A stretch of DNA of 64,000 bases. Origin: Monocercomonoides exilis PA203. Its lineage: Eukaryota > Protista > Preaxostyla. The notes under the pieces were generated by a model that was given only the letters and a program-made list of their open reading frames with translations, ran no database searches and was not told the origin of the DNA. Shown in pieces: positions 1 through 64,000 of this stretch; position 1 is the stretch's first letter; each line of letters starts with the position of its first letter. The translations under genes were made by a program, and so were the position numbers. The DNA lies in NCBI GenBank assembly GCA_001643675.2, contig LSRY02000005.1:1178001-1242000 (forward strand), written 5' to 3'.

Positions 1-3000
1 TATATTGTCCTATTTTAATAATAAAAACATGAGAAATAAAACATAAAAAAAATAAATAAAAAAATATAATCAATATGATCAATCCCACAATTAAAATATT
101 AATATCCAAAAAATAAGAAATTAGTTTCTTTTGTCGTAAATTGAACCTCAGCTTGCGAACATAAGATAAATCAAATGGATAGAAGTTTTATAAAAGTGTG
201 CACTGAGTGATTATTAACATTTCATTCAATTCTTTATTATATTTGATTATGATTTTAAAGCTGATTGTTTTTGTGCAGTTGGAGGTTATCAATGTTATGC
301 CATGATGATCATGAAAAAAGACGCACCGACAAAGTGTATGAATCATTTTTTCTAAATTAAATTTATTTAATTATGTGTTCAGACTTTACAAGTTGAATTT
401 CGAAATATTTCAGATGAATCATTGTTGAACGTTGAAAATGAAATAATAGCCAACGCTTTTGCTGTTTCATTTCAGAGGAGAAGGGAGAAGCATATTTGGC
501 TGCGAAGAAAATTTGAGATAACATTTCGCATTTTTTTATTTGAAATTCTGCAGTCACTGAGAAAATGTTAAAGAAGATAGTTTTATTGATTCCTTCAACA
601 GGCTATCTTTGATCAGTGAAATAATTAGATTCAAACATTTTATTTTATAAGGGCAGAACATTAATCAAATTGCACAATAGGTGAAGTCAGCTCAAAGACT
701 ACAAAAGGGAAATTGATGAAACTGGAGGATTGCGCAGATATGAAAATGGACAGTTGCGTTTTTGATGGGAGTTCAAAGGAAGGAAATGAAATGGGAGAAA
801 GAGATGATGGGATTTGCAGATGGAATGGTTCAGTTGTTGATTTTTCGAAGAGTTCTGTGATGATGAAAGACACAACTATTTTGAGTTCACCCGATGGAGG
901 AATAACTGTGAGTGGAGGAAATGTGATAATTGAAATGGGGTTATTTGAAAACAATAATTCCTCAATTGAAGGATATCCATCATTGAGAAGAAATATCATC
1001 TGTTCAGATTCAGGAACATTGAATGTGATGAGTTTGAAAGGAGGAGATGGAGTTTTGCCAAATTCATCTCTTTGGATGTTGAACAATGGGTGCAGTTTTG
1101 AAGGGATTGTCTCTGAGAGGGATTCATCATTCTTTATTCCAGTTCTGGAGAGCGTGGAAGCAAAGGAAGAGACAGATAGAATGAAGCTGATATTCAAAGG
1201 GATGCTTCTTGTTCCATGCAATCTGTCATTCTCAGTTGTGAAGAGGAAGGGAGAAGAGAAAGAGATTGAAAAGCACGATTTTGACTCAAATGGGTTTTTA
1301 TCCGAAAGAGAAATTGAAGGAAGTGTTGCAAAAGATCTCATCAGCAATTGTGGAAATGAAATCGAAGTGAGTGTGCATATTTTGTTTGGAAATGCAAAAT
1401 CTTTTTCATCAACAACTTCATTCATTCTGAAGAATGCAAGTGAAAAAAATACAAAAGATGATGAAATAATATCAGAAACAACAAAATTGGATGGGGTGTT
1501 ATTGACTTTATAATGAACGTTATTGTTTTATTAATTTTTGTTTGTTTGTTTGTTGTGGCAGTTGTTCTTTTGCGAAGGAAACTGTAAGAAGTTGAAATGA
1601 AAGTTTAGAAAGAGAGATTGTTAAATGAGCAGGTAATGGGAAAGAAAGAGAGGAGAAGTGAAGAGAGAGTGGAAAGCTTTGAGATGAGTGAGATGTCATC
1701 GACTTTGCTGGAACGGATGACGAGTCAGATTCCGTTATTGATCGAGGATGAAGAAAGCACATTAGAACAGCCAACAACAAGCAATGACGATGGCGATAAC
1801 AACAATGATGAGGAAGATGATGATGTAATTCTGAATGAAAATAATATTCCAGATTTGGAATCTCCATTGCCATTTTCTGAGAACGCTTCTGCTTCTGGAG
1901 CTTCACAATCACATTCATTCAATGTGATATCAGCAAAGAAGCCATTTCGAGAGATAAATTAAAATGACTTGAAAATATTGTATTCAGCGATTCATTCAGT
2001 GCAAGGGAATTTCACACTGGGAACAAGAGCAATGGATGTTGTTGATGGGAAGGAGGTGGTTATGGCAGTTGCAGAGCTGTTTGAGCATTTGATTTCAGTT
2101 GGAGACGAAAGGGAAGAAATGATGGGGAAACAATTATGCCCATATTCAATCTTTGTTGAGGAAGGAAATAATGAAATCTACGTTTTGTCAGAGGAATTAG
2201 AGGATGGCAAGCAGAAGGAAGAGATGAAACGATGGATGGCACCTGAAGCTGGAGAAGAGGATATGGAAAAAACAGTTGTTTTTACACTTGGACTGATTCT
2301 CCATGAAATGACAACTGGAGAAGTGCCATTGAGCGAGTGTGATGAAGAAGAAGCACAGGAGATGATGAGAGATGGAGTGCGACCGCTGACAGAAGGAATT
2401 GAAGGAGAGAAGCTGATTGAGGTGATGGAAAAGATGTGGGGAAACGTCACGGATGAATCACTTTCTTTGTGTGAAGTAATTCAATTGTTGTAGGAATTTT
2501 ATCAAATTCTTATGCTGACAGCAATTGATCGTTTTGGCAACTCATTTATTGAATAACTTTATGACAAATATTGGTTTTTCTTTTTCTTGTTGTTTAAATA
2601 ATAGTTTTGCTGATTGATTTTAATTATAAAGAAATTTAATTTTTATTACACCTTCAAAAACAAGCATGTAATAATCATCGTGTATTATATAACATTAATA
2701 GAATGAGAACATTTATTTTCATGACTTTTGAAAAATGAAATGAACATATAACGAAATGATTAAAAAAATTAAAAAAACAATTGCATAAAGTTCTATAAAC
2801 GAATAAATTGAGCCATTTTTTCATTTTAATATTAATAAGATATGCACATATTACAATACACATGAAACAAAATTGACCAAACATCACAAATAATCCATTT
2901 CCAACGATAACAATGAATTATTTATAAAAATCAACGATAAAAAGTTATATTAGTAATTATTCATTACACACTTTATTACAAAATACATACTTTATATTTC

Positions 3001-3166
3001 TTTGATAGTCATTTACGGGTGTTCATTGCACGATGAGAAAAAACAAATTCTTATTTTTTGGATATTAATATTTTAATTGTAGGATTGATCATATTGATTA
3101 TATTTTTTTATTTATTTTTTTTATGTTTTATTTCTCATGTTTTTATTATTAAAATAGGACAATATA
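1..3166. repeat. Long inverted repeat pair (1-119 / 3048-3166) flanking a pseudogene fragment; left arm cut by window edge
   Basis: The reverse complement of 1-119 matches 3048-3166 with one mismatch (aatcccacaa vs aatcctacaa). Weaker similarity continues inward to about 220 / 2950. Confidence 0.85.
651..2493 (+). pseudogene. Truncated, disrupted paralog of the receptor-like pseudokinase (end of ectodomain, TM, kinase C-lobe)
   Basis: ORF 713-1513 resembles the 2733-aa protein (SCVFDG, GGITVSGG, GYPSLRRNIICSD, SLKGGDG, TTSFILKN). A frameshift near 1510 leads into a TM segment, followed by in-frame stops at 1585, 1606 and 1960. 1969-2493 has RWMAPE and VFTLGLILHEMTTGEVP. No intact 5' part. 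Confidence 0.85.
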
Positions 3167-4647
3167 ATAAATAATGACCTTTCATCCACTTTACATTTCA
3201 TAATTATCTTGTTTTATTTATTTTTTGAAAAAATACTCATTTTTATGGGTGATTTTTAAAAATTGATTTTTCTCAAGGATCAAAATGAATCTCAAAATTC
3301 CAGTCCATACAAATGTTTTATTATTAAATATGCTTTGTATTTATCACAACGTTTTAAAAAATAACCAAGTATTGGGAATGTACCTTAAATACACCTATGC
3401 CATTTTTTTTCTTTCATCAAATGAAGCTGGTGTGAAAAAGTTTTACTTCTCATTTTCTTTTCTTCACTTTTTCATTTCTCAGCTCTTCTATTTTTCTTTG
3501 TCTTTCTTCTTTTTCTTTTTCCATCAAATATTCCTTCAATTTTATTGATTTGTGAAAGTCGAAACTCAACTGAATGAATGACTGGAAGAAAAATAGGACC
3601 ACCCAGATATTCTTCAAGGTTGTGTGTGGATTGTGCAACATCTTTTTTTTAATCCATTTTGTTCTTACAACAATAATCTGTATGAATTCCATTTTTCCAA
3701 GTCCCAAGCACAAAAGCAAGGTTTAATGTGTCAATAAAAATTAGTAAAAATGGAATGCTCAACTTTTTATTTCGGACTGACAGTACTGTCCCTAATGTTA
3801 TTTTTTTCAAATGATAAGAAAAATTGGTTGCTTCAGTTCTTGTCTGTTCTGATGATGAACAAACGTCAAAAAATACGCTTTCAAAGATAATTATCTTTTT
3901 TTCATTTTTGACAAGCAATTTTTTTGTTCAAGCATTTTTCAAAATAAGCAAATCTTTAAAAGACTGATGATGTTTTTATTCAATTTTCCCCTTTCAAAAA
4001 CTTATATTTATAACAACAAAAAATCACAAACTCAGAAGAAACAAATTTTAATGATTAAAAATCAATGGTGTTTGAAAAATTATGATTATAAAGCATATCA
4101 GAGATATCGTGCACAAATGAAAAAATTCAACATTCTGGAATTACACATATGGATGGAAAAACAGAACAAAAAAGATATAGCCAGAGGCAATTCTCACGAA
4201 GTGGTGTTTCAAACAGTAGCTGATATTTATAACTGAAAAGAAAAATCTGGTAAAACAACAATGAACGAAACAAAAAAGCTTTGAATGCGCTCAAAAGCAC
4301 AATTAACATAAAACTATAAAGTTGAATACACAGAAGAATATTTGACTCATTATAATTGATTTGCAATAACAGAAAAGATGAAATGCAAATGTATGAATGA
4401 ATAAAAAAAAGTCAATATAAAGATACAAACATTTGAATTACAAGTATTGGCGATACTCAAACCACGCACAATACATTTTCTAATACAGACAAATTCATTT
4501 TATCGATTTCCCACACAAACTCCTTCAGCCAGGACAACTCTTTAATTTCAATTTTCATTTCCCCAATTCGCAGTTCCCCAACAAACTCTTCTTCCCATCA
4601 CCCACATTCTCTTTCCAGGCAGCCACCTCCCATCCCACTCCACTGCT

Positions 4648-7600
4648 TCACGTTGCAAAGTCGATCGCATCTGACATCGTAATAACCACTGCCTCTTTCG
4701 GGAAGTGCTGAATGAACATCCTCTTCAGCTCAACAACACTCGGTCTGGCTTCGCTTTCCCCTGCCCAGCACCCCTCCACTGCTTCTGCAAGATCCGACTC
4801 CATCACACCATCCACACTCGGCCTCTCCCCATTCACAATCTTCTGCCCAGCCACCTCTGCCTCGTATTCTCCAAATGGGATTTGAAGGGTCAGACACTCC
4901 CACAGCATCATCCCGATCGAAAATGACACTGATTCTTTTGTTGCTCCCATCTTCTTGTTCATCTGCAGCTCTGGTGCCTTCCACCGCATGCACTCTTTTT
5001 TGTAATAATCATCATCCTCAAAAGCCGAAGAAGGCAGAGAGTTTCTATCATCATTATCATCACTGGCAGATGTGACAACAGTTGACGATGAAATGGATGA
5101 CGAGTCTGAATCATCATCTGACAATAAGTCAGAGTGCATCACAATACAAATCACCATGTGTTCGGAGAACAAAACTATGTGAGGACTCAGATTGGCAAGT
5201 GACTGAAGAGGATTTTGCATTTCATCAAACGAGTGGAGAGCAAGATTAGCCACCCAGAACAAGATTTGGGCAGCAGTCTGCTCCCTCTCCTTCAATGAGC
5301 CAATCGCCATCTCTTTCTTCTCATTCCTCCCATGAAGCAGCATAAACAGCGAATCCCTCAGATCCACAATCAGCTTTTCATGTGGTGATGAGCAGGCCAT
5401 TGCATCCACCAGATTCGACATCGATGAGGTGGTCGGACACATGCTCTCTGGTCGGATAAAAGTGGAATCTGAATCTGTTGTTGAAGTGGATGAGATGGAC
5501 GGTGATGGTGATCTCTTTCGAATCTCGTCTTCTTCAACCTTCTCTAATGCCCATTCAGGAATCTTATCAGAGTCTCTGCCCAATATATATTCAGTGGAGC
5601 CACTCTCAGATAGAAGGTACTCTTCAGACTCTGAATGAACCATCTCCTTTCCATTTATTCTTTTCTTCATCCTTTCTTCGTTTTTCTTTTCTGCCTCTTT
5701 CTCCGCTCTTCTCCACTGCGCCTCTGGTGACATCTCCATTGTAACCATCTCAATCAGTTTCGGATCCTTCTTCACTGTATCGTTCACAATTTCCTCCAAT
5801 TCTTCTGTTCTTCTCTCCGACTTTCTCCATCGAACAGCCAGAACAATTGACACAATCAAAACAATTAACAATATTACAACCAATAAAATAATCACAATCA
5901 ACGCCCATGACGATTTTCCTTCTTTTCCTCCTTCAACAATTCTTTCATCTCCATTTGCCTTAGGTTCACTTCTGTTCTTCAGAATGAATGAATCAGTTGA
6001 GGCTGGAGATTCAGACCTTCCAAATAAGATTTTCACAGACACTTCTGTTGCCTCAGACGCAGTTGTAACAATTGAGGCTGGAATGGCTGTGTGAATCTCT
6101 GTTTCACTTGCAAACTCTTCTGCTTGCAGCGGATACACCTGCAGATTGTGAACCGAGCCATCGAAGGAATCAACTTGGAGGGACAAGCCACAGGGCAGGA
6201 GCAAGGAGCCAGCAAGATCAATCGCAAGGTTACTGCCTTGCTGATGAGACTTCACTGAAGCCAGTTGCGGAATGAAGAATGGAGAGGCTCTTTCTGAAGC
6301 AATTCCAGAAAGATTACATCCCAAGTTCAAAACCCAAAGTGATGAGTTCTCTTTTAAGCCATCTCCGCCTTTCAGACTCTGAATGTTCAGCAGCGCATGG
6401 TCTGAACAGACGATGTTGTTCCTCATGGATGGATAGCCTGCTGCACTCGGGCTGTTGTTGGCAAACAATCCAAATTGCACAGAAAAGCTTCCACCTGACA
6501 CAGACAGCCCTCCTTTCGATGAGTTGGCAATGCTCGTGTCCATTATCCTTCCTGTGCAATTCTGAAGATCAACCATCGATCTGCTCCACTGGCACAACCC
6601 TTCTGATCGCTCATCGTTCGCTCTCAACTCTGGTGCGCTTGTTGCTCCGTCGAACACACACGAAGACATGCAAGCATCTGCCAAATCTGCCAACGCTGCA
6701 ATGCTCCCTTTTTCAGATGGCGAAGCACACTTTTTGTTCGAGCAGTTCTCCAATTCCAGCAACAAAGACGAAGACGAAGACGAAGACGAAGCAGCCAAGC
6801 AGCACGGGCCCAGCGAATCTCGGGTTATGTTTTGGAATGAAGGCTGCTTCAAATGGAATGCCGAAGCATTCGATGTCACGCTCACTGCGCACCCATCCCC
6901 AAGCACTGCGTTTGAAATAGCCAAGAAATTCATCTCAACATCTGAATCTTTACATTCGACAGAAACCAACGATTCACTTGAAACGCGAGTATCATCGAAT
7001 TCCAAATGAATGCCCTGGATGTTTGAATGCCCTCCCGAACCATCTGAGGAAAGCACAATCATGTTTGATCCGCTCCGAGTGCCTCTCATCTGAATGTTCT
7101 GAAGCTGGCAGTCTTTGCAGTTGCGAAGAATGAGGCCTGATCGCTGAGCGCTGCAATTGGATGCATGCACCTGCTGCATGGACAGCTTTGCCAGATCGTG
7201 GAAATCCATCAGCACTCCAGAAATAACATCTGTGAAATTCAGAAATGCACACGAGAAACATTGCCCACAACTTGCTGCCAGGCATGAAGAACTGAAACAG
7301 AGGCCAGCAAAAGTGCAGTCAGACATCGTCAATCTTCCACCGCTCATTTCAACAATCGAGCAATTCAGTTCAATTCCAGAGTTTCCACCAGAAGCTTCTT
7401 GAGCAAAGATTGTGTCTGCAATTGACAAGTTGCCATCAGCAAGCGATATTAAGCTGGAGTGAGAAGAAGAAAAAGCATTCCCAAACAGAATCGTCAGAAA
7501 CTCCACTTTGACTCTCGACGAGCACTCAGTGAGACTGCCCGTCTTGCACTCGATGCAGCAGTTCAGGTGGAGCACCCCTTTGTCGCTTTCCTGCTCCAGC

Positions 7601-10600
7601 GACTTGATCGTCACATCACGCGCACTTGCTTCGCCAGACACCAGGGCGCTTTTTTCGATGAGCAAATTGCTGTAAGCAGAGGGAATGATATGTGACAACG
7701 CAACATTCAACGAAGAACATGGACCGCTGATTGCGCCACACTGGCGCGTGTCAGAGGCGTTGTCAGCTGAAGAAGACGCAAATATTGTCTCGCTCTGATA
7801 CACAACAATCAGCTCCAACAAATCTTCCTCGTCATAATAATTCTGTGCTGTGCATCCCCACATCGCAAGATCCCGAACAAACGGAGGTCTGAAGTCGAGC
7901 TGGAAGAGCTCAATGCTGATTTGAGATTTGATATTTGTGCATCTCACATACAGGTCTCGTCCTGCGAGCGCCTTGTTGTTCATGAAAGTTGTGTTTTCCA
8001 AGAGAAACGGCAAAGGACCATCGCTTGTGATTGATGAGCAATCCAGGAATATTGCGCCTCCTCTTCCACTTTCTGAGCAGAAACACTCCGAGACAGCCGA
8101 AAAACGACACTCGAAAAAGCCTCCTTCGCTCAGGCTCATGATCATTCCTCCACCTTTCTCGCTTTCGCTGCTTCCACAGTTCTTCATCGATGTGTTTTGC
8201 ACAGACACGCTGCAAGGCTCGCTGCCAGTGCAGCTGATGATGGAGGGCTCAGATGGTGCATTTTGGAGAAGCGAATGGAGCGTGCAGCATTTCAGTTGCA
8301 CTGTTGGACTGCCACCTTCATTCAATCTCTGCGACTCTCCTCTCCTCTCAGCCTGCGCCAACACTGCAACAACGCTTTTGCCCATCAGTTCCATGTTGCT
8401 CATCGAGACATTCGTCAAGTCAATGTTGCTATCATGCGATGCCATCAGAATGTGACTTTTGCACTTAATAGATTGGAACGAGCAGAATGATATTTCGCAT
8501 GCTCCCGACAAGCAGGCAACAACACAATAAGGAATGGCTGCCTCAGAGGCGCTGGCAAACGAGCAGCTTTGAGCTGCAAAAGCGCTGCCAGCTGTGCTTA
8601 TCAGCTTCGTCTGCTTCCATTCAGATCCATCCCCGCAGCAGATCTCAATGTTAATGAAGGAACATTTCCCATTGTTTGTTAGTACAAAATCGCTTTCTTC
8701 TTCCTTTCCTGCCTGAGGTGAGATGGCTGCTCCAAAAGTCAGGGCAGGACGAGACTTGGCGTCAACTGAAGTCACAGTGATGTTTGAAATGTCGACCTCG
8801 CTGTTCACCTGTGCTTCATCAACTATCAGAAAAGTGTTCATGGGAGGTTGCGCTGGCTCTTCCAAAGCACGGAAATGGTTCTGCCCAAACTCCATTGTTG
8901 CACACGGCTCTTCTGCACTCCCACACCGCAGAACATCCCACCCGCTGTTCTTGCTGAGATGGATTTCTTGAGAAGCAAATCCAATCAGAAATCGGCAAAG
9001 ATCGAAGATTGTCTTCGTGGAGTCGTTCCCCACAAACAGATTTTTATCTCCCGCTGTCTCGCTGACTTCAAATGCCAATGTCTGCTTTGTGATGGAAACA
9101 TTCAGGTCTGACGAAAGAAAGAACATGTTTTTCCCGTACTTTGCAGAGCACTGATCGAATGCTATCTGATGGAAGGAGAATGCATTGGAAGCCGAGCAGT
9201 CGAAATAGACCCCTCCTCCTTTTCCACCTGTTTCATTTTCAGCGCAGCATTTCGTGAATGTGGCGTTTTCCATCCTAAATTGCCCTTGTGCTTCAACAAC
9301 AACTTTCATCGCGCCTCCCTCCATGCTCTCAGCGCCTTTGGCATTCGTGACATTCCAATGCAAACACTCAACCTGGCTCGAAATTAAGGACGAAATCAAC
9401 ACTGCGCTGTTTGCATTGCCATTTGTTATCCCTTCAAAAGAGCATTGCGAAAGAGAGATAACCTCGTCACTCGTCGCACCATCATTCAATAGTTTGGATG
9501 GTGATGATGGTATCACATGAATCAGAGGATAATCGCAAAGGATAAATCCATTCACTTTCAGCGAGATAACTGTCGGAGCAGCAGCGCCATTCTCGCTCAC
9601 CGCAATAGGTGCTTGGCAGAGGCAACCTGAATCAATTTGGCAGTCATCAATATTGAGTATCCCTCCGCACATCTGAAACAGCCAATAACTTATCTGGCTG
9701 GACTCTCCCATTTGCACCCCAAATGCACACTTTGTCAGCGACAGGTTGCTCTCAGAAGTCAAGAACATCAAAGTTTCTATCTCAGAATCGAACGAAGATG
9801 GTAGCAAAAAGTGGATTAATTCAACAGATACATTCCCCGTGGCTGCAATCACTTTTCCACTCACAGCATTCAGCGACTTGAAACAGGTTACTCCAGCTCG
9901 CAAATCATCTGATGATTTCAAGCTCACGCTGTGCAGATTCATTTCGCTTTTGAATGTTACTGATTTTACGATAGCTATTGCCTTTGCACTCACCTCTTCC
10001 AGTCTTTCCATGCAATAGTCAACCGATTGGCACGGATAATCCGAGAACCCACATACCACAGTATCAGCTCCATCCTCGCTTCCCACATGGACTGTGCTTC
10101 CAACTTCCTCCAGAAACAGAACCAACGGAATTGAATGCTCGTGATCATTTCCATGGAACCCGCACAAATCATCAAAGCAGCTATGACCCAGTGCATAAGC
10201 AAAAGGAAGCGTTTCGTTCGTGATCGATTCTCTTAGATCTGGAGATTGAACAAACAAGTTGTTTCCATGCTTCGCTTTGTTTGGCTTTCCTGACGAAAAA
10301 GAAGGAGCTGTGATGGCAAATGCTGCATCCGAGTGCTCAAGATTCAGAAAGATCCCTCCCCCGAATCCAACCTGCGAATCGAAAGGCGCCTCGCATTCTT
10401 CGAAGGAGCATTCCGAAACTGTTGCTGAGCATGTGTTTGGCAGCGACAGGAACAGCGCCCCACCTCCATTCCCATCACCAGAAACAACACAATGCTCAAA
10501 AGTGCATCCGCTTATTGAAGCACCGCAGCCATCCTCAAACCCTTCGCTCCACACTGCTTTCAGGCATCCGCCATTCTGCTCGCTCTCAACATCCCAGAAT

Positions 10601-12849
10601 GAAGCATTGGCTAAAGAGATAGTTTTGCAATCTGACAAAGCAATTGCACAGCCTTGCGAAAATCCAAATCCAGTGACATTCACAAATTCCATCATTAAAG
10701 AGCCTTCTTCAACCTGAATCAGGGATTTTGTTGATGGCTGAGTCGATTGGTCGCTTTTGGTGAAACTGCACAGCTCCAACTGAACTGAGCCTGAGGAGCT
10801 GACTGCAATCGCAGTTCGATTGAACACACAAACAAATTGAATCCTCTTTGCATTCAGTGAACCATTGCCGATGGAGATCAAGCAGTCATTTGACGAGGCT
10901 TCGTTGCACTTTATTGCAGTTGAGTTGTTCTCTGTTCCGCTGAGAATGATATTTCTCCAGTCGATGTCAATCACGCCTTCTTCGATTTCTTCGCCAGACA
11001 TCAAAACATTCTGCCCCAAATATGAATTCCATCTTGTCACTCCATATTCCACCGTTTGGCATTCCGAGCCTGTTCCTCCACAAGTGTCCACATTTCTACC
11101 AGAATTGCTGATGTGTATTTCTGGCTGAGCTGTTGGCAGATATGAGTCATGTGCAACAGCTCTATCTCCGCATATCCTTGCATATTCGACGCATTGCACA
11201 ACTTTTCTTGGAGCTGTTGAAAGTGTAAAACTTTGCAATATCTGAACTGTGTTATTATCCAAGCTAAATCCCTTTCCAATAAAAATATCTGCTGCATGTG
11301 TCGATTTATTCACTGTATTGTTCTCAAACAAGCAAAATTGGATTTTGACGTTTTTGTTGTGATCATTATCGGAAACATCAAATCCTCCTGCTCCCAGTGG
11401 AGCATCTCCATTTAATAAATAACAATTTGACAACACAAAATCAACTTTAGGATATTGTAGAAATACAGTTCCAGCATAACATTTTAATGCTCTGCTTCTT
11501 TTGAATACAGTGTTGTAAATTGATCCACTTCCTCCAATATACCATCCGACACTTCCTCCATAAGCTGCTGAAGAATTTTCAAAAATGCAGCCAATTATCA
11601 GAGAAAATTTATTAGTAATATGAGCAAATGCTCCTCCGATAGACTGATCTCCCGTTCCTTTGCAACAATTAAATATTGAATTTTCAATGAAGCAGTCGCT
11701 TCCATTGCTAAAAATTGCACCCCCATATCCATATTGATCATAGTATGTATCAATGCATTCGGAAAATGTGCATCTGTCAACAGTGAGCTTGGCACTTTCG
11801 CTGACAGCTATTGCTCCACCATGAGAGGCACTGCATTTTGTAAAAGTGCAATCTTCAAATTTGATTTCTCCATCTGAAAATGATTGTGCTTCATTCGTGA
11901 AGTTCTGATGAGAAATGGTGTTTCTCGAACGAATGAAAGAAGTGTTCCAGGAGCCAAAACCACATCCACGAGAGCCAGAAATGAGAACACCATAAAACGG
12001 GCAAACACAATCAGCGACCATGCAGCCTTCCATTTTGCTTTCCTGCAAAGAATGCTTTTGCAGTGGATGCTTGCTGCTGCTCTTAACAGAAATGTTGTGG
12101 AAGCTGCAAAAAGAAGCTGAGGCAAATGACAAATCCACATCTCCAATGAACGGATTCACAAACGAGGCACAAAACGATGAAAATGTGCAGCACGAAACAT
12201 GAACACTTCCCGTCAAAGGTTGTGCGCAGGAACTTGCTGAGACAAGAGATGGCCATGCCTGCTTCCGAAAAGTCCTTTGGAATGAAATATTCGTCATTCT
12301 TATCGTTCCTTCTCCACAGTCAAAAGGAGATAATTCCGTCTCTGTCACCACGCTTATGATGCAATCGCTTACAGATAATGTGGACAATTCATTTCTCACA
12401 AAAATGGCAGACGTGCATCTTTGGTCAATTTTTATTCGTTTAACGACCAATGACGAGTTCAGAACCATCATCCTGCTGCAAATCCAGCTCCACTCATTCT
12501 TGCCATCATTGAATGCATCTGTAACAGAGTTATGATCAAATTCCCTTTCTGCATCCACCAGCAATCGTTTTGAGTTTTTTTCTGTATTTGTCAACCAGCC
12601 AGATGAATCCAAATCCTGCAGCTCATTAAACTTCATCACATTGATTGAATTCATACTGTGCGAGGAGGGCACATTTTTGTTTGTTGCGCAGATGCTTTCG
12701 AGCCTTCCAATGCCATATTTCTGCAAATCGATCTTTTTGAATGCATCTCCTTTCCAAGCGGTATCTCCTGTGCATAGCAAAGCAGAAATAATTATAAAGA
12801 CACTAATACTCGCGAAAAGCATTGGTCTTGCCCTTCCTCTGAAACACAA
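4648..12849 (-). CDS. Large single-pass receptor-like protein: signal peptide, Pmp/pectin-lyase-like beta-helix repeats, TM, cytoplasmic kinase-like (probable pseudokinase) domain
   Basis: 2733-aa uninterrupted ORF. Hydrophobic N-terminus (MLFASISVFIIISALLC). About 10 GG(A/G)(I/L/V) motifs with FxxC spacing and 4 CGxxxx(P/E)C modules. TM WALIVIILLVVILLIVLIVSIVLAV followed by RWRK. C-terminal MRWKAPE, SFSIGMMLWECLT and RPS motifs. Confidence 0.9.
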   Translation of the reverse strand: MCFRGRARPMLFASISVFIIISALLCTGDTAWKGDAFKKIDLQKYGIGRLESICATNKNVPSSHSMNSINVMKFNELQDLDSSGWLTNTEKNSKRLLVDAEREFDHNSVTDAFNDGKNEWSWICSRMMVLNSSLVVKRIKIDQRCTSAIFVRNELSTLSVSDCIISVVTETELSPFDCGEGTIRMTNISFQRTFRKQAWPSLVSASSCAQPLTGSVHVSCCTFSSFCASFVNPFIGDVDLSFASASFCSFHNISVKSSSKHPLQKHSLQESKMEGCMVADCVCPFYGVLISGSRGCGFGSWNTSFIRSRNTISHQNFTNEAQSFSDGEIKFEDCTFTKCSASHGGAIAVSESAKLTVDRCTFSECIDTYYDQYGYGGAIFSNGSDCFIENSIFNCCKGTGDQSIGGAFAHITNKFSLIIGCIFENSSAAYGGSVGWYIGGSGSIYNTVFKRSRALKCYAGTVFLQYPKVDFVLSNCYLLNGDAPLGAGGFDVSDNDHNKNVKIQFCLFENNTVNKSTHAADIFIGKGFSLDNNTVQILQSFTLSTAPRKVVQCVEYARICGDRAVAHDSYLPTAQPEIHISNSGRNVDTCGGTGSECQTVEYGVTRWNSYLGQNVLMSGEEIEEGVIDIDWRNIILSGTENNSTAIKCNEASSNDCLISIGNGSLNAKRIQFVCVFNRTAIAVSSSGSVQLELCSFTKSDQSTQPSTKSLIQVEEGSLMMEFVNVTGFGFSQGCAIALSDCKTISLANASFWDVESEQNGGCLKAVWSEGFEDGCGASISGCTFEHCVVSGDGNGGGALFLSLPNTCSATVSECSFEECEAPFDSQVGFGGGIFLNLEHSDAAFAITAPSFSSGKPNKAKHGNNLFVQSPDLRESITNETLPFAYALGHSCFDDLCGFHGNDHEHSIPLVLFLEEVGSTVHVGSEDGADTVVCGFSDYPCQSVDYCMERLEEVSAKAIAIVKSVTFKSEMNLHSVSLKSSDDLRAGVTCFKSLNAVSGKVIAATGNVSVELIHFLLPSSFDSEIETLMFLTSESNLSLTKCAFGVQMGESSQISYWLFQMCGGILNIDDCQIDSGCLCQAPIAVSENGAAAPTVISLKVNGFILCDYPLIHVIPSSPSKLLNDGATSDEVISLSQCSFEGITNGNANSAVLISSLISSQVECLHWNVTNAKGAESMEGGAMKVVVEAQGQFRMENATFTKCCAENETGGKGGGVYFDCSASNAFSFHQIAFDQCSAKYGKNMFFLSSDLNVSITKQTLAFEVSETAGDKNLFVGNDSTKTIFDLCRFLIGFASQEIHLSKNSGWDVLRCGSAEEPCATMEFGQNHFRALEEPAQPPMNTFLIVDEAQVNSEVDISNITVTSVDAKSRPALTFGAAISPQAGKEEESDFVLTNNGKCSFINIEICCGDGSEWKQTKLISTAGSAFAAQSCSFASASEAAIPYCVVACLSGACEISFCSFQSIKCKSHILMASHDSNIDLTNVSMSNMELMGKSVVAVLAQAERRGESQRLNEGGSPTVQLKCCTLHSLLQNAPSEPSIISCTGSEPCSVSVQNTSMKNCGSSESEKGGGMIMSLSEGGFFECRFSAVSECFCSESGRGGAIFLDCSSITSDGPLPFLLENTTFMNNKALAGRDLYVRCTNIKSQISIELFQLDFRPPFVRDLAMWGCTAQNYYDEEDLLELIVVYQSETIFASSSADNASDTRQCGAISGPCSSLNVALSHIIPSAYSNLLIEKSALVSGEASARDVTIKSLEQESDKGVLHLNCCIECKTGSLTECSSRVKVEFLTILFGNAFSSSHSSLISLADGNLSIADTIFAQEASGGNSGIELNCSIVEMSGGRLTMSDCTFAGLCFSSSCLAASCGQCFSCAFLNFTDVISGVLMDFHDLAKLSMQQVHASNCSAQRSGLILRNCKDCQLQNIQMRGTRSGSNMIVLSSDGSGGHSNIQGIHLEFDDTRVSSESLVSVECKDSDVEMNFLAISNAVLGDGCAVSVTSNASAFHLKQPSFQNITRDSLGPCCLAASSSSSSSSLLLELENCSNKKCASPSEKGSIAALADLADACMSSCVFDGATSAPELRANDERSEGLCQWSRSMVDLQNCTGRIMDTSIANSSKGGLSVSGGSFSVQFGLFANNSPSAAGYPSMRNNIVCSDHALLNIQSLKGGDGLKENSSLWVLNLGCNLSGIASERASPFFIPQLASVKSHQQGSNLAIDLAGSLLLPCGLSLQVDSFDGSVHNLQVYPLQAEEFASETEIHTAIPASIVTTASEATEVSVKILFGRSESPASTDSFILKNRSEPKANGDERIVEGGKEGKSSWALIVIILLVVILLIVLIVSIVLAVRWRKSERRTEELEEIVNDTVKKDPKLIEMVTMEMSPEAQWRRAEKEAEKKNEERMKKRINGKEMVHSESEEYLLSESGSTEYILGRDSDKIPEWALEKVEEDEIRKRSPSPSISSTSTTDSDSTFIRPESMCPTTSSMSNLVDAMACSSPHEKLIVDLRDSLFMLLHGRNEKKEMAIGSLKEREQTAAQILFWVANLALHSFDEMQNPLQSLANLSPHIVLFSEHMVICIVMHSDLLSDDDSDSSSISSSTVVTSASDDNDDRNSLPSSAFEDDDYYKKECMRWKAPELQMNKKMGATKESVSFSIGMMLWECLTLQIPFGEYEAEVAGQKIVNGERPSVDGVMESDLAEAVEGCWAGESEARPSVVELKRMFIQHFPKEAVVITMSDAIDFAT

Positions 12850-13630
12850 AACAATGTTGATTTTCAGATTAAAATATATTTTGAGTTCGGATCAATTATT
12901 ATTTTTTGATGTTTGAAATGAAAATTTTTTACGTTCAAGGAAAGATTTCCGATTCTTAAATAGTGAAAAGAGAATGAAAACAAGAACAAAACTCAACAAA
13001 TGTGTTAATTCGAAAAGATTCAGCCATTTTGTTTTCAAATCAATAAAAATGAAGCATAGGAGGCCTTTCAAGTTGAAATGTGTATCGGATATACATTATT
13101 TGAACGAACCCTTAAATCTCCCAACAAGATCGAAGCATATTTTTCTATTTTTCTTTCTCTTTTTTTTCGATCTATTTTTCATTTTCCACTGACAAAAAAA
13201 AATAAAAGAAAAGAAAAAGAAAAAAGAAAAAGAAAAAAAAGAAAAAACAATACTAATTATATGGGATTATATTTTTTGCTTTATGAATTTTGTTCCATTC
13301 TGAATATTCGAACCTATTTCTCATTTTTTTAATTTTTCTGTATTTTTCTGACATGGAAATGAAAGACTTATCATGATAAAATTGGAGAAAAAGCTTGGAA
13401 CAAATCGTTGTTTTTTTCATAAAAGCAAGAATTTAGTCCCATATCAAAACGATTCCACATCCTTCAATTGTCTTTTGGTTAACATGGCAAGTTGATAAAG
13501 CAAAAAGATGAAACAAACAAATAAATAAAAGGCTATAATGCATTTTTTAAAAGAGATTATTGCGTTTGTGCATGTTATTCCCATTATTAAATATTTATAA
13601 AAATTAATTCATAAAACAAGTATTTTTTGT

Positions 13631-16600
13631 ATGTCAGGAACAGACGATGAACGAAGATCAATTGGGGGATCTTCAGTTAGTTCTATATCTACAGGAGCGC
13701 TCGGAGTTGTGAAGTTCAGTACAATTGATGAATGGTTTGTATTTTCTATTTATTATGTTTTTGTAAGTTGCAGGCCTTTTATTTTTCTGTATCCTCACAA
13801 AAATCAGGATTTTTAATATTTTTTATCAATATCATAAGGTTTTTAACAGTCATACATTCGTATATATTTGCTAAATTGCTAAATATTTATTAACAGGAAG
13901 TACCAATTTCAAATACGTTTTGGATCATTTCATCTGTTGTTATGCTACTCCAATGGATCGGACTTAGTTACCGCACTTGCTGTTTCCCAGTGATTCCTGC
14001 AGTGGATCAATATCTTCGTGATTTTTTTCGATATCTTGATTTTTCTATTTGTTGGAGCTCGTTTCCTTTCAAACTTGTAACGTCCATACTGTTTTATTTA
14101 CTCATGCTTTTTGATGTGATTGTTTATTTTTTTATCCGGGTCTTTTCAAAGCATGAGTGGGATATTCTTGATACGATGAAACGGCTGCTTTTTGTGTACA
14201 AAATGAATCTTTCTACAATATTTTTTATTCCTATAATGAACATCACAATGGGATCATGGCTATGCATTTTTGCTGGAAGCAAAGAAAACTGCGAAACCGG
14301 AGACATTTTGCTTGTTGTTTTCTCTTCAATTTTTTTCATATTGTTCACAATTATAAAACTATTCTTCAGATCATTTATCCATTCAATGAACATCTCTCGC
14401 AATCACATATTTAGCTGTCAATCCGGATCTTTTTTCCCAATACAGTACATATTATTAATTATTTTGACACTCATAGCTGCAGTGATGGATCAGCTGAAAT
14501 CAAAAGGAATGGCAGTGGGAACAATTGGACTAATAATCTTTTTGATACTCACAGCTGCGTCTGTGATAAGACAGCCGTTCTTTACCATCCTCTCTAACCA
14601 GCTCATTTCCGCAACCAGCGGTGTCGCGGCCTTGTTTTTCCTGCTTGAGATCATCGTGTCAGTAGCTCTCCCGCCAGCAAGCTTCACACCCTCAATCTGC
14701 TCCACTGTAGTGTTCTTGGCTGTCTCAGTCATCCTCGCTGCAGGCGTGTGGCTGGGCCTGTGGGTGCTCACGCGGAAGGTGGGGATGTCGATGTGGGCGA
14801 TGCGGCCTGGAGAAGAGGTGCCTTCTTTCCAGGCGAAGAAGGCGAAGAACAAACACAGCACTGCAGACACAGGACGAGGAGACCGCGAGCCGCTGCTGCA
14901 GAAAGGAGCACCAGAGGCAAGCTTCTCTCCCACGCTGGGCGGAGCAGCAACGACTCCTTCAGTGCAATTTCCCGCTTCTTCTTCTTCAGCGTTTTCTACT
15001 GGCTTTAATAACACAAATGATCCTCTGCTTGCCGCTTCTTCTTCTTCTGCTTCTGCTTCTTCTGCCTCTGCTCTGTCACTCACAAACAGTTCGAATTCCC
15101 TCATGCCTATGCAGCAGCAGCCAGCAGCAATATCAACAGCAATGACTTCTTCTTCTTCTTCTCTTTCATCAACAGCCCTCTCTCTCTCACCCACCTCTGC
15201 CTGCTCCTCAACCCCTCTCCCAGTCATCCAGCCGCCCGAGATGCGCTCCTCCACATCGCCCACCCTCGGCTCTCCTCTTCTGATGGGCTCTCCTCCGCCC
15301 CATGTGGTGCCTTCCACGCCATTCCACATGCCTCCCCAGCAGCAGGCTGTCTTGTCCCCTCGCTATCCTTCCACTCCGCACGGACAGCCTCCTCAATCTT
15401 CTGCGTCTTTAGCTTCAACGATGTCTTCTTCACTGTCAACGTCATCATCATCATCATCATCTTCTTCTTCTTCTTCTTCTTCTTCTTCTGCCTCCTCTTC
15501 TTCCTCTTCTTCCTCTTCCTCTCCATCCAAAACAGGCTCTGGATCCTCGAACGCAATTCCTTGCCAGCTGCCAAAGTACAGCAGTCCCCACGAGATTCAG
15601 TGCGCTATCCGCTTTTTGACTGACCGCGAGCTGCACAAACGGCCAGAGTGTGTGAAGCTGGGCGAGGACATTGTGAAATACGGCACACGCAAGTTCAACA
15701 GCTCGCCGACGATGTGGATCACATCAGCGATGTTTCACCTGAACTTCACAAAGGACGGAAACCGGATGGGCGAGAACCTGCGCAATGCGAAGCAGTGTCT
15801 GCCTTCTGTTGGAGAGCGCTGGGTCATCTACTCTCTTTTGAGCGACCTCGAAGCGAATCGCGGCTCGTTGTTTGGGTCGAAGTGTGCTGGTGTCTTTGGC
15901 GGCGGGATCACATTCAGCAGCGGGCGGAACAAAGGACGGCTGGCTGGGCTGGGGTGGAGCAGCGGAGGAGGCGCGGGGAGTGCGAGGGGAAGAGGAGAAG
16001 GCGGAAGCTTCCAGTCGTCAGCGGCGCTGAGGATCGGCCTGGCGAACGCTCAGAAGCACACTGAGGTGGCGAAGGCGTATCTGAAGCAGGTGTGGACGCT
16101 GATGGTGAAGGAGAACCTTGATGTGCAGAAGATCATGCGCTATCTGGAGAAAGCGGTGGAGGCGCGGCAGGCAGCAGACATCGAGTTCACGGGGCTGCTC
16201 ACGACGAATGCGAATTCGCCCCAAGTGCTGCGTGCGTATGGGATCATGCTGCGGGATGTGGACAGGGACGACGAGACAGCAGAGACGATGTTTATGAACG
16301 CGAACCAGCTCGAAGAGGATGAGACGGCCACAGTCAGTGATGGAGAGAGCGGGTCGATCCGCAGCGGGTTCAGCGAAGGCTCAGACGGGTTTGGGAAAGG
16401 CGGGGTGGGGATTGGAGGGGGAGGAGGAGGAGGGCTGGGAGGGTTGGGCGGGATGGGAGGAGGCGGAGGAGGAATGGGAGGAGGAAGCGGAGGCAGTATC
16501 GACGGGAGCAAAGCCGGGAGTTCGATCAAACGGCGGTCGCTGAAGCTGGGGAAGCGGAAGAAGAAGAACAAGAAGTCGCAGAAGGCGCTGACGATCCACC

Positions 16601-19600
16601 TGAGCCAGACGAAGCGGAACATCCTGCCGTACTTCCATGGGCTGATCATTGCGTGTGTGGTGGTGGCGCTGGTGGCTGTCTCTGTGATGTTTGCTTTGCA
16701 GAACGTGTCGATGTCGAAGAGCAGCAACACGATCGAGATGATCAACACACTCGCCCTGCTGGAGCTGTCCTTCTACGACACAGTGATGTTGCAAATGTAC
16801 CAGTACTACATCGAGAACGGCTTCTCCCACGCCGACTACCAAATGATCCCCGAACACGAGCGCTTCCACATGCTGCTGCACGAGCTGGTGGAGCAGATGG
16901 GGGAGAACCTGAACTCGGCGTATGTGCACACCGAAGACGACTCCGTGTTCGACTTGTACGAGTTCGAGCGGTACCAGCTGGTGTTCATCCAGCGGGACGA
17001 CAACCAGAACATGGTGAAGGTGATTGGGAAGCCGATCAACGTGATCGACATGGTGAAGACGGCGACGAACCAGGTGTATGACATCCTGGGCGAGTCGGGG
17101 GATGTGGATCCTGTTCTGTACATCGCCCTCAGCGACCTCATCTTCGCAACGGTTCCTGTGTTCGGGGTGGACTCGCTGAAGCAGGTGCAGCTGCAGTATG
17201 TGAAGGAGAACAGGAGGCTGGAGCAGCTGGTGCACATTGTGAACACGATTGTGGGGTCTGTGGCGATTGTGTCTGTGATCGGCATTCTGATCATTCAGTA
17301 CTTGATCACCACGATGCACTTGCTCAAGGAGAGGCGCAGGGCGATGACTTCGTTCTTTTCTGCACCCAAAAAACGCATTTTGAAGTTGAAGAAGCGGCTG
17401 GAGGACGCCGAGAGGGATGCAGCAGAGCTCGACGAGGACGATCCGTATTCGCAGATGATGGCGATCAACTTGCAGAACATTGATGGAGTGGCGATGGATG
17501 GGTCACTGGGAAACAGAGGCAATGAAAGCTCGACAGAGTCTGAGCAGAAGCTGGCTGCATTCTCACCGTCGAGAACACACAACTACTCTCGTTCGTTTCC
17601 CAGAAGCACTTCAAAGGGATCGCTGAATGAATTCAGGGGAGGTGTGAAATTTTTTCAATTTGTGAATCTTTTCTTAATTTTTTATTTATTTATTTGTTTA
17701 TTTTGTTGTAACAACTTATTCTTTATTACACTTGAATTCGCGTTCAATTCTTATTTCTTGTTATTCATAGTCCGCCCACAAGATACAGACCACAGTGCAA
17801 TGTATCGCGTGAATTCAAAGATGTCTATTTTGTACAACGCCGAAAATACAGCTAATCAGCCGAGCACTTCAGACTTGATAGAAAAAGATGTCATCGACAA
17901 TCCAGAAATAAATGGCAAGCAACCAGAAAACACTCAAATTAACACAAACGATGGCAGCACCAGCAGCTTCGAAAAGCAATCACCTGATTCTTCACAAGAC
18001 ACCAAGCCAGACAGCAGCGAACGGCCGAACACGAGTCTGACAGAAGGCAACGAGCCATCTCCAGCTTTATCTCATCAACAGCAGCAGCAGCAACAACAAC
18101 AACAACAACAGGCAATTTCAGTGGCATCCACTGCTCCTCTGTTGCAGTACTCTCAAGTGCAGTCTCCACAGCCTGTGCCTTCGATGCGCAGAGCACATTC
18201 AAACACCTCCTTCCAGCCGAAAGTCGACCCCACGTGGAGCACTTACACCAACTCCTCTCTGTTGCTCCCGCCTTCTTCTTCGCCACAAGCTGCAAATGCG
18301 ACAGCGTCATCATCAACTTCAGCAGCAGCACAGCAGGCGAACAACAACCGCCCTGCCACCTCTTCCTCTTCCATCATCTCATCCTCCCCCACTCCTTCCC
18401 AAATGCCCCAGTCGCTGTACATGTTCACTCCACACAGCCAGCTCCAGTATGCTCCCTGGGGACCCATCATCTCTGTCCCGTATGCCGACGGCTCGTCGCA
18501 GAGCTTCTATCCGATGCCTTCTCCCATCCTAAACGATCCAGGGACAGTCACACAGACAAGCCCGACTCCTTCGCCTGTGCCTGTCTCTATGTCGATGTCG
18601 ATGTCTGCATCTATGCCAGGAGGACAGGGAATGAGTGGGAACACCACACCTGGGATCATGGGGCAGGTCAGCTTGTCAGGTTCTGCTTCTCCAGTGCACT
18701 TCAGCCCGTACAATCTGTATGCAATGTCTCCGCAGCCTTTGCAGAACGGCAATGGTTCTGCATCGTCTTCTTCATCTTCAGCAAGCACTTCCCTCACACC
18801 GCTTCAGCAACAACAGCAGCAGCAGCAACAGCAGATGATGATGATGATGAACCCGACACACGTAAGAGAGCAGTCTATGTCTTCGACTTCGCCTCTTCTC
18901 CAGCGCCAGGGGGATAACAGCGATGCGTCCAGCTCCTATCCACCAGCCTCTCTAAGACCGACGTCTGTGCCGCCTGCTTCTTCACAGCCACCTTCCCAGT
19001 CACCTGCACCACAACAGCGGCAGCAGTCGTTCATTTCTCCGTCTGCTTCACAGCAGCTCAGTGCGACTGGGTCTGTGACTGATTTAAGGGCGGAGACAAA
19101 TGCTCCAGCGAAGAAAGAGGCAGCAGGAGGAGGAGGGGGAGGAAGTGGTGGTGGTAGCGGTGGAGGAGGAGAGAAGAAAGCAGAAGAGCTGACACTGGAA
19201 GAGCAGGAGGAAGACCAAAGGGCAGAGATAGAGGAGAAAGTGAAGAAGATCAGCGGGATAATTCCCACTTTGTTCTACGTGAGGACGTTTCTGGGTGTGG
19301 CGCTTCTGATGGGCTTTGCCATCGCCTTTGCCATTGTGCTGAACAGAACATTGTCGCAGGCGGTGGAGATCGATTCACTAATCTGCTTCTCTCAGTACCG
19401 CACAGTGCAGTTGGGGATCATGACGCTCCTTTCGATCAACATTGCTGACCCGGATGTGTTGGATACATCGCCAACGGGTGTGCCGATGATCACGAATGAG
19501 CTGTCGACGTATCCTGTCTGGAACGACCAGCGGCACATGTCGAGCGACTGCGACACGGTGAAGCTGATTCTGAACAGGACGATCCAGTTCTTCGACGCTT

Positions 19601-20838
19601 TACACAGGAAAGTGAAAGAAGGAGGCAAAGTGGGCACACGGGAGTTCATTCTGACAGGAGATGATGCCATCGATGAAACATCCACCTCGCGCACGATCTA
19701 CTCTGGCTCGCGTCTGTCCGCGCTGATGATGAACTCCCAGGCGTGCTATGAGTACTATCCAGGTGACTGCGACATACCTGACAGAATCTACAACCACAGA
19801 GGCGACTTTGCGGGGCTGGAAGGGCTCATCCAGGAGTTCCTGTCGCAGGCGCTGGCACTCACCAACACGTCGTCACAGCCGCCGATGAGCCACACGTCGG
19901 TGCAGTTTATGAACACAGCAATGAATTATGACCTCCGCGCAGGCATGAACAACTACTCGACGATCATGGTGCAAGAGTTTATGGAGAAGACAAACAGCAA
20001 CTTTGTGGGGATGGTGGTGCTGTTCGTGTTCACTGTGATCTTCATGCTCGTGGCATTCTTCCTCTGCCTCATCCCCACCCGCGACACGCTCTTCAAAGTG
20101 GCCCTGTGCACCATCAAGATTGCTGACCTCGACCCGTCTGCCGCGTCTTCGCACGATGCCATTGCCGAGTGGAGCGAAGAATACTCGTGTGACGTGCAGC
20201 GCTTTGACGACGCACACAAACGTGTTGTGGATGCACTGCGTGAGCTTGTCCAGGGCATCGAGGAGATGGAAGACGGCGGGTTTGGCACGAAGGAAGGAGG
20301 GGAAGCGGGGCAGGGCGCAGGAAGCAGTGGCAGTAGTGGTAGTGGAGGAGGAGGAGGAGGGATGGAAGGCGACGAGTTCGAAGACAGCGATTTGCAGAAC
20401 CGTAAGCGGCTGAAGCAGCTTCTGCGGGCGTTTGTGTTTGGGTTCTTCCGTGTCCTGTCAGACGAGGAGAAGATGATGTCACGTGCAAAAGTGTCGAACT
20501 ACCACATCAATGCGCACAAGCGGGAGCACATCACGTTCATCAAGCGTGTGCTGCAGTCTTCGCTGCGCATTGCTGTGTCGAAGGTGATTGAGGCAGGCAC
20601 GGGGGAGATAACAGAGCTGACACAGACGGTGAATATGTGGATGTCTGACCACATGACACACACAGACAGAGAACTGGGCACGCTTCTGGTGGGGAAGACG
20701 AGCCAGGGGAGGCTGGAGAAGATCATCGACCTCACTGTGTGGGAGGTACCGCCGTCGTATGTGGCTTTCCTTGACTCCGACAACGCTGACCTGAAAAGCA
20801 GAGAGCAGATTGAGAACTTACAAAGAATGCTTGAATGA
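13631..20838 (+). CDS. Multi-pass membrane protein of TmcB/TmcC-like architecture with C-terminal hemerythrin-like domain
   Basis: Main ORF 13942-20838. Probable first exon from ATG 13631 (5' structure uncertain) and in-frame intron 17642-17770. About 7-8 N-terminal TM segments, a TPR-like block (KFNSSPTMWITSAMF...NSPQVLRAYG..L.DV..D.E.AE..F), two TM-loop-TM modules, then WSEEYSCDVQRFDDAHK...DEEKMM...HKREH...WMSDHMTHTD. Confidence 0.85.
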
Positions 20839-20867
20839 TTAAGAGGAGGGAGAGGGGAATGCTCGAG

Positions 20868-20893
20868 TGTATGTATGTATGTATGTATGTATG
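20868..20893 (+). repeat. (GTAT)n microsatellite in 3' region
   Basis: About 6 tandem GTAT copies just after the stop codon at 20838. Confidence 0.9.
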
Positions 20894-21120
20894 AAAACGT
20901 TACACCCTCTTGATATTCAAAGCGGTACTCTAAATTATTTAAAGAACTTCACAACACCACTTCGCAATTCATTTCGTTGGAGATATTTTTTGAAATTATG
21001 TTTTTTTTTTGGTGTATGTAAATTATGTTCAATATTTTATTTATTAAAATTTCAATCAACATCTTATGCTCTTGTTTCCCTTCTATCTATGTATTTGAAA
21101 TTATATTTATTCTTTTAATT

Positions 21121-21121
<1 letters not shown>

Positions 21122-21159
<38 letters not shown>
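21122..21159 (+). repeat. Poly-T tract (~38 nt)
   Basis: Uninterrupted T run. Confidence 0.9.
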
Positions 21160-21162
<3 letters not shown>

Positions 21163-22365
21163 TTTCATTTTCATTTGGTCATTGTTATGAAACAGTTTGC
21201 CAATGTTAAAGATAATATGTTTAAAAAAGATTTGCACAAAATTTATGGATTATTATGCATCAATATTTCTCCTCCACAACTCTATAATGCGTTCATCTTC
21301 ATCATTTCTCTGTTATCAAAATCATAATCTTAACTCTTGCTCGAAATATCAGTTTCGCTTGTTGAAAGGATAAAATAATTCAAGATCAGCATAATTGGTA
21401 CTTGTCTGTGCATTTAATAACATTTCCCCCAACAGACTATTAAACCATGAACACACAAAGCTCCCCAATAAAGACTTAAATACAAATCAGTCAGATATTT
21501 TTATATTTGAACGCCTAAAGATGCAATATTTCTTGCATCTCTTTAAAATCTTTTGACAAAAGTGTGTTCCACATTTAAAAAAAAGATCTGATAAATTAAG
21601 TGAATGAGAAACATGCAAAAGTCACTGTGTAATAATGATCTATCTCATTATATTCTTTGATATATCCATTTCTGAATCTTGATGAATTTGGAAATATTCT
21701 CATAAAAAAGTCATCCAATAAGTTTGAATGTTTCTTTGAAAAATATATTCAAATTGATGTTTTCCGATTCTTCATTTGGATCTAATTCAGATTAATTTGC
21801 TCCAAATTTCTTGATCAGAGTTCATCTTTCAATAAATAACTGATCTTCCCCTATTCTTGATATTTTGCAGGAATTATCATAATTGATTGAGTTATTGTTA
21901 TTATTTTTAAGCAAAGTTTCACATTTGAAAAAATCATTAACAATTGTTGTTCTACTGTGATTTCAAAATATTTTGCACTTTTTACAGTTCGCGTCAAAAT
22001 AGAGCAGCGTCGAATAGTTCAACAATAATAACGAATAATGTTCATTGTAATATTTTAACAATGAAGTCATCTTCAAATATTATCAATGTTGCGATGGAAA
22101 TTCATTTTTCAATTTCAGTTTTAATTTCCATTGTCGAATTTATTCCTTCAAAAATAAAATTGAAAGAGAGAGAAACGATTTTTATCTGAGTGCTCATTAT
22201 TTCGATAATTTGAGCTTCTGAGATTGTTGGATGAATGAAGATTTTCTTTCGCATAACTTTATTTCTCAATTATCAGCCTTCGCTTCGATTCCTTTACAGT
22301 GAAATAGAAATTTGACGCTTTTGTTCCTCACTCAACACTTAGATTGTATTTGATTCAATATACAC

Positions 22366-25300
22366 ATGCGAATTCAACCCATTATTGAAAGGTGTTATAC
22401 ATTAGATCTTTCCAATCGAATTGAAAGAAATAGAATGAGCTTCATGAGAAGAGAGTTTTGGCAGACTTCGAAAACAGCATCAGCAAATATTTCAACATGC
22501 AAAACACATGTCAAAGATTTATTAAAATCAATTGCTGAAAGATATTCTTTCAAAGGATCTGTTGTTGCGTTGGTGTTTTCCGAAGAAGGTCAAATATTTT
22601 TGAAAAGGTGGTTTGATGAGTTGTGCTCGCCATCAAGTTTCATGCACATTGCTATCTTTCGAACAATTTGCTTCCAACTTTGCCCCGAAATTCGTGAAAG
22701 TCAAATTAATGCTCTCTTTGGAGAAATTAGTGTGTTTTCAATGCTATCCTTTAATGACATTGTAAACACATGAATTTCTCCATCTTCTTTATTCTCTTTT
22801 TTAGGTTACGGAAACATTGGAACAAAAGCTAAGCACAGAATAGTGAAGTTTCCTGCAATGTTATGCATGTTAAAGATGTGGGCAGCAAAAGAAATAGGAA
22901 TATTGAAGCATTGCTTGTTTGTTTATTTTCCGCATTAAATTTCTCATGTTTTTAATGCTTGTAAAACTCTTTTTTGTGATTGAAATTGTCAATGATTTCA
23001 AATGGATAAATTTGTGCGTCTTTCAACAAATGAAAACAATGAATATAGGTGTATTGCTTCGGATTCCATCATTTATTGCATTGGTAGACTTGAAAATTTT
23101 GATAGCATTTCAAAATTAACTTCGAAAATTGTTGAGAAACATCAAAATGCGAAAATCACTCCATTGATCTTCGCTTTCGAAAATATTGAACTTGTAGCGT
23201 CTTCTTCTATTGACCCACAAACATTTATTTGCGAAAATAGAAGCCCTTCACAAAGTGCGGAAAATGATGATCCTGAAAAGATCTTCATCAAGACACTACA
23301 AACAGCCAAAAGTGGAATCGTTTCAGATAAGTTAGGTCAATCCTCGCATAATTTGCACAAGATTTCAAAATTGCCTCTGGAAGCTTCTTTTGAACAAAAT
23401 AAATGCAAAACTGAATGCAATATTTTCGAAAAAGTTGTATTGAGATTTACTGTTGATTGCAGAACAAAACAAAAAATACAAGATGGAAAGTGTGTGAGAT
23501 TACCATCTCAAGTTGCATTATTCAGGCATTTCACTACGCTTGCAAATCTGCTAATTTGGGATACGGCTTCTGTGATCCAGACTGTAGAACCATTAATACT
23601 CCCTTTGAAACAATTGAGTTTTGGATCTTCTTGTGAAACCTACGATCAAGAGAAATGCGTTAACTCTCTTCTTGAAGGCAGAAAAAATAGAACAAAATTG
23701 AGTATGGGTGTAAGAATTAAAGAACAAAATGATATTTTCAAAACACCGAAGCAAAATGAGCATGTTGGAGGAGATGAAAATTTTTGTTTAAATGATATAG
23801 AATCATCTTCAAGCACATTTAAAGGAGGAGGATATATAACATCAAAGCAGCGATGGAACATTAAATTACCAAAGAAAGACTTAAGTAGTTCAGAACGTAA
23901 ATTGGAGGACTCAACATTAAAAACAAATAATTTCAAAAATTTCGGATTTTCATCGGGAAACGATAAGGTTACAACATCATTTTCTTCACAAAAAGACCAG
24001 CAAGGAAAGTGCATGACAAATGAAAATCTTTCGTGTTTTGAAGAAGGAGAAACAATTTATTTTAAAAATCCAGGACTTGATTGCAGAAAATCAGATGATT
24101 GTTCTGAAGAATGTGAAGAACATCGAATACTATCAAAAAGATGTTTGGATCAAAAAATTACTGTTCCATTTTCTAATGATGGGAAAAAATTATCAAATGA
24201 AGCAAATGCAAATTCGGATCATACGATAAAACGAAATAAATCTCTCATGGACCGTATTAATGAAGTGGGAAAATCTCCATCTCAGCCTTCACTTTGCTCA
24301 ATTTCGTTGAACATCAGAGAAGATCAGTCAGAAAAACGTAAAGACTCAGAGGAAGCTACAACTTACACATTGCCAAGAATATCAATTTCTTCGCCATCGT
24401 CTGATTCATATAAAGAAGAAGTTGGTGATCATCTTGGAGATCTTGAAAGCTATTTACCAAAAAAGAAATCAGATACGAAAATGGACAGTTCATTGTTTGA
24501 ATTAAATTCTCTTGCAGATCGTCAACTTTCTTTGTCAAATACACTTTGTGAAAAAGGCATTTCTTCTTCTGAAACGAAACGGATCAACGAAATCATGATT
24601 AAATATTATTCTCCTTTTTGTTATTCAAACGAAATGACGAGATATTTTTCTTGTTCTCATAAAATGTATTGTCATTACTCATCTGTCATAAGAAAGTGCT
24701 ACTCAATTCTTCTGAAATCCTCCATGTCATCACATATAGATATTTCAATGCTTATTCAATTGGATGAAAAAGATTCTGCAAAAAGAGATGATTCTGTGCA
24801 ATATTTGAGTATGAAAGGCGAAAGTGCTGGAATGGAGTTCAAAGAAATTCATACAGATGATAAGACTTCAGATACAGAGAAGCTTCGATTTTTCAAGGAG
24901 AATCACTCAACAAATTCAAAGAAGGATTTTGATGAAACAGGTTCGTCGCATTCAAATTCCTCTACTCCACGTGCTTTTGAAGAACTTTCATATTTGAGTG
25001 CAAATTCATTTGGAAAAGTTGGTATTGCGAAGCAACCGATATCAAATACAAACAATATTCCAAGCAGATTTTGCTCCTCGAAGGAAGAAGTGGAGAAGCT
25101 TATTTCAATACCAAAGGATTCAATTATACCGAACGAAACTTCTCATAATCATTTCGACAAGCATGAAAATCAAAGTGAAAGACAAGGAAACATCAAAAAG
25201 AAACAAAAGATTCAAACAAGAACCTCAAACAAAAGTTTTGGCAATCAGCAAGAGAAGAAGTTGTTGTCAAGTCATCGTTTGAATTCATTATCAGATTCAT

Positions 25301-27609
25301 CACTGCCAAAATTTTCTCCAGTCTCAGATTCTTCTTTGCAAAAGGAAGCAGGCCTTTCTTCGAACAAATCATTCTCACATCCTATCAATTCATCAAGACC
25401 TCAAGTCCTTGCATCAATTTCGCATGACCCCTTACACCAATCACAATTCACATCTTTATGTACACCTGATAAATCATCCGGTTCGTTTCATAACAGCAAT
25501 TCTGAGAAGACAACTGAGCCCACTGAAAATTTCAACGATAAACTGATTTCGAACATCTCTGAGATTAGATTGAGACCTTTTATTCCGTCTTGTCGCAAAA
25601 TGGAGGATGAAGAAAAATCTTCATGCACACTTGATATTCCTGCGTTGACTGACAGAACTGCACCAATTGTTGCACAGAATAAATTGGTTACGGAACATAA
25701 TTCAGATACACGGAAATACTCAACATTTGATGAGAAAGAATCTTCAGATCATTCTGATAGAAAGTTAAAAGATGATATCATGCCTTCTTCTTTTTTGAAG
25801 TTAATTAATTCTCCTAAAAATGAAACTTACAAGCGAAAATCACTGTCTCCTCCACAAGCATCGTTGGATTCATCTCTATCAGAGTCTTCCTCTTCTTCCT
25901 CTTCTCCGTCTTATGCTTCTTTGTCTTCAACCTCCACTTCAACAGTTCCATCAAGCTCTTTATCATCTCCTTCTTCCTCATCTTTGACTCCAATTTCCTT
26001 CTCCTCTTCGAACACGTCTTGCATTTCTCATCATTGTCACCACCGCCATCGAAACCGTTGCAATTACTATCACCGTAAAAAACACTATCATCTTCATCTT
26101 CATCATAGTCATTCAAAACGGAAGCACAAACATGAACATGCAGACCACTCATTGAGAAGCCATAATTTGATCCACCAAATCAAAACTTCATCATATCCAT
26201 CAACAACTTTTCGAACTCCGCACGTTTCCAAAAGGCTAATAAGTCATGACAAGAATGAAAAGCGATTCAAAACTTTGAATGATTCACAGATTTCTGAAAA
26301 AGAAGAAAGTTCTGAGAATACCACTCAGAAGATAAGCTCTGAGATTGTGAATGTTCCACCAGCAGGAGGATCAAATGCTTTTCAAATTGAATCACATGGA
26401 TGCTTTAAGAGTGCTATGCAATCATCGCATTTGAATATGCAATCACCTACTTTGAGTGGAGGAACGCGAATGATTCGCTCGGCTTCATTTGATGCAAGTT
26501 CAAAAACGATTTCACACTCACAACGTGATTATTGCTTGCCTCTTGATCATTCCCCATATGTTCGGAATTCTCAAACTCAGTTTCAATTGCATCCGTTATT
26601 GTCTTCTTCACATTTTTCTTCTTCATCTTTTTTGCCTTCAACTTCGACTCTATCTTCACCATTATCGACTGTAAATGTCCCCATTAATGCACAGCTTAAT
26701 CATTCTCCTTTGCCTCCTCTTCCTCCTCCTTCGCGACAAAGAACTTTTAGCCTTTCATCACCATCAAACAAGCAGCTTCTACAACTCTCGCAAAAGCATT
26801 TTGAAAACCAGAGGGATTCAGTGACTTCTCTGCCGAATATGCTTTCCATCGACTCATTTGTATCTCATCCAAATTCGTATGGATTCCAATCCAATTGCAA
26901 TAGCAGTAGTATTTCAATCATTCCACAGCATTCATCTCCTGAAACATCAAGCTCCGTGGACCATTGCTCCTTCAAATCGCAATTGAATATATTACCTTCT
27001 TCAAACACCTCGTCAGTCTTTGAGCAAATGGATGCAGAAAAATGTTCTTCAGATGCTTCTTTTGAAGAATTTCAACACAAGGACAATCTTTGTTCCAATT
27101 CTGCTCTTAAGATACCAAACAATGAAAGTGAAGATTGCCCTATTTCTGAGTTTGGTCAAAATCAAACAAGTTTACAGCGTTCAAAAAAGAATGAAATGAA
27201 AAAGCCACAAACTGGCATTCAAAATTTCAGTTTTGAATTTCCATCCTTGGATTCGAAGTTGCCTCCATCGTCTTCTGATTTTAAAGCAACCTCGTTTCCG
27301 TTAACAGCAATGCATCCTTTTCAAATGAAGAAAACTCATATGATTTTTAAATCACCATATTCTGAAAGTGCTTCAACTATTTATCCTTCCTACGAAGAAA
27401 CCGATGCAGTAGGATCTTCAGATTATTCAATTTTGAAAGATGACAAAAAAAGTTTTCTCGAAGAAAAGAAAAGAAGTGATTCCAGCGTGGAATTGACTTC
27501 TCCATATACACCAATTCTAACTCAAAAAAAACCACATGAACCAACTGCAATTGAAGATCAAATATCTGGTGACTTATTTGATTTGACTCAAGATGAGGGT
27601 AGCTTTTAA
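22366..27609 (+). CDS. Hypothetical Ser-rich protein with His-rich tract; possible degenerate EF-hand-like N-terminus
   Basis: Long ORF 23002-27609 (1535 aa). Upstream exons can be joined in frame via GT-AG introns 22730-22804 and 22917-23048. C-terminal two thirds are low complexity. Confidence 0.6.
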
Positions 27610-28041
27610 CAAATGGGTCTTTGGTAGTCCAACTTTGTATCGCTAATTATGTTTTTTATCATCTCTGGCTTCTCTTTGATGTGCTGTTTAGAGTCAAAAC
27701 TATCTGCACTTGATTCTTCACAATTCTGGGTTTAAATTGCGAAATTTTCAGTTTTGATGTTAAAATGTTATGATTTTTTATTCGTATATTGTGCTTCTTC
27801 AAAGTTTCATCGTTTAAACTTTTTATAATTTTTTTTTTTCATCTTTTAATTATCTATTTTCAAGATTAACTGAGTTCAAATTGTTCAAGAGTTTTTCGGT
27901 TTGGTTATGTATTATTTATTTGTGTTAAGGAATATAATATTCCTGGGATCCGGTAGTTTTCTGTTGGTTTAATTTTATTTCATGAATGGATATAAATTGT
28001 TATTTTTGTACATGCATTGATTTCTTTTCAGATAGTATTTA

Positions 28042-29506
28042 TAGTCATGGACAAAACCCGGGATAGGGACAAAACCCAGGAATGTCCAATCAATTGAGGA
28101 GTTTTTCAACAATTAACTCCACTTCCTGATTTCTTTTATTATGAATCAACAGAAATTAATATTTATTTGAAGAAAACGTTCATGCAATGTTTTTAAATAA
28201 TTTCTTCTTGATTGAAGCATGAAACGAGCATTCAAAATCATGACAGAAAAATAACATTCACTGATGTGAGACTGTATCAAAATAATCAAATAAACTGAAC
28301 AAAATCCAAAAGATAAATAACAAAACAAAATTGAATGAAAAGGAGAGTCACTATAAGCAGAAATAAAATTGTTTTCCCCACTTTGTTTCAGAAACGAGTC
28401 TTCGTTGATGATGGTCAATTCAACATTATCTCTCAACAGTTCTTTTTTGTTATCAACGCTTCCTTTGATAATTATTTTCTATACTAAGAAATCAAAAAGA
28501 AATTGGATCTTTGAAGACAGAATTGAAAGGACGTTGAATCTCTTTATTGATTAAGGAGAAATCAGCAAACATTCCAAATAAAAGATGCATTTGGATAGAG
28601 TTGTTACGAATGAAACATTGGATTTTCTTTATCTTGTCGATCGATTTCGTAATTATCATCAGATTTTCACCAATATATTCCAGTTTCATGAAAATTCAAC
28701 ATCAGATCAGAACTGTTTTTTTTTCTGTTATCATTTCATTTTACAACAAAAAAGCGATGACGAAATGGTTGCAGAAGAGGATGCCAGTAACCCTTTTATG
28801 TTTATTGATTTAGGTTTTGACATTTGAAAAACATTGCTTCTTACAATGAATCGTCTAGCCCATCTTTCATAAGTCTCTTGATTTCACTGTTGTTATCCTT
28901 GTTTCTGGTTTTTCTTTGCATGATGTGTTTAGCCTGAAAATACAGCATCAAATAAGTTTAAACTAATATTTTAATATAAACCAAACTAAATTAATAATAT
29001 CTTTCAATGATTATTATTCTGTGAAAAGGAAAAAAGATTTGGAACAGTCTTGTATTTCTTCTTTTTCCTCAATATTGAATTTGTATGGCTTTTCATTATG
29101 CTGTGGATCTCTTTCCTTCTTCAATGAAGAGATATGTCGATATAGTGCAGAAGATTGAAGCAAAACAGAAAAAATAATTCTTCTGTGTGAGATATCTTTT
29201 CTTTAAAGAAGAAAATTTGAAATTTAAATTTTTGATTTTCATCGACGAAAGTCTAAAGTTGCAAAAACTTATGAAAGTTCCGATAAAGAAGTTAAAGAAA
29301 ACACAATGACTTTGTGATCCATTCATTTTTTTGAATAAATTCTGAAATTTCATATTTTCAAAAAATGATAGCATCGAAAATTTGAAGAGAAATAGGAAAA
29401 TGATAGCTATTTTCAATAACAATTTCATCCGCTCATTATTTCTTTTTTGAGTTTTTCAATAGACATTCCCGGGTTTTGTCCCTTTCCCTTGTTTTGTCCA
29501 TGACTA
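28042..29506 (-). mobile_element. Decayed pogo-like (Tc1/mariner superfamily) DNA transposon
   Basis: Imperfect ~45-bp TIRs (TAGTCATGGACAAAAC...GGGACAAAACCC.GGAATGTC) flanked by TA on both sides. Minus-strand remnants WARRF (28848-28862) and LNFHETGIYW (28670-28699, cf. pogo IxNxDETGLxW), interrupted by stops. Confidence 0.85.
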
Positions 29507-30163
29507 TAAATGCATTTATCTATTTATATTTATATTTATTTGAATATTCTATCATTTGTTTCTATTTTTGAGTTCTCATTTCCACTGCTTTTTCATATGA
29601 AATCAAATGAATTTCTTTTTCTAGATTGCTATATTTTATAAGTTACAAACTGTTAGCTTATTAATGTGAAATTTTTTAAAAGGAAATAGTTTTTCATTCT
29701 TCATTAATGAATTCTTCAGAGATATTGAAATGTATTCCTTTTTTTCATCAACTATCAATTAATAACTAAAAGAAAAGCTATTTCTTTTTTTTCTTAATTT
29801 CAAAATAGATTATTTGAAAAAGAACCATTTATCATTCATAGAATTTGCTTGAAAAGATTGTTAAAGAAAAGAAACAATGAAGGAACAATAAGATAAATAT
29901 TTTTCTGAGAACCTTTGATACAAATGGATAATTATTTTTGAAATCTTCGTTTTTTCAGGATATTGATAAAAAAATAGATTTATTATTATTCCAAGGAAAT
30001 TATCTTTCAAATATTTAAGCCATGACAATGTGGAAAAAAGCCAATATAATAGAAAAATTCACTACAAAATTATCTATTAATTCTGTTTTTCTTTTCGATG
30101 TTCTTGTATAAAAATCCATGTCAAATTATCAAAACATTATTTATTATTGAATAAATATGATTA

Positions 30164-30567
30164 TTGTTAGTGTTAATAATTGTGGATACTTTCAATAACT
30201 GTGGACAGTGGCATATACTCAACAATTGTTGACAGTTGCTTTTTGACAATTGACCTAATTATTTCCTCATAAATACAAACTTATCAGTCATACAAAAATG
30301 ATACAACTTGCTCTGCAGAATTGAAAAAAATATATTTTTTATTAGAGGGAAAAATCAAAGATACTTTTTCTTGGGGTTTCTCCGAAAAGAAAATATAATT
30401 TGTATAATATTTCACTGCATTGGATAAGTTATTAAAACAATTCATATTAATTTGTATTCAATAAGGTTGTGGTTGGGTTTATTATCAAAATGCAACTATC
30501 AATGGTCTTTTAGATAATGCTGTTGTTTACAGTTATTGAAAGTGTCCACCATTATTAACACTAACTA
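30164..30567. mobile_element. MITE (~400 bp) with ~85-bp imperfect TIRs and TA flanks
   Basis: GTTAGTGTTAATAAT.GTGGA.ACTTTCAATAACTGT at 30166 matches the reverse complement of about 30528-30565, and similarity extends to TTGA.AGTTGC.TTTTGA.AAT. No coding capacity. Confidence 0.8.
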
Positions 30568-31892
30568 TATTATTATCATCACTTATTCTGAAAAGAATGA
30601 TGAAGAGGTTCTGTTTCAAAAAATATTATTTATATGAGATATGGCGGTAAATATGGAACTTTGAGCTTTTTCATTGAAAAATTATGCACTTTTAATTGAA
30701 TTTTTGTGATCAAAAAATTGGAGAAAATCGGTTCATTTTTTGAAACACGAACGAAAGTTCAAAACAGAATGTTGTGGCATAAATGATACCTGTTTATGGA
30801 TATGAGAATCGTATTTATTTTGAAATCTGAGAGAGTTTTGAAAAGTTATGAGTGAAAGAATTATTTTGTCCTTTGTGCAAAAAAAGCGTGAAAGTTCATG
30901 TTTTCCCCATATTTCTATGAAAAATTTCGAAATATGCTCATTTCTTATGGATTTACGTTCTTCACGAGTCAGACAAGACGAGAGGCAGAAATATTTAGAA
31001 AACAATAAATGAATTAAATTTTGTTAAATCGCTTTTGTTGAATTCAATCATAACAGGAAATAATCACGAAGAAATTAATTGCATGAGTTTTCTATCACAC
31101 GTTTGTGTGCAAAAACATTTCCCCCTTTGTCTCATTCATTTTTCATCGCAAAAAATTACAGCATTATATATATAATAACGTTTATGAAAATTATTTGGGT
31201 GATTTTTTCAGTGAAAAATAGATATTTTTTTCAAAATCTTCGAAAATTCTAATTTTCAAATATTAATTTTTAATAAGTCTGAAATGCATTATCAAACTTC
31301 GAAAATTGTTGTCTGTTTTGAAAAATATGTTTTTGTGAAGAATTTCCGAAAATAAAGAAATTGACCCAAATATTATATAACAGTCATAAATTATTAATTA
31401 TTTTTAATCATTTTATTCGAAAAGAGAAATTATCAAAAATCACAATCGGTTATTGTTTCAAAAAGTTGCACATAACCCAATGTGATCATATCCGGTTTCA
31501 GTTCTTCACGACATTTCGATTTCATTTTATCGTGAATTTATATCCAAGCTTATCCAGCTAATTCTTCAAACTGTACTAGTCCCACTTGCAGCTCAAATTT
31601 TGATTGAAAAAGAATGGGAGCAACAAGTCAACACCATCATGTTATGTTTTCCACAAAAAGAGTATTATGTCACATAAAAAAATAACTCTCATATACGAAA
31701 AATCAGGAATAACTAATAAACACCAAAAAATTAATATTGAAAACTTGAAAAAGATTTGGAGAAGAAAAAATTCGAGAGAAGTAAAAATATTATTGATGAA
31801 CATTCTGAAAACAAAATCTTTTCTCATAATAAAAGCCCAAGAAAAAAGGTTTCTTTTATTTCACATATTTTATGAAGATGTTGATGATAATA

Positions 31893-31942
31893 AACACACA
31901 CACACACACACACACGCACAAAAAAAAAAAAAAAAAAAAAAT
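31893..31942 (+). repeat. (CA)n microsatellite followed by poly-A run
   Basis: acacacac...gcac followed by about 22 A. Confidence 0.85.
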
Positions 31943-32039
31943 TGAAAAGATAGAGAGCTTATTGTTAATGTTTAATTAATCATTTTTGTTTTTCATTTAC
32001 AAATACACAATTATTTTTTTTGAAAAACTTTACAAAAAT

Positions 32040-32296
32040 GGGTGATTATTTTTGAAATCATATTTTTCATTCATAATTTTCGGTTCAAAAATTTAACTTG
32101 AATATCAAAAAAATATTTTTTGAAAAGTTAAAAGGCTTATTGAAAACACTTTATTCTTTGATACAGTTAAAACACTTGATTTTAAAAACAATTATCATGC
32201 TTCTTTTCTTTTGAAATAAAAATATCTTTCGAAAAACCATCAATCTTAGAAAAATCAAAACCCCGAAAAAAGATATGATTTCTAAAATAATCACCC
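32040..32296. mobile_element. Small MITE-like element with GGGTGATT termini
   Basis: GGGTGATTATTTTTGAAATCATAT matches the reverse complement of 32273-32296 with 1 mismatch in 24. AAAT directly flanks both ends. Confidence 0.55.
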
Positions 32297-32364
32297 AAAT
32301 ATTTATCATAGATTGGGTTAATAAATCATCCGAACTATAGAACATTTAAGTTTGTAACAAACAA

Positions 32365-35300
32365 TAGATGAATTGCACAATTTTTGTGTAATTTTGAAAT
32401 TATTGAAAAATTTTGAAATTTGCATATGTTATTTGAAAATAATCTAGTAATTTTGAAATTTCTCAGAAAAATTGAAAATAAGACTGTTATTTTAAGTTTC
32501 ACCAACAAATTTCAAGTTTAATAAAGATTGTGGGAAGATCTGAATTTTTCCCGAAAATATTTCAGAAATCAAAAATTGCTGTTAATTTATCACAATTATT
32601 TTTTAAATATCAAATGAATAATTTTCAGAACATTTAACAACAAATAATACGAAATATATCATTTTTCGTATTTTTGTGATAATTGTTAAGAAAAAATATA
32701 TTATTTTGCGTTTTATACGATTATTGAAATGTTTCTATGAACAATAAATGATCGTCATTATTCAAAACATTTCAAAATTTCAATATAAAATGGTTAAAAA
32801 TTACTGATTCGCAAAAATCTCCAGAATACATCAAATATGAAAGAAGAGAGCAAATTAAAACTCAAAAACATTTCAAATATTGATGTTTTGCGCAATAATG
32901 AATATTTCAAGGAGAATAAAAATGTTAACGTTGAAGAAAAAATGTCAAAAAAGGAAAGAAAAAATAAAGTTTCATTTTGATAATAAATCAGCATTATGTT
33001 TAGCTGATGGGATTGACAAAATCTTCCAAAGATTTATGCAAATTTCGTTGCTTCTTTCTCTTCCTCTTCCTCTTCTTCTTCTTCTTCAGTACGTTCCTCT
33101 TCTCTCATGCGCTCAAACGTTCCCAGAGACAGCATTTGCATGGGCATAGGCGTTTTTTCAATGATGAGAAAATTGGAAGAACATCAGCTTGATAACAAAA
33201 TCTTCTTAGTATCTTTTCAATGAGGCAGTTGTCAGTTCAACTTATGTCAACTCTGCCTCAAGAAAAGAAGTCACCACAGACCAGTTCCTCTTTTCTCTCT
33301 TCTTTCAAGCCGTCAAAAATTTCATTTCCACTTCTCAATCATTTGCCAAATTTCTTCTTCTGCTGCATCATCAATTCCTTGATCTCATTTTCGGCTTTTA
33401 ACAAAATTCGTCGTATATGTCTTCCAAAACCTTCAAAAAAGAAAGAAAAATATCTTCTCATTTCATTTATATTTCTTTAAAATATCTGCTTCTTCCCAAT
33501 TTTTTTTTGCCAGATATCTTCTTCGGCCTTATCATCAACTTTTGTTTCCCTCTTTTTGCTTTTAACAAGATTCGCCTGATACGCCTTCTAAAGCCTTCAA
33601 AATAATTATCTTCGTTTCCTTTCCTTTCATTTATATTTCACGCTCCCTCACTCCTCCATGCGCCCCTTCAATTGCTGTTTTCTGGCTTCTTTAATGCATT
33701 TTACATCCTCTCTTTCCATATTCTATAGGCATATATTCGCAGTAAATATACCTGCAAAACAATCTAATTCCATAAAAAAATAATACATGAAAAAGAACAT
33801 TGAAAAAAGTGGCAAACCGATATCTTTCATGATGATCATTCTTCTCAAACTTTCTTCTCCTCCTCCAAATATCGTTCCTTTCGACCACAAAACCCATCTA
33901 TCTCGTCTTCGTTTCCTTTCTGCTTCCTCAAAAAAAATCAGCCAAGACCCAATCCTGTATTCTGCTTCCACTCAAATAACTCATCCATCTCCATTCTATA
34001 AAAAAAAACCAGCAATGAAGAAGATTCCATCAGAAGAGCCCCTTTCCATCCCTACTCGCTGCATCACATTTTTCTTCTCCACATTTCACCCGAAACAACA
34101 TCAACGCCCCTACACCACAAAACCTTCACTTCCTGCATCTCCTTCTCCAAATATCCTTTTCCCAATCAAAAATATAAATGCCTCCAATATTTTGCCTCTC
34201 TTTGGTGCAAGACACCCTCTCGTGGTCAGCCCCTCATCTCCCTCCATCCCTGTCGCGAATCCGTCCCCACACCCCCAATGCAAAGTGTTGCACCTGATGT
34301 TCCTTCTTCCTGTCTTCCTCCGCCTCTTCTTCTATCCCTTGCCCTGCAAATGCAAGGCGCGACCAAATTGTCCATTCAATAAAAATTTTAAATATTTATA
34401 AAAAATCTCTCTCACTTTTTTTACTTTCAACCCCACTTCTCTTTCTTATCAAACAAAAATCCACGAAAACTTTTCCTCCTTGCTCTCCCTCATGCGAACC
34501 CTCCTCAATATCCCTGCATTTGAAAAAAAAATAATCCCTTTTCCATATCACTCCATTTCCAGTCTAACTCTTGTCCTTCCCTCCAAAGATAATATATTCC
34601 ACTCACTCCATCCATCTTCTTCCCTTCCGTTCCCTCCTCATCCCACCTTCAACACAACAATTTCCTTTTCTCAAATAATAAACACAATTCCCACACCTTC
34701 CAACTCACAAAAATCGAAAAAACAACTCCACAAAAGTTCATCCCAATCCATCTCCTACGCATCCATTTTGCCTCTAAAATCTCACTAAAATACTTCTTTT
34801 CCACAAAAAACATTCTTTTATCGCTCCTTTCCCCTTCATAACCCTGCCTCCTCCAAAAACTCAACTCCATCACCCCATACCATAAATCCATCCTTTTGTT
34901 ATCGCATTGTTTTCATATGCCCGTTCAGCCACAATGCATCGAGTAGGACTTTCTTTTCTTTTGTGGCTCTAATTCGTTATGGAAAATGATCAAGAAATGT
35001 CAAATGCTCAGAAACTGTCAACGAAGTGAGACTGTGAGGTTTTAACAAAGGCAGATTGACTAAGTGAAATATTTCCAGTGAAAAGGTTGGGCATTACAAA
35101 AGCGATATTTGTTCGATGGAAGATGAAATTGTTCATTTTCATTGATGGATGGCTGTGGAGCATCAATATTTTCAATAGAAATGAAGAATTTTTGACGTAT
35201 GCATTTTTTTATTATTCAATTGATTGTTATGATGTTTCCATCCGTATCCCCCCCAAAGTCGTGATTCAGACAAATTATTTAAAATGGACAATTTCTTCTT

Positions 35301-36130
35301 TTCAGACGAGAACAGTGAGGAAGCAAGCCAAATGTTTTCAAACAAATATATTAGAGCTTGAACATATATTGTTACAAATATTTATATGCTTATTTTGGAC
35401 TCAACATGCTTGATGGATATAAATATGATGAAAATGAATTTTGCGAGAACGAAGAGCTTCTAGATGTGGAAAACTTGTGGACATAAGAGATTTTATTTTA
35501 ACTTACGATGACGATGAAAAGCTCTGTATGAAGAAAAATATGAAATTGATATTTTGGAAGAAATAAATGATGAGAGAAAAAAATGAAGAAAAACGAGGAA
35601 AAAAGGCTGAATATGAAGTTTGAAGACAAACATAAATTAAACTGCTCTTTTATTGAAGCATGAACTTGGAAGAATTTAAGAAAAGATACTGTGCTGTTGA
35701 AGGACATCATTGAAACCTTTTTTTTTTTTGATATTTCATTTTCAAATTTCTTTTTTGGAAGAAATCCTGCAAAAAAATATTTGAAATTGTAATGAATATC
35801 GTTTATTGTGATTTTTTCCCAATTGTTTATCAAAAAATACAGCGTTTTAAAGTTTTATTTGAATAATCAAAATTAATCACCAAAAAATATCTTTTGAATA
35901 TCATTTCAACTATTTTTAATTTTAAAAACAGCAGCGCATTTTTCGATAAAATGCTTTGAAAAACTTCTTGAACATGTATAATATATTTTTTCATAGAAAA
36001 TATTTAGCCACCTGAGTAATTGCAAAATACCCCAAAATTTTCAAAATTTCCATAGACAATTTCAAAATAATTGGGTTATTTTGAAATAACCCAATAATTT
36101 TGAAATTTTTTTTATTTCACAATTCATCTA
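32365..36130. mobile_element. Possible decayed DNA transposon (hAT-like?) with TAGATGAATTG termini and subterminal repeats
   Basis: 11-bp exact inverted termini plus arrays of ATTTTGAAATT-like units at both ends. Interior is fragmented, stop-ridden coding-like DNA with a weak FIFIDGW motif near 35130-35150 (+). No TSD recognisable. Confidence 0.35.
33352..33639. repeat. Degenerate tandem duplication (~165-bp period)
   Basis: Blocks cttcttc..atcatcaa..gcttttaacaa.attcg..ccttcaaaa..tttcatttatatttc occur at 33352-33475 and 33517-33639. Confidence 0.75.
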
Positions 36131-36308
36131 ATATAACTCTAAAGGTAAATATTTTATTTCTTGTAAATTAATTTTAAGCAATACATTTATTCGAGTCTTT
36201 TTTTTAAAAAAAATATAATAAGATTAATACAAAAATTGTTTATTTCACACTTATTCCCTTTTCATTTTTTTCCAAATATTTTTTTCTATTCTCTTCCTTT
36301 TCTAATCT

Positions 36309-38929
36309 TCATAAAATTTCAGTGTCAATATCTCGCTCACTCATTTCATAATCATCATAACTAACATCATCTTCATCAAAATCTTCATCTTCATCTTTAT
36401 TCTTATCCATTTCCTTTTCTTCATCATCAATAAATTCTTCTTCTTCTTCTTCTTCTTCTTCATAGTCATCTTCGTCTTCTTCTTCAACTTCATCCTCTTC
36501 TTCAAAGTATTCTGTTATTTCATCATCTATTTCTTGTTCTTTTAAAAAGCAGTTAGAAATATGCTGATATAGCTGAAGAGCTTTATGTTTCACAATGGCT
36601 GATGAATGATTCATACAGCTTTCAATGGCTTCAAAAGAAGGAGAATCAGCTAATTCCTTCAGCACTTCATTGAATTTCGTGTCGGTTTGACTGCAATAAT
36701 CATCTGATGCTATCTGATGCATGCATTGATTATTGCATTTGATATGTGCCTTTTCAAGCTCTGAATCAAGAAAAGCCTGCTCAGTTTCAATATTTTCCAT
36801 TTCTTCTGAATTAAATAATAACGATTCATCTCTATTTGCTTTTTCACTTTGAATGCCTTCAAAGCTTTCAATATCTTTTCCTTCCGTTTGATCTTTTGTC
36901 ATACTCTCCTTCCATCTTTTAAATCGCTGGAACCTTTTTTCTAAGCCTTGCCTTAATTTCAGTAAAGCATTCATTCTACCGCAATATATGAGCTTTCCAA
37001 GTGTGTTGAAGATGATTACTATCAGCTTATTGCTTCTTTTGTTTATATTCTGTAAAAGAAAACAATGCACTTTGCAGGAAATTAACAGATCCAAATCTTT
37101 CTTTTTCCCACAACTCACTGCATTCATCAGCCATATCACTTCTTCCTTCAACTGCTCCGACGATGATCTCAAGCAAAATAGATCCGCTGCTTTTTTAATT
37201 ATTTCTCCATGATTGAATTCCACCACAAAACCTAACTGTTGCTGCGTTCCACCGCAAATGTTTGATAGAACTCGAAGCGATTCGCATATAACTTGTTCTG
37301 ATCGATCTGATAATAACATAGCCAGCACTTCCACTCCTGCAGAATCAATGATGTTCTTTTTCAATATAAGTATTTCCAACATCAAACATACCATCCATTT
37401 TTAAAATAAAACAATAATAGAATAAACAAATATAAAAATTCCGTATAATCATAATTTTTTGAATTTAAAGAAATTAATAACAGTTCATACATCAACACAT
37501 TCTGGAGTTGAATGACAACAAACGCCAAACATAACTTTCAAAGCTTCTATCTTAACCTTTGTATTATCAGAAATTAAAGCTTCTTCTATTATAACATCGA
37601 GTGCAGGTGAGCGACTGATAAACTAGATATTTATTTAAACGCATCAACCAATGAAAATTAAAAAATATTCAAATAAAAAAATTCCATTTTTAAACAAAAA
37701 AATCAATTCTTGTTAAAAAAAAGCATACAAGAGCAGAAGCCTCATCAAGATTTGCAAATTTTTGACAACAAAAAAAAGCATTCACTTTCATTGAAGAAGT
37801 CAATTTTCTTTTGAATGAATTCGTATCGTCTAATTGTTTTGTTTCGGAAGTCGTTTTATTTGAAGATGAATTAAGTTGTAAGTCGGTGCACGAGCTATTC
37901 ATTTTCATCTTTTGTTCTTGATCGTTTTCTAGTTCAATTTTCAGATTCTCAATTTCCTTTTTAGCCTCTTCAAGATCAATTTCATCATCATCAGCATCAT
38001 CTTCTCCATTGTCTGTGTCAGATGATTGTGCAATTAAAAGACATAGAGACGATAGCAAGCATTCAACTGGCTTCAAATCTTGAATATCTTCCATTAAAAC
38101 TGATGTTAAAAAAAGTGCCCCGTCTATTGTATGATATTCCAAAAACGTGCTCCGCTCATCATCAGCATCCAGACAATCTTGATCTTCGGGCACAAGTTCA
38201 TCATCAATACAATCTCTAATTTGCTGTCCAATTGTAGTAAGAAGTAACGAGTTTCTCGCCTCTTGAAAATCTATTAATAAGTTTGCCAGGCAACACATCG
38301 CCTTAACGAAGAGATGAACAAAAGGAAAAATATCTCGTCATTCACACCTCCCCACGGATTGCATCAGGCGAATCTTTTGAGATGTTCTGTAAAAGAAGTG
38401 GTATTACTCCAGCATATGAAAGAGAGTGCGAAATGTGTGAAGAAACGGCAGAAATATTAAAAAATATGCTTAAAACGTGCAACTTTATCGGAATTTCATT
38501 ATATGTTTGATATACAACTAAAAGTAAAGAAATGATGTCATAAGACACAAATTTGTCCAAAACAGAATCTCCTAGAATGAATTCAAGTCAAAATATATTT
38601 GATCAAAGATGACTTTCAAGACAAAAAAGCAGACCTATGATTGAAATTGAACGAAGAACAGACAATCCATCAATGATTTCCGAAATATTTGATGAATGTA
38701 ACAATTCAAAAACTTTTGATATTGCAAAATCGACATTTAGATCCTCGACAAGAGCGCCATTAGCAGCTTGTCTTCTTTTTGTTAACGCATCTTCTTGTCT
38801 TTTCTTTCTCAAAGCTAAAGTGCTATATCCGAATCGCTTTTTGGATTTTCGTGGGAAATCATTTGCATTTAAATTTACGTACCTCTGAAAAAAACGATCT
38901 ACACCCGTGGAAAAAGTGAAAGAAGACAT
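36309..38929 (-). CDS. Divergent importin-alpha-like ARM-repeat protein with acidic C-terminal tail (multi-exon)
   Basis: IBB-like LALRKKRQEDALTKRR in exon 1. ARM-like segments (IIDSAGVEVLAMLLS..VICESLRVLSNICGGTQQQL; LKEEVIWLMNAVSCG). D/E-rich tail. Exons at about 38635-38929, 38346-38570, 37727-38300, 37490-37620 and 36309-37365. Confidence 0.75.
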
Positions 38930-39372
38930 TCATGAAAATTGATCAATCACCAAAAAATATTATATAATTGAATTGAACAATGATTTTTATTCATTTGTTG
39001 AAATGAAGAATTTTGAAAAAAAATCTTTCTTTCTTATCTTTTTTTGTTTCCTTTAAAAAATAATAAATGCAGAAATATTGATTCATATCATGTTATTCTT
39101 CAAGAATAAATATTTTGAATTCATCAAAAATCCATTTTACAAATGCAATTCATTATTTTGATACTCTACGAAGTATTTGTCCTTTTACCCATAAAGGAAA
39201 ACATTGATATTATGTAATCGATGGACAAAATCATGATTTCGCACAAACACATCTCGAAAAAGCTGTGGCTCAGATCATTTCATTTCAAAGTGATAAAAAA
39301 TATTTTTATTTGAACTCCTTTACGAACTATTTGCTTTTCAATGATGATCTATCAAATATACTCAGGATCTTT

Positions 39373-40149
39373 TCATTGAGTAGTTGGTGTCATTGTTGGA
39401 TCAAACGGAATGTACGTTGGAACATACCGTTTGTTTGTCAGACCTTTCTTTTTTAAACTCTTTTTCTCTTTTTGCTTTGAACTTTTCATATCATTCTCCA
39501 TTTTCATGAGCAGTTCTTGGTAGCGAGTTGCAATGGGAGGAGCGGATTTTCTTTCTTCCTTTTTTTTGCCTTTATTTTGAATGGAATAATTCATCAAAGA
39601 TTCATTAAATCTTGTTGTTGTTGTTGTTGAATCGGAGATATCTTCCTTCGATGCATATGACCGACTCTCAAACGATGAGTCTTTTTTATCTTCCGAAAAA
39701 ATTTTTGTGTCTGTCAAAAGAAAAGCAGGCTCCTCAATTCTTAAAAACGGTCAATAACAGTGGAAAAAAAATTCTAAACGGTACATATTTCAATGAATGG
39801 TCAAACGTTGGGTCCAAATGTCCTTTTTCTTCATAACTCAGTAAGTCTCTGACTTGTTTCGTTGCTTCATCCAATTGGCTCAATACATTTGTCCATTTTT
39901 CTTCTTCTAATTTCAATGATTTATACATCTCCTGAAGTGCATGCCCAATTTTGAAATCTTCAAAATATTGTCCAAACTCAGATTTAAACAACTTTTAAGT
40001 TTGAAAAATCATAATATATGAAGCAAAATAATTACAGTTTTTTTTTTTTGAAAATTTGAATTATTAACGAAGCGATAAATCTTTAATTTCATTCTTGATA
40101 AAAACTTCTTCCAAACTTGAATCACTTCTTTCCAATCGTTTATTTCCAT
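39373..40149 (-). CDS. Small hypothetical protein (probably 3 exons, coiled-coil/Lys-rich)
   Basis: ORFs 39734-39991 and 39373-39717 have coding-like composition and are separated by an AT-rich intron-like gap. Start uncertain. Confidence 0.45.
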
Positions 40150-40303
40150 TTGATGAAGGTTCGTAACTAAGTTTTGACAGAAACATATTATTTTGATCTT
40201 TGAATTTTTACAGATCTTTAAAGCATACTTTTGATTCAAAATAATTAGAAGTTGAAAAAAATTTGATAGAATCAATGAAGTGGAAGAAATAAAAGTGCAC
40301 AGT

Positions 40304-41213
40304 TTAGTCTTGTCTGCTTCTGAGATATCTTGTGATGAGCTTCTCGGGAGTTCTTCGAAAAAAATTATCAATGGAAATTTTCATAATTAATAATATATTT
40401 CAATTATAAAATAACTTGAAAATTTATAAATATAAGTTATTTACAAACAGAATATATGTGACAGCTCCCCAACCAGAATAAGAATCACGATCAATTCCAG
40501 AAAGCAAAGTCTGAGACGTTGCTTCAAACAAAGCCTCTGAGTCCTAAAAATGAAAATTATTTGAAAAATAGAATTGAAATATTAATAACAACTTAACCGC
40601 TTTTTTAAAGGTGATTCATAAACAAACCATGTCTTTTTCCCAAAAGCATTCAGCTGCACCAAGAAGGCTTTGAGTTGCAGTACCTCCGACAACAAAATCT
40701 TCGGGCTCAGTCATGGACCCAACGGTATCAGAGCTTGAAATATATGGCTTACCGTCTTCGTCAAGTCCAGCAATAACCACTTCAACAAAATATGGCTGCC
40801 ATCTAAAAAAATAATTGAATCCAAACGAAAAGTTGGAAAATTTGAAGGAAAAGAAAATAAATAGTCAAAATAAAGTTATGAAACAAGAACAAAACAATTA
40901 CTGATGCTAAAACAAACCGTTTAGAATACAAAAGAAATGACACCATATGGATAAATGATTTCGGCTGTATTGTTCGCCCTTCTGTCAATTTTAAATGGGC
41001 TATATGATATCTTACTAATTGGTAGAATGATACACAATCAGAAAGAAGCCCGGTAAGTCCAAGGAGAATCTTATCAGTGATCTGATAGACTTTAAAAATC
41101 CGTCCGATGTGCTGTCGTTCAACTTGAAATGAAAGGTCAGAACCTATGGCAACACAGTTTTTGCCATTCATGGCAACAACTGCGGAACCATTGTTACTCA
41201 TAATATCTGACAT
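40304..41213 (-). CDS. PSMB3: Proteasome subunit beta type-3
   Basis: MSNNGSAVVAMNGKNCVAIGSD; PYFVEVVIAGLD; LFEATSQTLLSGIDRDSYSGWGA; ends LRSRQD-TAA. GT-AG introns 40803-40917, 40544-40627 and 40353-40448. Confidence 0.95.
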
Positions 41214-41382
41214 TATTTAGATTGATTCTCCGAAAATATCAAGAGATAAAACTTGGGATTGATCACTAAAAAATTCAATTTTGTTTGAAATTATTTGATA
41301 TGCTATTATTATATGTGAATATTTTCAGATTCTTTCAATTTTATGTTTCGATCAATATTCCCAAAACAAAGGTTAAATCAAG

Positions 41383-42275
41383 ATGCCATCTGAAAAAGAG
41401 GTATTTATGACTTCTAATTTTGCAGTTCATTAAGAATTATTTTGTAGTTGAAAGGACTAATTAATGGAGACGGAGCTATGAGACTTATTTGGATGGTTGG
41501 ACTCGGAATAAGTGCCTTTTTTTTCTTTATGGCATTTAAAAACTATAATAAAACATTGAGATTCTTTAAAATCGCTAAAATAATTGAAATAGTTTCTGTT
41601 GGAACTTATGGTATTTTATTAATTAAAATTTGATTTATTTCAACAATTTTTTCCCCCAGGTGCATGGATGCTGATTTACCACGTTATTGCAGTTTCAACA
41701 TTTCCCAAATACTATCATTTTACTCATTTTATAGATATTTGTGCGGCTGCAGCATATCGTTTGTATTTTTATCATCGTTATGTAATCCGATAAAAATTTT
41801 TTTATCTTTTTACAAATATCATTATTTGGCCAAAAGTTGTTGGATCACTTTTAACCGTTCTTGGTGTTGTTTTATCAAAGAAACCTCTTCTATTGGGGCA
41901 AAGTTTGATTTATTTTATTTCCTTGTAAATAAATATTAAAAATTTGTAAAAAATAAATAATTGAAATTACAAGTTTTAATGTGCATCTATGTAATTGTTG
42001 AATTCATGGTTATGCAAGCTGTGTTTCTTGGAGAGTATAGTACAACTCTATTGCGCGTTGCAGATATTATTATGTGGACAATGTGCGCAATATGCACAGG
42101 AATTGGATCCTTTATAACTTATGAGGTATATAAACGGCTAAAGAATGAAGCCGAAATTAAAAAAGTTGAAAGCCATTCAAAAGAAGCATTTTCTGACGAC
42201 GCAGCGATTCCTCCTGTTAGAGAAGAGGAAACATCTGACACTGAAGATAATTCTCAAGGAACATCGTTTTTCTAA
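41383..42275 (+). CDS. Small multi-exon polytopic membrane protein, unknown function
   Basis: ATG CCA TCT GAA AAA GAG|gt start. Several hydrophobic exons (LIWMVGLGISAFFFFMAF; IIMWTMCAICTGIGSFITY) and a charged C-tail. Confidence 0.6.
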
Positions 42276-42972
42276 TACAATTCATAAAATCTTTCATTTT
42301 TAACGAAAACTGCTTATTTCTTTCTTTTCTGCAAGTACTCTTTAAATGTATTATTCTTTGATAATTTTCTTTTCAAAGAATTCGCTTTCTATCTTCTCTC
42401 TTCTTTGCCAAAGAAAATGTTTTCGTATGATTTATTTTGATTCCTTAATCTTTCAAATTGAGTAATGAAAGTTTTATTTCGTTCTTTTTAATTTGTTGTG
42501 GTGCTCGGGATATGAACTGCTGCACACACAACATTCGGCATTCAAAATGATATGCTGGAGCAGTTTTCATTTGAATTTTAGAATCTTTTTTAGAATTTTT
42601 TTTTATTTTGCAAACCAGATGTTATAAATTGATGCTGCCTTAAACGAATTAATCCTGGAGCAATTCAAGTTTTAAAAAAGCAAATAACGTTTACAAAAGT
42701 GATAGATGAAGTGTCGGTGTATGAAAAGATAAAACTCGCGCTCCATTTTTTCCAAACACAAAATTCACAAAAATGAATCACAAACAACGGACAGTAAATA
42801 TTTCGAAAATATTCAACGTATACGAAATCAAATAGATTTGAGAAAGAAAATAAAAAAAACACAAGCGATGAATACCAATCACTCTAAAGAAATCTTTAAA
42901 GGAATTTTTTTAGAAACATACAAAATATTGAAGAGTACTTAGCCAATGCATAGAGAATATGGATGCTCCTTT

Positions 42973-45348
42973 TCACAGCTGGCAGACAGCAAGCGGAACG
43001 AGCATCTCATCGCGAGAAAGGCCGCTATGAACAGAAACATGGACTGCATGGCCCCATCCATACGGCGCATTCTCTGGGCAAAGCAGAAATTGCATGTTAA
43101 CAATAATAATAATAACAGATTTATTTATTGTAAGTGGTATAAAGTTATATATCATAAATATGAATAAAAATTGATAGAAATGTCAATTACATGCCTTTTG
43201 GTAAGCAGACCCAATCGCCCATCCTCTCTTTTGTGAATGGAGAGAGTGGAGTCGGTCCGAAAAGTCGCAACTCATCAACTTCATCAACGCTCATGAGGAC
43301 AAATTTCTATTTGAAGTAGATTATAAAAAAATACAATGATAAAAAGGAATATTATGATTACAATATTAAAAATTTATATATACCAACAAAAACACATTTC
43401 TTTTAAAAGAGAAAAGAAAACAAAAAACAAAAAACAAAACAAAAGAAAACAAAAAAGAAAACAAAAAAAAAAAAGAAGAAGAAAGAAAGAAAGAAAGAAA
43501 AAGTAAAGATCTTCATCTAAAGTCCTGATTTTATTTTTTCATAATAAAATCTATTTTAAAAAATTAATTGCACGATTATTCAATCAACCATCCCCTTTCT
43601 CAACATACGTCTCCATATTCCTGTGTGAAAAGCTTCTTAAACTCCAGTTTGTTGTCCTCTCCGTCGATGCAATAAAAGAAGCCGCACCGTCTGTCTCCTC
43701 CGGCATGCTTCGTCCTCAGCAACGAAAGCATCCGGTCAACTCGGCTGAGATGCTGCTGCAGCTCCTCTTTTGTGTCAAACAGATTGAAAATCGGCTTCTG
43801 AAACGGATAGATCGGATTGATCTGACGGATGTGCGGAATGAACGGTGAAGCAGCAGAAGTTGAAGAATCAGCAGAACCAGCCTCCGCACTGGCGGCTGCG
43901 GCGCTTGGAGACAAGCTGCTTTCTAGCTGGTCTTTCGTCTCGGGGGAGTCTTTTCCTTCTTTCTGCTTCGCTTTTTGCTTACTCTCCCAATCTGCTATTT
44001 CCTTTTGTATCTTCACTTCTCGCTCCTTCACATCTCTCTGATACTTCTCCTTTCTGACTTCATAAGCAGCGGTATGATCTTCGATTAGCTTTTGCACTTC
44101 CTCACTTAGCCCTGCTGGCGGCCAATCCCAATCCACGTGGTTGGTGAAAGGAAGAGGCGTATGCCCATGATCAGCTGTCACCACAATTCTTTCAGAATTT
44201 TATTGAATAATTTTGAAATAGATATTCAAACAAATAAAACATATATATCAAATCTACTGAAATAAATCTCGCAGCAAACGTCGTTTGTGTCAGTGCCTTT
44301 TCAAGTGATGCCAAAAACTTCTCCAAATCTTTAAGTGCATTTTCTGTCTCCTGTGTATGCATACCCGTTCGATGCTCCATATTGTCGATAACATCCCAAT
44401 AAACAACAATCAAATGATCTTCACAGGGTTTCTCTGCAGTCGATGCCATTTTTTGCTGCTTGTCGGATTCTTGCAATGAATGAACAAAATCAATTATCTT
44501 TTCAGCACAATCATCCAAATCCCAGTAATAATGAAATCGTGGATTATCCTCTTCATGCTCGTTGGGTTCTCCTTCACTTTTTGTGGCGCTTTCTTTTTCT
44601 TTGATTTTTTCGCTTTTCCTTTTTTTCCATTCATAATCTAATTGTGGGTTGTGCATTCCTTCAGTAAAAAAGTAGTCTGTGGATTCAGGAAGTAAAACAG
44701 GCTTTGGAAAAAGCTGGGGAATTGTAATGCCCGATTCCTAGAAATAAATTTCAAAAACAAAAATAAAATTGACAGTGAAATTTATTTGCATACGTCTAAT
44801 TTCTTACGGGATTCGAAGTCGACGAAATTTAGCGGAGTCGCTACAATATTATGCTCTTTAAGGTAAGTTCTTCCAACAACCCCATGATCGCATGGATACA
44901 AACCAGTAAAAAGTGATGTCATGCAGCAGGGAGTTGATGATGGAAATATGGCACGAGAGAGTTGAACAAAATGCCGTTTCATAAAAAAGTCATCTGGAAG
45001 CTTCATGCGAATGTTTTCCCCAAATGCATCTGCAAATATAAAAAGGTAAATATGGCCATCTGAACTTGAATGTTCTTTTGGGCGGAAAAGCGCCATCATT
45101 TCCCGTGCATGAATCGAAGTTGGCTGATAATGAGGATTAACCAAAGCAACAAGAGCTTGTGATATATCGACAAATGTCGGCAACGAATAGTCTTGTGGGT
45201 TTACCCCATCTCCAAGAATTTCATCTAATCGATTTCCATCTTTTGTTCTCTCGCATGCTACAAGAAACAAAATAAACAGTACAACTTTAAGTACTTTCAC
45301 GATTCAAAAGTTGTACAGTATTACAAAACCTTCTAATGTTTTGTTCAT
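42973..45348 (-). CDS. Alkaline phosphatase superfamily (nucleotide pyrophosphatase/phosphodiesterase-type) enzyme, prokaryote-like, multi-exon
   Basis: Metal-binding and catalytic motifs FIFADAFG, FPSSTPCCMTSLFTGLYPCDHG, YWDVIDNMEHRTG, VTADHGH, RMGD and HSGLSRDEMLVPL. Confidence 0.88.
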
Positions 45349-45474
45349 TGCAGCGCTAACTCTTATGCAAAAATAAAGGAGATTTCACGGCTGGTTCCCT
45401 TCAAAAATTAAAAAATCTAAATATTCTTTTATGTTATATTTTTATTTCTTTCATAAAAGAAAATAAAGGGTAAA

Positions 45475-46843
<1,369 letters not shown>

Positions 46844-47476
46844 GTCCGTGCCACTTCACTATAAAACGGATGTTTGAGAAGAAAAATAAAATTAAAAAGA
46901 AAAACAAACAAATAAATAATAAACGAATAAAGATCGATTGAATGAATTTTTTTTGCTTTTTAAGAAAAAAAATCTCCTTATGAATTGTTGAATGTGCGAA
47001 GCTTCAACAATCACAAAATAAAGTGAAGTGGAGCGGTTGTCAATCATACAGATTTGACAATGAGTGATGTGATGATATATAATTGGTGAAATGAACATTT
47101 TATTTAAGAATGATCGAAAAAATTAAAAAGGATGAAAAACATAAAACTGAAAAAAAGCTGTTAAAACTGTAAAATGAAAATTACATTGAGCTAATATGGT
47201 TTTTAATATTTTGAGCACACTTATAGTCAGCAACAAATATACACTGTTTAAAAACAAAACTGGAGGCAATTAAAACCAAACAATAAAAGCTGTTTCATAT
47301 TTTAGAAATTCGTTCACAGCTAAGAGAAAGTACAAATAAGTGTGAATAAAGCGAAGATTGTAAATACATCCAAATCAAAAAAAAAATTTATTTTTCCTCT
47401 TATGCCACATAACATCAGTTTGATTAAACTGAATGACTATGCAAATAGCATTCACCTTGTTAACAGTCCATTTGCT

Positions 47477-50400
47477 TCAAGCTGAATGAAGATTCTTTTG
47501 AGAAGGTGGGAAATGCATGAACTTCCAGCCTTTGTTGATTTTCTTTGCCAGCTTGTCTCTGTGTGTGGGGAAGAATTCTCGTCTGATGCTAAAATAGAAA
47601 TAGAAAAAGGAAACGGAAAAGAAAAGAAAAGATTTTGAAAAGAAGAAGAATATAAAAAAAGCAGCAATACAAGAAATAGATAAAAAAGAGGAGGAGGAGG
47701 AAGAAGAAAAAGAGAATTTATTAAAGAGTGTGAATAATAAAAGATGAATGAAGTCCAAAATTCCAAAGATAAGCAAACAATGATCCCAGAAGGAGCGGCA
47801 CAAACGTGACTGTGCAGATGGCGATCATCGACAGCCAGTACGTGCCAGAGGCAAACGAGTGGAAGAAAGAGAAGTAATAATCGGGCGCCAGCCAGCGCCA
47901 GACGTTGATGATGATCATTGCCAAGTAGTACAGCAGATACGAGCAGTAGTTCACGATGTGAGTCAGAACATGCCAGAAATGTGTTGTCCATCCTTCCACA
48001 AGCGCAACCGTGGTTAAGCAGGCCGTCGCCAGGTATGTGTCAAACACAGGGAGCCCGCTGGCCTTCGCACCGTATGTGATGTCGCCTTCTTGGAAGAAGA
48101 GGTAGGTGAGGAAGAAGATGACTAAGGAGTGCAAGGAGGGAGGGTGGAGAAAGGAAGAAATGAAGAAAGATACAATAAAAAGGTGAAAATGAGAAATAAA
48201 ACAATAATGAAAAGAGAATATTGATTTGAAAATTAGTAAAAAAAAATGAAAGATATTGCGAAGTTAAAAAAGAAGCAATGTCCAAATGAAAATTTCTTTT
48301 ACCAATTAAATAAAATATACATAGAAAACCGTTTTCAACCTAATAAAAATGAACTCTCTCAACACATCTTCTTCTCTTTCTTTCTTCTCCTTCCCTCATT
48401 CCAACATACTGCACCCATGAGCAATCCCCATAAAACCCCAAAACAGCAGGCGGGGCAGCGATAGCTCCTTCACGCGCCTCTCCTCCGCATACATCTTCGT
48501 GTCCTTCTCTAACACCCAGTCAGGCAAATCTTTGTCAAGAATCGCCACAAACAGGATTGGCAGAGAGGTGAAGACGAGGTTGTAGAAAGTGCCGAACCAG
48601 TCGTTGTAGCAGATCTGAAGAGAGAAACCGCAGAAGATCTGGAAGAGGAAGAGGATGGTGGTGAAGACGATGTTTTTGTAGAGGGAGTATTTGATGATGG
48701 TGGAGAGACGGTAGGCGCAGTGGTGTCCATGCACCGTCATCAGGCGGCGGAGAAACCTGGTGGAAGAGAGAGAGAGAGAGAATGAGAGAAAGAGAGAAAG
48801 AAATTGTTAGGTTGAATGCAATGGATGAGATAAATAAAGACAAATAATTGTGGAATTGAATAAAAAAATAATATGCATTTGAGTTTTAGAAAGGAAAGCA
48901 GTTTAAAAAAAATACTTTTTCTTCAGAAAAAAGGAGAATTCCGCAAAAAAACAAAAATATTGCTGTTCTCTTTTAATTCTTTCACTTTCCCATCTTTTTT
49001 ATTCCCCCAAACCTGAATTCTGAGATAGAGTAATCTGCATTCTGTGAAGCGTGCAGCCCTTCCAATCCTCTTATGCCCACACCCACATTGGCCTCCTGAA
49101 TCATAGACACATCATTAGCACCATCACCCACAGCCAAAGTGACTGACTTCTTCTTCGACTTCACCATACGCACAACAAGCGCCTGAATAACAGTAATAAT
49201 TATGATTATAATGAAAATAATGAAAATGAAAAAATAAACTCAATATGAGAATTAGAAAAGATTTCGAAAAAAGAAAAGAATTATAAAAGAAAAGAATACA
49301 AATGAAAACAACAATTCCTTAATAATAATGAATAAAGAACAACATTTTTTTTTTGTTTTTTTGTTTGTTTTATCAAAAATATTTCACATCACAAAACACA
49401 CTTTTTGCATCGGAGCAATTCTGCAGCAGACGACGCCGTGACACACGTCAGCCAGCTGGAAGAAGAGATCAATCAGCTTTTCTGAGCTCAGCACAACATT
49501 CAAACAAAAGCCATCAATTATCAGTGCACATCCTGAATGCTCCTTTTCTGATGCCTCTTTTCTGCTTCTCCTTTTCCCGCCTTCTAGTTCGTCTTCATTA
49601 TCACCTACTTCTTCTTCTTCTCCTAACCTTTCCATTTCAATTGTCTTTTCTTTGTCTCCCTTTCTTCTCTTTCTGTTCATTTCTTTTGCTTTAACTTTTT
49701 CCTTTGCTTTTTGCTTTGCATCACGCCGCCCTGCAAAATGCCGAGCTATCATTTCCTTTAGCATCATCTCCATCGCCTCCATCGTCCTTCTTTCCGACGG
49801 CTTAATCTTCTGCTTCCCATCTTTTTCTCCATCTTTTTCTTGGCTTTTCTTTTCTTTCTCACTCGAATCAGACGCTGCTGGATTGTGTGTTGAAACTTTA
49901 TCTTCCAATATTCCTTTGTTCGCTTCTTCAAATTCTTTCAGTTGTTCTCTTGTCAAAAAGAGTGTTTCGTTATCTCTCTTCAACAGCCTGCATGTGAATG
50001 CAACATTCACTGCTGTGTCAACTTTGTCGCCAGTTAGAATCCAGATGCGAATACCACACTGAAAAAAAGATAAAATAAATTAACAATATTAAAAGGTAAT
50101 TCATAAAAAATGATGGAGTCAAAAAAAGTCCATATTAGAGAAAATAATTCATAAATAAAGTAAAATAGAATAAAATTAAGAGTTTATAAACACAATATCG
50201 CATCATTCAATAAAAACAACCAAAAATCAACACACATCAATAAAGAACTCAATCGTCTCCCCGCACTGGTCCTGCAGCTTGTCCTCCACCCCTGTGCACC
50301 CAATCAGATCATAGTCCTTCTCAATCAGCTTAAACGCCGCCTCGATTTTCTCCTCTCTCCCTTCAATCGCTCGTTCGGCCTCTGTATAAGCTGCCTTCCA

Positions 50401-53400
50401 CTCAGAATACACAGAGTCGCTGAGCAGGCGTGTGCAGAGCACCAATGTGCGGAAGCCCTGGCTGGACAGCAAATCAAGCGAGTCGTGGATGCGGTTCATC
50501 GTCGGATGCAGCTTCGTTAGCTCATCACTATTATTATTGCTATTATTATTATCATTACTGCTATTGCTACTGCTCCTATCATTCCCCTTTTCTCTCCCTT
50601 CTCCTCTCTCACTCAGCTCCCTCCCGCTGTACTCGTCCTGCAGCAGCTGCGTCCCCCTTCTCCTCTTCATCTGCTGCTTAATCCTCTCTCTCGCTGCCTC
50701 CACTGCCTTGTTCTCTCGGCACATCGGCAGCAGCGTCGAGTCTGCTCCCTTTGAGTATACTCTGATGCTTCCATCAGCCATCTGCACCACCACCGCCATC
50801 CTTCTCCGCGCTGACGTGAACGGAAGCTGCCCAAGAATCGTAAAGCGCACCAGCCTGCCTTCATTCGAGATGTCCAGATGCTTCGGCGTGCGGTTTGCAA
50901 ACGCTGCCCCGTGTGACTGCAGAAGCGTCAAAAAGGCTAAGTCATCGGGTGAGGTTGACTGGTACTTGAATTCTGACTCGAGGAGTGAGCCGATCGAGAA
51001 CTGGGTGGAAGGAGCAGAGGTGCCTGTGGCTAAGGAAGACAAAGAAGACAAAGAGGCAGGGGTGGAGAAGCGGGCGAGGCGAGTCAGGTCTTGCGAGACG
51101 AAGAGCTGGGTGGACATGGAAGACATGGGAGTGGAAGAAGAAGAAGAAGAAGAAGAAGATGATGATGATGATGAAAGAGGAGAAGTACTTTGCATGTCTG
51201 AACTGTTGTTCAGTCCATCTGGACTGACATTCTGCAGAAGTGCAGCTGATGATTGTGATGGCGATGGTGAAGGTGAAGGCGATGACTGCTGTTCTGTTGC
51301 ATTTGAGCGATCTGTCTGATTTCTGACAGAAGAATCGAGTGGGATGAAAGGTGTGCTTTCGGAAGAAGACAAAGAGGATGTGGAGGATGTGGAGGAAGAG
51401 GCAGAAATAGAAGAAGAAGAAGAAGAAGAAGAAGAAGAATTCACTTGTTGTTCTGAAGGAACTTTGTCGCTTTGCTCAGTGCTGTTTGAAACAGCAGCGG
51501 TCTGATGCACTTCGGCTGTGGAGGCACTCATTATGAGAGGAGAGGAAGAGAATGTGTTTGAAGGGGATTGAGAAGTGGTGGGTGATGAATAAGAAGAAGA
51601 AGAGGAAGAATAAGAGGAGGAAGAAGAAGAAGGAGATGATGACAAATTAGCTTTTTGGTTGTGCTTATGCATCTTCCTATTCCTTTTATCTCTTGCTTTA
51701 AACTTATTGAACAACTTAGTTGTTATTCCTTCTCCTTCCTCCTTCATCTTCTTTCTTTTCGCCTCTTCCTCTTCTTTCTCTCTCTTTCTGTCTCTCACAT
51801 CAGCCACAGCGTCATGGCAGAGAAGAAGGCAGTTGACAAAGTGCTGTGCATAAAATGACCACAAAGGTGAGTCCACATCAACATTGATGATGGATTTGTT
51901 ATTGCCTTGGGAATCAGTATTGTTGTTGGAGGAAGAGAGGGAGGAGGAAGAGGAAGAAGAGGAAGAGGAAGAAGAAGAGGAAGAGGAAGAAGAAGAGGAA
52001 GAAATAGAAGAAGAAGCAGAAGAAGATGGATTTGTAAGTCCATCATCCAAAGGAGAAGGTGAAGGAGAAGGAGGTGGAGAAGGAGAAGGAGGGGGAGGCG
52101 GAGAAGGAAGTTGTTCAGGCGCTTCAATGTCTGCAGCAGACGTTGGAGAAGGCAACCTTCCCGTGACAAGGGCATACCACGCACTGAACTCTGAAGAAGG
52201 AGAAGGAGAAGGAGAAGAGGAATAAGAAAGAGAAGAAGAAGAAGAAGAGGAGGAGGAGGAGGAGGAAACAGAAGAAGCAGAAGAGAAGGAGACGGAGCCA
52301 GCTGTGGAAGAAGCGATGACAGGCGAGCCAGCAGGTGAGATTGGCGGGGCGATGAGGGGGAGAACTGGAGTGAAGGAAGTAGAAGCAGCTGAGTTGACAC
52401 TGGCTGACTCGTCCAGGGCAAAAGAGGCCGGCGAAAGAGGAGAAGGAGAAGGAGAAGAGGTGATTGTGCTGGTTTTCGAAGGAGAAGTCAGAAAACTCTC
52501 AAGAAAGGCATTCATGTCGAGTGCATCGTCCATCTTCAAGCTGCCAATCTTCATCAGCACAGATGACACGGAATCTGATCGCTCCATTTGATTTTCTTTT
52601 TCTTTGGATTTTTCTTTTTCTTTTCCCTTTCCCTTTCCCTTTTCTCCTTCTTTCTCTCTCTCTTTCTCCCTCTCTTTCTCCTTCTTCTGCATTTTCTCCT
52701 CCTCTGTCACCACTTTCAGCAGGCAGTCGCCCAACCCTGCTGCTGTAAACACCATCTTGTTCTGTGTGAGCGTCCCTGTCTTGTCTGTCAGAATGTGCTC
52801 AACAAGACCCAGCTCTTCATTCAGCAGCGACGTGCGACACACAAGCTTCCCTTCCACTTCTATTTCTTCTTCTCCTTCTTCGCTTGCTCCTCCTCCTCCT
52901 CTTCCTTCTTTTTCTTCTTTCTCTTCTTTCTCTTCTCTTTCTTCTTTTCCTTCTCCTTTTGAATTGAGAATTACAGAAGATGAGCGTTCTTCATTTCCAC
53001 TTTCATTCACAGGAGATGAAACATCTGCCTCGCCCGGCTGTTGCTTCCTCTTCTTCTCCTCCTCCTCATCCTCATCATTATTGTTCTGCTTTATCATCGT
53101 TGTTGTTGTTATTGCTGTCATTGAATTCTTCTTCTTCTTCAACATTTTCCTCTTCTTCAGCCACATGTGCTCGTCCGCCTCCAGAAACATCACCTGAAAC
53201 AGGCGAGAGATTTCGATGGAGACAAACAGGGAGATTGGGATGAGGTATGAATAGAGCACAAATGCCCCAGCAATACGCTGCAGGGCAGATAAAGTGGTGA
53301 AGGAGGCAGCGCCCAGGAAGAGATATGGATGGGATGTGGAGAAGTTTTTCTGGTGGTGGGGGTGGAGTAATTTTGGAGTTGGAGTTGGAGTTGGAGTTGG

Positions 53401-55138
53401 AGTTGGAGTTGGAGTTGGAGTTGTTGAGGATTGAAGATTGAAGATTGTGAGAAGGATGCGATTGATGATGTTAATGATGATGATTATTATGATGATGGTT
53501 GTTGTATGGTTCAAATGTGAAATAGAAGGAGAGAGGAGAAAAAAAGAATAGTTGCATTGAATAAACAGAAACAAGCAGTTTTATAATTAATAATTACAGA
53601 AAGATTGAGCAAACAAAAGAATAAACACAAAAACAAAAGATAATTCAAAAAACATATAAACAAAAAAAAAAAAAAAATATCCACTTTCAACAAACCAAAT
53701 CCTCACTTCTCTGTAAACTAATTTCCATACCTCAATCACAGTCTGCACCACCCCATGAACAACGACAATCACAATGTTCAGCAGAAACAGCACGCCAACG
53801 ATGTAGTTCAGCCTCTTTTCAAGCGTCGACATCTTCCCTGCTTTCTTCTGCGTGTCAACCATATTCTGCATCATCTTCGTGTCTCGTCCTGTGTACACCA
53901 CTACCCCTACAATACACCCCGTCCCTGCTCTTTTCCTCCTCTTCTGCCTCTTCAGCACATTTTCTCCTTTCTTCTCCCCACCCCCCAGCATCGCCTCCAT
54001 CTCCTCCTCTTCGCTCAGCTCGTCCTCGCCGCCAGACCCAACCCCGCCAACACGGCTGCCCCTCAGTACGAATTGTGTGGGGCTAACAGATTGCACCAGA
54101 TCTTCCTTTGTCAAGATGCCCTCTGCCGGCTCCTCGTCCAGCTGCTCAAACTCGACACGCCCTGCAAACTGGTCCAGGTGGCGGTTCGGCTGCTCGCAGA
54201 TGATTGTACCCTGCCAGTGCTTCAGAACGGAGGAAAAATACTTCTCTTCAACAGTCTCATCGTCGATATCTTCATTTTGTTGGCCATCTTCAGAATTGGC
54301 TCGATTTGCATCAACTTGATACGAAATTTCGGTGGAGAGGGTTGACATATTGGTTGTCTTTTCGCTTTCAATCGTGCTAATATCAGAAAATAGATCTGTT
54401 GTAAATTTTACAACAAGCAGAAACAGTGAAAAATTAAAAAAGCAATTAAGAAATGTTTCTTTAATACCTAATCGACGTTTTGTAAATGGAAGAGGCATTT
54501 TGATCTTTAAATTTGTCTCACCATCAAGATTCATTGTATTAATGTATCCTATTCCATCTGAAGATGTTGAGTTTAACATTATAAAATCTGCAGGAACTTC
54601 TTCAGTCCTATAAATATTCAAAAATTATTTTGTGCGTTTTTGAATTTTTCTGAAAAAAAAGCACAAATCAAACCTTTTCACAAATATGAAATCTCCAACA
54701 TGAATGTCTTTCGACTTTATACTCCGAAATCGCCCATCTCTAAATACACGAACCTGCTTTGCATTTGTTTCGTTATCTGTTTTGTGCCTTTTGTAGTCTT
54801 CATAAATATCCTTTAGTGCAGTAACAACAACAATAAAAACAAGTGGCGCAATGGATGATCCTGGAGAAAATATATCCATTCCGGGACTGTTCAAAACAAC
54901 AATAAAAATCTTTAAATTTTAAAAAGTTTAATTCAAAATTGGCACACAGAAGGTTTACAATCATAACAGCCAAAAAATAAATGTTTGAAATATGTCGAAA
55001 TTGTTCAAACAAATTTTTTGGTACAAAATTCCACCATGTGTATTTTGAAGTTCTGATTTCGTTATTTTTAAATAAGTGCTCGTTTTGAGCATTATTTATT
55101 TTAAAATACCGATCTTCATGCTCTTGCTGTTTTTTCAT
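47477..55138 (-). CDS. P4-type ATPase (phospholipid flippase) with long low-complexity insertions, multi-exon
   Basis: [105 protein letters not shown] and YNLVFTSLP. Confidence 0.95.
53373..53420 (+). repeat. (TTGGAG)8 hexanucleotide microsatellite inside a flippase intron
   Basis: 8 perfect copies just upstream (minus strand) of the acceptor ccaccaccag at about 53350. Confidence 0.9.
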
Positions 55139-55233
55139 CTTTAAGATATCGTTAAATAAAGACTTATACAGGTTCTAAAGTAAAAAAACAGCGCTTAATT
55201 ATTGATCTGCAACCTATTTTATAATTTCAATCA

Positions 55234-58200
55234 ATGGAAAAATCAAATTTTCCTGCTTTTTTATCACCAATTCCATTGATAGAAGACAATGTGATAGCAG
55301 AAAAATTATATCCTCATAAGCAAATTGCGCAGATTATGTTTTCTTTTGGTGATAATATCAAATCATGCATCACGACTGTTGCTTTAATGAGCAAATATCT
55401 TCAACTTTTCCTTATATCAATTGTTTGACATTAATTAGTTTCTAACATGCTATGCACTATGCTTTGCTTTCAATTATTTTATTTTGCTTCAGATTGAAAA
55501 GTGCAATCAGATTAATTATGATAGCAATAGTCAATGTCCAATATCTACAGATGTTTGAATTTGTACTTGCATTATTTTTGTTCATTCAACATGATTCTTA
55601 TTTTTAAAGACACTTATGATATTGTTTAGATCGAATCCCATCAAAGTACACAGAATAAGAGAGTTTTTAGCTTGGATGGAATATGAAGCTATGACAGCTA
55701 AGCAACAGTCACTTCCTCAAAAGCAAGATGGCCAGCTCTTACGAGAGATCAAAGTTGAAAATGCTGATTTTGACAAAGTTGATGGACTTGTTGCCATCGA
55801 AAGCGAGGCGACAACGTTTGAATCAAAACAAAAAGCTGTTTCGCTCAGATCTGCAACAATCGGACTCGACCTGGCCACTTCACTAAGAGTTGCGCTGCTG
55901 CCATCAGGAGACACAAATTTAAATGCAAATGAAACGCAAATAACAACTCTATCACCTCATTCTCAAATTTCATTATGTGGCGAAGGTTCATTTTCTCCAT
56001 TTCTGAATACTTTCAGAGGACCTTTCAATCATTTGATGTCGCCTGTCATTGAGTCGATAACCCGATCAATGACACGTGTTGAGTACACTTTTTTCTCTCA
56101 TTCGAGAGAAGCCTCATTCACTCAGCACCGCCGAGCTCAGTTTATGACATGGATTTTTTCAGCCACAAATATGCCAACATCTTTCCGTACAGAAGCTAAG
56201 ACGTCGATGGTTATTCCCACAAATTCTGGTAAAAGAGGGAGCACTGCCTCAGGAAGAGATGTTGTTGTTGATGATGATGATCATGAAGGAAACTGGGACG
56301 AAAGCAGAGAAGATAGCACTGACATGGAAGATGAGCAAGGGGAGAATGATGAAGAAGCAGAGGAAGATGAAGAATGGTACTCGATCGGTATGAACACCAG
56401 CAAGAAAAAGAAGAAGAAAAAGAAAAAAACAGGACAGACAAAGGGCAGCGCTTCTCATTTGACTCAGTCTTCCTCTCTAAATTCTTATTCTTCAGCCAAA
56501 AACAAGCGGAAAAACACAGTTTTGCCTATCACTTATGATGCTGTTGATGTTTTGGGCTATTTAGGATGGGAATTTGTTGGGCTTTTGACTGTTGCCGCGC
56601 TGCAGGTGAAGAAAGAGTGGGAAGAGAAGCATCGAATGGGGTGTCGGCCTGCTAAATTTGGCAATCTGCGCCAAAAACCAGCATCTCTACAGATTTCTAG
56701 TGCAAAAAATTCAGCAAATCCAATCACAAAAAATATTCCTGCTACTTCTCTGTTATCTTTCCAGTCGTGGAAATGCGGAAAGCAGCTGAATTTTGTTGTC
56801 AAATCCAAAAGCGACACAAAAAAGAGCAGACGCAGGCAGAATTCCAAAGCAAGCGACGAAAGCGGGAAGAGGAAAACGAGCAAAGCAGCAAACACATCAA
56901 AACCGAAAAATGATTCCGATAAGATTGAGTATGATGATGATGGTGATGACGATGATGATGCTCCGTCTTCTGAAGAGAAGAGCAGCTCAACTTCGTCTTC
57001 TGAATCGCTCGACTCGCTTTCAACAAAACCAAACGCCAAAAAGAAGACAGCTGGAAAGCTAGGACCGAAGACGAATGCTGACAGGCTGACAACAAAATGG
57101 TACTATCCAATCATCGCCAGCGACAGAAAAGCACAGCGCGACCAGGCGATGGCTGGGTTTCCTGAGTCCGCAAGCTCGCAGCGCAGCTCAACGTCGTATG
57201 TTTCATCGTCTCCGGCAATCACATTCATCATGTCTGATGTGCCGAATAGGCCGATGCCTCAGATGCCTTTGGTTGTATCACCAAGCGTTCCTTATGCAAC
57301 AATCGTCACTTCACCATCATCATCGCCTTCATCTTCAATTACATTACCATCATCATTGCCACAACAACAGTCAACTCCAATATCCTCATCAGCAGCAGCA
57401 TCGATTATTTCTCCATTTCCTTCTCCATCTCCACCTTCTTCTTCAGCTTCAGCTTCAAACTCATATACAAATTCACCTTCACCTTTATCCTCTGCTTCAT
57501 CTTCTGCTTTGACTCCCCCTTCTTCTTCACCCTCTCCTTCAGCTTCCACTTCAAATTCAGCATTGCCATCACATTCACAAAATCCATCCTCACCATCATT
57601 ACCTCATTCCACTTTCTCCTCTTTCTCTTCTATTTCTCCTTCGTCTCCTTCTCCTTCTTCCACTTCTTCTCCTTCTTCTCCTTCCTTGCCACTTGTTTCT
57701 CCCACTTCTCCTTCCATTCCTTTTCAACAATTTTTGCCTAACTCTCAGATGCCATTTCAACAGCAGTCCATTATAAGCACAAATTCCACTCAAAACAATG
57801 CAATGAATGCTTCTCCAACTGTCTTGTCGGCTGCATTCAGCACTTTCCCAAACAAAATGCAGTTTGACACTCAACGTTTCATGACAGCTGCTCAAAATAA
57901 GGGTTCTGCTCTTCCACAAGCTTTTATGGTGAATTCTGCTCAGATTCGTCCTGTTAATAGCACTTCAATGAATTCTTCACTTTGTCCTTCGACAAACATG
58001 ATGATTAGCACTTCGTCTGTATCTTCTAATTCATTGATTTTTCCTTCTTCTTCTTCTTCTTCCACTTCAGCTTCTTCTTCTATCACTGCACCCGCCTCAG
58101 CTATCTTCTCAACCTCCTCTTCCAATTCATCCATTTCTTCTTCTTCTTCTTCTTCTTCTTCTTCTTCTTCTTCTTCTTCTTCTTCTTCTTCTTCTTCTTC

Positions 58201-61200
58201 TTCTTCTTCTTCTTCTTCTTCTTCTTCTTCTTCTTCTTCTCTAAATACTTCTTGTTCTTTACTTCCAACAACTTCAACCCCTCATAACAACATGAGCAAC
58301 AATCGCATATTAATGTCTTCTCCTTCTCCTTCTTCTCCTTCTTTTATTTCTTCCACTTCAATGAATAATTCTTCTTCATCTTCTTTTCATCCTCCCCGTC
58401 TTCCATTGCAAGCATATCCTCTTATTCAAAATATTCCTTCTTCTTCTTCCTCTCCTTCCTCCTCTTCCTCCTCTTCCTCTCCTTCCTCTTCACCTTCTTC
58501 TCCTTCCTCTACTTCACATTCATTAACTTCTTCTTCAATCTCAACTGCATCTTCTTCTTCTGCTGCTGCTGCTTCTTATAACAACAGAAACACCAACAAT
58601 ACAAGCAATTCATGCTCCAACTTCAATGCTAATTCCATTTCTCCTTCCTCTTCATATTCCTCTTCCTCTGTTAATTCATCTACGTCTTCTGCTTCTTCAC
58701 CTTCCTCTGTATTTTCCCCTTCTCCTTCCACTTCAAAATCTTCCATTTCCCCAGCTTATAACAATTCAAAACCTCTTTCTCCTTCTTTAACTTCTTCAAA
58801 CACTTCACGACTAACCAACATTTCAAATCCAACAAACCAAATCATTTCTTCATCTCCTTGTTCTCCTTCTCTTCCATCTAATTTTTCAGGTCATTCTCCT
58901 TCTTCTCCTTCATTTCCATCCAATTCTTCAAATTTATCTAATTCTTCAAATTCTTCTTCTTCACTTCCACCAGCGTCTTCTTCAACAATTCCAGTCAATC
59001 CTACTCTCATCACCATCGTTTCCTCATCTGCTACTAAGTCCACTTTCCCTTTCCCTCGCCAGTCTCAGTTCATAAAACCTTCGCAAACCGCTCTTTCTCC
59101 TCTGAATTCCACTCTTAACCAGCCAAACCAACCAAATCCACCAAATTCTCCAAACCAACCAAGCCAGTCTAACCAGCCTAACAAACCAAACAAACAAAAT
59201 CAGCCAAATCAGCAAAATCAGTCAAAACAGGCTGCTCCTCTGTCAAATGCAACAACGCCTTTATCCATTTCTCAGTCTCATTCGTTGTCTCAGCCCAACT
59301 CTCCTTCTCAAACTAATCCGCCTTTGACTCAAAAGAAGCCACCGAGCCGCAGATACCCCATCTTCTGCCCCATCACCTATGAAGCGGAAACCCCGACTTT
59401 CAAACCGCCTCCAAAGGCCAAATCACTTCAGTCGCTTCGCCTTCCCGTTTACACTTCCAATTCTGTTGCCATCCAATCGCCTGTTGCAAAGCGTGCCACT
59501 CGAACAAGACGTGTTTTTTCAAAAGCTGAACAGTATTCGCCTTTCTTGTCTTCCATGCCCTTTCCGGAGTCCCCAGTTGCTTCTCCTCTTTCGCCCTCAA
59601 TGATGGCTTCTCCTTTATCTCCATCAATGATTTCTTCTCCTTTCTCGCCGTATTTCTCCTCTTTGCCTGCTTCGCCCACTTCGCCTATGTCGCCACTGCT
59701 TTCTCCTTTTCTCTCGACCACTCCTTCTCCTTCGCTTTCTCTTACTCCTCCGCCCATGTCTTCTGCTTCTGGTTCAACTTCTGCTTCTACTTCGCCTTTC
59801 TTGTCACCCACACCCACACCATCGAAGTCATTATCATTGACACCTTCATTGGCATCGTCTTCATTTCAGCAAATTCAGTCTCAATTTCATTCTCAGCTTC
59901 AATTTCATTCACGTCCTACATCTCCATCTCAACCATCCAAACCTTCTTTATCCCCTTCACCTACACAACCTCGATCATCATCACCTTCTTCGTCGCAAGT
60001 TCCATCTCAGTCTCTTTCACCTTCATTTCAGATGCCCTTATCTCCGTCTCTTTCTTTATCACGCTCACACTCATTCACTCAATCACAATCACAAACAAAA
60101 TCACAGCCTCGCTCACCTTCATTGTCTCCGATACCATCTCAAACATCTGCTTCTTCTGCTTCATCTGCTTCATCTTCTTCTCCTTCTTTACCATCATTGC
60201 CAGCAGCATCAACATCACGACCATTATCACCTTCGCAGCCTTCTTCATCATTGCATTCGTTGTCTCCCTCTCTCTCTCCACCTCCATCTCAGCCTCAACA
60301 TCAACCTCAGCCTCAGCCTCAATCTTCATCACAGCTCCAATCACCTCAAATGCTGACTTCAAATCCCTCAATGTTATCAATGCCATCGATGCAATCAGTA
60401 CAATCAATGCAATCTGTTCTATCAGTTCAATCGGTTCAACCAATGCAGTCAATGCAGTCAGTGCAATCAGTGCAATCTGTGCAACCAATGCCACTTTCCA
60501 TTACAAGAGCACCTCCATCATTGTTAGCATCGCCAGCGTCTATGACTCCCTTTCCATCTCTTCAGCACTATCCGCTTCATGTTCCAAGTGTGAGTGCGCA
60601 TCCTTCTTCTTTGTCCGAAGATCTTCATCTTCCTTATATTCGTGTGCCTTCCTCGCGATGCCCGCCGCGCACCATTCCGCTTTCCTCGCTGGCAACAGCT
60701 GTGTTTGCAGCGCCAATAATGCGAAGAATCACATTCCACGTCCAACTGGATTGCCTTTCTCCGTTTTCATTGAATTATTCTTCTTCTGCTGCTGCTGCTC
60801 GATGTGGGTTTTCTCAGAATTCACTGGAAAATGACAGCATTCTCGAAGCCATCATTCTTTCTTCTAAAAACAGATCAGGAGAAAAAAGAATGAAAATGAC
60901 AGGAAGCGAAAAAAGGCCAATGGATCAAGCAACGTTGAAGACAGTGTTCAGCATCTTTTCCACAAACCCAATTAATTCAATGCGATTTATACTTCTCAGC
61001 AAAAATGCCGAGGATTTATTCACAAATACAAAGTCTTCATCTCCTTTCTCATTTCAGAAGACACGGGAAAATGTGCTGAAGAGGAGGTTTAAAATACCAA
61101 AGGAGTTTGTGATGGCGTTCAGTGAATTAGAAAGTGTTAGCTATGAAAAAGAAGACAGTATAAACGAGATAGAACAAGTCAAAGAAGAAAGCATCAGCAG

Positions 61201-62953
61201 TTCGCCTCTTCAATCCTTGGACTATTTGATGAATTCTTTCAACAAGCAGATGCAATCGTTTTATAACAAGTCGAACGCCGACACTCCAAAGCATTCGCCT
61301 GTAAAGGCAATCGAAAGCGGAGATTCGCCAATGAAGGCTGCTTCACCAGAGCTTGTTCCACACAAAAGGAGGCTAAGCGATGTTATGCACCAAAAGCCCA
61401 TTCAATCTGATATTCAGCCAAAAAAGTTAAAGTCAACTGATGAGTCATCACCACACACAGAAAAGGGGGTTCTTCAAAAATCTTTATATGAATCCCCATC
61501 TCCTTTCAAAGATAAAAAACTTTTTTCTTCTGTCTCACCTTTTTCAAAACGGGAAGGAACTAATTCTTTTTCTCCATCAATAAGTTCAACTCACACACCA
61601 TCTCCACTGAAGAAACAGTCTTTTTCACCTTTTTCAGAGAAAGCGAGCAGCAACATACTTGGACCTCCTTCTCTTTCATCTAGTCCTCAAACTCCAACTG
61701 CTCAGGACTCCCCAATTAAAGCAAAGTCAAGCAATGCCCCGCATATGCAAGCCAACTTGCCTTCTTCCTTTTCTCCTTTCCACACGCCCCTTCGAACACA
61801 GCGTTGTACGAGTGTTTCGCCTGTCACTCAGCACATGGGCATTGCGTCTTCTTCTTCACCAGACGGAAGTTCAGTGCGTGTGTCTCCTCCTGTGGCAACT
61901 TCTCGTTTCCCTCTGAGCGCGTTTGTTCCTCCATCCTTGCCGGCAACATCTTATCCTCAATTTTACGGCAGGCCAGCATATTTGTCGACGGTAAACAGCC
62001 AATCGACTTCTCCAGTTGGTCAAAACAGAGCTGCTTTGCCTTCCTCAAATCGAATCGTTACAAAAGAGCAGGTGGACAAAGCAGCAGCGAAGCAGGTTTC
62101 TGTGTCGTCGTTGGCCTTTCCATCTCCATTTGCACACAATCTGCAGGTTGCACAGCCAACAAGATCGAAGACTCGCTCGACGGCTGTTCCATCGTATCTG
62201 ATGAAACTCATGTCGTCCCACTCTCTTGACAATGCACAACTAGAGCATGCCAAAAATGGGAATTTGCAGGCTCAGTTAGGAAAGAAGCAAAGTCCTGTGA
62301 AATTGAATACAAACATGCCTGGGCCAGCTTCTCTGGTGCCGTCTCCAGGGACTCATCAAAAGGCGTCTTTTCCACTTCCGCCTCCTTCTAATAAAGCTTC
62401 TTCATCTCCAGCAGCAATATACAGTTCTTCAGCAAAGCCTTCTGTTTCTTCTTCATCAGCCGCTCCTGTTAAGCCATCTCCGTCAAAACAAGCAGACAAT
62501 CTTGAGAAACAAAAAGTGCCTTCACATAGCTCAACTCCAAACAAACAGCAAACAGCAGATGCTCAAAAATCAGACTCACAAAGTGTCTCGCAGTCACCTT
62601 CTACGCCTCAAAGGCAATCTTCAACAGAAGCAGCATTGACATCAACTGTTTCACAGCTTTCCACTCCAACAAGCACAAAATCTCCATATCAGAAACGCCA
62701 GAATACACGTTTCAAGCTTCTTTCTCTTCTTCACCAACATTTATCTCTTTCCAACATATCACATGCTGTTATGTATTTGCCGCCTTCTATCTCAGAAGCA
62801 ATCATTTCTTCGTTTGTCAAGCAAGAGCCAAGCTATTTATCTTCCTCCTCAACAAGTGCACTCCTCAATCACAACCCTGCCCTTTGGTCGTTGAGTCCAT
62901 TATTGCCGCAGCATCTTATTGAAGCAGTTGGACGCATTCAACAGAGAAATTAG
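55234..62953 (+). CDS. SPT3: SAGA subunit Spt3/SUPT3H homolog (~2530 aa) with giant Ser/Pro-rich insertion
   Basis: Exons 55234-55422, 55493-55552 and 55610-62953 join in frame. QIAQIMFSFGD...LMILFRSNPIKVHRIREFLAW is the N-terminal histone fold. TRSMTRVEYTFFSHSREASFTQHRRAQFMTWI, DAVDVLGYLGWEFVGLLTVAALQVK and terminal PLLPQHLIEAVGRIQ match recalled Spt3 motifs. Confidence 0.85.
58136..58240 (+). repeat. (TCT)35 coding microsatellite (poly-Ser)
   Basis: 35 perfect TCT codons in frame in the SPT3 ORF. Confidence 0.95.
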
Positions 62954-63905
62954 ACATTTTTATCAGTTTTAAATCTTTCTTTACAAAATTGAAAATATAT
63001 CTTTTTTGAAAGAGAATATTCTTTAAAAATGTGAAGTTATTGATTTGTTGTTTTTTATTAAAAAATCATGATTTTATATTTTATTTATTGTTTCAGACAG
63101 CTGTTTGAAAGTTAAGTTTCATTTCTTTTTTGATTAATTATTTGTTTTCAATGCTGATGAATTTATGAATATGATCATAAAACTTCAGGAATGATTTTCT
63201 TATCGAAAAATTGCTTGAAGTGCTTTGTTAAGTATTCATCATCTAATATTGTTCAATATACTGGTTCTTTTATAAGAAAATTTGCAATGTATTTTTTTGA
63301 GCAAAGCGAAAAATATTAGAAAAAACTGAAAATTGCGATTTAAACTTTTGAATCCAAAGCTTTTCTTAAAAAGAAAAATGAATATGAGCAATTTTTGAAA
63401 TTTCTATCGAAAATAAATATGAAGACATTTTATAATGGGACAGATCATTTTAATTATTGTTCACTTCGAGCTTTTCTTTTCTTTCAAGGGTGAGCTTGAT
63501 TTAAAAATCATTATGAACTTGACACTCGAAATTTTTGCGTGCATGCTTACTATTTTTAACGCAAACGAAATCCTGTACAACGAAATATTTGTATTAAATA
63601 CAAAAATTGCGCTCCAATCACCGGAGCAAAAGAATTGTTGTTATGCGTTAGCAAACTGCCAGAGCTGTATAATTCAACCAACGATAGTAACTCTAAACTG
63701 TTCTATGAAAATTACAAACGTGTTTCATTTTCCTTTTGATAATAAGGATTTCTTTTTTGGTTTGTGAGGAGTCAAGGCTTGATGTTGCAGGATGCATGTT
63801 TTTTGTTTCATCACAAATGAGCCCATTTGTGGTGGATGGAGGAAACATTAATTCAGTGAATATGACGATTGGAAGTTTGAAGCCATTTGCACCAATTCAG
63901 CGACT

Positions 63906-64000
63906 TTATTGCTCATCTTTCATAAAGTCTGAGAGAGATGGAATAGATTCGATCACTCTTCGTGATTCGTCATTTTCATCATTTGAATTAGCATCTGCTC
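63906..64000 (-). CDS. Possible 3' end of a gene continuing beyond the window
   Basis: Open frame ...ADANSNDENDESRRVIESIPSLSDFMKDEQ-TAA; too short to confirm. Confidence 0.3.
   Translation of the reverse strand, partial: ADANSNDENDESRRVIESIPSLSDFMKDEQ

Follow-up and report, generated by a model that had tools for sequence, protein, structure and literature searches.

A TmcB-type membrane receptor-like protein of Monocercomonoides exilis with a C-terminal hemerythrin-fold domain that departs from the canonical iron-ligand set

To our knowledge, little is understood of how protists that live as anaerobes or microaerophiles perceive oxygen, oxidants or iron, and Monocercomonoides exilis is a gut protist without mitochondria altogether. 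In animals, the hemerythrin-like domain of FBXL5 serves as an iron- and oxygen-dependent stability switch, and four-helix bundles are used by bacteria as periplasmic ligand-binding domains. Among the described systems closest to the gene analysed here is DcrH of Desulfovibrio vulgaris (PDB 2avk and 3whn), a methyl-accepting chemotaxis protein (MCP) with a C-terminal hemerythrin domain; its likeness lies in a cytosolic C-terminal bacteriohemerythrin-type bundle on a membrane receptor, and it is the best match in both sequence and structure. FBXL5 (PDB 3v5x) is similar as a eukaryotic hemerythrin fold that works as a regulatory switch rather than an O2 carrier, which is also the model that we favour for the M. 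exilis domain; it is among the weaker Foldseek matches, much weaker structurally than the DcrH hemerythrin domain (DcrH-Hr), and, unlike FBXL5, the M. exilis protein has no F-box or LRR and differs in ligand set and lineage. TmcB and TmcC of Dictyostelium (PF25474) likewise carry TPR_TmcB on a large multi-pass membrane protein. A role of TmcB in cAMP signalling during sexual development has been reported, as cited in PMC8516963 and PMC12750705.

Within the window, the whole stretch of 64,000 nucleotides from M. exilis contig LSRY02000005.1 that was analysed, positions 13631-20838 (+) form a single gene with the following features.

13631..13762, +: putative exon 1, 44 codons, ATG at 13631, GTAAGT donor at 13763
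13763..13896, +: putative intron 1, 134 nt, GTAAGT..AACAG, AT-rich
13897..14760, +: N-terminal membrane block of about 7-8 helices, by hydropathy
15553..16341, +: TPR-like block, presumed cytosolic, with the Pfam TPR_TmcB core at 16039-16326
16642..17292, +: membrane helices 9 and 10 flanking loop 1 (about 180 aa, presumed extracytoplasmic), by hydropathy
17642..17770, +: intron 2, 129 nt, in frame, without stop, 21% GC, GT..AG, RNA-backed
19285..20073, +: membrane helix 11, loop 2 (sensor-like four-helix bundle) and membrane helix 12, by hydropathy and AF2
20158..20691, +: hemerythrin-fold domain, by family scans, PDB profile, AF2 and VIA-align
20692..20838, +: C-terminal tail (about 48 aa) and stop codon, by alignment and AF2

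A stop-free frame of 2298 aa occupies 13942-20838 (+). The start at 13631 given in the preliminary description fits the predicted first exon, which, judging from the sequence itself, would join the frame at 13897 in phase 0 through an AG acceptor at 13895-96 and encode the beginning of the first hydrophobic segment. The gene is expressed: a single RNA contig covers 18860-20859 unchanged, showing that the hemerythrin part is co-transcribed with the last two membrane helices and is not spliced out. Intron 2 is absent from one RNA contig per run in all four runs (shorter flank, 255 letters). If translated, it imitates two additional membrane helices, and the hydrophobic stretch at ORF aa 1237-1277 was rejected as membrane helices, being this in-frame intron that is skipped in RNA. 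Joined, the spliced exons comprise 2314 codons; searches and folds were done on pieces of the window.

Hydropathy peaks of the N-terminal block lie at ORF aa 49-67, 93-111, 122-140, 164-182, 191-209, 228-246 and 255-273, with one more upstream. No known family was recognised in this block via Pfam, PDB profile or Atlas; its identification as a known transporter or channel was rejected, no PDB profile match being better than E 0.1. Its sole Atlas lead is to fungal TRP-like proteins (0.87). Four further hydropathy helices follow at aa 901-919, 1099-1117, 1782-1800 and 2026-2044, giving a total of about 12 after removal of the intron 2 artefact. Upstream of these four helices, the TPR_TmcB domain lies at aa 700-795 (PF25474, E 1.8e-13, 50.9 bits vs a cut-off of 27) and is found in 18 of 21 aligned paralogues. 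The multi-TM N-terminus, the TPR-like block and the two TM-bounded loops noticed earlier are thus all present, the loops measuring about 180 and 225 aa by hydropathy. The helices of loop 1 have Lys/Arg-rich flanks on their cytosolic sides. From hydropathy and charge bias (the positive-inside rule) only, we infer that the TPR_TmcB block, the long disordered middle and the C-terminal domain are cytosolic and that both loops lie outside. Loop 1 was also considered as a duplicate of loop 2, which is unsupported (hhalign probability 14%).

About 28 residues beyond membrane helix 12, the protein enters the hemerythrin domain. When the C-terminal 224 aa were scanned alone, PF01814 (26.4 bits vs a cut-off of 25.3) and TIGR02481 (53.4 bits vs 51.75) were both above threshold; in the whole-protein scan both fell below it (18.9 and 42.5 bits, respectively). 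The family profile searched against the PDB gave DcrH-Hr as the best match (E 5e-14). Modelling of the C-terminus, which the preliminary description had proposed, yielded a four-helix bundle (AF2, helices 21-45, 80-116, 121-147 and 155-187; pLDDT 86.6) that superposes on DcrH-Hr (3whn) with Z 14.4 and rmsd 2.1 A over 132 of 133 residues in VIA-align. On profiles and model, the C-terminal end of the protein is a genuine hemerythrin fold, placed straight after the last TM as first described. A disordered Gly/Ser insert separates its helices 1 and 2.

PAS, cyclase, kinase and MCP domains were all absent from the whole-protein Pfam scan, and no enzymatic output domain was seen by Pfam. The MCP signalling domain (PF00015) gave no match at E <= 1 anywhere in the protein, and a HAMP linker, which in DcrH-type receptors follows the second membrane helix, scored 13.4 bits (E 0.1), vs a cut-off of 25. 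Unlike DcrH, the M. exilis protein has neither an MCP domain nor HAMP and misses one iron 2 histidine, and it adds a TmcB-type body of about 12 helices and, at the C-terminus, a tail of about 48 aa. This tail is conserved in all 21 aligned paralogues, with invariant P2270 and S2279 and an 'SDNA' motif, and is modelled as short helices (AF2, pLDDT 90-97) packing beside the hemerythrin bundle. It was seen in oxymonad members and was missing from those of Paratrimastix that were checked.

Loop 2 was modelled by AF2 as a four-helix bundle (pLDDT 95.1, pTM 0.87) and holds conserved Cys1935 and Cys1943. Its best eight PDB matches are all periplasmic four-helix-bundle sensor domains (Z 9.9-12.6; PilJ 12.6, McpN 11.7, NarQ 11.0), a likeness at the level of fold only, Z 11-14 being frequent among unrelated helical bundles. 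Neither Pfam nor PDB sequence profiles matched loop 2 to any known sensor family. From its model, loop 2 resembles a domain that binds ligands, in the manner of bacterial periplasmic sensors. Atlas features also give a weak lead to PilJ; the proteins that resemble loop 2 in the Atlas are eukaryotic. A PilJ-type sensor, HAMP, MCP and tandem hemerythrin domains occur together in uncharacterised database proteins that match the hemerythrin profile and whose domain sets are of bacterial type. That the loop 2 and hemerythrin module derives from a bacterial receptor of the DcrH kind is no more than a lead, and loop 2 has no sequence similarity to bacterial sensors.

The canonical ligand set H-H-E-H-H-H-D is not complete in this copy. 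The positions are H2092, V2171, E2175, H2192, H2196, H2237 and D2242 (HVEHHHD, six of seven canonical), with Val2171 (codon GTC, 20452-20454) in the second-His position, where DcrH and 81 of 95 hemerythrin-only proteins have His. The three iron 1 histidines, both bridging carboxylates and one iron 2 histidine are kept. The histidine that V2171 replaces belongs to the iron that binds O2 in hemerythrins, to which His25 and His54 are assigned. These residues bear on the suggestion, made earlier, that the domain senses O2 as in DcrH, its di-iron site binding O2 reversibly and reporting oxygen to the cell. DcrH-Hr as the best sequence and structure match, the six ligands present, the sister paralogues with full HHEHHHD, and the relevance of O2 as a signal to M. 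exilis, which lives as a microaerophile or anaerobe (PMC6759080), speak for it. Against it, V2171 replaces a ligand of the O2-binding iron, the adjacent Phe and other pocket residues are lost in the clade, and no compensating ligand is conserved, so that we consider a classical O2 sensor quite improbable here. The architecture is real and the interpretation first given with it is partly supported; O2 sensing as in DcrH is weakened for this copy by V2171 and the relaxed pocket. True O2 binding has better candidates than this copy: from their sequences, these would be intact-site M. exilis paralogues such as C25:555 kb, C11:1342 kb, C50:69 kb and C35:289 kb, which share architecture and tail at 20-30% identity and, unlike this gene, keep all seven ligands (HHEHHHD) together with the His-Phe and Tyr-Pro pocket residues.

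Loss of ligands is widespread in the receptor family; of 85 receptor-type domains, only 15 retain all seven. Most copies have an incomplete O2-binding iron site, and this gene falls in the most numerous ligand class counted. In a 25-row clade with SH-aLRT 99, to which Blattamonas genes also belong, every member is without the second histidine (His2), which indicates that the His2-less state is old and maintained. The pocket is relaxed in this clade at residues that intact and bacterial hemerythrins conserve, namely the Phe following His2, the Tyr-Pro motif and two Phe, and among the His2-less domains the His2 position is variable (V, A, S, T, C, G, M or N), with no new conserved, compensating ligand. 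Widespread ligand loss would suit a metal-free structural module, in which the hemerythrin fold is a scaffold for dimerisation or docking and the extracellular loops do the sensing, as would the conserved tail packing next to the bundle and the resemblance of loop 2 to a ligand-binding domain. This is unlikely in view of the 45 His2-less receptor-type domains, in which the remaining six ligands are 100% conserved while overall identity is about 20-35%; such invariance would be difficult to account for if there were no metal site and argues that the site is kept under selection. Metal may nevertheless fail to bind, since a hemerythrin domain short of one ligand may lose the second iron, or any iron.

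Taking these points together, we favour, at about an even chance, a receptor with a cytosolic hemerythrin switch that responds to metal or redox state and is not a classical O2 binder; its metal binding, stimulus, output and topology are put forward as inferred parts of a model, set on the gene structure, expression, folds, ligand pattern and family size and range that the analysis shows. The protein would be receptor-like and of the TmcB type, crossing the plasma membrane or an endomembrane about 12 times, and the last helix of its loop 2 bundle may run on through membrane helix 12 to the hemerythrin domain. This domain would bind metal as a modified site, with one iron or with a weakly held, open second iron, and could change conformation when iron supply shifts, on oxidation or on meeting small oxidants (O2, H2O2, NO), rather than carry O2 reversibly. 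Because the protein lacks a domain with enzymatic output, this change would pass through the conserved tail, the TPR block and the disordered regions in the cytosol and would show as a difference in stability or in the binding of partners.

The preliminary description had singled out this gene as the best candidate for a novel system in the window. An exhaustive profile search brought up its family. The genome contains 58 hemerythrin matches, all in giant frames or fragments thereof, and the gene proved to be one of about 55-65 paralogues rather than a singular system. No stand-alone hemerythrin gene was seen in the genome, the short matching frames being family fragments, some with in-frame stops. 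The family extends over four Preaxostyla genera, with relatives of the Monocercomonoides genes in Blattamonas, Streblomastix and Paratrimastix. No description of the architecture or the family was found in the papers searched, in keeping with the earlier view that it is possibly undescribed. The high copy number (58 matches) and the placing of hemerythrin among the oxygen-stress genes in the M. exilis genome paper (PMC6759080) are compatible with membrane-tethered O2 or oxidant defence, in which the domains scavenge or buffer O2 or shield Fe-S proteins, a role suggested for hemerythrin in that paper, and the membrane part is an anchor. We regard this as very unlikely; a mere anchor would hardly need some 2000 aa of receptor-like sequence whose TPR block and sensor-like loops are conserved between genera, and in most copies the O2-binding iron site is the part that is incomplete.

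A family of about 60 genes on which every hemerythrin domain of the genome sits is a testable candidate for metal, redox or O2 sensing in anaerobes. Its intact sites, sites one His short (as in this gene) and sites short of both His form a natural series that could reveal what the hemerythrin fold does once the O2-binding iron is dismantled. Extending the favoured metal- or redox-responsive switch, we hold the following only tentatively and with more doubt than belief: that the His2-less domain forms a novel functional class of switch, with one metal or a labile second iron, that predates the Monocercomonoides-Blattamonas split; that it is wired via one membrane helix to an extracellular four-helix-bundle domain as a two-input receptor (outside ligand, inside iron or redox state) without enzymatic output; and that the family would be the main oxygen, redox and iron sensing apparatus of mitochondrion-less eukaryotes.

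The Paratrimastix model P0049, which joins loop 2, a hemerythrin domain and a protein kinase, was rejected as evidence of a kinase output and probably represents two merged genes: it has about 20 short exons over 7.3 kb, with a predicted intron of about 500 nt and an odd linker before the Met of the kinase part. In databases, members of the family already carry automatic names such as 'putative hemerythrin' or 'TmcB/TmcC TPR repeats domain-containing protein'.

The gene at 13631-20838 on the plus strand encodes a multi-pass TmcB-type membrane protein with a C-terminal hemerythrin (Hr) domain. From 13942 to 20838 it is one uninterrupted open frame of 2298 aa, with a GC content of ~50% in the coding part against ~30% in the flanks. 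Residues are numbered from the Met at 13942 as residue 1 (ORF numbering). The following features were assigned:

13631 up to a GTAAGT donor at 13763, plus strand: predicted exon 1, ATG and 44 codons, from sequence only
13895-96, plus strand: predicted AG acceptor of intron 1, after which the frame resumes, likewise from sequence
17642-17770, plus strand: in-frame intron of 129 nt, 21% GC, GT..AG, stop-free, from RNA contigs
aa 901-919, 1099-1117, 1782-1800 and 2026-2044, plus strand: further membrane helices, from hydropathy

The predicted donor and the acceptor that rejoins the frame support the start proposed at 13631. RNA contigs in four of the four runs examined (one study) skip exactly 17642-17770, identifying it as an intron, which if read through would mimic two membrane helices. 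The spliced product would have 2314 codons, a count only; searches and folds used the unjoined sequence. In each run one RNA contig covers 18860-20859 unaltered, a span that takes in loop 2 with its flanking helices 11 and 12, then the Hr domain and the stop codon, and extends 21 nt past the stop. Expression therefore joins the Hr domain to the receptor in a single piece, and splicing does not remove it, a concern raised in the preliminary description.

Hydropathy analysis indicated seven or eight N-terminal membrane helices ending by aa 273. Loop 1 lies between helices 9 and 10 and loop 2 between helices 11 and 12. Because Lys/Arg clusters stand before helix 9 and after helix 10, the positive-inside rule predicts that both loops lie outside, whereas the TPR block, the C-terminus and the long middle region rich in Ser/Pro/Gln face the cytosol. 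In loop 2 the cysteines C1935 and C1943 form a nearly invariant pair and there are three N-x-S/T sites, consistent with an outside position. Pfam placed TPR_TmcB at aa 700-795 (E 1.8e-13) and found no cyclase, PAS, kinase, MCP or significant HAMP domain in the protein. The architecture first described, a TmcB-type multi-pass scaffold ending in hemerythrin with neither PAS nor cyclase domain, was confirmed by hydropathy, Pfam, the Hr scans and model, and the RNA contigs.

When the last 224 aa were scanned separately, the curated cut-offs of both PF01814 (26.4, cut-off 25.3) and TIGR02481 (53.4, cut-off 51.75) were passed. A profile of 21 paralogous C-termini matched best the Desulfovibrio vulgaris hemerythrin domain DcrH-Hr (E 5e-14), followed by Methylococcus-type bacteriohemerythrin and myohemerythrin. 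The AlphaFold2 model (pLDDT 86.6, pTM 0.82) consists of four long helices and a well modelled tail, with a disordered Gly/Ser insert separating helices 1 and 2. Superposed on DcrH-Hr, it aligns over 132 of 133 residues (Z 14.4, rmsd 2.1 A), and in the structural ranking every hemerythrin entry stood above generic helical bundles. As judged by profiles and model, the C-terminal domain adopts a hemerythrin fold, and the four-helix bundle originally proposed holds.

In hemerythrin, iron 1 is held by the three later histidines, iron 2, the site of O2 binding, by the first two, and Glu and Asp bridge both irons. Alignment with DcrH and paralogues placed the ligand positions at H2092, V2171, E2175, H2192, H2196, H2237 and D2242. 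Since V2171 stands at the second ligand histidine (His2), the aligned sequence keeps the iron 1 ligands and the bridges and leaves iron 2 with one histidine. The full ligand set occurs in 15 of 85 receptor-type Hr domains (M. exilis paralogues included), most of which lack His2 and a subset both iron 2 histidines, and in 81 of 95 domains from Hr-only or bacterial-type signalling proteins. Within the class of the window gene (45 domains) the other six ligands are 100% conserved, the His2 position is free to vary (V, A, S, T, C, G, M, N), and no newly conserved ligand-capable residue replaces it. Pocket positions that intact receptors and bacterial Hr conserve, namely the Phe after His2, a Tyr-Pro motif and two further Phe, are relaxed in this class. 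For these reasons we read the putative metal site as retained but altered, not of the classical O2-binding type. The first interpretation as a whole finds partial support: its architecture exists and is expressed, but O2 sensing is weakened for this gene by the incomplete iron 2 site.

The segment helix 11-loop 2-helix 12, modelled with 55 homologues, formed a helical bundle (pLDDT 95.1) whose first and last helices run on into the membrane. A search of ~48,000 PDB representatives, independent of Foldseek, ranked the PilJ ligand-binding domain first (Z 12.6), followed by McpN (11.7), the Vc1313 ligand-binding domain and NarQ (11.0, a sensor matched including its membrane helices), then PcaY, a sensor-kinase periplasmic domain, MCP2201 and QseE, which complete the top eight. 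By Atlas features PilJ was a weak lead (0.88), with unnamed eukaryotic clusters as nearest look-alikes. Because Z values of this size are not rare among helical bundles and no sequence profile linked loop 2 to PilJ-like sensor families, the resemblance of the modelled loop to periplasmic sensor domains of bacteria is one of fold and topology, and no homology is claimed. No relationship between loops 1 and 2 was detectable. The mechanism we consider most likely, at roughly even chances, is one in which the Hr-fold domain would act as a cytosolic switch responding to metal or redox state, one membrane helix would couple it to the extracellular sensor-like bundle of loop 2, and output would proceed via protein interactions.

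The gene belongs to a large family. PMC8516963 reports the tmcB family in Carpediemonas and its absence from all other sampled metamonads; contrary to this, TPR_TmcB matched 69 places in the M. exilis genome and also Blattamonas and Paratrimastix proteins. The loop 2 profile found ~66 M. exilis loci and TIGR02481 58 places, all in frames of 1689-3496 aa or obvious fragments, with no stand-alone hemerythrin seen among these 58. Comparing the three sets of coordinates by eye gave ~55 TmcB-type genes with detectable Hr and about nine with loop 2 but without Hr. Searching 1.84 billion representatives exhaustively with a profile returned 129 proteins at E <= 1e-30, and every loop 2-bearing match traced to its origin belonged to Monocercomonoides, Blattamonas, Streblomastix or Paratrimastix. 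A conserved tail of ~48 aa is present in oxymonad members and missing from the Paratrimastix members looked up. The best Hr matches outside Preaxostyla combine domains in bacterial fashion and end in tandem Hr, one of them being PilJ-HAMP-MCP-Hr-Hr; they offer no more than a lead to the source of the domain.

In a quick maximum-likelihood tree the gene pairs with one at 1158 kb of M. exilis contig C26 (SH-aLRT 97), both inside a 25-row clade (SH-aLRT 99) that contains Blattamonas genes and lacks His2 in all 25 rows. As this clade spans both genera, His2 loss is older than the Monocercomonoides/Blattamonas split; across the tree the His2 state switches at least three times.

The contig that holds the window, C47, has three intact-site copies of the Hr receptor tail, at 119076-119636 (L040), 470887-471447 (L038) and 218864-219421. 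L038 and L040 are near-identical in the Hr region, the L038 frame is only 522 aa, and the third copy is interrupted by an in-frame TAG; by sequence the three look like recent duplicates, two of them decaying. Blattamonas nauphoetae P0013 (3353 aa), annotated 'putative hemerythrin', contains the loop 2 + Hr module twice in complete form (1239-1666 and 2934-3297) and is probably two tandem genes merged in one model. A loop 2 + Hr tail joined to a protein kinase in Paratrimastix pyriformis (locus L046, protein P0049) was rejected as evidence for a kinase output, its exon map suggesting that the annotation fused two neighbours.

Within the literature searched, hemerythrin in Preaxostyla is mentioned only by the M. 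exilis genome paper of 2019 (PMC6759080), which counts it among oxygen-stress genes of bacterial origin; neither the ONT assembly paper (PMC8767320) nor a genomics paper on Preaxostyla mentions it, and database names of family members are automatic only. As far as searched, the receptor + Hr architecture is unpublished; the gene is not a singular system, however, but belongs to a large family.

Elsewhere in the window, 23002-27609 (+), an open frame of 1535 aa, had no Pfam match at E <= 0.01. Beside the receptor gene, 4648-12849 (-) is a 2733-aa open frame with a C-terminal Tyr/Ser-Thr protein kinase fragment (PF07714, aa 2617-2710, E 8e-9) and is a possible member of the large kinase family to which PMC8767320 refers. 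Adjacent open frames of 1115 and 344 aa at 50227-54621 (-) carry P-type ATPase pieces (Cation_ATPase and a weak E1-E2_ATPase match) and are probably a single gene split by an intron or frame change. Finally, 58001-60000, inside the giant frame 55616-62953, shows extreme GC skew (-0.65) and an AT skew of -0.29, probably reflecting a low-complexity coding repeat.
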